From: Tubulanus polymorphus
Taxonomy: Eukaryota; Animalia; Nemertea
NCBI RefSeq assembly: GCF_964204645.1
Contig: NC_134026.1
Location: 10,129,950 to 10,193,949 of the forward strand
Length of the DNA: 64,000 nt
Direction: 5' to 3'
Part shown: positions 1 to 64,000 of the stretch, piece after piece
Numbering within the stretch: position 1 is the first letter of the stretch
How the letters are laid out: each line of letters starts with the position of its first letter
Translations under genes and position numbers: made by a program
The notes under the pieces: generated by a model
Databases searched by the model: none
Told to the model about the DNA's origin: nothing
The model's input: the letters and a program-made list of their open reading frames with translations, nothing else

Positions 1-81
1 ATTAGTACTGATATGTCTCCTTTGTCCTATATAGCACACCTAGATTGAGTTTACTCTATACTATGTTGTTTATGTTCCAGA

Positions 82-1975
82 TTGAGTCGTCAAAGGCAGC
101 GCCTTTCTACAAATGATGTAGTTCAGAACATTCTCAACAGTGATGATGACGATGACGGTGATATACCGTCTGGAAGTGAAGACGAACGGTTAGAAAGTGG
201 CTCTTCAGCTGATGAAAGATATGATAGTGATGAAGACCCTGCATATAGTGAGGATGAAAATTCTGAAGGTTCTGTCGATGGCGATGAAAGCAAAGAGACA
301 GACGATGATAACACTGATGATGTGCCGACTCAACCCGCTAAACATGCTAGGCATGCGGCAACTTCAAACAAGTAAGTTTGAGCTTTACATGGGGCCTAAT
401 TACAGCTAAATTTATTTTATTCTAGCCAGGGGGTATAACCTAAACTTTGACTTGTGTCTTTCAGACCGAAGAGAAAAGTTTTGAAGTGGACGCATGCCGA
501 TATAAAAGATTCAGGTGACCTACCAGAAAATGAATTATTGCCTAGGGGTGAGATAAAAAAAACTGCGAATCAGAAATTGACTATTTCTTATTGATGTTTG
601 GCCAGGAGGCTATAGAACTGATAACACTGGAAACTAACCGATTTAGGTTACAACAAAAAAAGGACAAAACACCAGTAATTAGTGAACAGGAGATGCGTAT
701 AGTTCTTGGAATCGTTATTTACACGTCAGTTGTTCATTTGCCTGGTCGAAGAGATTACTGGTCACAAGATATTCAACAAGAACTTGTAAAAAATGCCATG
801 TCGGTTAATCGTTTTGAACAAATACTTGCAGTTTTCCATGTTAGCAACAATGATTTAGAGGTGAAACATGGTCAACCCGGTTATGACAGGCTCCATAAAG
901 TCAGGCCACTGCTGAAAATAATCCAAACAAATTTTGATAAAAATGCTGAGCCTGAAAGGTTCATGTCTGTAGATGAGCAAATTGTTCCATTCAAGGGACA
1001 CCATAGTCTCAAAGTCTATATGGAAAAAAAGCCAAAAAAATGGGGCTATAAAATAAGGGGACTAGCCGGTCAATCCAGCTATATGCACAAATTTTACATA
1101 CAGGGTGATCCCTGATTTAGAACCAGGCATAGGTAAGAGTGATGAAGTTGTTTTGAATTTGGTACATCTCCTTCGTCAAGGCACTCACATTTTCTTTGAC
1201 AACTATTTTGCATCCCCAGAACTACTCCTAGAGCTAAAACGTCGAGGCTATCATGCGACCTGTACGATGCGTAAAAATAGGCGTGCTAAATGTCCCTTAA
1301 AGAGTGAAAAGGAATTAAAAAACAGGGCGGGGGTTCCTTTGACTACCAATCAGCCTAAGGAATCGTTATAACAGCCTGGTTTGACAATAAGGTTGTTACA
1401 GTTGGTTCAAACTTGTGTTCAGTCACGCCAACCCAGTATGTACGTCGGTATAATGCCAAAGAAAAAATAAACATGTAGAAATTGAGTGCCCAAGTATTAT
1501 AAAAACCTATAACCAAAACATGGGCGGTGTTGACCGTTGTGACATGTTATTGTCTTTTTATCGGATTAGAATGAACAGCAAGAAGTGGTACAAACGCATT
1601 ATCTTCCACTTATTAGATATGAGTTGTGTAAATGCCTGGACTATTGGCAGAAAAAATGGAAGTATTCAAACCAAGAGTAACAAGTTATACAGATTCAAAC
1701 TTGCCATTGCCCACTGCCTAATTTTGGGTGTTCCCAATCCTGAACCTGTGCTGAGAATCGAATCTGAAAAGGATGTACACAGGGCAAAGTTTGTGCCTGA
1801 CCACATACGCCTTGATGGTCATGGGCATTTGCCAAAATGGTTAGCTGAGGTCCCTAAACGCTGCAAAAACCCTACTTGTAATCGATGTACCAGATTCTTC
1901 TGTATGAAATGCAACGTATATTTGTGCATCGACAAACACAGCGATTGCTTTTATGACTTCCATGTAACTAACTAA
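82..1975 (+). pseudogene. piggyBac (PGBD3-like) transposase, frameshifted
   Basis: Acidic N-terminus, then ORF pieces with piggyBac motifs SVDEQIVPFKG, KPKKWGYK, IFFDNYFAS, YNQNMGGVDRCD and KWYKRIIFHLLD, plus a C-terminal Cys-rich finger (CKNPTC..C..C..LC..CF..FH). Split by frameshifts; the left end lies outside the window. Confidence 0.92.
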
Positions 1976-2836
1976 AAATGACAGTGTAGATGTAATATCA
2001 AGTATATTTTGTATATAATTGATGAACCATTATGTAAAATCTAGTTCTTGAAGCATTTTATAATAAAAGAAATAGTGTTCTGTCAGAAGTCATTTTGTTA
2101 TATTTTAGTTCTTCGTTTTCATACTGGTCACAATTGTGAGTGGACCAAAAATGCCAAAATTTATTAAATTTGAAAATTTCAAAAAGATGATCACTCTTAT
2201 GGGTCCCTAAGTAGTTTATATTCCCAATTGCAAGTGAATATCTATAGATTAAGGCCTTCATGCAACAAAGGGATATATTTGGAAAAAAATATTTTTCACA
2301 AAATGAAAAATATTTGAATAGAATTCATATGATATCAATTTCATTATGAAAATCACCAATTAGAGGATGGCTAAATATTGAAAGTATGTAGATCGCTTTG
2401 AATCCTAGATTTTACCATTAAAATATTCTGACCTCGATTTATAATTTTCTGTTTAGTATTTTCAGGTCACAAGAAATTACAATGTATTACAAATTCTATC
2501 AAACAGAAAACCCAGCGCTCATCTTTAGTGTAATTTCATGTCAAACGTGCATGCGCCATCAAGCAGCGTTACAGTATCACTATATAGTAGCGTTTCGTGT
2601 GTGTTTGCGTAACAGTCTAATGAATAGCACTCGCGCACACATGGATGCCTTATGCGTAAGTGAATGTTTGCTTACACTTCAATGCCAATAAAACAATCAA
2701 CAGGAATTAAAATGAAACAATACCTATGGCGAATATGTGAAATAATTATATTCTCACCAGCAATGAGCATTTGGAATTCGCATGTGTACGGCACCTAGTC
2801 CAATGAGGCACCAAGTCCAAATCCGTGCTAGGTCAT

Positions 2837-3010
2837 TTACATCCAGAGTACAAAGTTAACAAAGGTAACAAACTCATGCTTGAGACTAACCAAGGATGGC
2901 ATCTGATCATAGGATCGCCAACACAGGATATGCGAAGGCCTTGAAGATACGTATGTTCTAAGTAGGTCTCGGAGGAAGTGGTGGGAGGAGAATTGACGAG
3001 GCTTTACTAG
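2837..3010 (-). pseudogene. possible LINE (L2/CR1 group) ORF2 C-terminal fragment
   Basis: Minus-strand translation FLRDLLRTYVSSRP..RSYDQ..LV resembles the YL.DLL..Y.PSR.LRS motif at the end of L2/CR1 ORF2. Short and degenerate. Confidence 0.3.
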
Positions 3011-5729
3011 CGTGACGGCGGTCCTGGTGTGTATCTCAATAAGGGCTAATGGAATGCACCTCCCTGACACCTAATGAGACCTCCATGGGAATCTGGACCC
3101 TAAGCCAGCACGCTCCAGTAGGGAGGAGCGTAGGGCGAGCAAAAGTGCTCCCACCTCCTAGCCAGTCGGGGAGACTGTTAAAAAGCGGCCGCAGGGCTAC
3201 GGATTATACGTAATTCATATTTTCTATGAATTATGTATAATTCATAGAAATGATTTATCTAATAATTCATATGACTACGATTAGTACCAGCCAAAAATTG
3301 TTTCCACTGGCATTGAAACAAACGCCGCTTGCCACAGCCATTCAATGTTTGGACTTAACTGGCGGGAAAATATGTAAAAAATATGACTGACGAGTAACAG
3401 CGCTGTGTTAGAGCTATGTCGCTACACTGCTGAAGTACACATCATATTGCTGCACTACTACTCAATCTTACGGACTATGTTGGAAAAACAGCCCGGCGTG
3501 TACTGAACTACCAAGACGGCGGAAAAGAAGAGACGGAAAAACGACCATCATGTATAAATGAAGCAGTTTGAAGTTGACGAGATCTACTCGCAAAAATGCA
3601 GTCAGTCGATCCACGCCCTCTAAATCAACTGATAACGGATTAACAGATATCTGTGAAATGTCAAATGTATGTGGGAAACTGTACTTATTTTTTAGTACAA
3701 TGATTACTTTTTGATGGATTAAAGACATACTTCACCAGTTATTGTGTCAATTACAAGTACAACTTGTCCCCCTGAGTTGAATTAGAAAATTTATATTCCA
3801 CAATGATAGACAATACAGAGGACCAGTCAGTTACCAAAACATGGATTTCCCATAGACACATGAGAATGACAGCTTCAATGGCCAAAGTGGCTGGTCTTCT
3901 GCTGTCTTGAAAAATAAATTTAAAAATCGTGAAAAATAAACGTGCAGACAGTTGAGAAATGTCAGTGTGACGACCTCTTGCATTGCTGCTCAAAACCCGT
4001 TGCGGTAAGGTCAGAAGACACTGTCCGTTGGCTACCACGTAAAATAGTGACTTACGTCGGCAATATCTGATGTCTTCTGAAGATGACCCGGTGGAAAATA
4101 ATAAACAGCAAGAGCAGATTCAAAGTGACGATGAAGGTATTTATTCAGCCTAGTCACGCAACAACCACGCGTATTGTACGATACAACTTTGGAACTTTAT
4201 TGAATTTGGAAATCTTATATGTTATGTTTAACATAAGGATCAATAAAGAATTGAATCGAATTGAAATTGGTATGTCAATCAAACATTTCCATTGGCTACA
4301 GGGGGAAATACGATATTAAACAGCATTTTGTCTTAGTCAAAAGCATAAAAACTGCCACTACTAAAACTACCAGTAACAAGACAATGACAAGTTTCTTAAT
4401 TTCTGGCTTTCGTGGGGCATTTACTTATTATCCTTGAAAAATAAAGGTTCTTATTTTTAGACATTTAAGTTCTTGAAAATACAGGAAAATCATCAGAATT
4501 TTGGGGGGTTGGCACCTCTGAATATACATGGTAGTTGGTTCTCCACAATGACTCAATTAGACACTCTCCAGGTGTGTGGTGTGAACCTGGATGCTAAACA
4601 ATTCCATTTATTACATACACTGTGTATGAAGTTTCAGGGGCGGATCTAGGATTTTCCATGGGGGAGTGTCCAATGAGAAAAAGGGGCATTTTCTACGAAA
4701 CACCACGTACTCCGGAGACTTCTACACCATTTTAGCGTTGTTTTCATTTCCCTGAATACATAAAACTCGGAATGGAATCATAAAACCTGGAATCTTAAGT
4801 TAAAACCCGGAATCGTAAAATAAAACCCGGAATCGCACGCACCTGTGGATATAATTAATGCTCCCCTGAAATTCTCGAGATTGCGGACTCCAGCTCATGC
4901 GAAGTCCCGGCCCGGTGACAAAAAAAATTTAATACATCTGACACGATACAATTTTACGAAATAGTATAGCGCACGTTTTGTGGATCGTTTTTTATACTTT
5001 TTTACACGTTGATTCTCAAAAATTGCATAATTTCGTATATGTAAGTATGTCTTTACACCTGATAATATATAAATCATATGATCATGGTCTCAGGTCTACC
5101 CGCCCGTTAATAAAAAAATGGGCTAATCAATGGTTGATCAATAATGATTCATATTCAATCAATGTTGATTGATATTGATTGTTGATTTAACAAATAAGGA
5201 CGAAAGGTACCGGTACTTTATAAGACAAGTTTATGAATATAAATGAATGTTTGGTAGAATTTATGAAGAATTGAATGAGGCATGGTGATCATACGGTACC
5301 TGGTCTGGGATGACAGGTGGGGTACCGATTTAACTCGTTTCATGCTATGACTTATATATAGGCCTATGAGTAGTTACAACCAACCACCCGATGCAAAAAC
5401 AGCCCTACCATACCCTTTTTGAGTATCATAATGGGCTGTTAAGGACCATATCTGAATACAGAGATGGTAGAACCTAGATAGGCCTACAAGACGCGGTAGC
5501 GGGATGCTATATCACTGAAAATTTTCTAAGTCCTGTGAATCATCATTTTTTTCCTTAAATAGAAAAATAAATTCGACGCAAAAAGCTTTATTTTTATAGA
5601 TTCAAATTCAAACTACGTTTTCTTACTCCAAAGAACTTTTTTTCAGGCCTAGGCCTACCAGTATTTTTGCTATGTTGTGCTCTATGATACAATTAAATCA
5701 TAATATATTATTTCTTTCAGAAATTCAGG

Positions 5730-8700
5730 ATGATGGAGTCTCCGATACCATTATTCAACTATAACAGCTCTAGCTGTTACCTAAATTCGATTGTGCAGTG
5801 CCTACGGGGCTTAACTGAATTTCGAAACAAGATTACCCAACATACTTTTGTGAATGAGTGTAAGTTATAAAACGTGAACCTAACCCTCCTTGGAGCTTGA
5901 TAACCAGTTTAGGCCCCATAAAAAGACATACTTAACTATAAACCATACAGATCTATTTCTTTGTTGCAGGTTTTAAAGATACGTGTTATAGGTGCATGCT
6001 TGGAAATGCCTTTGAGGGCAATAATGATGAGTTGTTTATTCATATAGAAGGTAATTTAAACTTAATATGCAACAAGTTTAGCTCTATCACAAATTAAAAT
6101 GGCCCCTGTTTGCAAAAATAAAAATCCAATGTGCCACATTTCATAAGCTTAAATTTTTGCCTGTATTAGTGTGTGAACACTTCCGGTCATATGTTTCAGA
6201 TATTATCCCAGATGGTGACCAATTCCATCAACAAGACGCTGAGGAGTTTTTTCAGGGACTAATGAAAAAACTGAAAGAAGAGGATCCGTAAGTTTGATGA
6301 GGTTTTATGGATTCAGTTTTTACATTGAAAAATCACTACACCTACATTATTTCTGGTCCAGATAAGGGAATGTGTATAAACGAGGCAAGCCCTTTCTTAC
6401 CTATGCTTTGCTATTACCACACTAACCTACCTGTTCCTAAAAATTAAATTTTCTGAAATAAACTGAATAAACTGTTTTTTCCCATTTTAGACTGAATATC
6501 TTGTGGCTCTATTAATTGATTCAGAAATGCATGTATAATCTTTAATGCCTATTGCAGGTCATTATTTGAAATGTTCCTAACCAACTGGCGACAAATCAGT
6601 AAGTTTTAAATGTAATATAACATGACTTCATCACAATACTGGAAGAATGTTTTAACAATTCATTTTTTGTAACTTAACATTGATCATGGATTATTTCTAG
6701 CATCCTGTGATCAGTGTGGGGAGAAGTCTGTAATACATGACGGCTCGAATATAGTTTCTCTGCCTTGCTTGGTGAGTTTTCATATTAAAATACAAGTATT
6801 TTGTTTTTCTTTTATATGTTTTTATTATACAGTTGGCCTACATAAATATGACCTAAGCATGACCCTATGAAATTCCTAACAGTCATAGGTCATATCTTTT
6901 ATCCATTGGTTTGGGTTTGATAAATGATAGTTGTTGGTCTTTTCGGCTAGCCCATGGAAGTAGAAAGAAATTACTGACTACCCTAACATAATATACACAA
7001 ACATGATTTTGCATTTTTTAAAGGATTATACAAATGGCACTTCTATTACTGATGTGCCTCAGGCACTGAAACTGTTTGGAGCGAAGGAGAGGTTGAATTT
7101 CAATTGTTGCCAGTAAGTTGAACAGAACCTCCATGTAGATTAAAGATCAATTGGAGTAAGTCCCCAAAAATCCCTCGCTTTTGATGAAGTTATTCCTATG
7201 TTCAATTAATTTCAGGTGTGATTCCAAGACAGCAGTTCAAAGCAGACAGTTTATTGGAGGCGAGAAATATTTAGTCCTACATTTAAAGAGGTAACTGAAG
7301 TTCTATATCTTTTCTATATCTTTAGGACAAAAAAAACTACATGAATGTTCAAATGAAAAGTACATATCATGCACTGACATCCTGGATTTTGATGTGCTTG
7401 CCTACACAAGTTAGGTGGAAAATCATACGAAATATTATATTTTTAGGAAACTGAGGAGATAGTATGTATTCTTATTCTTGCTTTCACTTTGTGTGTGGTC
7501 ACCAACTTAAATGTTGTATATAGTGGTTTATTATATACCGTATATATTATAGTACTCCTTTCTGGAAGAGTAATTGATCAATGAAATGAATTGTGTTACC
7601 TACACTGTGGCTAACTTTGCTTAATGGTTATGAACTGATTTACAGTAGTTTTCTGATGAGGAGTGAGTGCTGCTTATAGGCTAATATGATTGAAATAATT
7701 GTAACAGGGGAATATATTTTGTGTTTTATGTAATGTAATCATTATCATTTAATAATAATATTTTATATGTTTTGCACTTAGTGGCTTAATGTAATCCGCA
7801 CCTATCTACAAAATGATTTTGTAGCGCTTCCATAACTGGCTGGTGTTCATCATAATATGATAACTTTTACATGAAAATACAACTGAAAATCATATATACA
7901 TAAACATAATATATACATAAATATACATAAACATATACATAATAGATGTATATTAATTATATGGTATTCTATCGTATTATTTTCTGCTTGCTATGCTTTA
8001 TGATTATATTATTAATATGCCAAACAGCTCCCCGGTCCCGGAGTTCACCAATGAGAAATCATAATTTTGTGATGCTGCAAAATGTAACTAAACCACTAGT
8101 GTATACGTGCACAGATAATATGTGGACGATGTATCTAGATGAAGCTCTATTAATTTATGGGACTTACATTGGAACTAGCTTCATTTTAAATGTGCATCAA
8201 TTATTTTATCATATTACTATTTACTTTCAGGTACACATTTGATGTCTCTTCAAGATCGCCTATTAGGTTAGGACATAGTATCTACCCTCCAGTTGGCTTA
8301 GAAGCTAGAATCGGGGAAAGTTTAGTAAGTTTCTGTACACTCATACTCAATTTTCTAGAAACACATATGCCCGTTTAAACTAAATAACTGTGCTGTGCCC
8401 CCGGTCATGGAATTAGGGTTGAAAATGTCATGAAGACCATGAACCCAGAAAGCCGGATCATTCCCATTGCACATACAGCATTTTATAAATAAAGAAAAAA
8501 ATTTCAGAAGAGATATAAATTGAAGAGTGTCGCACTCCATGACGGTCAATCAACAAAGTCTGGCCATTATCGAACAGTGGTGGAATATAATGGCCGCTGG
8601 TTCACAGCTGATGATGAACAGGTATTTATCCATATCTTTCAACATTCATCTTTCCAACATTTACCACAGTTAATATTCTAGTATTCAACCACATTTTGAA

Positions 8701-9063
8701 TTGTAATGAAAGAAACTTAAAGTTGAGTAACTTTCAATCGGCTCAGCACCACTGATGACAATACTACTAGTGTATACACCCACAATGTAGATTCAAAAAA
8801 CAGTAACTATTGTTTTTATTCTGGCGTTTGAAGTAATAACTTAATTTTGTTCCCACTGTCTGGATATAGAAAATAACCAACAACATATACCTCGAGGATT
8901 CTAATCCAATTACTCGCTTGACAGGATCAGTATGGGTTAAACGTTCGGTCATTGTGCGCATCAATAATTTTGCGAGATTATACTATTTTAGGTGGATTTG
9001 GTTGATATGAGAAAAATGGACATCTCGAAAGAATCATTCCTTCTTTTTTATGTAGTGCATAAT
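5730..9063 (+). CDS. multi-exon ubiquitin-specific protease (USP, peptidase C19) domain
   Basis: GT-AG exons 5730-5859, 5970-6050, 6200-6287, 6558-6598, 6701-6771, 7024-7112, 7216-7290, 8231-8324, ~8479/8511-8621 and 8992-9063. They give the Cys box NSSSCYLNSIVQCL, QQDAEEFF, the finger Zn sites CDQC and CCQC, LVLHLKRY, the His box YKLKSVALHDGQSTKSGHY, WFTADDEQV and FLLFY. Intron phases match at every junction except the acceptor near 8479-8511. Confidence 0.9.
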
Positions 9064-9254
9064 GTAAGTGTACCAAGTTTCGTAGTTAGTTAACTAATAA
9101 ACAGCGTTGATATTTAGTTCTGTCTGTTTATTACCGATGTTGTCTTGAAAGAAGCGTTTTCAGCCACGTAGAACCTGTTTCAATTCATTAGCTCACTTTT
9201 GTTGATTTAAAAAGTGTTAGCCAATCGCTTAATAAAGTCGTTTAATTTTAACAG

Positions 9255-10948
9255 GATAGTGATCCATCTGGTATAGAATATACCAAGGTTCGGGCTCAAG
9301 AGTCTACATATCTGGTCAGTAATAACTCCGACGATCAAGCTCCAGATGTCTCTGGTATCAACGTGGAGTCCGAAGATTTGGACATAAACATCAGAAAACG
9401 AAATGTGAGTTTCTATTAATGGTTCATTCTGTTAATAAACGGTTATAGATCAAATGAAAATTGTAGATATGTAGTAGGCCAGTCCTAAAGGACCCCCTAT
9501 GTCACCTTATGGTCTGATTTAGGTGCAGTCAACTATGGCTCCTCACCGAAATCTGATGATGATTAAAGCAAAGGAGTCACTAAATTAGCTGGCTGACTAC
9601 ACCTATGATAGAACGCTGTAGAAGACAATTTTTATCTGATTGTAGTAATATAATATGCTAAACTAAATTCATTTCAGTATTCATCATTACAAGATAAGAG
9701 AAAAATCTATAATAAAAAGCAGAAAACAGGAAAAGGGAACAAGTAAGTATTTGAATCAGGTACAGATCTAGCCTGAAGTAGTTACGGTAGTACATATGTT
9801 TATTTATCAATGTTACTAGATCAATTTGAAAGGCACCCATGAAAGCCAACAGCTTGTTGCAAGAGTCACTTTGAACACCCACACAATCAAAACATTCGCA
9901 CTCAACAATCTCATTACAATCAAATACAGTAGAGTCCAGCAAACTCAATTATTGTGCAAACTTGAATAGATTCGTAAAACATTTAAACATATAATTATTA
10001 TTCTACCATAAAATCAGCTAACTCGAATGAAAACCGTATGTACAAATTGATTCAAGTTAAGCTGAATCTTCTGTAGTTACATTGAAAAAGTAAAATTTTG
10101 CATTATGAAAAATTTAAATTATTTCAGTGGAGGTCGATTTAGATGCAAGATGTGCAGCTTTGTGTGTGCCACTCGCCAGGAAATGACAGATCATCAGGTG
10201 ACCCACTTAGACTATTACATGGAAGAACTGCCGGGGAAAGGTAAGATTTTGAAGTATGCGTCAATTCATCTGTCTTTCCGACAGTACGATATTTTCAGCA
10301 TGCCATCATTGGTATGTACATGTTTCTTCCAGAGACACTACAAATTTATATTTATATTTATTTATATTTGAGCTGTCAATATCTATAATACCAGTACCGT
10401 ACATCTCTTTTTGTTGTTTCGCAGTGATGTTCAAGCTTCAGAATTGTCTCGTGAACTCAGAGAAAATTCTGTCTCAACAAAATGCACTGATATGGTAAGA
10501 TTATCGGACTCATCCAAGCGTGACACCATAATTATATCTGACTCTGATGATGGCAACTCGATTTCAGGGTAGGTGTATGTGTATTAACGTGACTGTTTTC
10601 TGTTTATTGGTGAAACCATATATATTTCCCCAAAAAAATTGGCTGTGGTAACAGTGGCTGTAACCAGTGAACAATACAGTATAATTATGCATTATTTTAA
10701 CCAATAATCTTGCCGAAATCATGATAGTCATGCAGTATGTTGTATTATTTATTCCATCCAGGTTGAGTTCAGTCAATCTGTTACCCAATTATAACTCTTT
10801 GATTCCACACATTTTTATTGCCTTCCTCAAATCTTTGACACCTAGTACTTAATGTAACACTTTTTTTTCAAGATGTTCACCAGTTATTCATGTCATATCA
10901 GATGTTGAACAAGATTCAAATGAAGATGACAGTAGTGCAAACGACCAG
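9255..10948 (+). CDS. linker exons with a C2H2 zinc finger and acidic SIM-like motifs joining the USP domain to the transposase
   Basis: Exons 9255-9404, 9678-9742, 10128-10240 (FRCKMCSFVCATRQEMTDHQVTH), a putative 13-nt micro-exon 10299-10311, 10425-10568 (TIIISDSDD) and 10873-10948 (VIHVISDVEQD). Phases run 0/0/2/1/2/2/0 into the transposase exon if the micro-exon is used. Confidence 0.65.
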
Positions 10949-11293
10949 GTATGTTTCGTTTCTGAATCGTTATGACTTATTTCTACTGAACTCAAATATT
11001 TTTCCTTCACTAGGCTGAATATATTCAATCAATTCCCTACTAGTCCTTCAATTCCAAATGCTATGAATTTTCTATGGAACCTCCAATTAGAGGGCTGTTT
11101 TTCTCATTTGCCCTGTCGTTGGGACTGTTATATCTTCAAATTGATATGAATTTGCTATGAATGTTCTCTAGGGGCAACCCCTGTGGGTGGGACTTATTTC
11201 TTCACATTGATATGGATCAAGGCCATCTAACAAGCAGCGGAGCTATATCACGCGATAGACTGCTTGTTGTTTTATAAATTTTTTTCTTTTCAG

Positions 11294-13795
11294 ACATACC
11301 GGTATTACAAGGGTGATGAACAGTTACCAATATTTTTGGATGGTAAGAAAGACCACACAATCAATGAAATGTTCTTCGCCATAAGAAAAGCGAAAGAAAA
11401 GTGTAAAAAAGTGCCAGTCAATATTTGTCACAGTGTGTTCTTCCTTATTGATTTGGAGAATGTACCTTTGAAAGAATTAAAATGTGACAGCAATGGTGTT
11501 TACGAACATAAAGGCAAGTCTACAATGACAGTCAGAAAACAAGTTGATACTATCACTATAACGTCTAAAAGAAAATTACCTTTGGGTAGCTCTGGCGACA
11601 ATTACCATATTGTCCGTATTTATTATAGACATGCCGACTATCCTGATTTTTCTAGGAAAATTGTTTATTTTGTCAACAATCAGGGAAAGACTGTAAATGA
11701 CACTGCACTCATATCATATGCTTTTGATGGTGAGCCCCACCCAATCATCGTTCGACCACATGGCAACAGCAAAAAAAGTAAGAGGCCTTATACTAGAATC
11801 AAGCCATCTGTTATTAATAAAGTTAAAGATAAGTTAGTTGGTGTGTCTCCAAGAGAAGCTGTCATGACACCTCTCTCTGAAGCGGATGGCCTGGCAGACG
11901 TGCCAACCTTGGCATCAGCCTATAAAATAAAGCATAACGCGAGACAGGTTCATCACTGCAATGAAGAAGATGAACTTACAGCCATGATGGAATTGGCGAG
12001 TGGTGAACTAGCTGATTTTATACAGAGTATTGAGGTTTGTCCGAATTTAAATGTTGTACTCTTTACACCACAGCAGGCTGAGGATATAGGTTTCTTTTGC
12101 ACAGATCCTATAGACTTCCATCCAATCAGTATTGATCCAACATTTAAATTTGGAAAATTTAATGTAACGCCAATAACGTACAGGCATAAACATTTATTAT
12201 GCAAACGGACTGGAAAAAACCCTATATTTACTGGGCCTATGTTGGTACATTTTAAAAAAACCCAAGAAGCTTATAGGAAATTGTTTAGCTGCTTGAGTTG
12301 CAAGTACCCTGAACTGAGTAACATATTAGCATTTGGCACCGATGGTGAAACGGCGTTGAGTTCGGCTGTCCATAGTGCCTTGCCTGATGCCATACACTTG
12401 CGCTGCACAAGGCATTTAATGGCAAATTGTCAATTAAAATTGTCAAAGCTCAGGTGTGATAGTAATGAGATCATCAAAATTCTTGCTGAAATATTTGGCG
12501 ATAAAAATAATTCAGGGCTAATTGATAAATTGACACCGTCATCGGCAGAAAAAAAATTCTCCGAGCTGCGCTGTCGGTGGGATTGTGTTTGCCCTCAATT
12601 TAGCACATATTTTGCAGACTTGATGCCAGTCATTAAGGAAAATATGATAGCCGGTGTTCGATCACAAGCTGGCCTTGGATCTCCACCTGATACCTTTTAT
12701 ACTAACGATTCTGAAGCTTCAAATTCGCGAATGCGAAAATGGATGGGAGCTACAGAACATGGTCTGAGTTCATTTACTAAGTCCTGCCGCCATATGATAG
12801 AGTCTGAGCGAGAGGAGGTAGTAAAAGCTTATGCTGGAATCTCGGAATTATATGAGGTACGCAATGAATTTAAAGATGCATTGCGTATCAATTACTTCCA
12901 AATGACTCCTGAACAGCGTTCTTCACGTTTAAGTGACATCAGGTTATTAACTTTGCATCACATGCACAATCAGTTTAACTCAGTTCGCCCTAGCCAAACA
13001 TCTTTGTCCATATCATTGGACAAAGCTTACAGCTTTGTATCATCAATAACTAAATCGGTTTTTGAAGGCATGTGGAAAAAGGCTTGTGAGCTTACTAGCA
13101 ACCATTCACTCATAGCTCCTGCTCCTAGTAGGGACCCAACTATATTAAAGTTCAGCACCATTAGTTACTCGTCTACAAATAATAATGAAGTTCAGGTGTA
13201 TTTAAGCACTGCAAAATCAACTTGCACTTGTAAACGATATAAATATTACTATGTTTGTTCACATATACTTGCCGTGTGTGAGAAGTCTGGAAAATTAAGT
13301 CAGTTTTTAAATTGGTACAAATCTTCATGCAAAAAGCCAAATAGACTGGCCGTTGCCACTTGCGATGTAAATATGCTCTCTGTTGGTCGCAAGGGGAACA
13401 ATCCTCGCAGAAATCAAACACCCGCAGTAACAAATATTACAGAAGCGAATACCACCGGTACCTCAACAGACTTTCAGTTAACTTTTCTTCACGGTTATCA
13501 AATAAAAAAATGTTATGGCTGTGGTGTACCATTTGACGAAAGTGAGAGAAATCCCCCAAATGATCTGATCCTGAAAAAGATTGATTACCGATTCTATAAA
13601 CATCAAATAACTGGTGTACCTACTCAAAGCAATAAACCACAGAATACTTATTACCATCTCAATCGAAAGTGTGTTCAAAAAAGATATAAGAACTTTGTTC
13701 CCACACAGGTAAATTGTACCCCAGAAATGCGGAATAATTTACAGCAATCACACGCTACACGTTATGATCGTTTCTTAATGTATGGCTCTGGTTGA
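11294..13795 (+). CDS. MULE (Mutator-family) DDE transposase exon with a SWIM finger and a C-terminal Cys/His finger
   Basis: Uninterrupted 833 codons after a strong acceptor (ttttcag, 11293). D1 SIDPTF (12134), D2 GTDGE (12341), CxxH RCTRH, E in TNDSEASN (12713), SWIM CTC..VCSH, and C-terminal CYGC..YYHLNRKC. Confidence 0.93.
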   Translation, partial: TYRYYKGDEQLPIFLDGKKDHTINEMFFAIRKAKEKCKKVPVNICHSVFFLIDLENVPLKELKCDSNGVYEHKGKSTMTVRKQVDTITITSKRKLPLGSSGDNYHIVRIYYRHADYPDFSRKIVYFVNNQGKTVNDTALISYAFDGEPHPIIVRPHGNSKKSKRPYTRIKPSVINKVKDKLVGVSPREAVMTPLSEADGLADVPTLASAYKIKHNARQVHHCNEEDELTAMMELASGELADFIQSIEVCPNLNVVLFTPQQAEDIGFFCTDPIDFHPISIDPTFKFGKFNVTPITYRHKHLLCKRTGKNPIFTGPMLVHFKKTQEAYRKLFSCLSCKYPELSNILAFGTDGETALSSAVHSALPDAIHLRCTRHLMANCQLKLSKLRCDSNEIIKILAEIFGDKNNSGLIDKLTPSSAEKKFSELRCRWDCVCPQFSTYFADLMPVIKENMIAGVRSQAGLGSPPDTFYTNDSEASNSRMRKWMGATEHGLSSFTKSCRHMIESEREEVVKAYAGISELYEVRNEFKDALRINYFQMTPEQRSSRLSDIRLLTLHHMHNQFNSVRPSQTSLSISLDKAYSFVSSITKSVFEGMWKKACELTSNHSLIAPAPSRDPTILKFSTISYSSTNNNEVQVYLSTAKSTCTCKRYKYYYVCSHILAVCEKSGKLSQFLNWYKSSCKKPNRLAVATCDVNMLSVGRKGNNPRRNQTPAVTNITEANTTGTSTDFQLTFLHGYQIKKCYGCGVPFDESERNPPNDLILKKIDYRFYKHQITGVPTQSNKPQNTYYHLNRKCVQKRYKNFVPTQVNCTPEMRNNLQQSHATRYDRFLMYGSG

Positions 13796-15959
13796 TATCT
13801 GGTTATGAATATTGTTTAATTTCAATTATCTTTCTTGTAAATTTACAGTTTGCTGCTACTGTTTGGTATGTATTTTACGCATTACTATGTCAAACTTGTA
13901 TAAGCTTTTTCATGGAAAATTTCATTTGATTTAATTTTGTACTTGTCAAATTGTTTGTTTACTTGTGCTATATCAATGAGTGTAGTGGTGTGTCTATCAG
14001 ATTCTATGGTAATAATTAGCACTGCATATGTTACAGTGCACCATCTTCTCGCTATCCTTTATTCATGTTGGTGTTGGGTCTGTGGAGGGTTGGTTGGTAC
14101 CCCAGAAGTGTGGAAACTGGATAAGAAATGCTTGAACACTAATATATGAATACATTTATGGTTAAAAATAATTCTAGAAAATGTTCAATGAATACATTTT
14201 TTGGTTGAATCTAATGTGCACTGGTTTTTGAGTTGAATACTGCGTATTGTTTAGGGGTGCCAACATTTTCTATTGTGGTGGTCGGCTTCACTTTTAACAC
14301 TTGTGTTCTAACTCTATGCTTTCACAAACTATACAATGCGTGTAGACTAGGAGTATGGATAAGTCGAATCTGTTTAGTCAGTGACTAACTTCGGCTTCAA
14401 AAACTAAGATACATGTATCTATGAAATCTGAAATCAGGGTTCTCCAGCTTTTGCTATGTACATACTTGTCAATCCTCTTACTATATGGTCATTATCTCCA
14501 CAAGACTTTGAATATGATTACACGTGTCTTATTTAAACCTTACCCAATTCTAACCAAAAGTTTTTATGTTTTAATTAATTCTGGATTTTGTAACACAAAT
14601 CATATAGTGCTGATGCTTTACTGAACAGCTTGCTTAGTGCATTTTGCATAGTGTGTTTTTGCATAGTGTGTGCTTATTCAGGCAATTGTTAGTCTATATT
14701 TTAATCTTTGTCAACCATAATAATGTAAGACATAATTAAGATTTTTCAGGATGAGAAAAATATCGTACAAACATGGTTTCGTATTGAGAAGAATCCTACG
14801 TACTACCGGAGTTGGATTGTAATATTAATCACCCTTACCATTTTCGTGATCATTTCTGAATTTAAACTACTACAATCCACAGTCCATATATATTTGATTT
14901 AAATATTTACCAGTATCATATAAATTTTACTATGATTACAAATATTTAAAAAAACTAATACAATGGAAATGAACTTACTTTCTGACACACTTTGTAGATC
15001 GTATGTTAAAGTAAAGTAATATGGATAACTACGTAATACTTGTGGTAGGTATGATAATATGTAATAATAGTTCTGTTTATGTAATGTACCGGTTATGTAT
15101 GTGAAAACAGTTGTGAAGGCAGCTTCAAAATAAATAAAATATTTTAATGAAGATTCTTTGTCTTTGCAATAAGTTCTTTGAGGATATTGGCCTATTTCTG
15201 TTTTTGGAGGATTGGATTAAAAAATAATAAAATCATCGTCAAACCGGGAGTTTCGTATTTAAAAAATCGTTCTTCGACTGTACCTAAACTGGAGTAACTC
15301 CAGGCCGTGTAGCCCTACGTACAATACGCGCTCGTTAGGTTATTCCAAACGGCCCCATTACACACCGGCCGGTAGGTCCTATTTACAAAAAAAACAACGT
15401 CCGCGAACTCTGGGTTTGACAATGTTTAGATCGGATGTATAGTCCGATAATACATAATCTGCATAACAAATTCAATTCAAAATAACTTTCCACGTCGTTC
15501 CGTGTTTCAATTTTTTTTTTTTTTTGGGGAGCATTTATTTTACATTTCCGGGTTTTAACTTAAGATTCCAGGTTTTATGATTCCATTCCGGGTTTTATGT
15601 ATTCCGGGAAATGAAAACAACGCCATTTTAGGGGGTGCTTTCAGTCATTTCATGCGTTGAAAAAATATTATAGGTGGAAAACCTTGGTCAAAAAAATTTT
15701 GTGTGACATTTTTGAGAGCACTTCAATGTTGAGGGGGTTCCCGACATCCCCGCTAGATCCACCCCTGAGTTTGTTAGGCAATTGATTTTTGTGAATTGAA
15801 CGATTTGCATGATTCACTGCCCCCTTTCCCAATTTCACTGCCTTTTTTTAAAATCATTTTTTCAATTCGCTCCTATTCACTGCTAACATTGCCCGCAACA
15901 AACCTTGGGTAGTGAAACAAATTAACCGACGACGAATTAAGTGAGGTCGACTGTATATA

Positions 15960-17347
15960 CAGGGTGTCCCAGATATTACTATACAATAAAGAATTGCTCT
16001 AAAATCTACTAACATTGATCAATCCTTTTGATACTTGGTCCGATCATATAGTGCATCAGTAAGCTTTTCTCTGATGCCATGGTTACCTGATTTATGGCTT
16101 CTTCACAAAATAATCTATTCTTACCCTTAACTGCCAAAATTTTGAAAAATCCCAAGAGTGAAAATATCATCAGTTAATACGTTTTCATGTTTGACCAAAA
16201 AGTAAAGGCAGTTATTTGGTGGTATGAGGTGGAATCACAGAAATGCAGAGAAGATACAGCATTAGCTTAAACACTAAAGCACTGACCAGGAAAGCCATTT
16301 ATGACCTCGTGGAGAAGTTTGAAGCAACTAGTTCAGTGAAAACGACATGAGAATACATAATGGCAGGTCAATTCGGTCAAGTTCAGATAAAGTCATTGAG
16401 ATGGTGAAGCCAGAAGTGGAGGATAATCCACATTATTGATTAGACGTATATCATCAGAAAACTGGTCTTAGCGAGTCAAATGTTCAAAGAATTCTTCGTC
16501 AGTCGCTGCACTTGTTGATCCGTCTGAAGTTCAGATAAAACTGAGAATACGCATTACAGATAAAGTGGCCAGACCTTGCCCTTGCCGCGTGGATGTCAGA
16601 CAGGATTCACTGGACCTTCTGGAGAAATTATGGTTTAGCGACCAGGCTCATTTTTATCTCAGTGACCATGTAAACAACCAGAATTTCAGATTTTGGGGAG
16701 CAGAGAATCCACACATGATTATTGAGAAACCACTGCATGTTGTGAAGTGTACTGTCTAGTGTGCTATTGGAATTTCCGGGATCATTGGACCCTACTTTTT
16801 GGAGGAGAATGGAGAAGCTGTTACTGTAAATGGAGCACGCTATAGAAGTACGCTAACTTAATTCTTCATTCCAAAGCTCAGGCGTCTTTTAGGGAACAAC
16901 ATGAAACAGGCATGGTTTCAGCAAGATCGGGCCACAGCCCATACTGCGAAACTGACATTAGATGTTCTAGGCCATAATTTTGGTAAGAGAATCATCTCAC
17001 TCAAGAGTGATCATGGCTGCCCCCTTTATTCACCTGATCTGAATCCCCTTGATCTATTTCTTTGGGGATATCTCAAATACAATCTCTATAAAGGCACACC
17101 AACAACTATTGAACATTTGAAAATAAACATTTGGCAGGAAATTGCAAATGAAGGGTACGATGTATTGAGGAATTTGGTGGACAATTTTGTTAAAATACTA
17201 ACAGAAGTGAAATATCTACAGGGATCACACATTGAACATATCTTGAAAATTACTTGTAATAAAATAATTGTTGATTGACTAAAAAACTTATCACTTTCAA
17301 AGTAGAGAGAGCAATTCTTTATTGTATAGTAATTTCTGGGACACCCG
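15960..17347 (+). mobile_element. Tc1/mariner element, DD41D (rosa/Visitor-type), decayed transposase
   Basis: ~40-bp TIRs CAGGGTGTCCCAGATATTACTATACAATAAAGAATTGCTCT flanked by TA. Motifs WFSDQAHF, FQQD and YSPDLNPLD with 41 residues between the second and third D; multiple stops and frameshifts. Confidence 0.9.
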
Positions 17348-18479
17348 TATAATGTTACTGAGTTGAGAGACAAAGACGCATGATTCCAATAATATTCATA
17401 AATAGCAATGCCCTACAGCATGGAAAGAAGTTTGAACAATTGCTATTCAGAACTTCCAAACAACTGGACACAACATTGACCAATGCAGTTTGTTTGTATT
17501 GGAACAGTAAGTGATGCTTGTAGGAAATCCGGATGTCGTTATTGATAGGGACACTTTAATCAAGGTGAAATGTCTATATTTAGCTACAACCTTCACTTCA
17601 ATGAAACAACGGTGCTATATTTCACAAATCAAGAATTGTTTTTAACCTGAGGAAAACCCATCCGTATCAATATCCCGTACAAGAACAAATGTATTGCGCC
17701 CACAAAATACTGACGAAATTCGTTGTATATTCATTCCAAGACATGCAGTTCATAGATATCCCTTATGATGAGAATTTCACTTTTTCCATGTTATCATTGC
17801 TGGATTGATATACCTCAAATATTTCCGAAATTAAAAACATTTCTACAAGAACACATGATCGAACAATTTTTCTATAAACTTGAATTAACAGAGGATCCTG
17901 TAAGAAAGAGTGGATAGAGATGACACTACGAGGTCAACATTGTTGATGAACCAAACGAAGTTCAATGACACTCCAAATGGTGAGTCATAGAAGACAAGAG
18001 CAAACTGCTATTTTTGGCCATACATGCAATGAATGAAATGGCCTACTTTGGTTCATAGATAACTGCAAGATGTAGAGAAGAAACTGAGTAAAAAAGACCG
18101 TGAATGGTAGAAACAAGAATTGGCTTGAGCTGAGATCTTAATAATAAAACAAATTCAGCATTATACATTCGCTGAAGAACTTATGCTTTGTAGTTCATCA
18201 GCAAGTACACAAAAGTCTTGTTAAATGTAATAGCAGACTAACTTATGATGAAAAGGATAGTATGAAGAAAATGAGGTCAAGGAAAAACAAGAAACAAAAG
18301 ATATCCGTGTCTTTCACGTGCCTGCAAACAAGAGGTGTCCATTGAGATGACATCTGATCTGAGCAGTAAAAATAAAGTAGGATTTTTATTTTCTACTTTG
18401 TGCTTTTAATATACTTATATCATAATTATGAATTATATAATTTTTCTTCTAAGATAAAGCAGGCTTTACACTACACAAG

Positions 18480-19030
18480 AGGTCTAAATATTTAGTTAAC
18501 CAATCTGCATTGCTGAAACTGTCTGCATTTTGTATTTTGTGTTATGGGAAAAACGCTGTCCTTCATGGAGTTATTTAAAAGGTTTGCTTTATAATATGGA
18601 CAATTATCATGACGGATTATCTGCCCATTGGCAGATATCCAGTGCATGAGTACAAGAATTGCTTTTCGACACCAAGCACATTTTGTACATAACGCAGTGT
18701 ACTCTGTTTGAAGATCTAGTCATCAGTCTGTACTTGGCAGCCTCAAAGGATCAACGCTTCTCATTGGAGGGGATGCTACATAGGTGTGACAGCCCAGGAC
18801 ACAATGTAAAATATTGTACATATCAGAATTTGGACCAGAAAAGTGTTAAGATAATTTTGTCACAACTAATACAGGTGTGGTTTATCATTAAAATTTTTGT
18901 CTTTTATTTACAATATTACTTCTTACTAATAAGAACATAATCGTATTATTCATCTAGTCAAAGTAGGTAACCTAGTCCTAGTGAGGAAACATCATCAAAC
19001 GCAATGGAAATTCAAGGTCTAAAATGAGCT
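18480..19030 (+). pseudogene. Kolobok-like transposase remnant
   Basis: RCDSPGHNVKYCTY..LDQKS.KIILSQLIQV, followed after an intron-like gap by SEETSSNAMEIQGL. This matches the DGRCDSPGHSAKY..SSNAME.G signature I associate with Kolobok-type THAP/DDE transposases. Confidence 0.6.
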
Positions 19031-19239
19031 GCAGAACGATTTATGACGTAAAATGATGGAAAATATATAAATAAATAAATAAATCCTTTACATAGAACTG
19101 TGAATATGTAGATAATTAAAAATGGAATACTAATGCAATATGTTTGAGGATCAATACAACCCTTTAAATCCCTATAACATACTTAATATACCCTATAACA
19201 AAGTCTTTAATATACCCTATAATGAAATTATGGGGTAAG

Positions 19240-19530
19240 GCTTATAACAATATAGAGCCGTTTTTTGGATTTGAACCTCAGGGGGTGCCCTAGGGCCTGC
19301 GGCCCATATTTCTATGAATCGCTACTAGTCCTACAGTTTTGATCAGATCTATATAAAACTTTGTACCAATGATCTATTGGCCAAGGCCTAAAACAATATA
19401 TAGCCATTTTTCGGATTCGACCCATACGGGTGCCTTAGGGCCTGGGACCCATATTTCTATGAATTGCTACTAGTCCTACAGTTTTAGTGGGATCGAGATA
19501 AAACTTGGTACCCATGATCTTTTGGTTCAA
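19240..19530. repeat. two tandem ~145-bp units of a non-autonomous element
   Basis: AACAATATA..GCCCTAGGGCCTG..CCATATTTCTATGAAT.GCTACTAGTCCTACAGTTTT..AAAACTT.GTACC.ATGATCT occurs at ~19246 and ~19391. Confidence 0.75.
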
Positions 19531-19794
19531 GCCAACTTGGAGGAAACAGCCACCATAATTGTAAATGGTGATTTCAAGATCCAATGGAACAAAGAGAATA
19601 TTGCAAGAACATACTCCGATATGTTTCTTCATAGCAACTTGCATCAAGTTCAAAATAACACAACAATTGACTTTAGTACAAATTTAGATCTAGTCTTGAC
19701 AAATGATGTGTTAGGAACAAGCTGCAGTACATTGGAAGCTTATTATTCAGACCATAAGCCTATTTGTATTTCTGTGAAGACACACCATGATTAG
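19530..19794 (+). pseudogene. Helentron (Helitron2) C-terminal AP-endonuclease fragment
   Basis: IIVNGDF..TT.DFSTNLDLVLTN..LEAYYSDHKPI followed directly by a stop, so the endonuclease is C-terminal as in Helentrons, not N-terminal as in LINEs. Confidence 0.75.
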
Positions 19795-19871
19795 TTTATA
19801 CATTACTCTCATTTCAGATGTTGAATATCAAACAGATCATTGATTAGAATCGACCAGGACCGCAATCAAAG

Positions 19872-21475
19872 ATGTTGAAAGCTCAGATTGTAGATTTATC
19901 TCCTACTAAAAACAAGATGGTTCTGGCTGACACTACAGCACGTATCAAATGTTTTGTTTACACAACAAAACACAACCAGAAACTACTTATCAACAATGGT
20001 CTACTTTTATCAAACTACAGATTTCGAAATGGCACCATTTCGATTAACCATGCCACTACTGTTGGTCTATCTATTAGCCCTACAATACCTGCAAATATAC
20101 TTGCCGAAGCACAAAACATCCTAAATCCAGCACCAGAGCCTGTCTCTCCCATTAAAGACGCTAAAGAGAGCCCAATGAAAACGAAGGTTTCAATTACAGG
20201 CACAGTTGTTTAAGTAAATATTGATATATCAAATACCACGATACACAACCTTTACTGCACCTTGAAATTAGCTAAATGTTTCTGGATTTTATACTTTCTT
20301 TTTGATCTGATGACAATGAGTCTCAATCAATACAGTGGATCCTCGATCTAACAATCCCTGCGGGACTGATTAGTAATATCTGCAAGTTCTTTGAAAGCTA
20401 TATAAGTACTTGTAATTACTTAGTTTTATTTCATCGTTCTCGCAATGTGTAACCCTCATCTAAAATGCCAAATCATCATCACAAGCAACCTTAAGAATTG
20501 ATTAAGTTCCTCAATGTGACTAAAAAATCAGGTCATCGCATCCAATTGTTCATTTTAAAATGGGATAGTTCTCATGAAATTTACTTCAAGAAAAAGTTCC
20601 CTGAACTTTATTTAGGTCATTACAAACAATAGTTAATTAGTTCTGAGAGCTTTTGTTTGAGAAACTACTATATATATTTTATTTTTTTAACATGACTTAC
20701 TTGTCTGATTTGTTGTTACAGGATGAAGTAGCCAGTGCAGTTACAGTAGGTGATACAACAGTGCAGTTAAAGAATATTGTGGTACAGGACAGCACTGCAC
20801 GAGTGAAAGTGGCCTTGTGGAGGAACTTTTCCAAACAACAAATCAAAACTGGGCAACATGTTACTGCTATGAATTTGTCAGTCGGCTCCTTCAATAATGA
20901 ACCTCCGTTGGCTACAACAGCTCTAACTACAATTCAGGTAGCATTTTTTCTGTAAAGTTTGCATCTTTTGTCAACCAGAAACAGCGCATGAAACTTCACA
21001 CAATTTGATTGTAATGATAGTCTCCTTTTCAAAACTGACTAAGGCCAAAAAAGTTACATTGTTTCTCTACAGTGGCCAGGTCTATAAAATGTGAGCTCGA
21101 ATAAAATTTGTAATCAGTTCATTTCCAGAAGAAAGTCTCACCTCTTCACATTTAATCATTTCTTTTATGTCTTACTAAACATGTTTTTAATGCAGATTGT
21201 TTTTATAATTGCAGACTACAGAAGCGCCAACGGTTAGTGCTACTCTTAACCTGGAAGGAATTGAAAGCTGCAATGACAGCGATATAAATTTCATTGCAAT
21301 GACTGACCAACAAGATTGCATAATCGTTCATTGTGCAAAGGAACTTTGTGAGGAATATTTTCAACTGAAACTCAGTGATGATAACACGAATAATGACTTC
21401 ATGGCCCTACTTCCTGCTAATGTCAACAAGATGCATGGAAAAAGAATTTTGCACATAACGTCTGATGAAAACTAA
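19872..21475 (+). pseudogene. RPA1-like tandem OB-fold ssDNA-binding protein (Helentron accessory gene)
   Basis: Exons ~19872-20213, 20722-20937 and 21214-21475 with OB-fold motifs LADTTARIKC, KVSITGTVV..DE and VQDSTARVKVALW. A stop codon sits at the first donor. Confidence 0.75.
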
Positions 21476-23311
21476 GTCCTTAGTGGATTCTACAGTTTTT
21501 AGTGTTTACTATGTACCTGTACAACTGCATTCAAATTAAGATCGTTTAAACTAAACTGTATTTTTGATTATTTTGTTGTACATGTATCTTAACTTATTTT
21601 TTGAAATTTGTAATTAAAACCTTTCAACTTCATTTAATTGCCATGATAGTGCCATTCACAATCTTCTAACCCATTTGCATTGCGTCGCATCTAAAATCTA
21701 CTCATGTTTTGCAGTGATACAGAATATAGAGAATGTATGTATTCTTATTTTTAGAAGTAGCAGTCTCTTCAAACAGTATTATATAGCATATGTTAGAGTA
21801 GACATAGCAGATAGCTATTTTTTTTACATATTTTTATATATTATATATTGTTTTTATATTCCGTACTTCAAAACATTGAAACACAATAGGTCTACATGTT
21901 TTCAAAGGTGGTTTTGCACCAATTAAATAAGTGACACTATGATTATATATTCTTATACTAAAAAGTAGCAATTCCTTGATAAATGTTTGAAAAAATCAAA
22001 TCATAATGTTTTGCTTACTTGAACTGTCTTTCTAGGTGTTAATAATAACACTTCAAATGCATTTTACAAACCTGTTGTGAACATCTGTCTGACCTGTGCA
22101 TTTAATTCATCAAATTAACGATTTATGTTAATAGACAGATTTTTAACTGAATAATCAATAGTTTGTTTATCACTTTGATACTAAAGCTTTATACAATAAA
22201 AATTTTACTAACACTTATATAGATTGCATTTTCTTCTCTCTTTGTCTCCAAAGCTACAAAATCAACTTTTTGTACTCTGCCTAACTCTCCCCCAGAAGAT
22301 ACAATATCTAGTGGACTGTATTTCTACAATGGGTTTAGTAAGTTTCCATCTTTCCACTAGCTGTTACAAAGCAGCATTTTTTCAGTATGTTTCACGCTTA
22401 AGTGCCTTGAACCTCTCTTAGTTTATAGTTCTATACTTTTGTACACAGATGGCAGCTCTTCCTCGTGTGTATGACGCAATCAAATTTTAAAGCATCTTGA
22501 ATTTTAACATTGTATTTTCTGGTCAAACATATTTTACGTTTTCAACGATGATCTGTGGGCTAGATCTCTTTTCATTTTTCTCTGGATGATCTGGGTGAAA
22601 GACTACAATGATATAGACCCCTTGTTTTGGGATTTCGATGGCTTGGGTTGTTCTTCTGGGAAAACCATATTTCTATGATTTGTTGGGGTACCTTTAGCAA
22701 TGGGGCAATTAGATAATGAAGAATGATGAAGTAATGATGGTGTCCTTGTATAGCTGCTTATCTAGACTTTTAACCTTTATTGTGATATTATTTACCTCGT
22801 TGGTATCAACTATATAAGATTTGTACCTTGGATTAACTTTTAATGTTTTACAGAAAGGGGTTAAGAAGTTTGGCGAAAGCATAGAACTTGTTAACAGTTC
22901 AAGGCCATCTGTCTCACATTGGAACAAACTAATTACCCGGAAGAAGAAGCAGAAGGCTAAGGACTATCACGACAAGCAGTTACAAGATAGTGGTAAGTTA
23001 TTGTGCCACTCACAGTAAGAAACAAACATTTTTCAACAAATAATCAATTGGCAAGTTATAGGTGAGAAACTAAATCGCAGAGCTCTTGAAAAGTTTGCTT
23101 CATTGTTCTCAACTCGTAAGAAATTCAGAACATTAAAAACATTTTTTTTTTGGAAGAAAGAATTAATCTGTGATTACATTGTCAAATTATGTTTTAAACC
23201 CTTTCTTGCAGAGATTATCAGATTGTCAAGCATTTCACCAAGTAGGCATTGTGTCCCGGGATCTCTTTCCCCATAAGGTATCATTAGTCCAGTATAAGGA
23301 TAGCACTAATG

Positions 23312-23405
23312 ACAGATTATTTCATTCACCATGTTGTACATGAATGACTCTGATAGATACAGATTATTTCATTCACCATGTTGTACATGAATGACTCTGA
23401 TAGAT
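23312..23405. repeat. 47-bp tandem duplication
   Basis: ACAGATTATTTCATTCACCATGTTGTACATGAATGACTCTGATAGAT twice in a row. Confidence 0.9.
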
Positions 23406-24691
23406 ATGACTGTTATGTTTCTCATTCCAGTCTGAGAAGAAAACCTGCCGGTTGATGAAAATGAAAACATGCCAGTTGACAAAGATGAAAGCACGCCAGT
23501 CAATGAAGATGAAAACTTACCAGTTAATAAAAGAGCCAAATCACAGGTATTTACAGCAGCTAACCTAATCTTTTTAGGGACCTTAAGCTTGTGACATGTT
23601 CTATGATTGTGTTGAGTTTTAAGGTCATTGCTTTCTTAAAATGTTCACAAGGTGGCGTTGAATATTGATATTTTCTGAGCATTTCAAACCACTTCTCAAG
23701 TGGGCATGGTGTCCCTGTCCCCTAGCTGAAGTTTGAAGACGCATTGATATCTGTATGTATATGTATCCCCTAAGGTCCCGTCCACCAGTAGAAAATTTTG
23801 ATTGACCAAAGTAAGATGGCCATCTTGTTACCTTTTTGTGGCAAGTTTCAAAGTCCTTTTTAATACAAGTAGCTTGGTTAATGGGATTAACTATCTAAAC
23901 ATCACTTGGGAAGAGGGAATAAAGAATGAAAAAGGAACTGTCAATAGCGCAATATGTATAAGTTGAGACCTGAAAAACTACCCCTTCTAACATCCAGCAC
24001 GACCTTAATAGTGGCCCTAGGGCTCTGAAACTACTTAGGGTCCTAGGGGAGGGTCTAATCCAAGTGTGGATACCTTAAAAAAGGGCCCTAGGCTCTTGGT
24101 TGCGGAGCTAGAAACTTTGTTGCACAGCCATAGCAGGGGTCTCAGACGGCCGCGCCACCACTTTCTGGGGACCCACTCGACCCCTTATAGTGTCCCTAGG
24201 CCTCTGAAACTTGTCGGATATTTAGAAGGACATAGGGCCCCATAAAAGGTGGCAACCTCTACAGAATTGTGGTTACACGGCGGATTTCTTTCCTTTGATG
24301 CTACATATTTGGATATGGCGATATCTTCGAACTCTAAGCGTGTCTACGTACCCAAGTATACCTCTACGGGACTAAGTCTCGCAATTACCACATAGTCCTG
24401 CAATGACGTTTGAGGTCCCGTAATATCCCATGTCCTAGAATAACCATTTAGGTCCCTTGGTGTCCACAGAGGTCCTGCAATGACCATGTGGTCAATGTAG
24501 GATGCACACATGGGACATCCCAATGACCCAACAGTTTGGTCATTGGGAGACCTAAAAATGGTCATTGGAAGACTTTGGTTATTCTTATTATAAGAATCCC
24601 TCAGAACCAACAGCGTGTATAAAATAGAAAATAAAAAAAGAAATCGTATTGATTATCATTTATGTTGTATGTACGGTATACGAAAAATAAA

Positions 24692-24736
24692 TATCTATCT
24701 ATCTATCTACCTATCTATCTATCTATCTATCTATCT
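24692..24736. repeat. (TATC)n microsatellite
   Basis: About 11 TATC units, read directly. Confidence 0.95.
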
Positions 24737-26663
24737 AACCAACACTCATTAGTAAATATTAGTGCTGAAGGTCAATGATGACATAGGCCCTACACAGTAC
24801 CTAAGATGACTTTGTACCACAAACTGGCTACACACGATGTCGTCAATGAGTTTGAGGTGACTGACCTAATCATAACTCTTGGTGAACAAAATATCAGTTT
24901 TGAAGGTTAATTTCATCACTTGCACTTTGCTTTATCGCTGAAATGTTCATATTTCTTTTAGCTTAACTGGTCCTATCTTCAAATGATACTTAAGTATATA
25001 AATGATGACCTGGGATCAGCCTTATAGAAAAATGTGTCTTAAATCAGTAAAATTAAATAACTGGATCATTGACCTATATAGCGTATGCACATCGGCCGCA
25101 GCTGCGTGTCAGCGCCACATTCATGCGTCATCTTTGCCAAACAAACTTACACGTGTGTGAACTCAGTACACATAGCCTATATATAAAATCTATAAAACAA
25201 CATCATTCCTTCGCTTTATTCACAGCTCTACTGCTGGCTATCCATTGTATGTTTGTTGAGTTATGTATAACAGTATCAACAGTATCATCAGAAAGAATTT
25301 AGGAATCTTAAACAACTTCTATTTTCTAAGAATTGAATACGCTACGAATGGTGATTATGCGGTGCAGGATTAGAGACTGGAAACTAGTGGATTATTTCAG
25401 AAGTACACTACTTATTTCATCACAGATTGTTTTAAAATCTATCTAATAAAGCTAAGTTCATTGTTTTAAATCAAATCTAATAGTTTGCCATAGCTTTGGT
25501 ATTCATAAAGCGCATCGAAAGTTTGTTATTGTTCAGTGTTACAACGTGCATGGAAACGTGTGTTTGACTACAATGACGTCTGCAATCGTGGGTTTTTCAC
25601 ATCAAACGGGCACCTGCTGTGTACGGCAAACTGGTGAAAATAGCCGACTTTAAGTCTTATTTCTCAGTAATGGCTTTACTCAAATAAAAATTAGTAACAC
25701 ACTTATCATTTATACACATATCACACTTAGAAAAAGAGGTTTTACACAATATTCTATTTAGAGGGCACTTGACCTTTAACCTCTATTTATTTAACTTAAC
25801 AAGACAAAACTTTGTAGGTCTATCAACCCAACCAAAACAACAGCATGTAAAACCTTGCCCACCTTAACCACAGTTTCTATCAACTTCTGGTATGAAAGCA
25901 TTTGTACATATACACTTATCAACCCTGTTAATATCTCAAGCCAGCAAAGCTTGGTTTAAATCAACAGCCTATTATTGCATAGTGCACATTTCAGGATAGA
26001 ATCACAGCTTTTGCCAACTAAAATCATTGCTGTGTTTATACCAAGAGCTTCAAAATGCTGTTGATTATATCTATTTTAAGCCAATGGCATTGTCAAGCAC
26101 TGACAGCAGATTTTCGTATCAACATTCTACATAAATATCTGTAAGTTGGCCAGGAAACCAAATGTTCCACTGGCTAAACTTATAATGTTCCATACTGTGC
26201 AGCAACCATACAAAATTTATTTATTTCTTCATTATTCTCTTTCTTTCCAGGTTCTCCCACCATTGATACCATCGATGATGACAGTGAGCTAGACATGGAC
26301 GTAGTCACTTCTTTGTTAAGCTTAGTTAGTAGGAGCCCTGCAACATTGGACTGAGTCTATTGAAACGACAACAGTAGACGTATATGCTTTGTTAGATTAG
26401 TAGAAGTCCTAAAGCATTAGTAAGAGCCTACGCTTGACTTGCCACGTATTTCAATCGAGTTGCGTTCGACGTGCACATATATAAATATGCTGCTACTGCA
26501 CTCCGGGTTTTGAAAGGTTAATGGGAATTAGCTATGTATATATGATTACGATTTAGATTTATTGTATTCTCTTTTAGTTCGATGAAGGCGACGTCCTCCT
26601 TGTCGACTGGACAAGATATGGAATGTATTTGGCAGCAGTTGATTCCGCAAAAAATCTGATTTC

Positions 26664-27607
26664 CTGCCAAAAGCATCTAGGCAAAAGACCGTCGTATAAC
26701 TTCAGTGAGGCCCTAGAAACAAGGGTCCTCAACAAAGAGGACGTGCAAAGCATGAAGTCGGTCGACCTGAAGATGGTCATTTGCAAGGTGCCGAATGCCA
26801 GGCAAGAGGACGACGCAATAGTTGGTGTAGATTATATTTGGCTACATGCCATGGTTAAGAAATACACCTCCCAACATGCTTAAAGATTATTTTTCTCACT
26901 TGAGGCTATAAGTGTCGTATGTTTAGTGTAAACCAAAGCACACAGTTTTTACAGTCATTGATTTACAGAAAGATCCGATTAGATACGCTGAAATAAATAG
27001 TTCTGGTGACTTGGTGACTCATATCTGGTTCATCGGTGATAAAACACCCTTAGTGTAGCTCAATTGTATGTCATACCCTATACACTCAAATGGTTAAACC
27101 CATAGTATACCTCTGGGTATGGCATACTCTATAAACTGCCAAAAGCAACTATACAAAAGACCGTTGCATAACTTCAGTGAGGCCCTAGAAACAAGGGTCC
27201 TCAACAAAGAGGACGTGCAAAGCATGAAGTCGGTCGACCTGAAGATGGTCATTTGCAAGGTGCCGAATGCCAGGCAAGAGGACGACACAATAGTTTGTGT
27301 AGATTATATTTGGCTACATGCCATGGTTAAGAAATACACCTCCCAACATGCTTAAAGATTATTTTTCTCACTTGAGGCTATAAGTGTCGTATGTTTAGTG
27401 TAAACCAAAGCACACATTTTTTACAGTCATTGATTTACAGAAAGATCCGATTAGATACGCTGAAATAAATAGTTCTGGTGACTTGGTGACTCATATCTGG
27501 TTGAACGGTGATAAAACACCCTTAGTGTAGCTCAATTGTATGTCATACCCTATACACTCAAATGGTTAAACCCATAGTATACCTCTGGGTATGGCAAACT
27601 CTATAAA
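26664..27607. repeat. 472-bp tandem duplication including the end of a coding exon
   Basis: Units 26664-27135 and 27136-27607 are nearly identical; ORFs 26623-26883 and 27119-27355 share their C-terminal ~70 aa. Confidence 0.95.
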
Positions 27608-28459
27608 GTGACTGCCCAGTATCCACAGTTTTCAATATTCGAGTTTAGTTATGTTATAGTTCATTTCAACAAAAAAGATTTCCCAAGCATAATGATATCA
27701 ATACAAATTTCAAAGCTGGCAAATTTGTACATAATAATAGCTATATAGCTATAACAGTTGTGTAGCAGTCGTAATGTATTTAGATATGCTGTAATACAAG
27801 TTTTCATCATCGAGCAATTGATGGAATTTAGAATGATTTGCACCATATCTCTATCTGTTAAGTGTATACAAAATTTTAATATCGTTGAAAAATTCACACC
27901 CCAGTATAAAATGGTATTTGTCCCCACCAATATTATTTTGGTTGCATGTATTACAAACTCGAAGTAACGCGTTCTTAGTTGGTACAGCTTTGAGTTTCAG
28001 AAACCTTTATGAAGTTTTAATAGCCATATAGATTAAATTAAATCATTAAGTGGCAGATCAACATTTGATATCAAGTTAATTATATTCGAGAAACAGCAAT
28101 TCAGTTCTAATCAATTTCATTCAGTTTCAAATTCGTATAGGAAAACAAACCGATCCGAAGTATTTGTTCCTGCCAACCACTGTAGGTGGTAGCAGATTGA
28201 GATATTGTATCTTCGTAATTGGTATAAATGTTTTGAAGACGATAGCTAGACTGGTCGTAGTGCGCAGGGGGGGGGGGGGCTATGTAAGAAGGACCTCGAG
28301 AGCACAGGACCTGAGCGATACGATATTTTGATACAGGTTCCGTGATTGCCAGGAAAATGGGTTTAGATTACTTAGTGCTTAATGATAATCATTTATTCGT
28401 TCTATTAAGCGCTATACGACATTTTGAAATGATTAGAATGATATAAAGTCTACATATAT

Positions 28460-29470
28460 TTATAGGGAAAATTACAATTTTTGGAACTAAAATTTGTATT
28501 TCCGAGTAGTACTTACCCTTTCCTATGGTTTTTGCCAATATTTTCTAAATTTGGATTGATCGCCAATGGTTTTTCTACACGACCCGGCCCTGCGGTATTG
28601 CATTTAGCCACCGGCGAAATCTGCCATCTTTTTTCTTGGCGTTCTAGCATTCAGAACGTGTTGGATTTTTACGCCATAAAAATCTAGGAATTAGGAATAT
28701 AAGGGAGTTATCACTCTCGTTATGGTGAGTCCGTTCGGTTTGGGGGCTATCCCTTGTTTCTATTTACCGTTATAATTTTACAAATATAATTTAATTGAAT
28801 TGAATTTATTATTGTGACAGAAATAATTATGCCGCCCCCTCCTAAGGGTCAACATCATGGCGGGGAGGGATGCGGGCATTTTTTCGGCGCCCGGGACAAT
28901 CACGTTTCGTGTGCGTCGTGCAGGCGTAAATCTGGACGAATCTGTGCAAGGAATAATCCTTGCAAGATTTGCGAGGTGTGATCGGAGGACCTTTGGCTTC
29001 GGGCCGATAAGGCTCTGAAGCTAAGACATCGTCGTCGAGTTAATAGTAGGGATTCGACGTGCCAACCGACGTCTCTCTGACGTGGTTCTGGTACGATCGG
29101 CTTCCCAACTCCGTTCACCGGGGAGGAACGCTGGTTCACCGGCACCGGTCTCCGGTCAATCACCGGTCGTTGGTCGTTCACCGGTTCAGCCGGTTCGGAC
29201 TATATGTTCTGAACCGAGCGCACGCTGCGGTAGTCGGGATCGACCGGCACCGGTTCGGTCGGTACCGGTCCGGTCCAGTTCGGGCACCGGTCCGGTCCAG
29301 ACGTCATCCGGTTAAAACTTCCGGTTCGTACATCGTCTGATTCTGATTGTCGCTCCAGGGATAGAGCTCGCTCTCCCACTAGATCCAGACGTTGTGAGCG
29401 TAATTAACGCGCAAGGTCTCCTTCTCGCAGATCAAGGTTTGATCGCGAGAGGGATTACGATCGTTATTGC
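28460..29470 (+). mobile_element. DIRS1-like retrotransposon 5' remnant (terminal repeat plus gag/ORF1 start)
   Basis: ATG at 28829 gives MPPPPKGQHHGGEGCGHFFGARDNHVSCASCRRKSGRICARNNPCKICEV*, the C.H..D.H..C..CR..C..C..C pattern of DIRS ORF1, then a GC-rich Arg/Ser/Pro region with CCGGT repeats. The upstream TTTCCGAGTAGTACTTACC segment resembles DIRS terminal repeats. Confidence 0.7.
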
Positions 29471-30739
29471 AGGAAGCAAGCTATTTTAACCAGCATAAAT
29501 TGACTGAAATTCATTAACCAAAAGAATTGACGTTAAACAGGTAGTACTCTGTAGGTAGTCTACATTTATTTGATATATACGATCTATCACTACTAGTTTA
29601 TAGAAGCTTCATCGGGTCGCTTCTTTAGACTAGCAGAAAAAACTCGTACTTGCCAAATAGATAAAGAAAACCCTCAAAGTGCTGCCTGTTTCATGTCAAT
29701 TCAATAGATATTGAGTTAAGACTTAATTTTGAAATATGTTTAAGCGATTTCTATAGAAAAACAAATCCATTTGCTTGTCTCGAATTTGACAGATAAATTT
29801 GAGTGAAAAAATGTTTTCAACTTTGTACTAAGTTCGATTTGCAGATTATCAAATTTCGACATTAACCATTGCGTCTTAATATCCGACTTTAAGAGGACTT
29901 ATCTCGCGATATTGTCCAAAGATTTGACGTCTCCGGGGTCCTGGGATTAAATCCTTGCCTCAGCCGGAGTAAGTTTCATAGTCTATTATTCTAACTGGTG
30001 AGATAAGAAATTCTGATCCACAGTGACATTCAGGTTTCTGTTTCGCTGATAGGAAGTTTATTGGGCGCCAGAGCCTTACATTAGGTGTACTGATAATCTT
30101 GTCTCTGATTTTTTCAGATGAACAGTTATTTGTGTATTTAATTCGTAATCTGAATATTTCGTACTAGTACATTGTAACTCAGTCATTCGTTATCATATTC
30201 CGACAATGGGGCTGATTTGACATTTCATAGAATCACTGAAAATTTACTATAAATAGAATTGTCTGCGCGGAAATCTCAACAAATTTATACCGTGGTTGTC
30301 AGGAAAAATGATCTTGGTGGAAGCTTCATCTAAAAGTAAATCTTCAGAGAACTACCAGTTTTACCTCGATTCAAGTAAAATAAGTAGAAACTAACTCGAT
30401 TTTTTACTTAATAAGCTGCCTTCGAGTTTGATGGATACATGGTGAATCCGCTATTTTCAGTCTCCTAGCAAACAATGCGCTTCATCAATATAAAAGCAAA
30501 CTACTTAAACGTGCTAACTTCTTAAGCCATCGAACCATAATCATCCGCAATAAAATCATCATGTTTAACCGGTGTCATGTTTTATAACATTTCTCTCATT
30601 CCGCCGTCATTAGTAGAGGTTTACTTTGTTTAATTAGAAGAATTGCCACATATTTCATTTTTAGCCAACTTGGGTCCCAATAGGTCTTTGCACTAACTTT
30701 TCGGCTGTCGGACCCCTAGTTTATGGCATAGATGTTCTG

Positions 30740-31165
30740 TCAAAATGAAACATCAAATTTACTAATAAAACTTTCATATTTTACTCATCAAACTTTCATT
30801 TTTTACCCGACAAACTTTCATCTTTTACCCGTCAAAATTAAACATCAAATTTGCTCGTCAACTCAACATAAAATGCTCATCAAAATATGGTATTTGATGT
30901 ATCAAATATGATCTCACATATTCTGACAAAACCAAATCGCTATCTTACATACACTGACAAAACTCATTATCATTTGACACGTCAAAATTGCTACGTAGAT
31001 ATTCTGTCAAAACGAATTGTTCATTTGACGCATCAAAATCGCTATCATAGATATACTGTCGAAATTCAAACTTCATATTTGTCAATGGTCCGTCAAACAC
31101 AGTGTATTTATCCGTCAAAAACAACGTATTTACCCGTAAAAATATTGATTTTACCCGTCAAACAC
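30740..31165. repeat. degenerate short-period repeat array (TTTACCCGTCAAAA-like)
   Basis: Many TGTCAAAA / CCGTCAAAA / CATCAAAA variants at ~20-25 bp spacing. Confidence 0.7.
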
Positions 31166-31167
31166 AT

Positions 31168-31568
31168 CAACGCTATGTAACATCGTGTTACACGAGTGTA
31201 ACTGGTTGTAACGCCCTGTAACACTATGTGAAGCCCCTGTAGGTCAAAGTGAAATATCAGTAACGCTATGTAACACGAGTGTAACTGGCTGCAACGCCCT
31301 GTAACACTATGTGAAACCCATGTAAGTCAAAGTGAAATATCTGTAACGCTATGTTACACCCCGTAACACGGGTGTAACTGGCAGTTACGCCCTGTTACGC
31401 TATTTGAAATCCCTGTAAGTCAAAGTGAAATATCTGAAACGCTATGTAACACCCTGTAACAGGGGTTTAACTGGCTGTAACACCCTGCAACACTATATGA
31501 AACCCCTATAAGTCAAAGTGAAATGTCTGTAACGCTATGTTACACCCTGTAACAAGGGTGTAACACAC
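31168..31568. repeat. minisatellite with ~83-93 bp units built from TGTAACAC sub-repeats
   Basis: The anchor GTCAAAGTGAAAT recurs at ~31243, 31326, 31419 and 31512. Confidence 0.9.
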
Positions 31569-33343
31569 TAATATTATCGGGTGCAGCCTTCACTCACCGT
31601 GTATTCCGAAAAAAACTTGAACAGGTATGGAAAGTCAGATTTTATGCACTGGTTGTACAGACTACCTCATTTCATATCATGTTAGATTTATATGAACTTC
31701 TTTCTTAGAGGAAAAACAGTTGCATTGACAGCCGGCCTATCGATGTGTGACATTTGCCATAATATTAACCATACATCAAGTCAGGCATTTGTCGTCCAAC
31801 AGGTTAGGCAAACCACTCTACCTGTATGAGGACTTGTCGTCTGTGAAGAGACAAGAGTCTATGAATGTTCAAGTGTTCAAAAGCAGGACAAAAGCCGACA
31901 GACGGACTGACGAAAATGCTGGCTTAATGTTTACAACAAACATTGAAATTGCTCAAACGCGCAGGTAGCCTATTTACTATATCAACCATTTGAAATAAAA
32001 ATATAAATAAAATAGTACAAATTCATTCCTTTTTATAGGAAATCGGATAGAACTGTGGTCATTCCATTTTTGGATTTGGCAGACACAGATCGAATAACAA
32101 CTACCAAACTGAACCGTATGATATACAACAGTGTGCAACCAATTGATATGATGGTATCACTGCATGATAAGATAAGGGTGGCATTGAACGGATAGAGGAA
32201 CTGGAAAAAAATTGTCTTAGCATCCCTAAAACTTAGATCAAGAATGTGTTTAGACTACACGCTCTTGCTTATTGTAGCAGAAATTGTGATTTTCTATTGT
32301 ATTTTCTATATTATTGAATGACTTGAGTGCGGTTGAGATGAGTCAAGTAGACATTTACAATTTTTCTTATAGTTCAGTAGCAAACTGAAGAACATTCAGT
32401 TTGATGAGGTTCTGAAATTCATGACATCAACCTGGATCGATAAATTATCCACCATCTATACGAGTGAATCAAATATTGATCACATTATTTTGAGAATAAT
32501 AGATGACAACGAAGCTCAGGTGAGAATATGATCAGTTAGATTGTATAAAACTAAATTAATAAGTGCTAGAATTACATCTAAGGCAATAGTTTCTCTTACA
32601 ATGTTCACTATATTTTGCTTTCAGTTGGAGAAGACTGTTAAAACAATAAATATTGGAGGTGTGCCTTCAGTGGCTATAAACTCGAATGATTGTGATCTGT
32701 GTGATGAATCAACATCATTAGAGAAGTTGGCAGAAAGTTTGGTGGTTTTCGCAACAGCATTGTGCAAATGGCAGGTACGCACATGTATTAATTGTGGAAT
32801 GCAAAAATAGTTTAAACAGTTGTCATAATAAAATGATATCAAGCCATGTATTTTACCAATCAATTATTATAATTATAGGAACAAATGGAAAGAGAGTAGC
32901 GAAAAGGTGCCTAACGGTGCCACTAAATTCTCTAGCACCAGCTACGTTGCATAGAATAAAATTGAAAATTGGCAGTAATGGCAGGTATATTATCATTACA
33001 TCATTTGCATCATTCAATTTAATGACTTGATTCGGACTCAGCATTTCCATTCCAGATATAAACTTTAATTCAGACCCTGACTATCTTCACATGAAAGTGG
33101 AACCGAAATGGAATCAGAATCTTCACACGAGAATGAAACTGTTCCCGCACCCGAACTGCAATCGGGATCTTCCAACGAAAGTGGATAAAAAAACTGATCC
33201 CGCTCAAAAAGCAATCAGAATCTTCACACGATACTGAATCGGATTCTGAGTCGGAACCTGAACTGGAATCTGAAACTAAGGAATCAGAAGCTGAATCTGG
33301 TTCCACAATTAGTGAAAATGGTAATAATCATATGTTTACTATT

Positions 33344-36300
33344 CTGCCCTAGCATGATAAAAGGCAGTAACTCAATTTTTGGGGAAATTTATTTTTTCAA
33401 CTTTTCTGAAGTAAAAGAATGTGCGCAATCACCTGGTCAAGTCCGTTTTTTTATATATAGTTCGGTTTGTGAGATATAGAGGGCGCTATTTGAAAAAAAA
33501 CCCTGTTAAGCGAGATAAAAAGCAGCATCTCTGGACAAGTATACATCAATCTCGGAACAAACAACAGTAACTCAAAGATACTGCGTTTCAACATAGTGTA
33601 GTTACGAGTTGCTGCTGTTCATAATAATCAATAACAGAGATACTGTTATTTAAGTCACCAGCCTATAAAGTTACTGCTTTTTAAAATATCGCGCCGCGAA
33701 GTTACTTTCTTTTAAAATACCTGCAATCAAAGTTACTGCTTTTCTACATACCAGGAACCTCGAGTCACTTCTTTTTCTACTACTCTAATTTTCTGCATGT
33801 GCTGCCATCTATTGAGTGATAGTAATACCACGCTTGACACTTTTCTTAAATGATCTTAAAATCAAACTTGTTCGCTACTGAGTTAGGAATATATTCAATG
33901 AAAATCAAGTTGCACAATTCAAATGATTAGTTAATGTCAATTTATGAGATAACTTTCAGTCATGTTGGACGTTGAAGCTGGTATAGATATTCACCAAATA
34001 TATAGGTTTCAGTAAGTCATATATTTAACTTTTTTAATGATGAAGATTATAATTGGTAATTACCATTTTTTGACGATCACTGTGACGTACTGCAATATGT
34101 CGTCCCGTGGAATGAAAATGCTACAATTGGCGCTAGGGAAAAGGTCTCCTGGTAAGTGTCATTTATTGTTTTGTAATCTGAAGTTGAGGGGTGTATATAT
34201 TCATAGATACTGTCTAAATGTCGATTAGGTTTCATTTATGGATCGATGAGCTTTAAAAAGATAAAGTTGGTTATTCTTTTATTGAAAAAAAAACGAATGT
34301 CCAAAGTGAAGAAAGTACCTCCTTAGTAATAATTTCTGTACACTCATTATTCTCGGCGGTGTAAATTAAAACGATTACTCGCGAATAGATAAGATTGCTT
34401 AAAAAAGCCACCTTCGTTGAAACATCTGATATTTTAAATATTTTCGATTTCTTTTTGCCACTACTAAAACACGATGGGTTCTGAGAAAATAACTGCTGAT
34501 GTTTAAAATATATTAACATTTTGTTTTTAGAGCGAAAACGGAGACGCTTAACGCCGACAATTCTAACGCTGCCGCCCATACCTGGACCTGTAGTCACCCA
34601 CGTTGATTTTGATGGAGATGTTCCTGTGGGTGAAGGGCTATTAGAATTAAGCACATTAAACACAACGATAGACATGAATTTTGTCAATCAGCTAAACGAC
34701 GATGACGTCAGTGATCCAAATATTGATTCAGAATTAGGTGACATAGCCCCCAATAGTTTTGAGAACCATATAGATGAAAATGTCACTGCTGATGGATATC
34801 AAATTGTGATGCGTGAACCAGCCGAAAATCATGCAGCTGATGAAATCATCACTGCTAGCGGACAGCATACTAAGATGGTTAATCTAACCGCTGAAAACAA
34901 CGTCGAACATCAAGATGAAGATAAAGAAAATCAACCAGAAAAATCGAAAAAAAAGTATAAGTACAAAAAAGAAATGCGGACCCATGAAGGCAGAAGAAAG
35001 CGAGATTCTGCGAAGCATATATTAAAAGCTGGTTGCAACGTACAATGTAGAAGGATGTGCTGTGAAGTCATATCGGAGCAAAGACGTGAGGCAATCTGGG
35101 AGGAATATTGGTCTTTGGATAGTTATAATGACCGAAGGAAATTTATTTACAATTACGTTGGTCGCACAACAGTAGTTCGGAAAACAAACGGTGGTGATTC
35201 TAGGCGGAATTTCAGTTTCAGATATTCATTTCTCGCACAAGATGGGAATGAAGTCCCCGTTTGTAAAACATTTTTTCTGACAACGTTAGGCTATCACCCA
35301 AAAAATGATTCGATTGTTTTCAACATTATGAAGAATACACCTGTCACAAATATGTCACCTGCAAATGATAGACGTGGAACAACTCATAACATGAAAACTA
35401 TCGACAAGAATATTATTAAAGACCATATTGAGGCATTCAATCCGTGTGTAAGCCACTATCGGCGGGAGCATGCGCCCAATCGGCGGTATCTACCGTCAGA
35501 CATTACAATAAAAACAATGCACCACGATTTCCTAGAAAAGCATCCTAATGGTTGTAGCTATACCACGTACCGACACCAAGTTTCAGAGATGGGTATTAGT
35601 TTTGCTAAGCTAGGAGAAGAGCAGTGCGAGCAGTGCCTCAAGCATGAAATCCACACTAAAGAGGACCACAACCTAGCAGAATGTTCAATTTGCAAAAATC
35701 AGGAAGCCCATGCAACCAGAGCAGAAACAGGAAGACGGCATTACAAACAAGACGCTGAATCTGGCCAGTTAAACGACACTATTATCCGTGCAGCAGATCT
35801 GCAAAAGGTGATCATGTTGCCCCGGATGCCAGGAATAAAGAGCGTACTCTTCACTAAACGATTGGTATGTTATCATGAAACGTTTGCGACAGTTGGCAAA
35901 AAGAGTAACACATGTAACAAACGGCCCAATATTTCCATCATCTGGCATGAAGGAGTTGCTGGACGTGCAGCAGAAGAGGTTTCCTCTGCATTTTACAATG
36001 CCATTTTGCAGGACAGCACGTACGAACACATCGTATTCTGGCTTGATAATTGTTCAAGCCAGAATAAGTGCTATTGCCTGTTTACAACAATGATAACATT
36101 AGTGAACTCAGAGCTCATCAAAGCAAAAGACATCACATTCAAATATTTCGAACCAGGCCACACTTTCATGGCTGCTGATAGTATACACGCTGGAGTAGAA
36201 GCCCAATATAAGAAGGTTCCAGGTGGAAACGTATTTAATTTTGATGATTTCCGTCATGTAATTTCTGATTCAAATGGTAGAACAATTGATGTGATTGAAA

Positions 36301-37379
36301 TAACAAATGACGACTTTCATGCCTGGACTGGGAACCAGTCGCTGGCAAAACTGGGTAAAGCTGGCCGCCCACTTCTTAAGGAAATAGTATCGTTGAAATT
36401 TTGCAGAGGTTCAGTCGAAATCCTCTTCAAAAGTAGCCATGATGAAAAAAGTTGGAAAACGTTTTCCTATCTGAAAAAGAATGTGTCCTTGGCAAATCTG
36501 CGAGTTCCAAATTTGATACGCGAACAACAACGTGGCTTGTTGACAGAGAAAAAGGCTGACATTGTGCGAAAATTGTGCCCCCTGATGCCAGAATCGAAAC
36601 GTGCATTCTGGGAGAATATGCCTAACAGTGACAATGTTATCGATCTTATTAATGCTGAATAGATGGAGCTGAAAGAGCTTGATTAACTGTGGCTGAATAT
36701 TTTCTTTAAATATACGGACAGTTGATTAATGAATTCGTTTATTCCTTTTCACTATATTGAAGATTGAGATTTTTGTTATTTGTTATAGTTCGAGTTCGGT
36801 TAAATTTTTCTGAATAAAAAGTTATCTTTTAAGTTTCAAGTAAAATTGTGAAACTTCTGTTTTCTGTAGTATTGAATGTTTATCATCAGTTTGTCCGCTA
36901 TGCAAGCCTATTTTAAGATACGAGCCCACAGTGTTCTCGGTCCCGTTTGAATATCGGGATCCAAACACCACCTGTGTGGACTGAGGTTACTTCTCTTTAA
37001 CTGAACACAAAGATGTTACTGCTTTTTATTATATTTCTCTTGAAGTTACTGGCATTTAACATTTTACAAATTGGAGTTGCTGCTTTTTATGCGGACACGT
37101 TTTTGGAATACTTCTTTTCTTATTATCAGGGACACGTAAAATATGACTCAATTTTCTGTCAAAAAGCAGTAACTGACAAAATATCAAATAATTCTGAAAA
37201 AAATGAATTTTTTGCCATGAAAATATGCGTAACCGTGTTTTGGAATGAATTGATTGTAATGGTATGAGATTTGAAGAATTTATACTAACTGGATCGATGG
37301 GGGAATGCCGTGAATCTTAAATCGCGTTTTTCTCAAAACTTTAAAAATTAAGTTACTGCCTTTTATCATGCTAGGGCAG
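33344..37379 (+). mobile_element. Sola1 DNA transposon, apparently full length
   Basis: TIRs CTGCCCTAGCATGATAAAAGGCAGTAACT at both ends; 4-bp TSD TATT (33340-33343 and 37380-37383); subterminal AAGTTACTGCTTTT repeats at both ends. Confidence 0.88.
34097..36662 (+). CDS. Sola1-type DDD transposase, two exons (34097-34151 and 34531-36662)
   Basis: Phase-1 GT-AG intron. Motifs VCKTFFLTTL, SHYRREH, C..C..H, DLQKVIMLP, WHEG.AGR, WLDNCSSQNK and GHTFMAADSIH; no stops. Confidence 0.88.
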
Positions 37380-38015
37380 TATTAATATTGAATACAAAAT
37401 GATGAATAATGATTAAATTGATAATTACAGTGAACCTCAGTTAATTTGTATTGCTTTGGAGTGTCTTAATTGTTGATTTTAGGTAGACAACTTATTAGGG
37501 TCAATGACTTTAATAACGGTTAGGCCAATAATTCTTTATCTTTTCTAGCTCATTTGGTCAAAGGAATCGAAGATCTGCAAATCCAGAAAAAAAGCGACGG
37601 ATACTTGTCCTCCAGAAGTATGCACTAGTTCAACAGGGAAGGGACAGTGGATTGCATTAGATTTCGGTGGTCACTGGTATCACAAAAAAAATTTGTGTGG
37701 TTATCAGTTACTCTATACAAACAATTGATCAGAATCAATGAGAAATGGAATTGATTGATTGATTGATTGATATTTTATTTACATAGAACATATACAATAA
37801 TACAGTATTACATATACTGTACATATAATATTGTCCAACATAATGAATCAGTGTAATGAAGATATTGTCAAAATGAATTCTACGTACTATTATTATTCAA
37901 TTATTTGCTATTTGCTTTTGAGAATTATTCCATGGATGTACATGATGTCCATAAGTTATGCAGCAGACTCACGGACAGAATAGAATTACAGCTAACGTTT
38001 CTGTCATCCTACATA

Positions 38016-38110
38016 CTGTATTCTCCCGGGCAAGCGCCCCCTCTACTGTAAACGCCCCCACCTGTTCTTTGGAGATGAAGGAAACTCCATGGTAAATGCC
38101 CCCCACCAAA
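38016..38110 (+). mobile_element. pogo/Tigger-like left terminus
   Basis: TA followed by CTGTATTCTCCCGGGCAAGCGCCCC, then repeated TAAACGCCCCC motifs typical of pogo ends; possibly belongs with the 41.2-42.0 kb fragment. Confidence 0.45.
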
Positions 38111-41100
38111 CCGCCCGTGTGTAAAATGCATTATTGACTTCGTTGACTAAAGTCGACGAAGTCTTTATAATGGTCTGGAGACCTTTTCGGAAGTAACTCG
38201 CTCACAAAATGCAATGCACGTAAACTTGTCTTATGTACCGAACACTTTCGTTATGCGATTAGTGCCATTTAAAACTTTACCGAAAAATGATAAAACGGTG
38301 AAAAGATGAAACTGTGTAACGTTCCAGTTATGCAGTAATTAGCAGTCAAAGTTCGGTATTTTTACGCGAATATATGTTCCATCCGGAAAATGAATACCTC
38401 ATTCTGCGGAGATCACTTGGGCTCTTTCAGCTAGTCACTGCTCTTCAAGGGGGAGGCCGTGGCCTGCGTGATCATGCTTGCGACGTCATTGTGAGAAAGC
38501 TGCGCTCTGATTGGTTGTTGACGGAATACCAGGGAATACCCTCAGCAGCTGGGGTATTCCCCAAACAACCAGTTTAGCTGAACAAGAAATTGCACAAAGG
38601 ATACACGCCATTTTGACGTCTTGGGTAAGATTTTGCTGAATATGGTAGAACTATCTAATGTAGTGTAAGAATCCAGTTAAGTATGGCAATGTTGGGTCCA
38701 ATGTTCATGGAATTCTGACTTTGATTTATTCTGTCAATATATTAAGCACGAAAATTCTTACGACGAAAAGTAAATTAAACAGCCTGACAACTGTGGTGTT
38801 AGCTGGTGTTTTCTGTCGATTTCTAGCAAAAAACCGCCATTTACCTAGGCTAATGATCAACGGAGCTACATCGATATCAAAGTATGCAGCGTAATTTTTA
38901 ATTGCATGTGATTTATGTTAAACCGCATTTGTGTGCCCTTTTAATAATCGTTATGTAGCCACTACTATAGGGGGTCCCATTATTTTAGTTGGAACAGCCT
39001 GTAGTCGGTTTTTTAATATATTTCCTTAAAGTCATTATGTTATATCTAATTTTTCTATCATTAAATGTTTGATCTTAAAGTAAAATGTAAAATCTGTTGG
39101 TTCGTGTTGTCTAGTTTTCATAACAGGCAGTTGCTGGATTTAGTTCACTAGTTTAAACATATTCAAGTTTTATGAGGTCGCTGGCTCATGTAGCCTTGGT
39201 GGTAATTATTATGAGATGTGAATTTTGACACGTATTTGCTGATGCAATTTTTACCAGAAGCTATGGGGTTCACAAGAATTTCAATTATCTTAATCTCATA
39301 AAGAATTCATTTTTCTAAAATAAAGAGGAATATTAGGATTTCACATTTATGTGGCGGGAGTTTAATACATTAGTTTTATTTTTGGTAAGTTCTTTTTCAT
39401 CATTTTAGGGGATAAACTATCTAATTTTTGACTAGAATGGATTTTTGAGAGATTATTTTTAAGGGAGCCCATGCAGGAAGTTGGGCGTGGATAGTTTAGA
39501 GAGATGGAGACGTTTTTGGGATTTCGAGAAAGGAGGAAGCTCAACTCGAGCTCTCCTGCAATTTTGAGTTTTTACAATAAGTAAAACTTGATACATAATT
39601 AATATAAGAAATCTATTGTGGCAGTTGTCATAATCGCCACAAACTTTTTTACTGATTTTTTACTGATTTTTTAGAACTTCTAACGGGATTGAATTTTAAT
39701 CATTACGGAGTGGTGTTCGTGATTCGAAAATGATTCGGTAGGACACTTGTTATTAGTGGATATTAAAGTTTTACAGCCACTGAAGCTTAACCAGCTTGGC
39801 GACAAAAAAAGCATTGTAAAACTGTGTTTTTCTGCGTACCAAACTCTGCGTACCACCCGTGGACTTTCATCATCAGAGTGGTATTTGCGTGTTGTGCAAA
39901 TTATAAATTCGACAGTTAAAATTTATGAACCTTAGAAAAAAGAACTTTAATTGATCATTGACTTACATTTAAGCTAATTTGATTTGATTTTTATTTTTCT
40001 CATCTAATTTTCGTAAAAAGGGCCCCGTTTATTTTCATTTTTTCTTCTAAGTACTTAAGTTAATTTGTCTTTATTTTGTCTTTGAATTATTAATAAATTA
40101 CTTATCTTGCATTTATATATCTAATCTACGAATTACTGCTTTTTTATTGTTGTTCAGGACTCATGCCCGCATGGTGGCATAGTTTTTATTTAAGGCAAGT
40201 GCGGTTACAATTAATTATCAAATTCAAATTTCAACTTAATCTATTTCGCCTGGGAGACGATCTGCTCTCAGCCCTATATGGGCCTATGTAACCATAAAAT
40301 GAGTAAAATATTTCCATTTTTTTCAGATTCATTGTTCTCAATCTCTGCTTCAGGATTCCTGCTTAGGTGAGTTTTTTTTCAGTATTTCTCTCATTTCAAT
40401 ATGGGACGGGGGCAAGTTATTGTGACAGTTGTCGTAGACTTGCATGGGGTTGGGGGATGAATGAAAATGGCTTGGCCGGGTGGGAGCGTCTGCCCAAATT
40501 TTTCTAAGGTCTTAAGATTTTTTTTGTAACCAACGCCAACGGTAACTAGATCATGGGGTTTTCCATGGACGGCCTAATAGATATCCTAACTTGACAAGCC
40601 CTGACAGTGTATTGAAACTTTGGTACATTTCTATTGTTTCAGATTTGTCAAATGGATGTTGAATGATACGTACAATCCCTATCTACACGAGACAGTGCTT
40701 TCTATTCATCTATACTACAGCAAACACCACTTTCCTCGGAATAGCTTCAAAATCGATACTCCACTGGAGTAAAGGCATTTCCTATCTAAACAACCTAGTG
40801 GTACCAGCACGTGCAGTAGTGATAGATCGGACATTGAATTTCCCTCAGATTGCACATTTTACTCTCAATGGACTCACTGTTTGTCAACAACTAGTTGGCA
40901 ATCAAACTGTTGTGCATTTTGAAAAATATAGAGCAGCAGGACAATTTTGATCTAATCAAACATGTTTCATTCAGCTACCTATCTTCAATAAAAATAAAGA
41001 GCATTATTCAATGTTTATTTTGGTGTGACCATAGAATTTGTTGTACAAGTTAGTTAAAATGTCCAAGCTTATTCATAGGAATTACCAGTGAAAAGTTTCA

Positions 41101-41189
41101 GCTCAAGTGGATCTTTGAGCAAATAAGCCCAGAAAACAAGCATATTTTAAGACAGTATTGAATTCTCCGATTTGACATACCACAAAGTA

Positions 41190-41977
41190 CAAACAATGTC
41201 CAAGGAGAGAACTGTAATGACCATCCGTATAGCATCCACCGGAAACGAGAAACGTGGTTTCACAATATCCTAATGCACATGAGCTAGCCGTCACAAGGAG
41301 CCAGCTTACATCGTTTTTAAAGAGACTGGAGGCGAACTGGGATCGCGTGTGCGAGGTGGATTGCGTATTCCAGACAACGTTAAAGTCACTGCTACGCGAA
41401 ACGCCAAACGGCTGGATGACGAACGACTGCATGATTTCGTGGTATTGCCATGTCTGGGGTTGTAATGTCGATGTTGTCCGCCGCCCGCTAATTTTGGATC
41501 GTGTGACAATCCATACCTCTCCTGTCACACTAAAGTGCGCCGAACATGTCGACACTGACGTAGTTTTGATCCCGGGCGGCTGTACATCGTTCGTCCAGCC
41601 AGCCGTCAGGTCATGTGTAAAACCGTTCAAAGACCGGTTACGCGAGCAGTGCATTAGCTGGATGCAGCAGCGTCTGGAAAACGTGAAGTCGACAAGGCAA
41701 CATGTGATCGATTGGGTCTCAGCAGCATGAGATGGCGTCACTTGCACTGTTGTCCGACACTCATTCAAGATCACCGGTATATCCAATTCGCTGGATGGAT
41801 AATCTCATTGATGAGCGGATTCTGTACGACGATCGCGATGAAGTGGGTGAGGAAGAAGTCGGCATCCTGTTTGATAATGACGGTGATCACTCAGACGTCG
41901 AGTTTATGGGATTTGGTGACAGTGGCGAGCCTGCAATAGATTCTGTTCAACAAGACCATAGTACCTCCCCGAAGTGA
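41190..41977 (+). pseudogene. pogo/Tigger DDE transposase fragment
   Basis: TPNGWMT..LILD..H..IPGGCTSFVQP..VKPFKDRLR..VIDWVSAA, with an acidic tail ending EFMGF. Confidence 0.85.
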
Positions 41978-42129
41978 GTGAAACTCCTTCTGCATAACGT
42001 GTAATCGGAATTTCAAATATGGATCGACAAAATTAGCAATACCGAAGATATCAGCGAAAGCAGGATGACATTGATACCTACCGTAACTTTTGTTGCCATA
42101 GATGGAACTACGGACAAAAATTTGAACTG

Positions 42130-42435
42130 GTGAACGATAATTGGAGAAGGACTGATAAAATGGACAAAAGCGACCAAATGTGCACAAGATGTGGTAAGTG
42201 GGAATTAGCCTTACGACATAAGTGCCCCGCCAAAACTGCTCAGTGTAAAGCTGGCCACTTTTCGCGCTGTTGCTTAATTAGAATGAAGAAGGAACAATTA
42301 AAGATTCAAAAACAACTAGGACCAATTAAATTGCAAAAATCTGATAAACAAGAGACTAGGGATACAAATAGAGCAGTTGAGCATTTCAATCAAACCGTGC
42401 AGGCAGTGACCATCTTTCAAAATCGGCGAAAATGA
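42130..42435 (+). pseudogene. LTR-retrotransposon (Gypsy-like) gag zinc-knuckle remnant
   Basis: CTRCGK..H.CPAK.AQC.KAGHFSRCC, a double CCHC-like knuckle. Confidence 0.55.
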
Positions 42436-42957
42436 GCTGTTAGCTTTAAAAAGTGTTGATGAACTGAAATCCAAAATCAAAGTACTCAATATCAAAATTG
42501 ATGAATTAAAAATCATATGAAGCCAATAGGTTGAACTCCAATGCTAAAACAAGAGATCTATGCGCAATATTACAAACAAATTTAGAAACTTCAGAGCAGA
42601 TCCAAACAGATTTGAACTGTAAATTAGCCCTACTAGAAAATGAATAAACAGTCAAAAACCAACAGGCATTCGGCCAAAGCAGCCTTACTCAAAACCTGCA
42701 ACAAATGCTTAGAATAACAGAATCCTCAGTTTCAGATCTAAAGGCTACAACATCAAAACTTCAATCTCAGTTAACTGAAAAGAAGAACCTTCTCACACAT
42801 ATTCCATATAGATTCCTAAAAACATTTACATGAAGTTGTTTTAACGAAAAAAAAAAAAACTTTTGTAAGATCTCCACTGTTTTGTTTACTCTGACCACGT
42901 GTAATGAGCAGGTCACGTGAGTAAACGTCAGCGCGAGAAGTTACTTTGTAAACAAAC

Positions 42958-43625
42958 ATGGCGGATACAATTAACAACGTTAGCAACAGCGATGAAAGTT
43001 CAGAAAGTTCAGAAGATTCTTTGTCAGGTAATAATTATATTGAAAGGGAAGACAGTGAGTCGGGCAGTGAATTATCTGTGGAGACTGTAAACGTGGCAGA
43101 ACCAATTCTAGATCCATATTTATATGAGCCAGATGCATCCGACTCGGAAGAGGGCGACCGACCTGATGACAGGCCGGATAGACTATATAGATTAGACGCG
43201 TATCGCCACGATGAATGGCAATGAATAACTATTGTTTAAAAAAACTATTCATAATAAGGCCAAATATTTCATTCATGGCACTCCTAAGAAAAAGTATTGT
43301 CTAACTAACAGTACACTATTATTACAACGTGGTGGGCCTATTACTCACTGCTCACAATATGTTATTGTCATCGAACTCAACAATAGTTGTTGTAGTATGT
43401 TACTCCAGCGAGGCGTAGCATACATCTTTGTGTTAGCTAGTTTCTAGGGATGTTTAACTTTCAATTTGCAGACTGAACATGGTAATTCAAAATCATTTTC
43501 TCTTTCCTAGGTGTCATTGCTCTCATTGCCAGATATTGGACACTGAGCCCAAATGTATCAGCTGCCATGAGGGTTACCGAGGTCAAAAATGAATTAGACC
43601 AGCTTAATGCAAGACCAGGAGACGA
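42958..43625 (+). pseudogene. KolX / P2X7-ballast-like Cys-rich protein remnant
   Basis: Acidic exon with PYLYEP ending in W, then an exon after the acceptor at 43510 reading CHCSHCQILDTEPKCISCHE (W-C.C..C..M.T..E..CC.E pattern). Confidence 0.65.
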
Positions 43626-43749
43626 GTGATATTGCCTGCATGTATCGTGTCATGTATCAGGGCACATTTCCCAAAAGAAGATGTTCTCGTAGTATTTCAT
43701 GTACTTTGAGGCTCTGGTTCAGCTACACTTGGCTGAGTCGCATCATAGA

Positions 43750-43902
43750 CCATCACTAGCCTCTTTCTTTTTTCAAAAGCTGAACGTCCTTTCTGCATTT
43801 TCGGACTCAAAAATTCTGCTTTCTGAGGCGATTCAACAGACTTCGACACAACGGAATCATTGAGATGCAAAGTTGGTACAGAATCTTTCTTTAATCGAAG
43901 AC
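43750..43902 (-). pseudogene. THAP-domain C-terminal exon of a Kolobok-like transposase
   Basis: Minus strand after ttcag reads LRLKKDSVPTLHL..GRSAFEKK (THAP AVPT box plus an RSAF motif), convergent with the KolX-like remnant. Confidence 0.6.
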
Positions 43903-44339
43903 TGAAGTAAAAAATGCATCATAATAGTCAGTTGTTTCCAAACTAATTAAAAGTCGCCTGATTATACATGACACACTTAGGCCCAGGTCACTCGAAAGTG
44001 AATTGAATATGATTTGTTTCAAAAGCTGTAGAATCAAGGCATTCAGTTTATTTTATGGGATTGATGCTTTTAATATACAAACCTTTTAGCAAAACCAGCA
44101 TTGTACTCAATGTTATTGTCGAAGGCCTCTGTTGTGAAATATTTTCTACAGAGCACACTTGATGACGAAGGCTTCCATTGTGCTTGCTTTGTACTCACAA
44201 AAGCAGTCCATACTCTAGCAATATGGAACACGGGGCCATTTGAATAACAAGGAATCTTGTGTACTATAATTGTAGTACACACAACCCCGTGGCATAGTTT
44301 AAAATTGTTTTAAAATCTTTTTATAATCACTGTATCTCC

Positions 44340-46011
44340 TGTTGTTATCGCTATCTGAACGAGGCTGATAATACTTCCGGGGTGCACTTAAGCTGCACTG
44401 GTCTACCTGGTTTTCAATTGTTTAACCTTGTCACGACTCATAGGAAGTACCAATGTATGAACTGTACCGATATTCCATCGGATCTCAAATTTCTCCAGCA
44501 GCCATTCCCGGTAAACGTTGCTGTACAGCCATGTGCTGATTTCGCTGTACAGACTGAAGAACTGTCGTCAACATGTGTTGCCATTCAAAGTGATGAGATA
44601 TCGCTACCTCCGTGTAGGGCTATCACTGGATTAAAAACCTCAAACTGTGGAACCCAAACTGATATCATCACTGATGGCCTAACTGAGACCCTGATGATGT
44701 CGAACGCTATCCTACAGTCGACTGTCAGAGAGTTTGAGGCAAAGCTGCTTCAAAGACTGATGAATGCCAGTCTTGAGAATGAAAGATAGAAGCTGGAGCT
44801 TGCAAATAAATAGATTAGCGAACTTAATAACCGTATTGCGAAATTAAAATCCGAGAGAGCAACCAGCTCATGCTCTAATTGTAATGTGCTGAAAAACACT
44901 CTCACTGAGAAATCTGATGAATTGAACCGCATAGTCGAGAAATACACTTCCGAGATTTGTCAGCTCAGAGAAGAAATTCTCCTGAAAGGGGAGGTTGTGT
45001 TAGAGCACAAACAAACTTCAGATGAACTGTTCTTGGATCTTGCGACAGCAAACAGGTCGTTAAAAGAACATGTTAAAGAGATTGATGATCTTCGTCGTCA
45101 AATAAAAGCATCCAACGAGAACAAGAACTTAAAAAAGCGAGAAAGACTATCTCTGACCTGATGAGTGTCACAACATAAAAATGCAACTATCTGCTGAGTC
45201 AAGCTCTGAGCCATTCAAGCCAGTTCTGAATAATAAACGACGTCAACAATGGAATACGAATACCGAACCAGGAGTCTGTCCCTCGGTATCACCGGTTCGG
45301 AAAACCACCGAAGTCACTGATGTTCTTATCGTTGGAAATTCCCATACCCGACGTCGTGTGGCATCAAAAATGTTCAGACACAAAAAATGCGACGTCTCGA
45401 CACCATCTGATAAAACTATTAGGGGTGCAATGAACTACGTAACGTCGAGTCGTCAACGAGTGATCATAATTGTTTTACACGTCGCGGATAACGATCTAGC
45501 CAATCTCTGTTTTACAGAAATGGAGAAACTAGTTAATGCCTGCAGGGAAACCTTCCCAGATGCGAAAATCTGTATCTCGTTGCCTCTGTCGAGAAACTGT
45601 GCAAGCTACAATAAGACCTGTGCTGATTATTCTACCTCTGTAAAGAAATTGGACAGGATTCATACCATTGAACACCATTTGGATCGTAAGTTATTTGCTG
45701 AGGATGGAATTCACCTCTCTGGACCTGGCGTCGCTGCTTTTGTGAGAGGCCTCAAAACTGTTTTGAACCCTCTTCTTGGACTTAATCCGACCAATTATAC
45801 CAGACCTACCGAACATAGGCCTACCAACAATCGCACTCAGTTCCGTGGAAATATTCGATATAATTACAACTCTCGTTCATCCAACTCTCGTTCCGTCCCG
45901 AATGACAGATTCAACAAACCTGGCAGATTTTCCGGTAACCACTCGTCCAATAACCGAGGTCGCGTGCAGTTGATGGATCTCCTCAATGCATTTATGGACA
46001 ATCGTTATTAA
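44340..46011 (+). pseudogene. CR1-group LINE ORF1 (PHD, coiled coil, SGNH esterase), disrupted
   Basis: HLSCTGLP..YQCMNC (PHD half), a heptad-rich region, and SGNH-like blocks IVGNSH, LHVADND and DGIHLS. Confidence 0.85.
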
Positions 46012-46247
46012 CTGCTCTACTGTAGACCCGTTCAACACAACCGACATAACTGTGTGTAAACTCTACTAAGACACATCGTTGTCTTCTTAAGTCTCGCATG
46101 TGTACCCTCGAAGTGTATTCTTATTTTGTTATATTTTCTCATCGCTTCATTTTATCAAATGTTATTTTTCCTTCCTTTTACTTTAATTGCCAATTTTATG
46201 CATAATAATGTTGTAATATCGTGTTGGAACATAGATGGTTTATTTAA

Positions 46248-48182
46248 AACAAGAGCCCCAAGGGGCACAATGGCCAGCCTGTCAGATTTGCTTTTTATAA
46301 ATGATGTAATCTGTGGGTTATATTTATCAATATACACTCCCTGCTCAATATCATTTACATAGTAAAATCGTGTGTTAACACAGACAGCAGGAACGAATGT
46401 AATATAGAAATACTAAATTATTGTATTGTTCAACGCCCCCTGGTGGCCATAAAAAAAACCAATGAGCTTGAAACTCACCTCGATCATAGAACATGTCATG
46501 AGCTACAACTTTCCAATTGATTATAGTAGCAAAATATGCTTAAGTATCAATTATGATGTGGAAAAACTTTTTTTCCACCTAGGAATGAGTACTGATGACC
46601 CCAAGATGGCTGCCAAGTGCGTCATAATTGCCTGGTCAAAAATACCCTCTCGGATATAAAAGATCCCTTTCCAAAGAATACCCATTACAAATTGCAATGA
46701 AACATGGCGCACCATTAGAAAGCTACAGTACTCAGAATTCAGGCCAGGCCAAAATTGACATTTTTGGGAACAAAAAAGGTCACAGTACGGCCATCTTGGG
46801 TACGATCGACTCAATTTTTCTCATGCCGATGGGCCCTCGGGGGATACAAATATATACGAATGATCAAGGTATTAAACATTTTTTGGCAGAATAAAATTTG
46901 ATTGAATTTGCAATTCGGGGACATGGCTAATTAGCATATCAAGGTCATACACCCGATTTGGTAAAACCTTTTTTTCGCGAAACTTGCGCAATTGTCAAGG
47001 ATGAATTTTCTGTAGAGCAAATAAAAATTCCTCCCAAACACCAAATCAACTAAAGATTTCATAGAAATCGATCTTGAAATACAATTTTAAATCTTAAAAT
47101 AAAACCCGGAAGTAAAACAGTAGACGATACCGCGGATTCACGTGAACACCTGATTTCTGTAAACGAAATGTTGGTTGTGACAAAATTGTTCAGACGGTTT
47201 TAGGTGGTAATAAGTACGGAAACGTAACGACCATGGTCGACTTATTCGATGAAATCAGGACTATGTGATATCCAAATTTTGACTTTTTTATTCTCCAGAC
47301 CTCCCTGATATAGAAATAAAAAATTTTGGTGGTACGAAAGTGCAATCACAGCGCCGTCGGGGACAGAGCCGTGTCAGAGATCGGCGGAGTGAAAATTGAG
47401 GTGGACGAACACGAAGAAGTAGGCTATTGCGCTACTTGAATCACGAAAACTCCTGGCGCGGCCCCGACGCTTTTCGTTGATTAAGTAATACAAATATCAT
47501 GCAATGGGTTTTCACAATCTACCGCTGGTATTTACCGGATTTCAATATCACTCCAAAATTCAAAGAAACCTCGAAATATCGAACCGGAACACTTCCGGTA
47601 GATATCCGCGGCTGCCCAACCGGGAAACTTATTTGTTTCAATAGATATTGATAGGATCCATCATCTTCACCCGTCAAGGGATTCGAACCCACTAAGCTAA
47701 AGCCATGCCAGAATCGGGTCGGGCCAATCACAGCGCTTGTAACAAACCACATTAGGCTTCTGTGGAATTTCCCAGTAAATGGGCCAATCAGCGAACACGT
47801 AGCGAACGTGGAAGTATTGTCGCGTGTTGATACATGACGTCATGCGCAAAAGCGCCAGTAATGAAATCGCGATAATTCACGTGAACAGCTGCTGATATTT
47901 TCAGATAAACCAATCACAGGGAAGACAGAAACTTCCTGATTGGCTGATACAAATTGAAATTTTCCCAATTTAACTTTCGTGAAAAATGCAGAAAACATTT
48001 TTATGAGACCCTATTTCAAAATTCTGCTCGCTACGATTCCGAGAATGGATTACGCTTAAATACGTGATTTGTTCGAATATGCCCTCACTTGGCAAGCAAA
48101 AGAGCCTTTAGTGTGGAAACCATGTCATTTAAATTCGCTCCATTTGTATAGTAATAGGCTCAGCCTACGGCTGGCCTAATAA
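46248..48182 (-). mobile_element. non-autonomous Helentron (HINE/DINE-like), copy 1
   Basis: On the minus strand it starts TTATTAGGCCAGCCGTAGGCTGAGCCT and ends GGCTGGCC..GCCCCTTGGGGC-TCTTGTT: sub-TIR pair plus a 3' hairpin, T-rich ends and no TSD. Near-identical to 49125-51508. Confidence 0.85.
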
Positions 48183-49124
48183 TAGGGAGTCAACGTACCT
48201 GTAAATTTGATGACCCTCTATTTCAAAACACAATTAACATTTTGATATCCTTGGCTTAGTTGAAACGCATTGTGGCCCTAATGATACACCCTCGTTACCA
48301 AATTATGATGTCGTCTGGACACACCACAAAAAATCTATGAATGCTAACCGATTTTATGGTGGTATAGCTGTATGTATCAAAAAATATCCGTAAAGGTGTT
48401 AAAATACTAGATAGTTCTTCCTCAGAAATCCTTTGGATTCGCCTTCTTAAAGAATTTTTTCATCTAAATGAGGACCTTTATATATCTTTTAGATATGTTA
48501 GTAATACGGCATTCGCTAAGACAAATGACAACATTTTTGACCTCTTAGAAGATGATATTTGTAAATTTTCCAAGTCAGGTCAATTGATTATTTATGGTGA
48601 TTTTAATGCACCTGATTATTGCCTTGATGATGCTCCTTCGGTTAATCAACTATTGCATAATTAGGGTTTTCTGTTACATCATCCGGTCGATGAACGTGGT
48701 ACCCAACTGCTATCCCTCTGTAAATCTTCAGGGTTGTGTATTTTGAATGGACGCACCCTTGGTGATTACCAAGGACGCTTTACCTGTTACAGCCACTCAG
48801 GATCCCCAAGTGTTATCGACTATGTTTTATGTCCCATTGGACAAATCGATAATATAGATCTATTACCGTAAAAACCGGCGTATAAGTCTACCCGCCATAT
48901 AAGTCGAGGTCGAATTTTTAAGCCTAAAATTCACGATTTCAACAAATATCCGCCCTATAAGTCAAGTCCCTTCCTCGGAATAAATCTTTCGTCAAGAATT
49001 GTTCAGATACATGATATTTGACGGCAGAACATCGACGATGAAGAACCAATCCTGGGGAAATCCCAGTACCCGGTGAATGGAAAATGAAGATTAAGAACTG
49101 AAACTCCAAAATGAATGATATATG

Positions 49125-51508
49125 AACAAGAGCCCCAAGGGGCACAATGGCCAGCCTGTCAGATTTGCTTTTTATAAATGATGTAATCTGTGGGTTATAT
49201 TTATCAATATACACTCCCTGCTCAATATCATTTACATAGTAAAATCGTGTGTTAACACAGACAGCAGGAACGAATGTAATATAGAAATACGAAGTTATTG
49301 TATTGTTCAACGCCCCCTGGTGGCCATATACAAAAACCAATGAGCTTGAAACTCACCAAGATCATAGACCATGTCATGAGCTACAACTTTCCAATTGATT
49401 GTGGTAGCAAAATATGCATAGGTACGAATGTAATATAGAAATACTAAGTTATTGTATTGTTCAACGCCCCCTGGTGGCCATAAACAAAAACCAATGAGCT
49501 TGAAACTCACCTCGATCATAGAACGTCATGAGCTACAACTTTCCAATTGATTATAGTAGCAAAACATGCTTAAGTATCAATTATGATGTGGAAAAACTTT
49601 TTTCCACCTACGAATGAGTACTGATGACTCCAAGATGGCCGCCAAGTGCGTCATAATTGCCTGGTCAAAAATACCCTCTCGGATATAAAAGATCCCTTTC
49701 CAAAGAATACCCATTACAAATTGCAATGAAACATGGCGCACCATTAGAAAGCTACAGTACTCAGAATTCAGGCCAAAATTGACATTTTTGGGAACAAAAA
49801 AGGTCACAGTACGACCATCTTGAGTCCGATTGACCCAATTTTTCTCATGCCGATGGGCCCACGGGGGAAACAAATATATACGAATTATCAAGGTTATTGA
49901 TAAAAGTGTCTTCAAAATTTCCCTCAAAAACTTCAAAAATGTGTAAAAAGTGCTGATTTTGGCGAACAACAATGGCTGCCAGTCGGCCATCTTGAATCTG
50001 ACAGGGCCATTTTGGCCTGAAGATGTGTCTAGGGTAGATACACGTATAAACCAAATATCAAGACATTACCTTGAAGCCTCTTCAAAACTTTGGAACTCTC
50101 ACGAACTATCTAGATGGTTATCTCTTGACCTCAATAGCTTCAAGACCCATCTCAAAACAACTTTGTTCCATGCAGCATACCATTAACTCTCGGAAAGCGA
50201 ATTGTATTTAACATTTTTTTGGCAGAATAAAATTTGATTGAATTTGCAATATGGGCACATGGCTAATTAGCATATCAAGGTCATACACCCGATTTGGTAA
50301 AACCATTTTTTTCGCGAAACTTGCGCAATTGTCAAGGATGAATTTTCTGTAGAGCAAATAAAAATTCTTCCCAAACACCAAATCAACTAAAGATTTCATA
50401 GAAATCGATCTTGAAATACAATTTTAAATCTTAAAATAAAACCCGGAAGTAAAACAGTAGACGATACCGCGGGTTCACGTGAACACCTGATTTCTGTAAA
50501 CGAAATGTTGGTTGTGACAAAATTGTTCAGACGGTTTTAGGTGGAAACGCAACGACCATGGTCGACTTATTCGACGAAATCAGGCCTATGTGATATCCAA
50601 ATTTTGACTTTTTTATTCTCCAGACCTCCCTGATATAGAAATAAAAAATTTTGGTGGTACGAAAGTGCAATCACAGCGCCGACGGGGACAGAGCCGTGTC
50701 AGAGATCGGCGGAGTGAAAATTGAGGTGGACGAACACGAAGAAGTAGGCTATTGCGCTACTTGAATCACGAAAACTCCTGGCGCGGCCCCGACGCTTTTC
50801 GTGGATTAAGTAATACAAATATCATGCAATGGGTTTTCACAATCTACCGCTGGTATTTACCGGATTTCAATATCACTCCAAAATTCAAAGAAACCTCGAA
50901 ATATCGAACCGGAACACTTCCGGTAGATATCCGCGGCTGCCCAACCGGGAAACTTATTTGTTTCAATATAGATATTGATAGGATCCATCATCTTCACGCG
51001 TCAAGGGATTCGAACCCACTAAGCTAAAGCCATGCCAGAATCGGGTCGGGCCAATCACAGCGCTTGTAACAAACCACATTAGGCTTCTGTGGAATTTCCC
51101 AGTAAATGGGCCAATCAGCGAACACGTAGCGAATGCGGAAGTATTGTCGCGTGTTGATACATGACGTCATGCGCAAAAGCGCCAGTAATGAAATCGCGAT
51201 AATTCACGTGAACAGCTACTGATATTTTCAGATAAACCAATCACAGGGAAGACACAACTTCCTGATTGGCTGATAAAAATTGAAATTTTCCCGATTTAAC
51301 TTTCGTGAAAAATGCAGAAAACATTTTTATGAGACCCTATTTCAAAATTCTGCTCGCTACGATTCCGAGAATGGATTACGCTTAAATACGTGATTTGTTC
51401 GAATATGCCCTCACTTGGCAAGCAAAAGAGCCTTTTGTGTGGAAACCATGTCATTTAAATTCGCTCCATTTGTATAGTAATAGGCTCAGCCTACGGCTGG
51501 CCTAATAA
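49125..51508 (-). mobile_element. non-autonomous Helentron (HINE/DINE-like), copy 2
   Basis: Same termini and body as 46248-48182, plus a ~155-bp internal tandem duplication and a ~310-bp extra segment. Confidence 0.85.
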
Positions 51509-52015
51509 AAATCATACTATCGCGATGTAAATACCGATACTCGGTATTATATGAATTTATATGTATAGTTGCATGAAAATCAATAATAAAACTAGCAAGT
51601 GGTGAAAAAGTTGTTTATTAGCAAACCGCGGTAATTTAGGTCATGTTAAATCGGCACCGCGAATTGCGCATGTTGAATTTATCAATCACTTACCGGTACC
51701 TTAAATGCTTGAAATTAGATTAAAGAATGGCTTCTAACGTCAATCTTGTGATCATCGCATACAATTAACTGAGAGACTAAAGGCTAATTTAAGTGTGTTG
51801 TTTCCATGCTGTGAACCGGCACTATTAAGACAATGCAAAATTTGAAGCACTGAAAGTTTACTAATTTTACTTCCAAGAATACAGTTCACTGTAATTATCC
51901 AATAGAAATCAAGAATTCGATGCAACGTCGCTCTCGATAGCGCAAAATCAAATAAAAAGCCCCGGGGCAGGGGGAAATTTAAACAGTATTCAAACAACTT
52001 CATCAACTATCAATC

Positions 52016-53460
52016 ATGAGCCAGCAACCGCGAAAAAGAATGAAATACGATGCCAGTTTCAAACTTAAAGTCATCGAATCAGCGAGACAATCAAACAACA
52101 GTGTAGCAGCCAGTCATTTCTGCATCAACGAAAAATTGATCCGAGATTGGAGAAAGGCGGAGATGTCCCTTAAAGAAATGCCGCATAATGACCTTCGTTA
52201 CTTAATGACTTAGCGTCAATTCTTATAAGGTTCAGGATTCAGGATAAGGTTCACGCGATCGGAATATCCGCGGACATTGAAAAGGCATTCTTACAAATTC
52301 GTTTAGACGGAAATGATCGTATGTGCAAACCGTGGGCAAAATCAGCATTAATGGCCGAAACTTGAAGCCGCAATTACCGCATGGGTCCATTCCGAAAGAC
52401 AGAGCGGCCACATCGTAACACGAGCACTGATATGGCTGAAATCCCTCCAAGTGGGCCGAGAAGAATAAACAGGATAGCGCCAACTTCAAAGCAACAGCCA
52501 GCTGGTGTGCCCGATTCATGCGGAGAGAAAATCTAGTGCTGCGTCAAAAAACCAAAATCGCCCAAAAGCTACCAAAAGATCTAGACGATAAGATAACGCA
52601 GTTCCAGTCGTTCATCATAAAGCAATGGAAACTGAAAGATTATGACATGGCACAGATCGGCAATATGGATGAAACGCTGATGTTTTTCGATACCGTCGCA
52701 AATCGAACCGTTAACATGAAAGGCGAAAAAACGATTCTTGTTAAGACAACTGGGCACGAAAAACAACATTTCACTGTCGTTCTCGCTTGTCTCGCTGATG
52801 GCACCAAATTACCACCGACGGTGATTTTCAAATGAAAGACTCTGCCAAAGGATAAATTTCCCGCTGGCGTTATCATTCATGTCCAGGAAAAAGGCTGGAT
52901 GGATGACGCTGGATGCGTTAAATGGTTGGATGAAGTGTGGGCCCGTCGGCCAGGTGGATTATTAAAACCGAACTCATTATTAGTTTGGGATATGTTTAAA
53001 TCCCATCTAACGGATAATGTAAAGCGACATTTAAAATCGCTTAAATCTGATATGGCGGTTATTCCGGGCGGTTTGACATCCGTACTGCAACCACTCAACG
53101 TTTCTTTGAATAAGCCATTCAAAGACCAAATGCGGAAAAAATGGAACGAGTGGATGGCTTCAGGGCAGCATTCTTATACACCTGCTGGAAATATGCGCGC
53201 CGCCTTTTTGCCGACAGTGTGTCAGTGGGTAAAGGATGCCTGGGATTTAGTCGACCCAGCAATCGTAGTGAAATCCTTTAAAAAATGTTCAATTGCGAAT
53301 GCGATGGATGGAACGGAAGATGACATGCTTTGGGATGAGGATGACGATATTCCCCTCAGTGATTTGCGTACCGCAGTGAATTATGAATCTGATGAAATCT
53401 ATTCAGATCCGTATGATGATAGCATTCAAACCGATGAATGGGACCTATTGTTTGGTGGCA
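52016..53460 (+). pseudogene. pogo transposase (Brinker-type HTH, CENP-B HTH, DDD), disrupted
   Basis: YDASFKLKVI..IRDWRK, FKATASWCARFMRR, GNMDET, TTGHEK, GWMD, LVWDMFKSH and IPGGLTSVLQPLNVSLNKPFK; one stop at 52833 and an inserted fragment. Confidence 0.92.
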
Positions 53461-54269
53461 GAGCCAAAATTTATATCTTTTGATGTTGCTAGCTTATTCA
53501 CTAATGTTCCTTTAGAACCTACTTTGGACTTTCTTAGGAGAAAGTTACCTACTTTAGATTTTCATTTTGATATACCAGTTGATTGTCTTTTGGACTTAAT
53601 TGAACTTTGTACAAAAAACTTATATTTTCAATTTGGTTCTAACTTTTTTGAACAGATTTTTGGTATGGCTATGGGGAATCCACTTTCCCCTGTTCTTGCT
53701 GGTTTATTTTTGGAACATGTCGAAAGTGAAATTCTTCCTCTTTACACTGAAAGTAGACCCAAAATTTGGCGACGTTACGTTGATGATATTCTTTGTTTAG
53801 TTTCCCCCGATTTTAATTTGAATGGATTCTTACATAATTTGAACTCTTTATATCCTACTTTGAATTTCACTTTTGAGTGGGAAGAAAATAATTGCATCCC
53901 GTTTCTCGATGTACTGATTCATAATTTCAAAACAAATTTGAAATTCTCTGTATATAGAAAACCGACTAACGCTGAAGCTTATCTTCATTTTTTCTCATTT
54001 ACTCCTTTGAACATCAAAATTTGAATAGCCCAAGGATTATTTCTTCGAGCTCTTAAGTATTTGTGACCAAATGTTTTTAGATAAAGAAATCAAACATATA
54101 AGAACTGCTCACAAGAAACTAGCCTATCCAGACAAAATTTTGAACAAAGCTTATTTCAAAGCCCGAATTTCTCACTTTGGACATAACGACCTGACCACAA
54201 AACGCAGAGCTCAAAAGAATATTATAATCCCGTATTTACCTACTTTGGAACGCTTTAAATCCACATTAA

Positions 54270-54547
54270 CCCTTTCAGTGCGTCTACACCGCAGTGCGGT
54301 GTATAAATCAGTGATGGATTTTGCTAGTACACCGCACTGCGGTGTATTGATGTAATTAGTAATTATCTCTATTGAAAAATGGCAAGTGTCAAACATAGTG
54401 AAATACTAGTAACTAACGATACACCGCACTGCGGTGTAGACGCACTATAGTGGAATTCCCATTGTTCAACACACTAGGGTGGAATTTTTTAGAATTTTCA
54501 AATTTTCTCCAGCACTATAGGGTATTAATTAGTCAGCACTGAAAGGG
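54270..54547. mobile_element. piggyBac-type MITE (278 bp)
   Basis: TTAA-CCCTTTCAGTGC ... GCACTGAAAGGG-TTAA; three internal TACACCGCA(G/C)TGCGGTGTA palindromes. Confidence 0.92.
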
Positions 54548-55147
54548 TTAAGCACCATCGACACTAGATTAGTCTTTCAGTATAATAACAAACTCACTAA
54601 TGTTTTAACCAAAAATAAACTGTAATATGATGTACATCGGCGAAACAGGACGTGATCTCAGTCAGCGTATCAAAGAACACAAAATAGATATTCGCAACCA
54701 AAAGCCTGAGAGTGGAATAGCGAATCATGTCTTTACAACCAATCACCAATTTGACTTTCAGAATTCGAAACTTATTTATCCTTGTAAAGATATTCATAAG
54801 AGACACATAGTGGAATCAGCCCTTATATGTAAACTTTCGAAATCCAATTTATCTACTAATTTAAATACTGGTTTTTCTCCACATAACCAATTATTATCCA
54901 GACACATCAACTCTTTATTAGATTTGGGTTGATGTCACTATGTGTCACTCTGTTATCGCCTCCCTCTTCGGTCCACTTCACATAGTTACATAATTTGTTT
55001 TTACTCTGAACTGTTTAGAATTGCTGTGGTTTCCACGGTACCCCTTGATGTTTTATTGCTTGGTCTGTTTATCTTTAGTTTTGACACACTGCTTCTATTC
55101 TAGATCCTGTGAGTTTAAATGCTTTGTTACTTCTTTTTCTGGTCATT

Positions 55148-55189
55148 CCACCTGATGATGGCTGTTAGTCAACAGCCGAAACGTTGTGG
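55148..55189 (+). ncRNA. minimal type I hammerhead ribozyme, copy 1
   Basis: CCAC-CUGAUGA-U-GGCUGUU(AGUC)AACAGCC-GAAA-CGUU-GUGG: conserved core, 7-bp stem II, stem I CCAC/GUGG and a palindromic AACGUU stem III. Confidence 0.88.
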
Positions 55190-55358
55190 TTTCATAATAA
55201 TAAATTTGATCGTATAATTTCAAATTCGAAGTGTGGGATTTCTTCATTTAACCCCTTGATGTTTTATTGCTTGGTCTGTTTATCTTTAGTTTTGACACAC
55301 TGCTTCTATTTTAGATCCTGTGAGTTTATATGCTTTGTTACTTGTTTTTCTGGTCATT

Positions 55359-55400
55359 CCACCTGATGATGGCTGTTAGTCAACAGCCGAAACGTTGTGG
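55359..55400 (+). ncRNA. minimal type I hammerhead ribozyme, copy 2
   Basis: Identical motif in the second pLTR unit. Confidence 0.88.
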
Positions 55401-56773
55401 TTTCGTTATGATAAATTTAATCATATAATTTTAAATTCGAAGTGTGGGATTTCTTCATTTATCTACAGTTTACACGGAGGATAGTGTTTATTCGACAACT
55501 AAGTTTTATTATATTGAATTACCGGTACTTTGTTTGTTGGAGTTACCGGAATATTTATGGGATTCGAACACAATAGGAACGACTATCCATAAATCGCGTG
55601 CTACTCGTCTGATTCATTTGCCGATTAAATTTTCACAAATGTATTTCATTTATTTGAATAAATATTATAAAATTTATACAAAAAATAATTATGAGAAATA
55701 CGGTGACGAAAGGACGATCGCTAATATGGTCCACAAACATGGCGGCCCTTGATTAACAACTCCGCCAGTCCGCATCGTATAAGCAAATACTTCGTCGATG
55801 AACTATTTCTCGTGACCTAAAAATACTACTAGAAAACAGTACTCGGCGTATAGGTCGAGGTCCATAATTCAGTGGTAAAATCAGTGGTTAAAAACTCGAC
55901 TTTTACGGTTTATATCCATGACCCAAATGATCTATCCATACAATGATCCTTGACAACTGTGATAAAAACTGTTCATTTCCCACTTACAACGGTACAGACA
56001 ACCATTATCTCTGACACCATTACCTAAACATGTCTGGAAAGATGAAAGATGTAAATCCAGTTATTTCGGCCAGGATCATGGAGCTTGCTTCTCCGATTCA
56101 TGACCCCAGTAACATCGTAAGTGAGACCACTGATTTACTTAGTTCTGCGGCCTCATTTGCTGGTATCAAACGCAAAGGTTCACCAAGGAACCTCTCTAAC
56201 AAACCTAGAAAGAAGTCGTTAAAGTGGTTTGACTCTGAATGCAACTCCCTAAGGAAAGACCTTAAGAAAATTGGTCACCAACTCCACAAGAGTTGCCCTG
56301 ACATCGAACTACTTTCCGAATTCAGGAAAAAACGGAAAAGCTACAAAAAACTGTAATATAAGAAAAGGGCAAGTTTTAAAACAAATATCCTTCGTCAAAT
56401 GGAAAGCCTTTCAGGTAATAATCCAAAAGGTTACTACTGGACACTTTTTAGTTAACTTAAGGACCTGAGCAAGCCTGCCTCCTCTAATAACTTGTCAGCT
56501 ACCCAATGGGTTGAACACTTTACAACCCTTGTTAATAATTCTATTGTAAATCCCTATGATACCCAAGATTCAACAGAACGATTTATTGAAGAAAACAGAG
56601 ATAAAATATTTTGTGAAATAAATTTTTCCATATCAGAGACTGAAATCTCCGCGGCTTTGGCCAGTTAAAAAGAGGCAAAGCTAGCGGCAACATCCCTTTT
56701 ACCTCTCCTTAGGAAGATGTTTAATTACATCCAATAGGCGTGTTCACACGCAACTATTTAGACCGGTCTAAAG

Positions 56774-59700
56774 CCCTGCAAGGCCCACAGTGACATGGGT
56801 GTTACATAACATTTGGGAGGCTGTGTAAACCTACTCAATGCTTAAAGACAATATTCACTGCCTTTGAGGCCCAATGTGATACATATGTTACACAACTAGT
56901 GACATATGGTGGTAGAATTTTGCAAAAAGTTGCTCTGGCAAGTGAACCAATATGGCAGCGCCCATGGAAAAATACCAACAGTAAAAATTCGAAATTTAGA
57001 TACACCAAACGACACATTACAGGTATGTACACCTCATAATTTGATATTATTTTATTGCATATGGTAACATAGAACATGAACAAGTGAGTTAGTGGCTGAG
57101 CAAAGCTTGAAAAAATTTTCAGAGCAAATGTCTCATCGGTGTCACAACGGGCCTTACTGACAAAAAATCATACTTTGACTTGAAAAAATAAATAGTTAGA
57201 GAATGTCATTTTTATGTTATTCAGGTGATTATGGCAACCAATAAGCCTACAAGTACAGCTTCTAAGGGTACTGGAAGACTCCGAATGATTCCCTTCAGTC
57301 AAGTTCTGCAGGAGATAGACATGAACGACAGTGACATCAACACTGATTCAGAAACTTCGGATGATGAGGATGAATTATACGAACAGCCAGGAGATGATAC
57401 AGATAAACCTGATGATAATGACTCTGAATCAGATATTGAACCAGATAATGATGATTCGGTAAGCTAGAAGTCCACCTTCGCTCTACTAAATGATCTGTGC
57501 ATATTTTCAGCTTACATTGTCATCTCATTGAATGCCGTTCTATTTTCAGGACTCAGACGATGAGGTTTTAGCAACATTTGCTGGTCAACTTTGGAGTCAA
57601 AAGAAGTATGTTCCAGCCGACACAACATTTACGAGTCCAGTGTACACATTATCAGACGATATGACAGAGCCTTTATCTCTGTACCAATAGCTTGCAGAAG
57701 CATGGCACTTCCGTCAATACAACCCGTAAGGAGATCGAGAAAGTTATTGGAATGTACTTTCGAATGGGACTTTCTCAAATGCTAGGAACCAGATCCTACT
57801 GGGAAGAAGGCACAGCATTGTCAGCTTAGTTACGTCACGAAATTGGTTTTGTCTTTTACTGAGAGTCATTCATGTTTTCGATAACATGTTAGCGACTTAT
57901 GAAATAAAAAAAAAGACAAGATCTGGAAAGTCCGGCCGCTAGTCGACCACATTCGAAATAATTGCCTGAAAATAATTCCCGATGAACACAATGCTATTGA
58001 TGAAATGATGGTCCAATTCAAGGGCAAGACGAGTCCAATCCGCCAATATGTTCAAGGGAAGCCCCACCCTTGGGGGTTCAAATATGGGTGCGCTCGGGAG
58101 TGAGTGGACTTGTGTATGATTTTAAGGTTTAAAAGGGTGGCACCGGTGTGCGCACTAATCTTGGTCAAGGACCTGATGTTATAATGATGTTATAATGAAG
58201 TTAACTTCAACTCTGGAAAAGGACAAAAATTATAATTATTTCTCATCGGTACCCTTACTCCCAAAGTTGATTGAAAATGGATTCCAATACACTGGAACCC
58301 TTAGAAAGAATTGTTCAGGAAAACTAAAACTAAAATCTGAAAAGGATTTGAATAAGGAAGGGCGTGGAGCAATAGATTACAGAGTAGACGAGAGACGAAA
58401 TCCGGCAGCTGTTCGATGGAACGATAATAGTGCGGTAACATTGATTTCAACGTACCTTTGTGTTGATCCGAAGGATGAGGCTAAGAGATGGGATAAAGAA
58501 TCTAAGGATTATCGTATGGTTCCGAGACCTACGATTGTTAAAGAATACAATAGTTACATGGGAGGCATCGATTTAATGGATTCGTTTATTGCCAAATATT
58601 GACACAAGCTAAAATCGCGGCGCTGGCCCATGTACCTGTTTTGGCACGTGATAAACATTTCCTTAGTAAACGCCTGGATAATTTACCGAAAGGACTGTGA
58701 GCTCTTGGGCATTAATAAAAAGAAATGGATGCTACAGCGTCACTTTCAGGTATACGTCGCTGAAAGCCTAGTGAATGTCAGAACCAGAAAGCGTGGTAGA
58801 CCATCAGTTACAGATGCTCATGTACCGTATTTCCCGCCAGCACACATGATAAGACGTGTGGCACCTGTACTGGATGTGCGAAAAGACCAAATTGGTCACT
58901 GGCCAATCAAATTGGAAATAAATTGCCAATGGGCAAATTGTGGTTTACCTTGAAAGCTAGAATTTGTTTGGAATAAGGGCATTGCTTGAAAAATCTTTTT
59001 AATTTGTGACTTCAAAGTTCCACAAGTTTATATTGTATTTTATCTTACTTAAAGAATTATTTTGTAGTCAAATAAGACCAAAGATATACATTTGTTTATG
59101 GTCCACGTCCAAAAATTTGTAGGGTACAGGTAGGCACGGCAGGGACACTATTTTATATTTTCAAAAAGATATGTTTCACAATATGAAAAAATATTCAAAT
59201 AAGGCCATCCCAAAATAATTGTCTATTTGCCACAACACCGACTCAACTTTTCAGGATGAGTCGGTAGGTAGGTACAATATCGCAAAAAAAATCATCTACG
59301 TTGTGCACGGGAAATTTGTCTAATAGCGTAGATTTCAAGAATTATTCTAAAATTATAACTTCGTCCAGAGCATCATCTCTGTGTTAAAAATGAAACAGTA
59401 CATCGAATAAATGCGCGCTTTTAGTTACCAGCTTTAATATAGTCACCATTAGAATGAATGGCAGCTTATTGGAACACTGCCAGTTTCCTGGAAAACTTAA
59501 ACTAGGCCACATGTCAAGGCATGTTTTCACACGATGCACACTTGAATTCAAACATACGTAGCTCATAGTCGGCAGTGGGTCGGTCGGCCGTTTTTATCAA
59601 AAATAAAATTTATTTCAATGAATCCCAGAAAAAAGTTTTCACTCGGTACTTTTGACGTCAGGTTACGGCAAACAGACCATTATTTGGGGATGGCCTAAAA

Positions 59701-60230
59701 TTCATATGATGTCACATATCAGAGGGAGGCTGAATATTGAGTCTATATATTTACCTCTTCCAATGTTGGCCACGGAAGCTAAAATACCGGTGCAGAAGAA
59801 ATCAGCTATTACATCGTTTTAAATCCTGGAATTTACCACTACAATATTCAGACCTCGACAGACCTTATAGTTTGCTGCTTAGTATTTTCAGGTCTAGATC
59901 TAGGTCAGGTCTATTTTCAGGTATTTTCAAGAAATTACAATTTATTACAAATTCTATCGAACAGAAAACACAGCGCTCATCTTCTGCTACGATTATTCAG
60001 CCTATTTTCATGTGAAACGTGCATGCGTTACAGCATCACCCTTAGTAGTGTACTGTACAAGCTTGTGTGTGTGTGAGTGTGTGTGTGGTGTAGCACTCCG
60101 CGTGCATGTGGAGGCCGCGTGTAAATGAATATTCGCTTACACCTCAATTTCTATCAAAACAATCACCGGGTATTAAAATGAAACAATACCTATGGTATTT
60201 CTATATGAATTTCTTAATTCATCACAAATT
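56774..60230 (+). mobile_element. second decayed piggyBac element (transposase remnants 57225-58953)
   Basis: AIDEMMVQFKG, GKPHPWG, YTGTLRKN, RWNDNSAV, YNSYMGGIDLMD and NAWIIYR; left end CCCTGCAAGGCCCACAGTGACAT.. resembles a piggyBac end; boundaries are approximate. Confidence 0.85.
59203..59695. mobile_element. PIF/Harbinger-type MITE (493 bp)
   Basis: TIRs GGCCATCCCAAAATAATTGTCTATTTGCC and GGCAAACAGACCATTATTTGGGGATGGCC; 3-bp TSD TAA on both sides; the homologous empty site is visible at ~2318. Confidence 0.88.
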
Positions 60231-60479
60231 GGTATGGTTCAGCAGACAACACAACTTTTTAACAATGCAGTATTTTTCATATATGACAACGTTTGAAGGA
60301 TATTACAGGAAATAAAACTATTTTCAGAAAATTCAATTGACAAAAAATTCCACAATACTTAAGAAAATAGTCTGGCCTATATTGTAATAGTCATCTTCAG
60401 GTTGTTTTAACATAATTAAATGAAATAATTGCACAATAATAAAATACTATTTAAGAACTATACCTAACTTTCAGTTTTT

Positions 60480-63400
60480 GGTGATGAAAATACGCGCGAA
60501 AAATGTTTCGATCAGGTGAAGGTCAACTTAGCAACGACCGTACATGGGAACATCACAATATCTGCTCTGGTTGTACCTAACATTACAACACCTGTCAAGA
60601 ACATAATCAAACCACCGTTCGTGAATCTAACGTACTTGAAGGGGCTTAAGTTAGCTCATCCAATATCAAACCAAGATTCATTCCTAATATCGGTTTTGAT
60701 TGGGGTAGACTACTACTGGGAAATCGTGCAGAACCACGTCGTGCGAGGAAATGGACCCACAGCCGTGGCGTCTAAACTGGGCTATCTTCTGTCAGGGCCC
60801 TATCGGAATAATACTGCGCGAGGAGATGCGACGACTATACTGATCATGACAAAAAATGATCAATTTGAACGTGATCAACTCCAAAACTGTTGGGATCTAG
60901 AATCACTTGGAATTGAGGCACCAAATGATGATGACGTACCGCGACGACTATATGCGCAAGGAAGGGGACCATTACGTTGCCAAGTTACCGTGGAAATCAG
61001 AACACCCACCACTACCCACGAACAGCGAAATCGCGAAAAAGAGAACACGCTCTATGGCTAAACGTTTACCGCCAAATATGCCCGCATTTACGACCGCATA
61101 ATCGGCGAACAAGAAGCGCGGGAATTCATCGAACGCGTATACGACGATGACAATTCCTGTGGGCATTATATTCCACACCACGCCATCAAGAAAGATTCCA
61201 AAACTACGCCGATTCGAGTCGTTTATGACTGCAGCTGTCCGTCAAGCCACACCACGACCAGTCTCAATGACTGTTTGAAGACAGGTCCACCGCTGATCAA
61301 TGACCTTGCGCACCTACTGTTAAATTTTCGGTCTAATTCTGTAGCCTTATCCAGCGACATCGAGAAGGCGTTCCTACAAGTAGGATTAGACGAGACCGAC
61401 CGCGATTTCACCAAATTCAATTGGATTAGCGATATAAACAATCCAGACAGCGAATTGATTGTTTACCGATTCGAGTCCGTACTTTTCGGTGCGGCATGTT
61501 CACCATTTATTCTGAATTCCATCATCAAAGCTCATCTTGAACAACATCATTCGAACGTCGCACGTGATCTGCGAGATAAGATATACGTCGACAATGTAGT
61601 AACATGTGTAAACGACGTCAAAGAAGCGACCCAATATTCCGCCCAGGCAAATGACGTCATGAAATCTGCTGGTTTTAAGTTATGCGAATGGACCAGTAAT
61701 TGTATTGAAATTCGGCACCGAGCCGAATGCAACGGTATCCTGAATTCGAAATCGGTCGTCAATATTCTTGGCCTAACTTGAAAATAATATCTGACAAGTT
61801 AGGTTACAAGAAAAACACCACGTTAACCTCCGAAACCGATTCTATTCACCAAATGGGTAGTCGTCAGAAAGGTAGCCACGCTCTATGATCTGTTAGGCTA
61901 CTTAGCACCAGTACACATTAAATCGAAGATTCTCATCCAAGAACTTTGGAAGAATAACTTAGACTGGGACGATCAACTTAACGCTGATCTCTCGGAAAAG
62001 TGGCGTATTCTGTATTCGGACTTGTTGCGCATTAGGGATATCGAAGTAAATAGAGAATTCTTCAAGAACCGTTCTGTTGATGGCACCGAGCCATGCGAGT
62101 TACACTGTTTTGCGGACGCCAGTCCCCGAGCCTATGGCGCCGTTGTATACTTGAAACGTGGTGCAGAAACCAGCATCGTAATGGCAAAAAGCAGTCGCCC
62201 CGGTCAAGGAGCTTTCCCTGCCACGTTTGGGGCTCATGGCGGCCCTGCTTGGCTCCCGATTATCAAAATTCGTTAGTGTTTTGTGGAGCGATAGTGAAAT
62301 CGTTCTAAATTGGCTAAGGTCTGAAAGGAGAAGGCCGTGTTTCGTTGAGAACCGAATTCGGGAAATTTGTTCAAATTCTAATCGCATCGCTTCTGTCCCA
62401 CCGGGGACAACCCTGCGGATCTGTTAACCCGGGGAATCGAAACTGATCAGTTAATTGATTCTACGTTATGGTGGAATGGTCCACTATGGCTTAAACATGG
62501 AGACTGGCCTATCTCGCCATTGGAAACAACTAATGTATGCGCGCCAATAGATACCGAAAGCGAGGCCGAATTACATATCGAAAGTGCTAATAAAGTAACC
62601 ATGGAAACAGTCGGGATTAGTCAGATCATTGATATACAGCATTTCAGTTCACTAACCCAACTATTACGTCACACTGCACTCGTTGCGCGATTCGTATCAA
62701 ATGTAAAAAATTCGGAGTCGCAGAAACTCGACGAATTGTCCGCCGACGAAATTAAAGCCGCCGAAAACCTTTGGATACTCGAGATTCAAAGTGTTTGTTT
62801 TGGGGAGGAGCTAAATGCTTTAACCTCAAAACAGAATTGTAGCGACCGCCCCATCATTAAACAGCTGAAATTGTTTATTGATGATGATGGGGGTATTGAG
62901 ATGCGGCAGTAGGCTACACAACGCCCCACTGTCTGATAGCGCGAAATTTCCGATCTTATTACCGCGTAAACACCACTTCACTGACCTCCAGATTCTGTTT
63001 CACCACCGGAGCGCAAAACACGGTGGTTTAACGAGCACTGTGACCCGCATTCGACAATACTATTGGACTAGTCAGATCAGGTCAGCTGTCAATTCTGTAA
63101 TACGAAAATGTGATACATGTAAAATAACATGTGGGCGTAGCTATCCGTTACCGATCTCGCTCCCGTAACACGTGTTCAAAATGCGCCGCCCTTTACTGTT
63201 ACGGGCATTGATTTCACCGGAGAGTTACTAGTGAAAACCAGCGACGGTGGTATTGCTAAGAGATATATTTGCTTATTCACTTGTGCATCTACGCGTGCAG
63301 TGCACTTGGAGTTGGTAGATAACCTATATCCGTCTACCTTCATTCGTGCGTTTCGAAAGTTCTCTGCGCGTCGATCATTACCAAACATTGTCATAAGTGA

Positions 63401-64000
63401 AAACGCGACAACCTTCAACGCGGCAGTGTCCGAAATCAAATTGATCATGGAATCTCCGGATGTTCGTAAACATATGGCGAACTCCCGAGTCAAATGGGGA
63501 GTTTATTCCCAAACGCGCACACTGGTTTGGGGGCTTCTGATAACGCCTGATCGGAATGACAAAAATGTGCATAAAAAAAGTGTTAGGTCGTGCCTCCATT
63601 TACGACGATGAATTGCGAACCCTTCTATGTGAAGTCGAGGCAACCCTAAACGACTGACCGATCACTTACGTTTATAGCGATGTCAACGAACCTGCTCCAT
63701 TGACACCGTCCGAACTGATCTATGGTCGTCGCTTAACGACCTTACCGTACACTTATATCGATCTACAGGACCCCGATTTCGATAAACAGCCAACCGATCT
63801 CCAACACCGCCAGCAACACCTGTGCGATTTATTGCGCCAATTTCAAAATAGGTGGTCTTCCGAGTACTTGATTAGCCTGAAAGAACGTCACGAACTAACT
63901 GGATGATTGCATAATGTCATTAAACGTGGTGACGTTGTTTTAGTACACGATGACAAGAAACGTATTCTTTGGAAATTAGCATTAGTGGAAAATTTGCGTT
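60480..64000 (+). mobile_element. BEL/Pao LTR retrotransposon pol region, decayed; runs off the window
   Basis: LIGVDYYWE..SKLGYLLSGP, SLNDCLKTGP, DIEKAFLQV, FGAACSPF, IYVDN, LHCFADAS..AYGAVVY, WSDSEIVL, HHCC finger, GIDFTG and TRAVHLELV in the order PR-RT-RH-IN; many frameshifts. Confidence 0.95.

Follow-up and report, generated by a model that had tools for sequence, protein, structure and literature searches.

A low-copy Mutator-like transposon of Tubulanus polymorphus with a predicted USP deubiquitinase joined to its transposase

The window analysed here is a stretch of 64,000 nucleotides from the nemertean Tubulanus polymorphus (contig NC_134026.1). It contains, at positions 4736..15622, a 10.9-kb element termed USP-MULE, which interrupts a host repeat and is bounded by terminal inverted repeats (TIRs) and a target site duplication (TSD):

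4635..4735, unstranded: left part of the host repeat, short, high-copy and MITE-like, with a short terminal inverted repeat of its own; insertion site of USP-MULE
4727..4735, unstranded: left copy of the 9-bp TSD, CCATTTTAG; the same 9 letters occur in reads of the empty host repeat
4736..4824, + strand: left TIR, 89 bp, with AAAACCYGGAA sub-repeats at 4782, 4802 and 4822 (pitch 20 bp)
15534..15622, − strand: right TIR, 89 bp, with three AAAACCYGGAA sub-repeats
15623..15631, unstranded: right copy of the TSD, CCATTTTAG
15623..15767, unstranded: right part of the same host repeat

The TIR arms are 96% complementary over 89–90 nt. The motif AAAACCYGGAA has eight matches in the window against 0.09 expected, six of them at the two ends of USP-MULE, where these sub-repeats likely represent putative binding sites of the transposase. 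The sub-repeat at 4822 extends slightly beyond the left arm. A joint between positions 4726 and 15623, with the 9 letters in common, is found in 49 reads of run X4 (20 + 29) and in one X3 contig; the empty host repeat therefore holds the 9-mer once, and the insertion doubled it. The TIR length lies within the 14–500 bp of MULE/Mutator elements (PMC6446971), and the duplication within their 8–11 bp. The sequence-only reading that preceded this analysis had described a Mutator transposon with intact TIRs and a perfect 9-bp TSD, which the locus bears out. Summed depth in run X1 exceeds 1000 beside USP-MULE, in the host repeat. The element itself is present in about two copies in this run (depth ~82 as opposed to 35–46 in the flank contigs), intron 7 occurring in two forms; by depth and variants there are at least two copies, and the USP exons are present in a second individual (run X4). 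A domesticated host gene was ruled out by the fresh TIRs and TSD within a short repeat. We regard USP-MULE as a low-copy, recently inserted Mutator-like DNA transposon with 16 predicted exons:

5730..5859, + strand: exon 1, start Met, oxyanion Asn10 and catalytic Cys16 (codon 5775–5777); UCH 8–31, E 2.3e-4
5970..6050, + strand: exon 2, USP thumb
6200..6287, + strand: exon 3, QQDAEEF box; UCH 85–105, E 0.016
6558..6598, + strand: exon 4, USP
6701..6771, + strand: exon 5, USP fingers, first CxxC
7024..7112, + strand: exon 6, Cys that opens the second CxxC
7216..7290, + strand: exon 7, end of the second CxxC and LHLK motif
8231..8324, + strand: exon 8, USP
8508..8621, + strand: exon 9, His box SGHY (His243, codon 8565–8567) and Asp258/Asp259; UCH 198–233, E 3.6e-7
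8992..9063, + strand: exon 10, last USP strand
9255..9404, + strand: exon 11, acidic linker of low complexity, predicted by its splice signals and little conserved (20% identity)
9678..9742, + strand: exon 12, basic stretch, possibly a nuclear localisation signal
10128..10240, + strand: exon 13, C2H2 finger; zf-C2H2 E 0.008, 47% identity to Tubulanus
10425..10568, + strand: exon 14, linker rich in Ser and Asp, with a single SIM-like motif (IIISDSDD)
10873..10948, + strand: exon 15, acidic linker
11294..13795, + strand: exon 16, MULE transposase of 833 aa, uninterrupted, with SWIM finger and C-terminal Cys/His region

Exons 1–10 (5730–9063) have AG/GT borders throughout, agree in phase and form a single open frame when spliced. 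In a single-exon Pfam scan, with exon 4 left out as too short, three of the nine USP exons match UCH in profile order (exons 1, 3 and 9), and exon 9 by itself passes the cut-off; this is the UCH match that had been expected from a profile search. Against an independent profile of 326 positions, built from 67 giant-virus USPs, the spliced domain scores 95 bits over positions 18–323, while the best of 200 shuffles reaches 3.8. The domain is compact and intact (285 residues), keeps the catalytic Cys16, His243 and Asp258 together with N10 and D259, and retains all eight columns that are invariant among 69 USPs. Thus, the proposal that ten small GT-AG exons yield a whole USP/C19 domain with catalytic Cys, His and Asp, QQD box and finger cysteines holds. 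In USPs, the QQD box, fingers and GHY elements bind ubiquitin. Judged from its sequence, the domain is likely an active deubiquitinase. USP-fold enzymes acting on SUMO or ISG15 also exist, and USP18–ISG15 is among the structure matches of the Tubulanus homolog discussed below.

Exon 16 carries the DDE residues D281, D350 and E474, with a CxxH at 371–374 (exon numbering). In the MULE DDE triad, the CxxH follows the second Asp. D281, D350 and C371/H374 are nearly invariant in 18 relatives, and E474 lies within a TNxxE motif. The SWIM match passes its Pfam threshold (E 2e-6), whereas the MULE match (E 2.6e-4) reaches 21.8 bits against a cut-off of 27.6; the relatives P0039 and P0056 pass the MULE cut-off. 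When the transposase profile was compared with the PDB, the best match was a Mutator-family transposase, at an E of only 0.11. A strong acceptor opens the exon, and no Met precedes residue 26, in line with the suggestion of an uninterrupted DDE-SWIM exon that begins at a splice acceptor instead of its own ATG, and homology to Tubulanus proteins begins at the first codons of the exon, ahead of Met 26. No Peptidase_C48 or OTU Pfam match was found among 12 exons, the transposase exon and the Tubulanus homologs.

The frame linking the two halves is disturbed in this copy. At 10240, the strong donor has phase 1, but the following exon (10425) requires phase 2, which leads to a stop at residue 418; only a weaker donor (10253) or a different acceptor (10436) keeps the frame open. 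An extra base after 10230 is present in the X1 and X2 contigs and in 8/11 X4 reads, so that the strong donor is in phase in those copies. A one-base loss in exon 13 therefore probably impairs the window copy. The claim that further exons carry the frame through the C2H2 finger into the transposase thus stands for the finger and the exons and fails here, by one base, for the strong donor. Furthermore, a one-base insertion in the transposase exon occurs in 9 of 17 X4 reads and in the X2/X3 contigs. Of 274 rows of differences between this copy and others, 40 were listed and 28 of these mapped; all eight coding ones among them are amino-acid replacements, which fits decay of the window copy.

Two RefSeq models of Tubulanus polymorphus on different contigs, XP_074658331.1 and XP_074656700.1, show the same order of USP, C2H2 finger, linker and transposase, with UCH (E 2.6e-23 and 9.1e-24, respectively) and the N-terminal half of the transposase in one chain. 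Both are automatic predictions annotated as uncharacterized, in which the match to the transposase breaks off at residue 712, short of the DDE core. The two loci, on their different contigs, are identical over residues 1–712 and continue into unrelated sequence, in one case a Copia gag, which would suggest mobility with the USP on board. Between USP-MULE and the homolog, identity is 44% in the USP (122/280), 47% in the C2H2 finger and 37% in the transposase N-half (86/234), as opposed to 30/126 identical residues in the linkers (range 20–26%). The USP is more conserved than the linkers (Fisher p 1.5e-4) and no different from the transposase N-half (p 0.13), a pattern that points to selection on the USP. 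Chance stitching of exons was ruled out by the collinear, almost gap-free match to an independent Tubulanus gene model.

In a BLAST search with the transposase N-half, the two Tubulanus proteins rank first and second among 145 rows. They are also sister to the USP-MULE transposase (93/95, slightly below the strict threshold) in a tree of 19 rows chosen from a 59-row tree, with OTU-bearing rows left out, which supports joint ancestry of the USP and transposase halves. UCH occurs in only one of 254 transposase relatives, which are mostly single-ORF calls that cannot show spliced exons; Pfam scans covered 24/108 and 28/150 transposase relatives, chosen by length, with UCH in one. With the Tubulanus protein as query no third USP–transposase fusion was found, and a search for longer transposase fusions gave one match, a kinase fusion. 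The same N-terminal slot is occupied by OTU (Branchiostoma) and a kinase (Sanderia) in related transposases. In metagenomes, none of 219 pattern matches was a relative, and eight transposase loci among 597 gave no USP signal in upstream sequence of at most 3.6 kb, as opposed to the 5.6-kb USP span here; the control recovered exons 9 and 1 in the window. The same arrangement occurs in the ribbon-worm models, and for this reason the USP is likely lasting transposon equipment. The shared domain order supports the USP–ZnF–transposase of ~1,300 aa predicted by the sequence-only reading and argues against a one-off Pack-MULE capture.

The fold was modelled on the homolog's USP (pLDDT 88.7, pTM 0.88), which covers PF00443 positions 3–254 (E 2.6e-23). 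The thumb-palm-fingers fold is predicted for this 44%-identical domain (TM 0.82–0.86), with USP12, USP46, USP36 and USP30 as top PDB matches (TM 0.82–0.85). Compact cellular USPs (USP12/46, USP36, USP30, USP2) and giant-virus USPs share fold, triad, QQD box and zinc-finger cysteines with the USPs of USP-MULE and the homolog. The latter two differ from the cellular ones in their identity of ~20% (~20–26%), in the lack of accessory domains and, when set against USP2 and P0271, which we take to be USP3-like, in one additional residue that separates the catalytic Cys from the oxyanion Asn. The homolog's sole cellular sequence match is a zf-UBP/UCH protein (E 1e-5), probably USP3-like. The ESM Atlas clusters closest to the homolog are those of compact Nucleocytoviricota USPs (0.95), and its TM to the two best viral models is 0.79–0.81; this resemblance may come from a common small size. 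Viral contigs yielded no close USP relative and phages none. A viral origin of the USP was set aside, as the similarity of ~20% is not distinguishable from that to cellular USPs.

Deubiquitinase-like cargo has been described on several transposons. OTU deubiquitinases are reported for the OTU-MULEs of Medicago (Babu et al., 2006, PMC1702500) and for MuDR-6_HM of Hydra (Dupeyron et al., 2019, Table 1, PMC6446971), and plant Ulp1-MULEs are among the works cited in PMC2836005. These OTU and Ulp1 (C48) MULEs likewise combine a TIR/TSD cut-and-paste element with a transposase and a papain-fold ubiquitin or SUMO protease, and the Branchiostoma C2H2-OTU-MULE gene models also have an N-terminal protease followed by a similar acidic linker. 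In contrast, the protease of USP-MULE is of the USP/C19 type, N-terminal and spread over ten small exons, while the Medicago OTU is C-terminal. XP_001314237.1 of Trichomonas vaginalis joins a C19 peptidase to a DDE transposase in one protein (Bao et al., 2010, PMC2836005); by its description there, the transposase is an IS5-like Transposase_11 and the case a single protist protein mentioned in passing. Helitron-like HLE2 elements of subgroups c and d carry UCH (HELIANO, PMC11417382), so that this Pfam family is stably carried by a transposon lineage there too, although these are rolling-circle Rep-helicase elements without TIR or TSD. Ginger1 transposons, as outlined in PMC2836005, are intron-bearing cut-and-paste elements of animals in which the slot for a ubiquitin/SUMO protease is interchangeable, yet the transposase resembles a Gypsy integrase and the protease named there is a C-terminal OTU or Ulp1, not a USP. 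Ulp1, OTU and USP domains have thus been listed on several transposon classes since 2006–2010, in papers that propose a role for them and test none. A literature search, with Repbase, Dfam and supplements (e.g. Additional file 4 of PMC6446971, domains per element) outside it, found no paper on a USP-MULE. The novelty of the element had been overstated: deubiquitinase cargo as such is known, and only its USP form on a MULE is new relative to these papers.

The explanation we somewhat favour is one protein of ~1,300 residues (USP, C2H2 finger, acidic linker, DDE-SWIM), whose USP would strip ubiquitin from the transposase and its neighbours at the element ends. A single mRNA would very probably join USP and transposase, and the USP would, with the same high confidence, cleave ubiquitin. 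The transposase would bind the TIR repeats of 20-bp pitch, then cut and paste with a 9-bp duplication, which is established MULE chemistry, and the USP would thereby be tethered at the element. There is perhaps an even chance that the main gain would be local and in cis: the transposase–DNA complex would be kept from ubiquitin tagging, removal or degradation, and ubiquitin repair signals at breaks would be erased. A role of such proteases in transposition and repair is among the proposals in PMC2836005.

A tentative, rather unlikely alternative is that the fusion, or a USP-only isoform, acts against silencing: it would reach SUMO-rich silenced copies via its TIR-binding and SIM-like parts, deubiquitinate histone H2A or silencing factors such as SETDB1/Eggless and reopen the element's promoter. 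Silencing of transposable elements in animals needs SUMO according to PMC9406493, where the title of one reference ties Eggless/SETDB1 monoubiquitination to transposon silencing. SIM-like motifs recur in the otherwise saturated linkers of the USP-MULE, Tubulanus and Branchiostoma proteins, and the zf-UBP/UCH match of the homolog would also agree. However, a motif test devised after the sequences had been viewed was not significant (USP-MULE linker, 967/5000 shuffles; P0227, 497/5000), the low values for P0236 and P0266 are partly due to internal repeats, and the structure matches single out no histone deubiquitinase.

It is improbable that the USP mainly works in trans as a separate short protein, made by intronic polyadenylation after exon 10, with the fusion minor or merely predicted. 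Read-through of exon 10 does reach a stop after 9 codons, with an AATAAA at 9096, and a 290-aa C2H2-OTU isoform (P0257) is annotated for a Branchiostoma OTU-MULE. However, this hexamer is frequent in the AT-rich introns of the element (three in introns 10–11), the conserved C2H2 exon sits between USP and transposase, and exon 16 has no own start before the conserved sequence, so that the transposase needs upstream exons.

Very improbable is a USP-fold domain that cuts its own polyprotein to free the transposase, an idea put forward in PMC1702500 for the OTU-MULEs of Medicago: one Gly-Gly does lie directly before the C2H2 finger in the USP-MULE linker, yet the Tubulanus proteins are without it, and self-cleavage alone would not need the QQD box, fingers and GHY, all of which are kept.

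Pack-MULEs are non-autonomous elements with recent, fragmentary and unselected host captures, while USP-MULE has an intact transposase exon and a whole domain conserved across distant elements. Least probable, and largely refuted, is a host USP gene captured once in this style and unused by the element: nine introns are still in the USP domain, the window copy is apparently decaying and MULEs capture host fragments (PMC6446971), but a lineage with a transposase of just 37% identity carries this fusion too, the USP is no less conserved than the transposase while the linkers are saturated, and its ~20–26% identity to cellular USPs indicates no recent host capture.

A wider and decidedly speculative reading may also be considered, in which a marine-invertebrate MULE clade has an exchangeable N-terminal enzyme slot (USP in this element and the Tubulanus models; OTU in Branchiostoma; kinase in Sanderia), followed by SUMO-interacting motifs. 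With a USP in the slot, the protein would be a SUMO-targeted deubiquitinase that reverses the host's SUMO–ubiquitin removal of transposases from DNA. If true, this would mean a protein-level host defence against DNA transposons and a transposon-encoded counter-defence. In USP-MULE, an animal MULE with well-defined ends carries a compact and intact USP, and its Tubulanus homolog points to long selection; the system is tractable for asking whether hosts control transposases via ubiquitin and whether transposons fight back. Finally, the intron-rich cargo of animal MULEs escapes ORF-based annotation, and the Tubulanus copies, which RefSeq lists among the uncharacterized genes of the host, would make its deubiquitinases seem more numerous than they are.

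A complete, conserved ubiquitin-specific protease (USP) domain lies N-terminal to the transposase of a Mutator-like element (MULE), an arrangement shared with a nemertean lineage. The element occupies the following interval:

4736-15622: MULE element, bounded by terminal inverted repeats (TIRs)

The MULE is real and sharply bounded. Its TIR arms measure 89 bp at 96% complementarity and contain an 11-bp unit at a 20-bp pitch, with six of the eight matches in the window lying at the element's two ends; CCATTTTAG is present beside each end. The host site is a short high-copy repeat with inverted ends of its own, in a window of animal-like character with introns and many other transposons. In 49 reads of sequencing run X4, from a second individual, and in one contig of run X3, position 4726 is joined directly to 15623 with nine letters in common. 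The 9-mer is therefore a true target-site duplication, and these uninterrupted-site reads bear out the 9-bp duplication proposed in the sequence-only reading. Other features of the window are:

33341-37382: element with 40-bp TIRs (95%) and an intact 720-codon frame (34500-36662) with a weak DUF7869 match alone, which we take to resemble a Sola- or Zator-type DDD transposase
45157-46011: 284-codon frame without Pfam match at E 0.001, resembling the ORF1, of SGNH-esterase type, found in certain non-LTR elements
46248-51508: tandem duplication of ~3 kb, 93-99% identity
552-1975, 52440-54024, 58177-58602, 60468-63611: broken piggyBac-type (DDE_Tnp_1_7) and pogo-type (DDE_1, in overlap with a reverse-transcriptase frame) pieces and pol pieces, the latter assumed to be BEL/Pao-like

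Each copy of the tandem duplication has one AAAACCCGGAA unit (47101, 50438) resembling the TIR sub-repeat.

Sixteen predicted exons bordered by AG/GT span 5730-13795. Exons 1-10 encode a USP of 285 residues, and the whole USP/C19 domain claimed earlier is borne out: spliced, it scores 95 bits over positions 18-323 of a 326-position profile drawn from 67 giant-virus USPs (best of 200 shuffles, 3.8) and retains every residue that is invariant across 69 aligned USPs, eight in all (Asn10, Cys16, Asp83, Glu86, Gly236, His243, Tyr244, and Asp259), with Asp258 as the triad's third residue. Exon 13 encodes a C2H2 finger, and exon 16 is an open frame of 833 residues whose D, D, CxxH, and E positions are common to relatives. 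The profile matches expected after splicing were recovered for UCH, on three exons singly and in profile order, and on exon 16 for SWIM, but there for MULE only below threshold. The first Met of exon 16 is residue 26, downstream of sequence already conserved in the homolog XP_074658331.1, which agrees with a transposase exon lacking its own initiating ATG.

The exons were also said to carry the frame into the transposase, which probably holds for other copies but not for the window copy's strong donor at 10240, whose phase does not suit the following exon, so that translation would stop at residue 418; in this copy the frame is restored by a weaker donor at 10253. An additional base after 10230 places 10240 in phase; it is seen in the contigs of X1 and X2 as well as in 8 of 11 X4 reads, and at donor 10253 those contigs and 12 of 12 X4 reads show a less favourable +3 base. 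Together these point to 10240 to 10425 as the likely native junction of the family; the window copy has likely lost a base, or else contains an assembly error. All eight coding differences from other copies among the 28 mapped variants (from 40 listed of 274) are amino-acid-changing, a pattern that fits neutral decay after insertion. The transposase exon carries a one-base insertion in some copies (9 of 17 X4 reads). Depth in X1 is ~82 across the element versus 35-46 in flank contigs and intron 7 occurs there in two forms, so about two copies are present; the USP exons are also found in the second individual, and the family appears young and low-copy. From another copy (X1, X4), 389 bp of intron 7 (7447-7835) are missing.

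Precomputed UCH domains were found in none of 107 transposase homologs (23-36% identity), mostly single-ORF calls. An exhaustive transposase search gave 3,333 matches at E <= 0.001, and among the 150 listed P0236, which is RefSeq XP_074658331.1 of Tubulanus polymorphus, matches UCH across the entire profile (E 2.6e-23); it is also the sole match to the N-terminal model among 254 proteins (E 1.7e-91). A second such gene model, XP_074656700.1, lies on a different contig; their residues 1-712 match exactly, and what follows is unrelated, a Copia gag in one of them. Identity between XP_074658331.1 and the window model is 122/280 in the USP, 10/50 and 20/76 in the first and second linkers, 16/34 in the C2H2 finger, and 86/234 in the transposase N-half. 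Conservation of the USP exceeds that of the linkers (p 1.5e-4) and is no lower than that of the transposase N-half (p 0.13). Among 145 BLAST rows the two Tubulanus proteins are also the best matches to that N-half, and in a 19-row tree they are its sister (93/95). The two halves have therefore been passed on jointly under selection, which tells against one-off Pack-MULE capture, the counter-case raised in the sequence-only reading. With P0236 as query no third USP-MULE fusion came up, and metagenome loci of transposase relatives are too short to reach the USP region.

The predicted structure of the Tubulanus homolog's USP, standing in for the window protein, is confident (69-row alignment; pLDDT 88.7, pTM 0.88), and its best solved-structure matches are USP12, USP46, USP36, and USP30 (TM 0.82-0.85, identity ~20%); giant-virus USPs match it about as well as cellular ones. 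In Branchiostoma, related transposases bear an OTU domain in the same N-terminal position; in Sanderia and on ENA contigs the domain there is a protein kinase. The kinase fusions (P0118 and P0256 of Sanderia malayensis; P0108/P0265 of ENA contigs; Pfam E 1e-30 to 1e-35) separate by source in a weakly supported transposase tree. The Branchiostoma OTU-MULE gene models (P0227, P0257-P0262, P0237, P0266), annotated as uncharacterized, include C2H2-OTU in B. lanceolatum and a 290-aa isoform without transposase.

Ulp1 cargo is carried by Kaonashi, Phantom, and Zisupton transposons. Ginger1 elements carry OTU or Ulp1, plant MULEs carry Ulp1, and a Trichomonas protein combines Transposase_11 with Peptidase C19 (PMC2836005); OTU occurs on Medicago MULEs (PMC1702500) and MuDR-6_HM, with SET on Phytophthora MULEs (PMC6446971); and UCH in Helitron HLE2 subgroups c and d (PMC11417382). 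A role in transposition and repair has been proposed for such proteases (PMC2836005). The terms peptidase, ubiquitin, protease, and C19 are absent from the main text of the MULE survey PMC6446971, and a term search of PMC12062965 gave no mention; the open literature, with subscription journals, Repbase, and Dfam outside its scope, yielded no published description of a USP-bearing MULE. The claimed novelty therefore narrows: the principle is known, and the USP-MULE pairing appears undescribed.

Anatomy, conservation, and fold are established; beyond them we favour, at somewhat better than even odds, a single fused protein whose USP, presumably active and tethered at the TIRs, would deubiquitinate the transposase-DNA complex and its neighbours. 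An anti-silencing role through SUMO-rich heterochromatin would suit the SUMO dependence of transposon silencing (PMC9406493) and the recurrent SIM-like motifs, but the motif test is post hoc and without significance for the window linker, and we judge this role rather unlikely. Read-through of exon 10 (9064-9101) stops after nine codons, then meets AATAAA at 9096, so that a USP-only transcript is possible; a separately made USP-only product is nevertheless improbable. Self-processing by the USP domain is very improbable, and the USP as neutral cargo slightly more so. If a joined mRNA gives the fused protein, the transposase would hold the USP at the TIRs, where it may deubiquitinate the transposase-DNA complex as well as repair or chromatin proteins close by, and the complex would be longer-lived.
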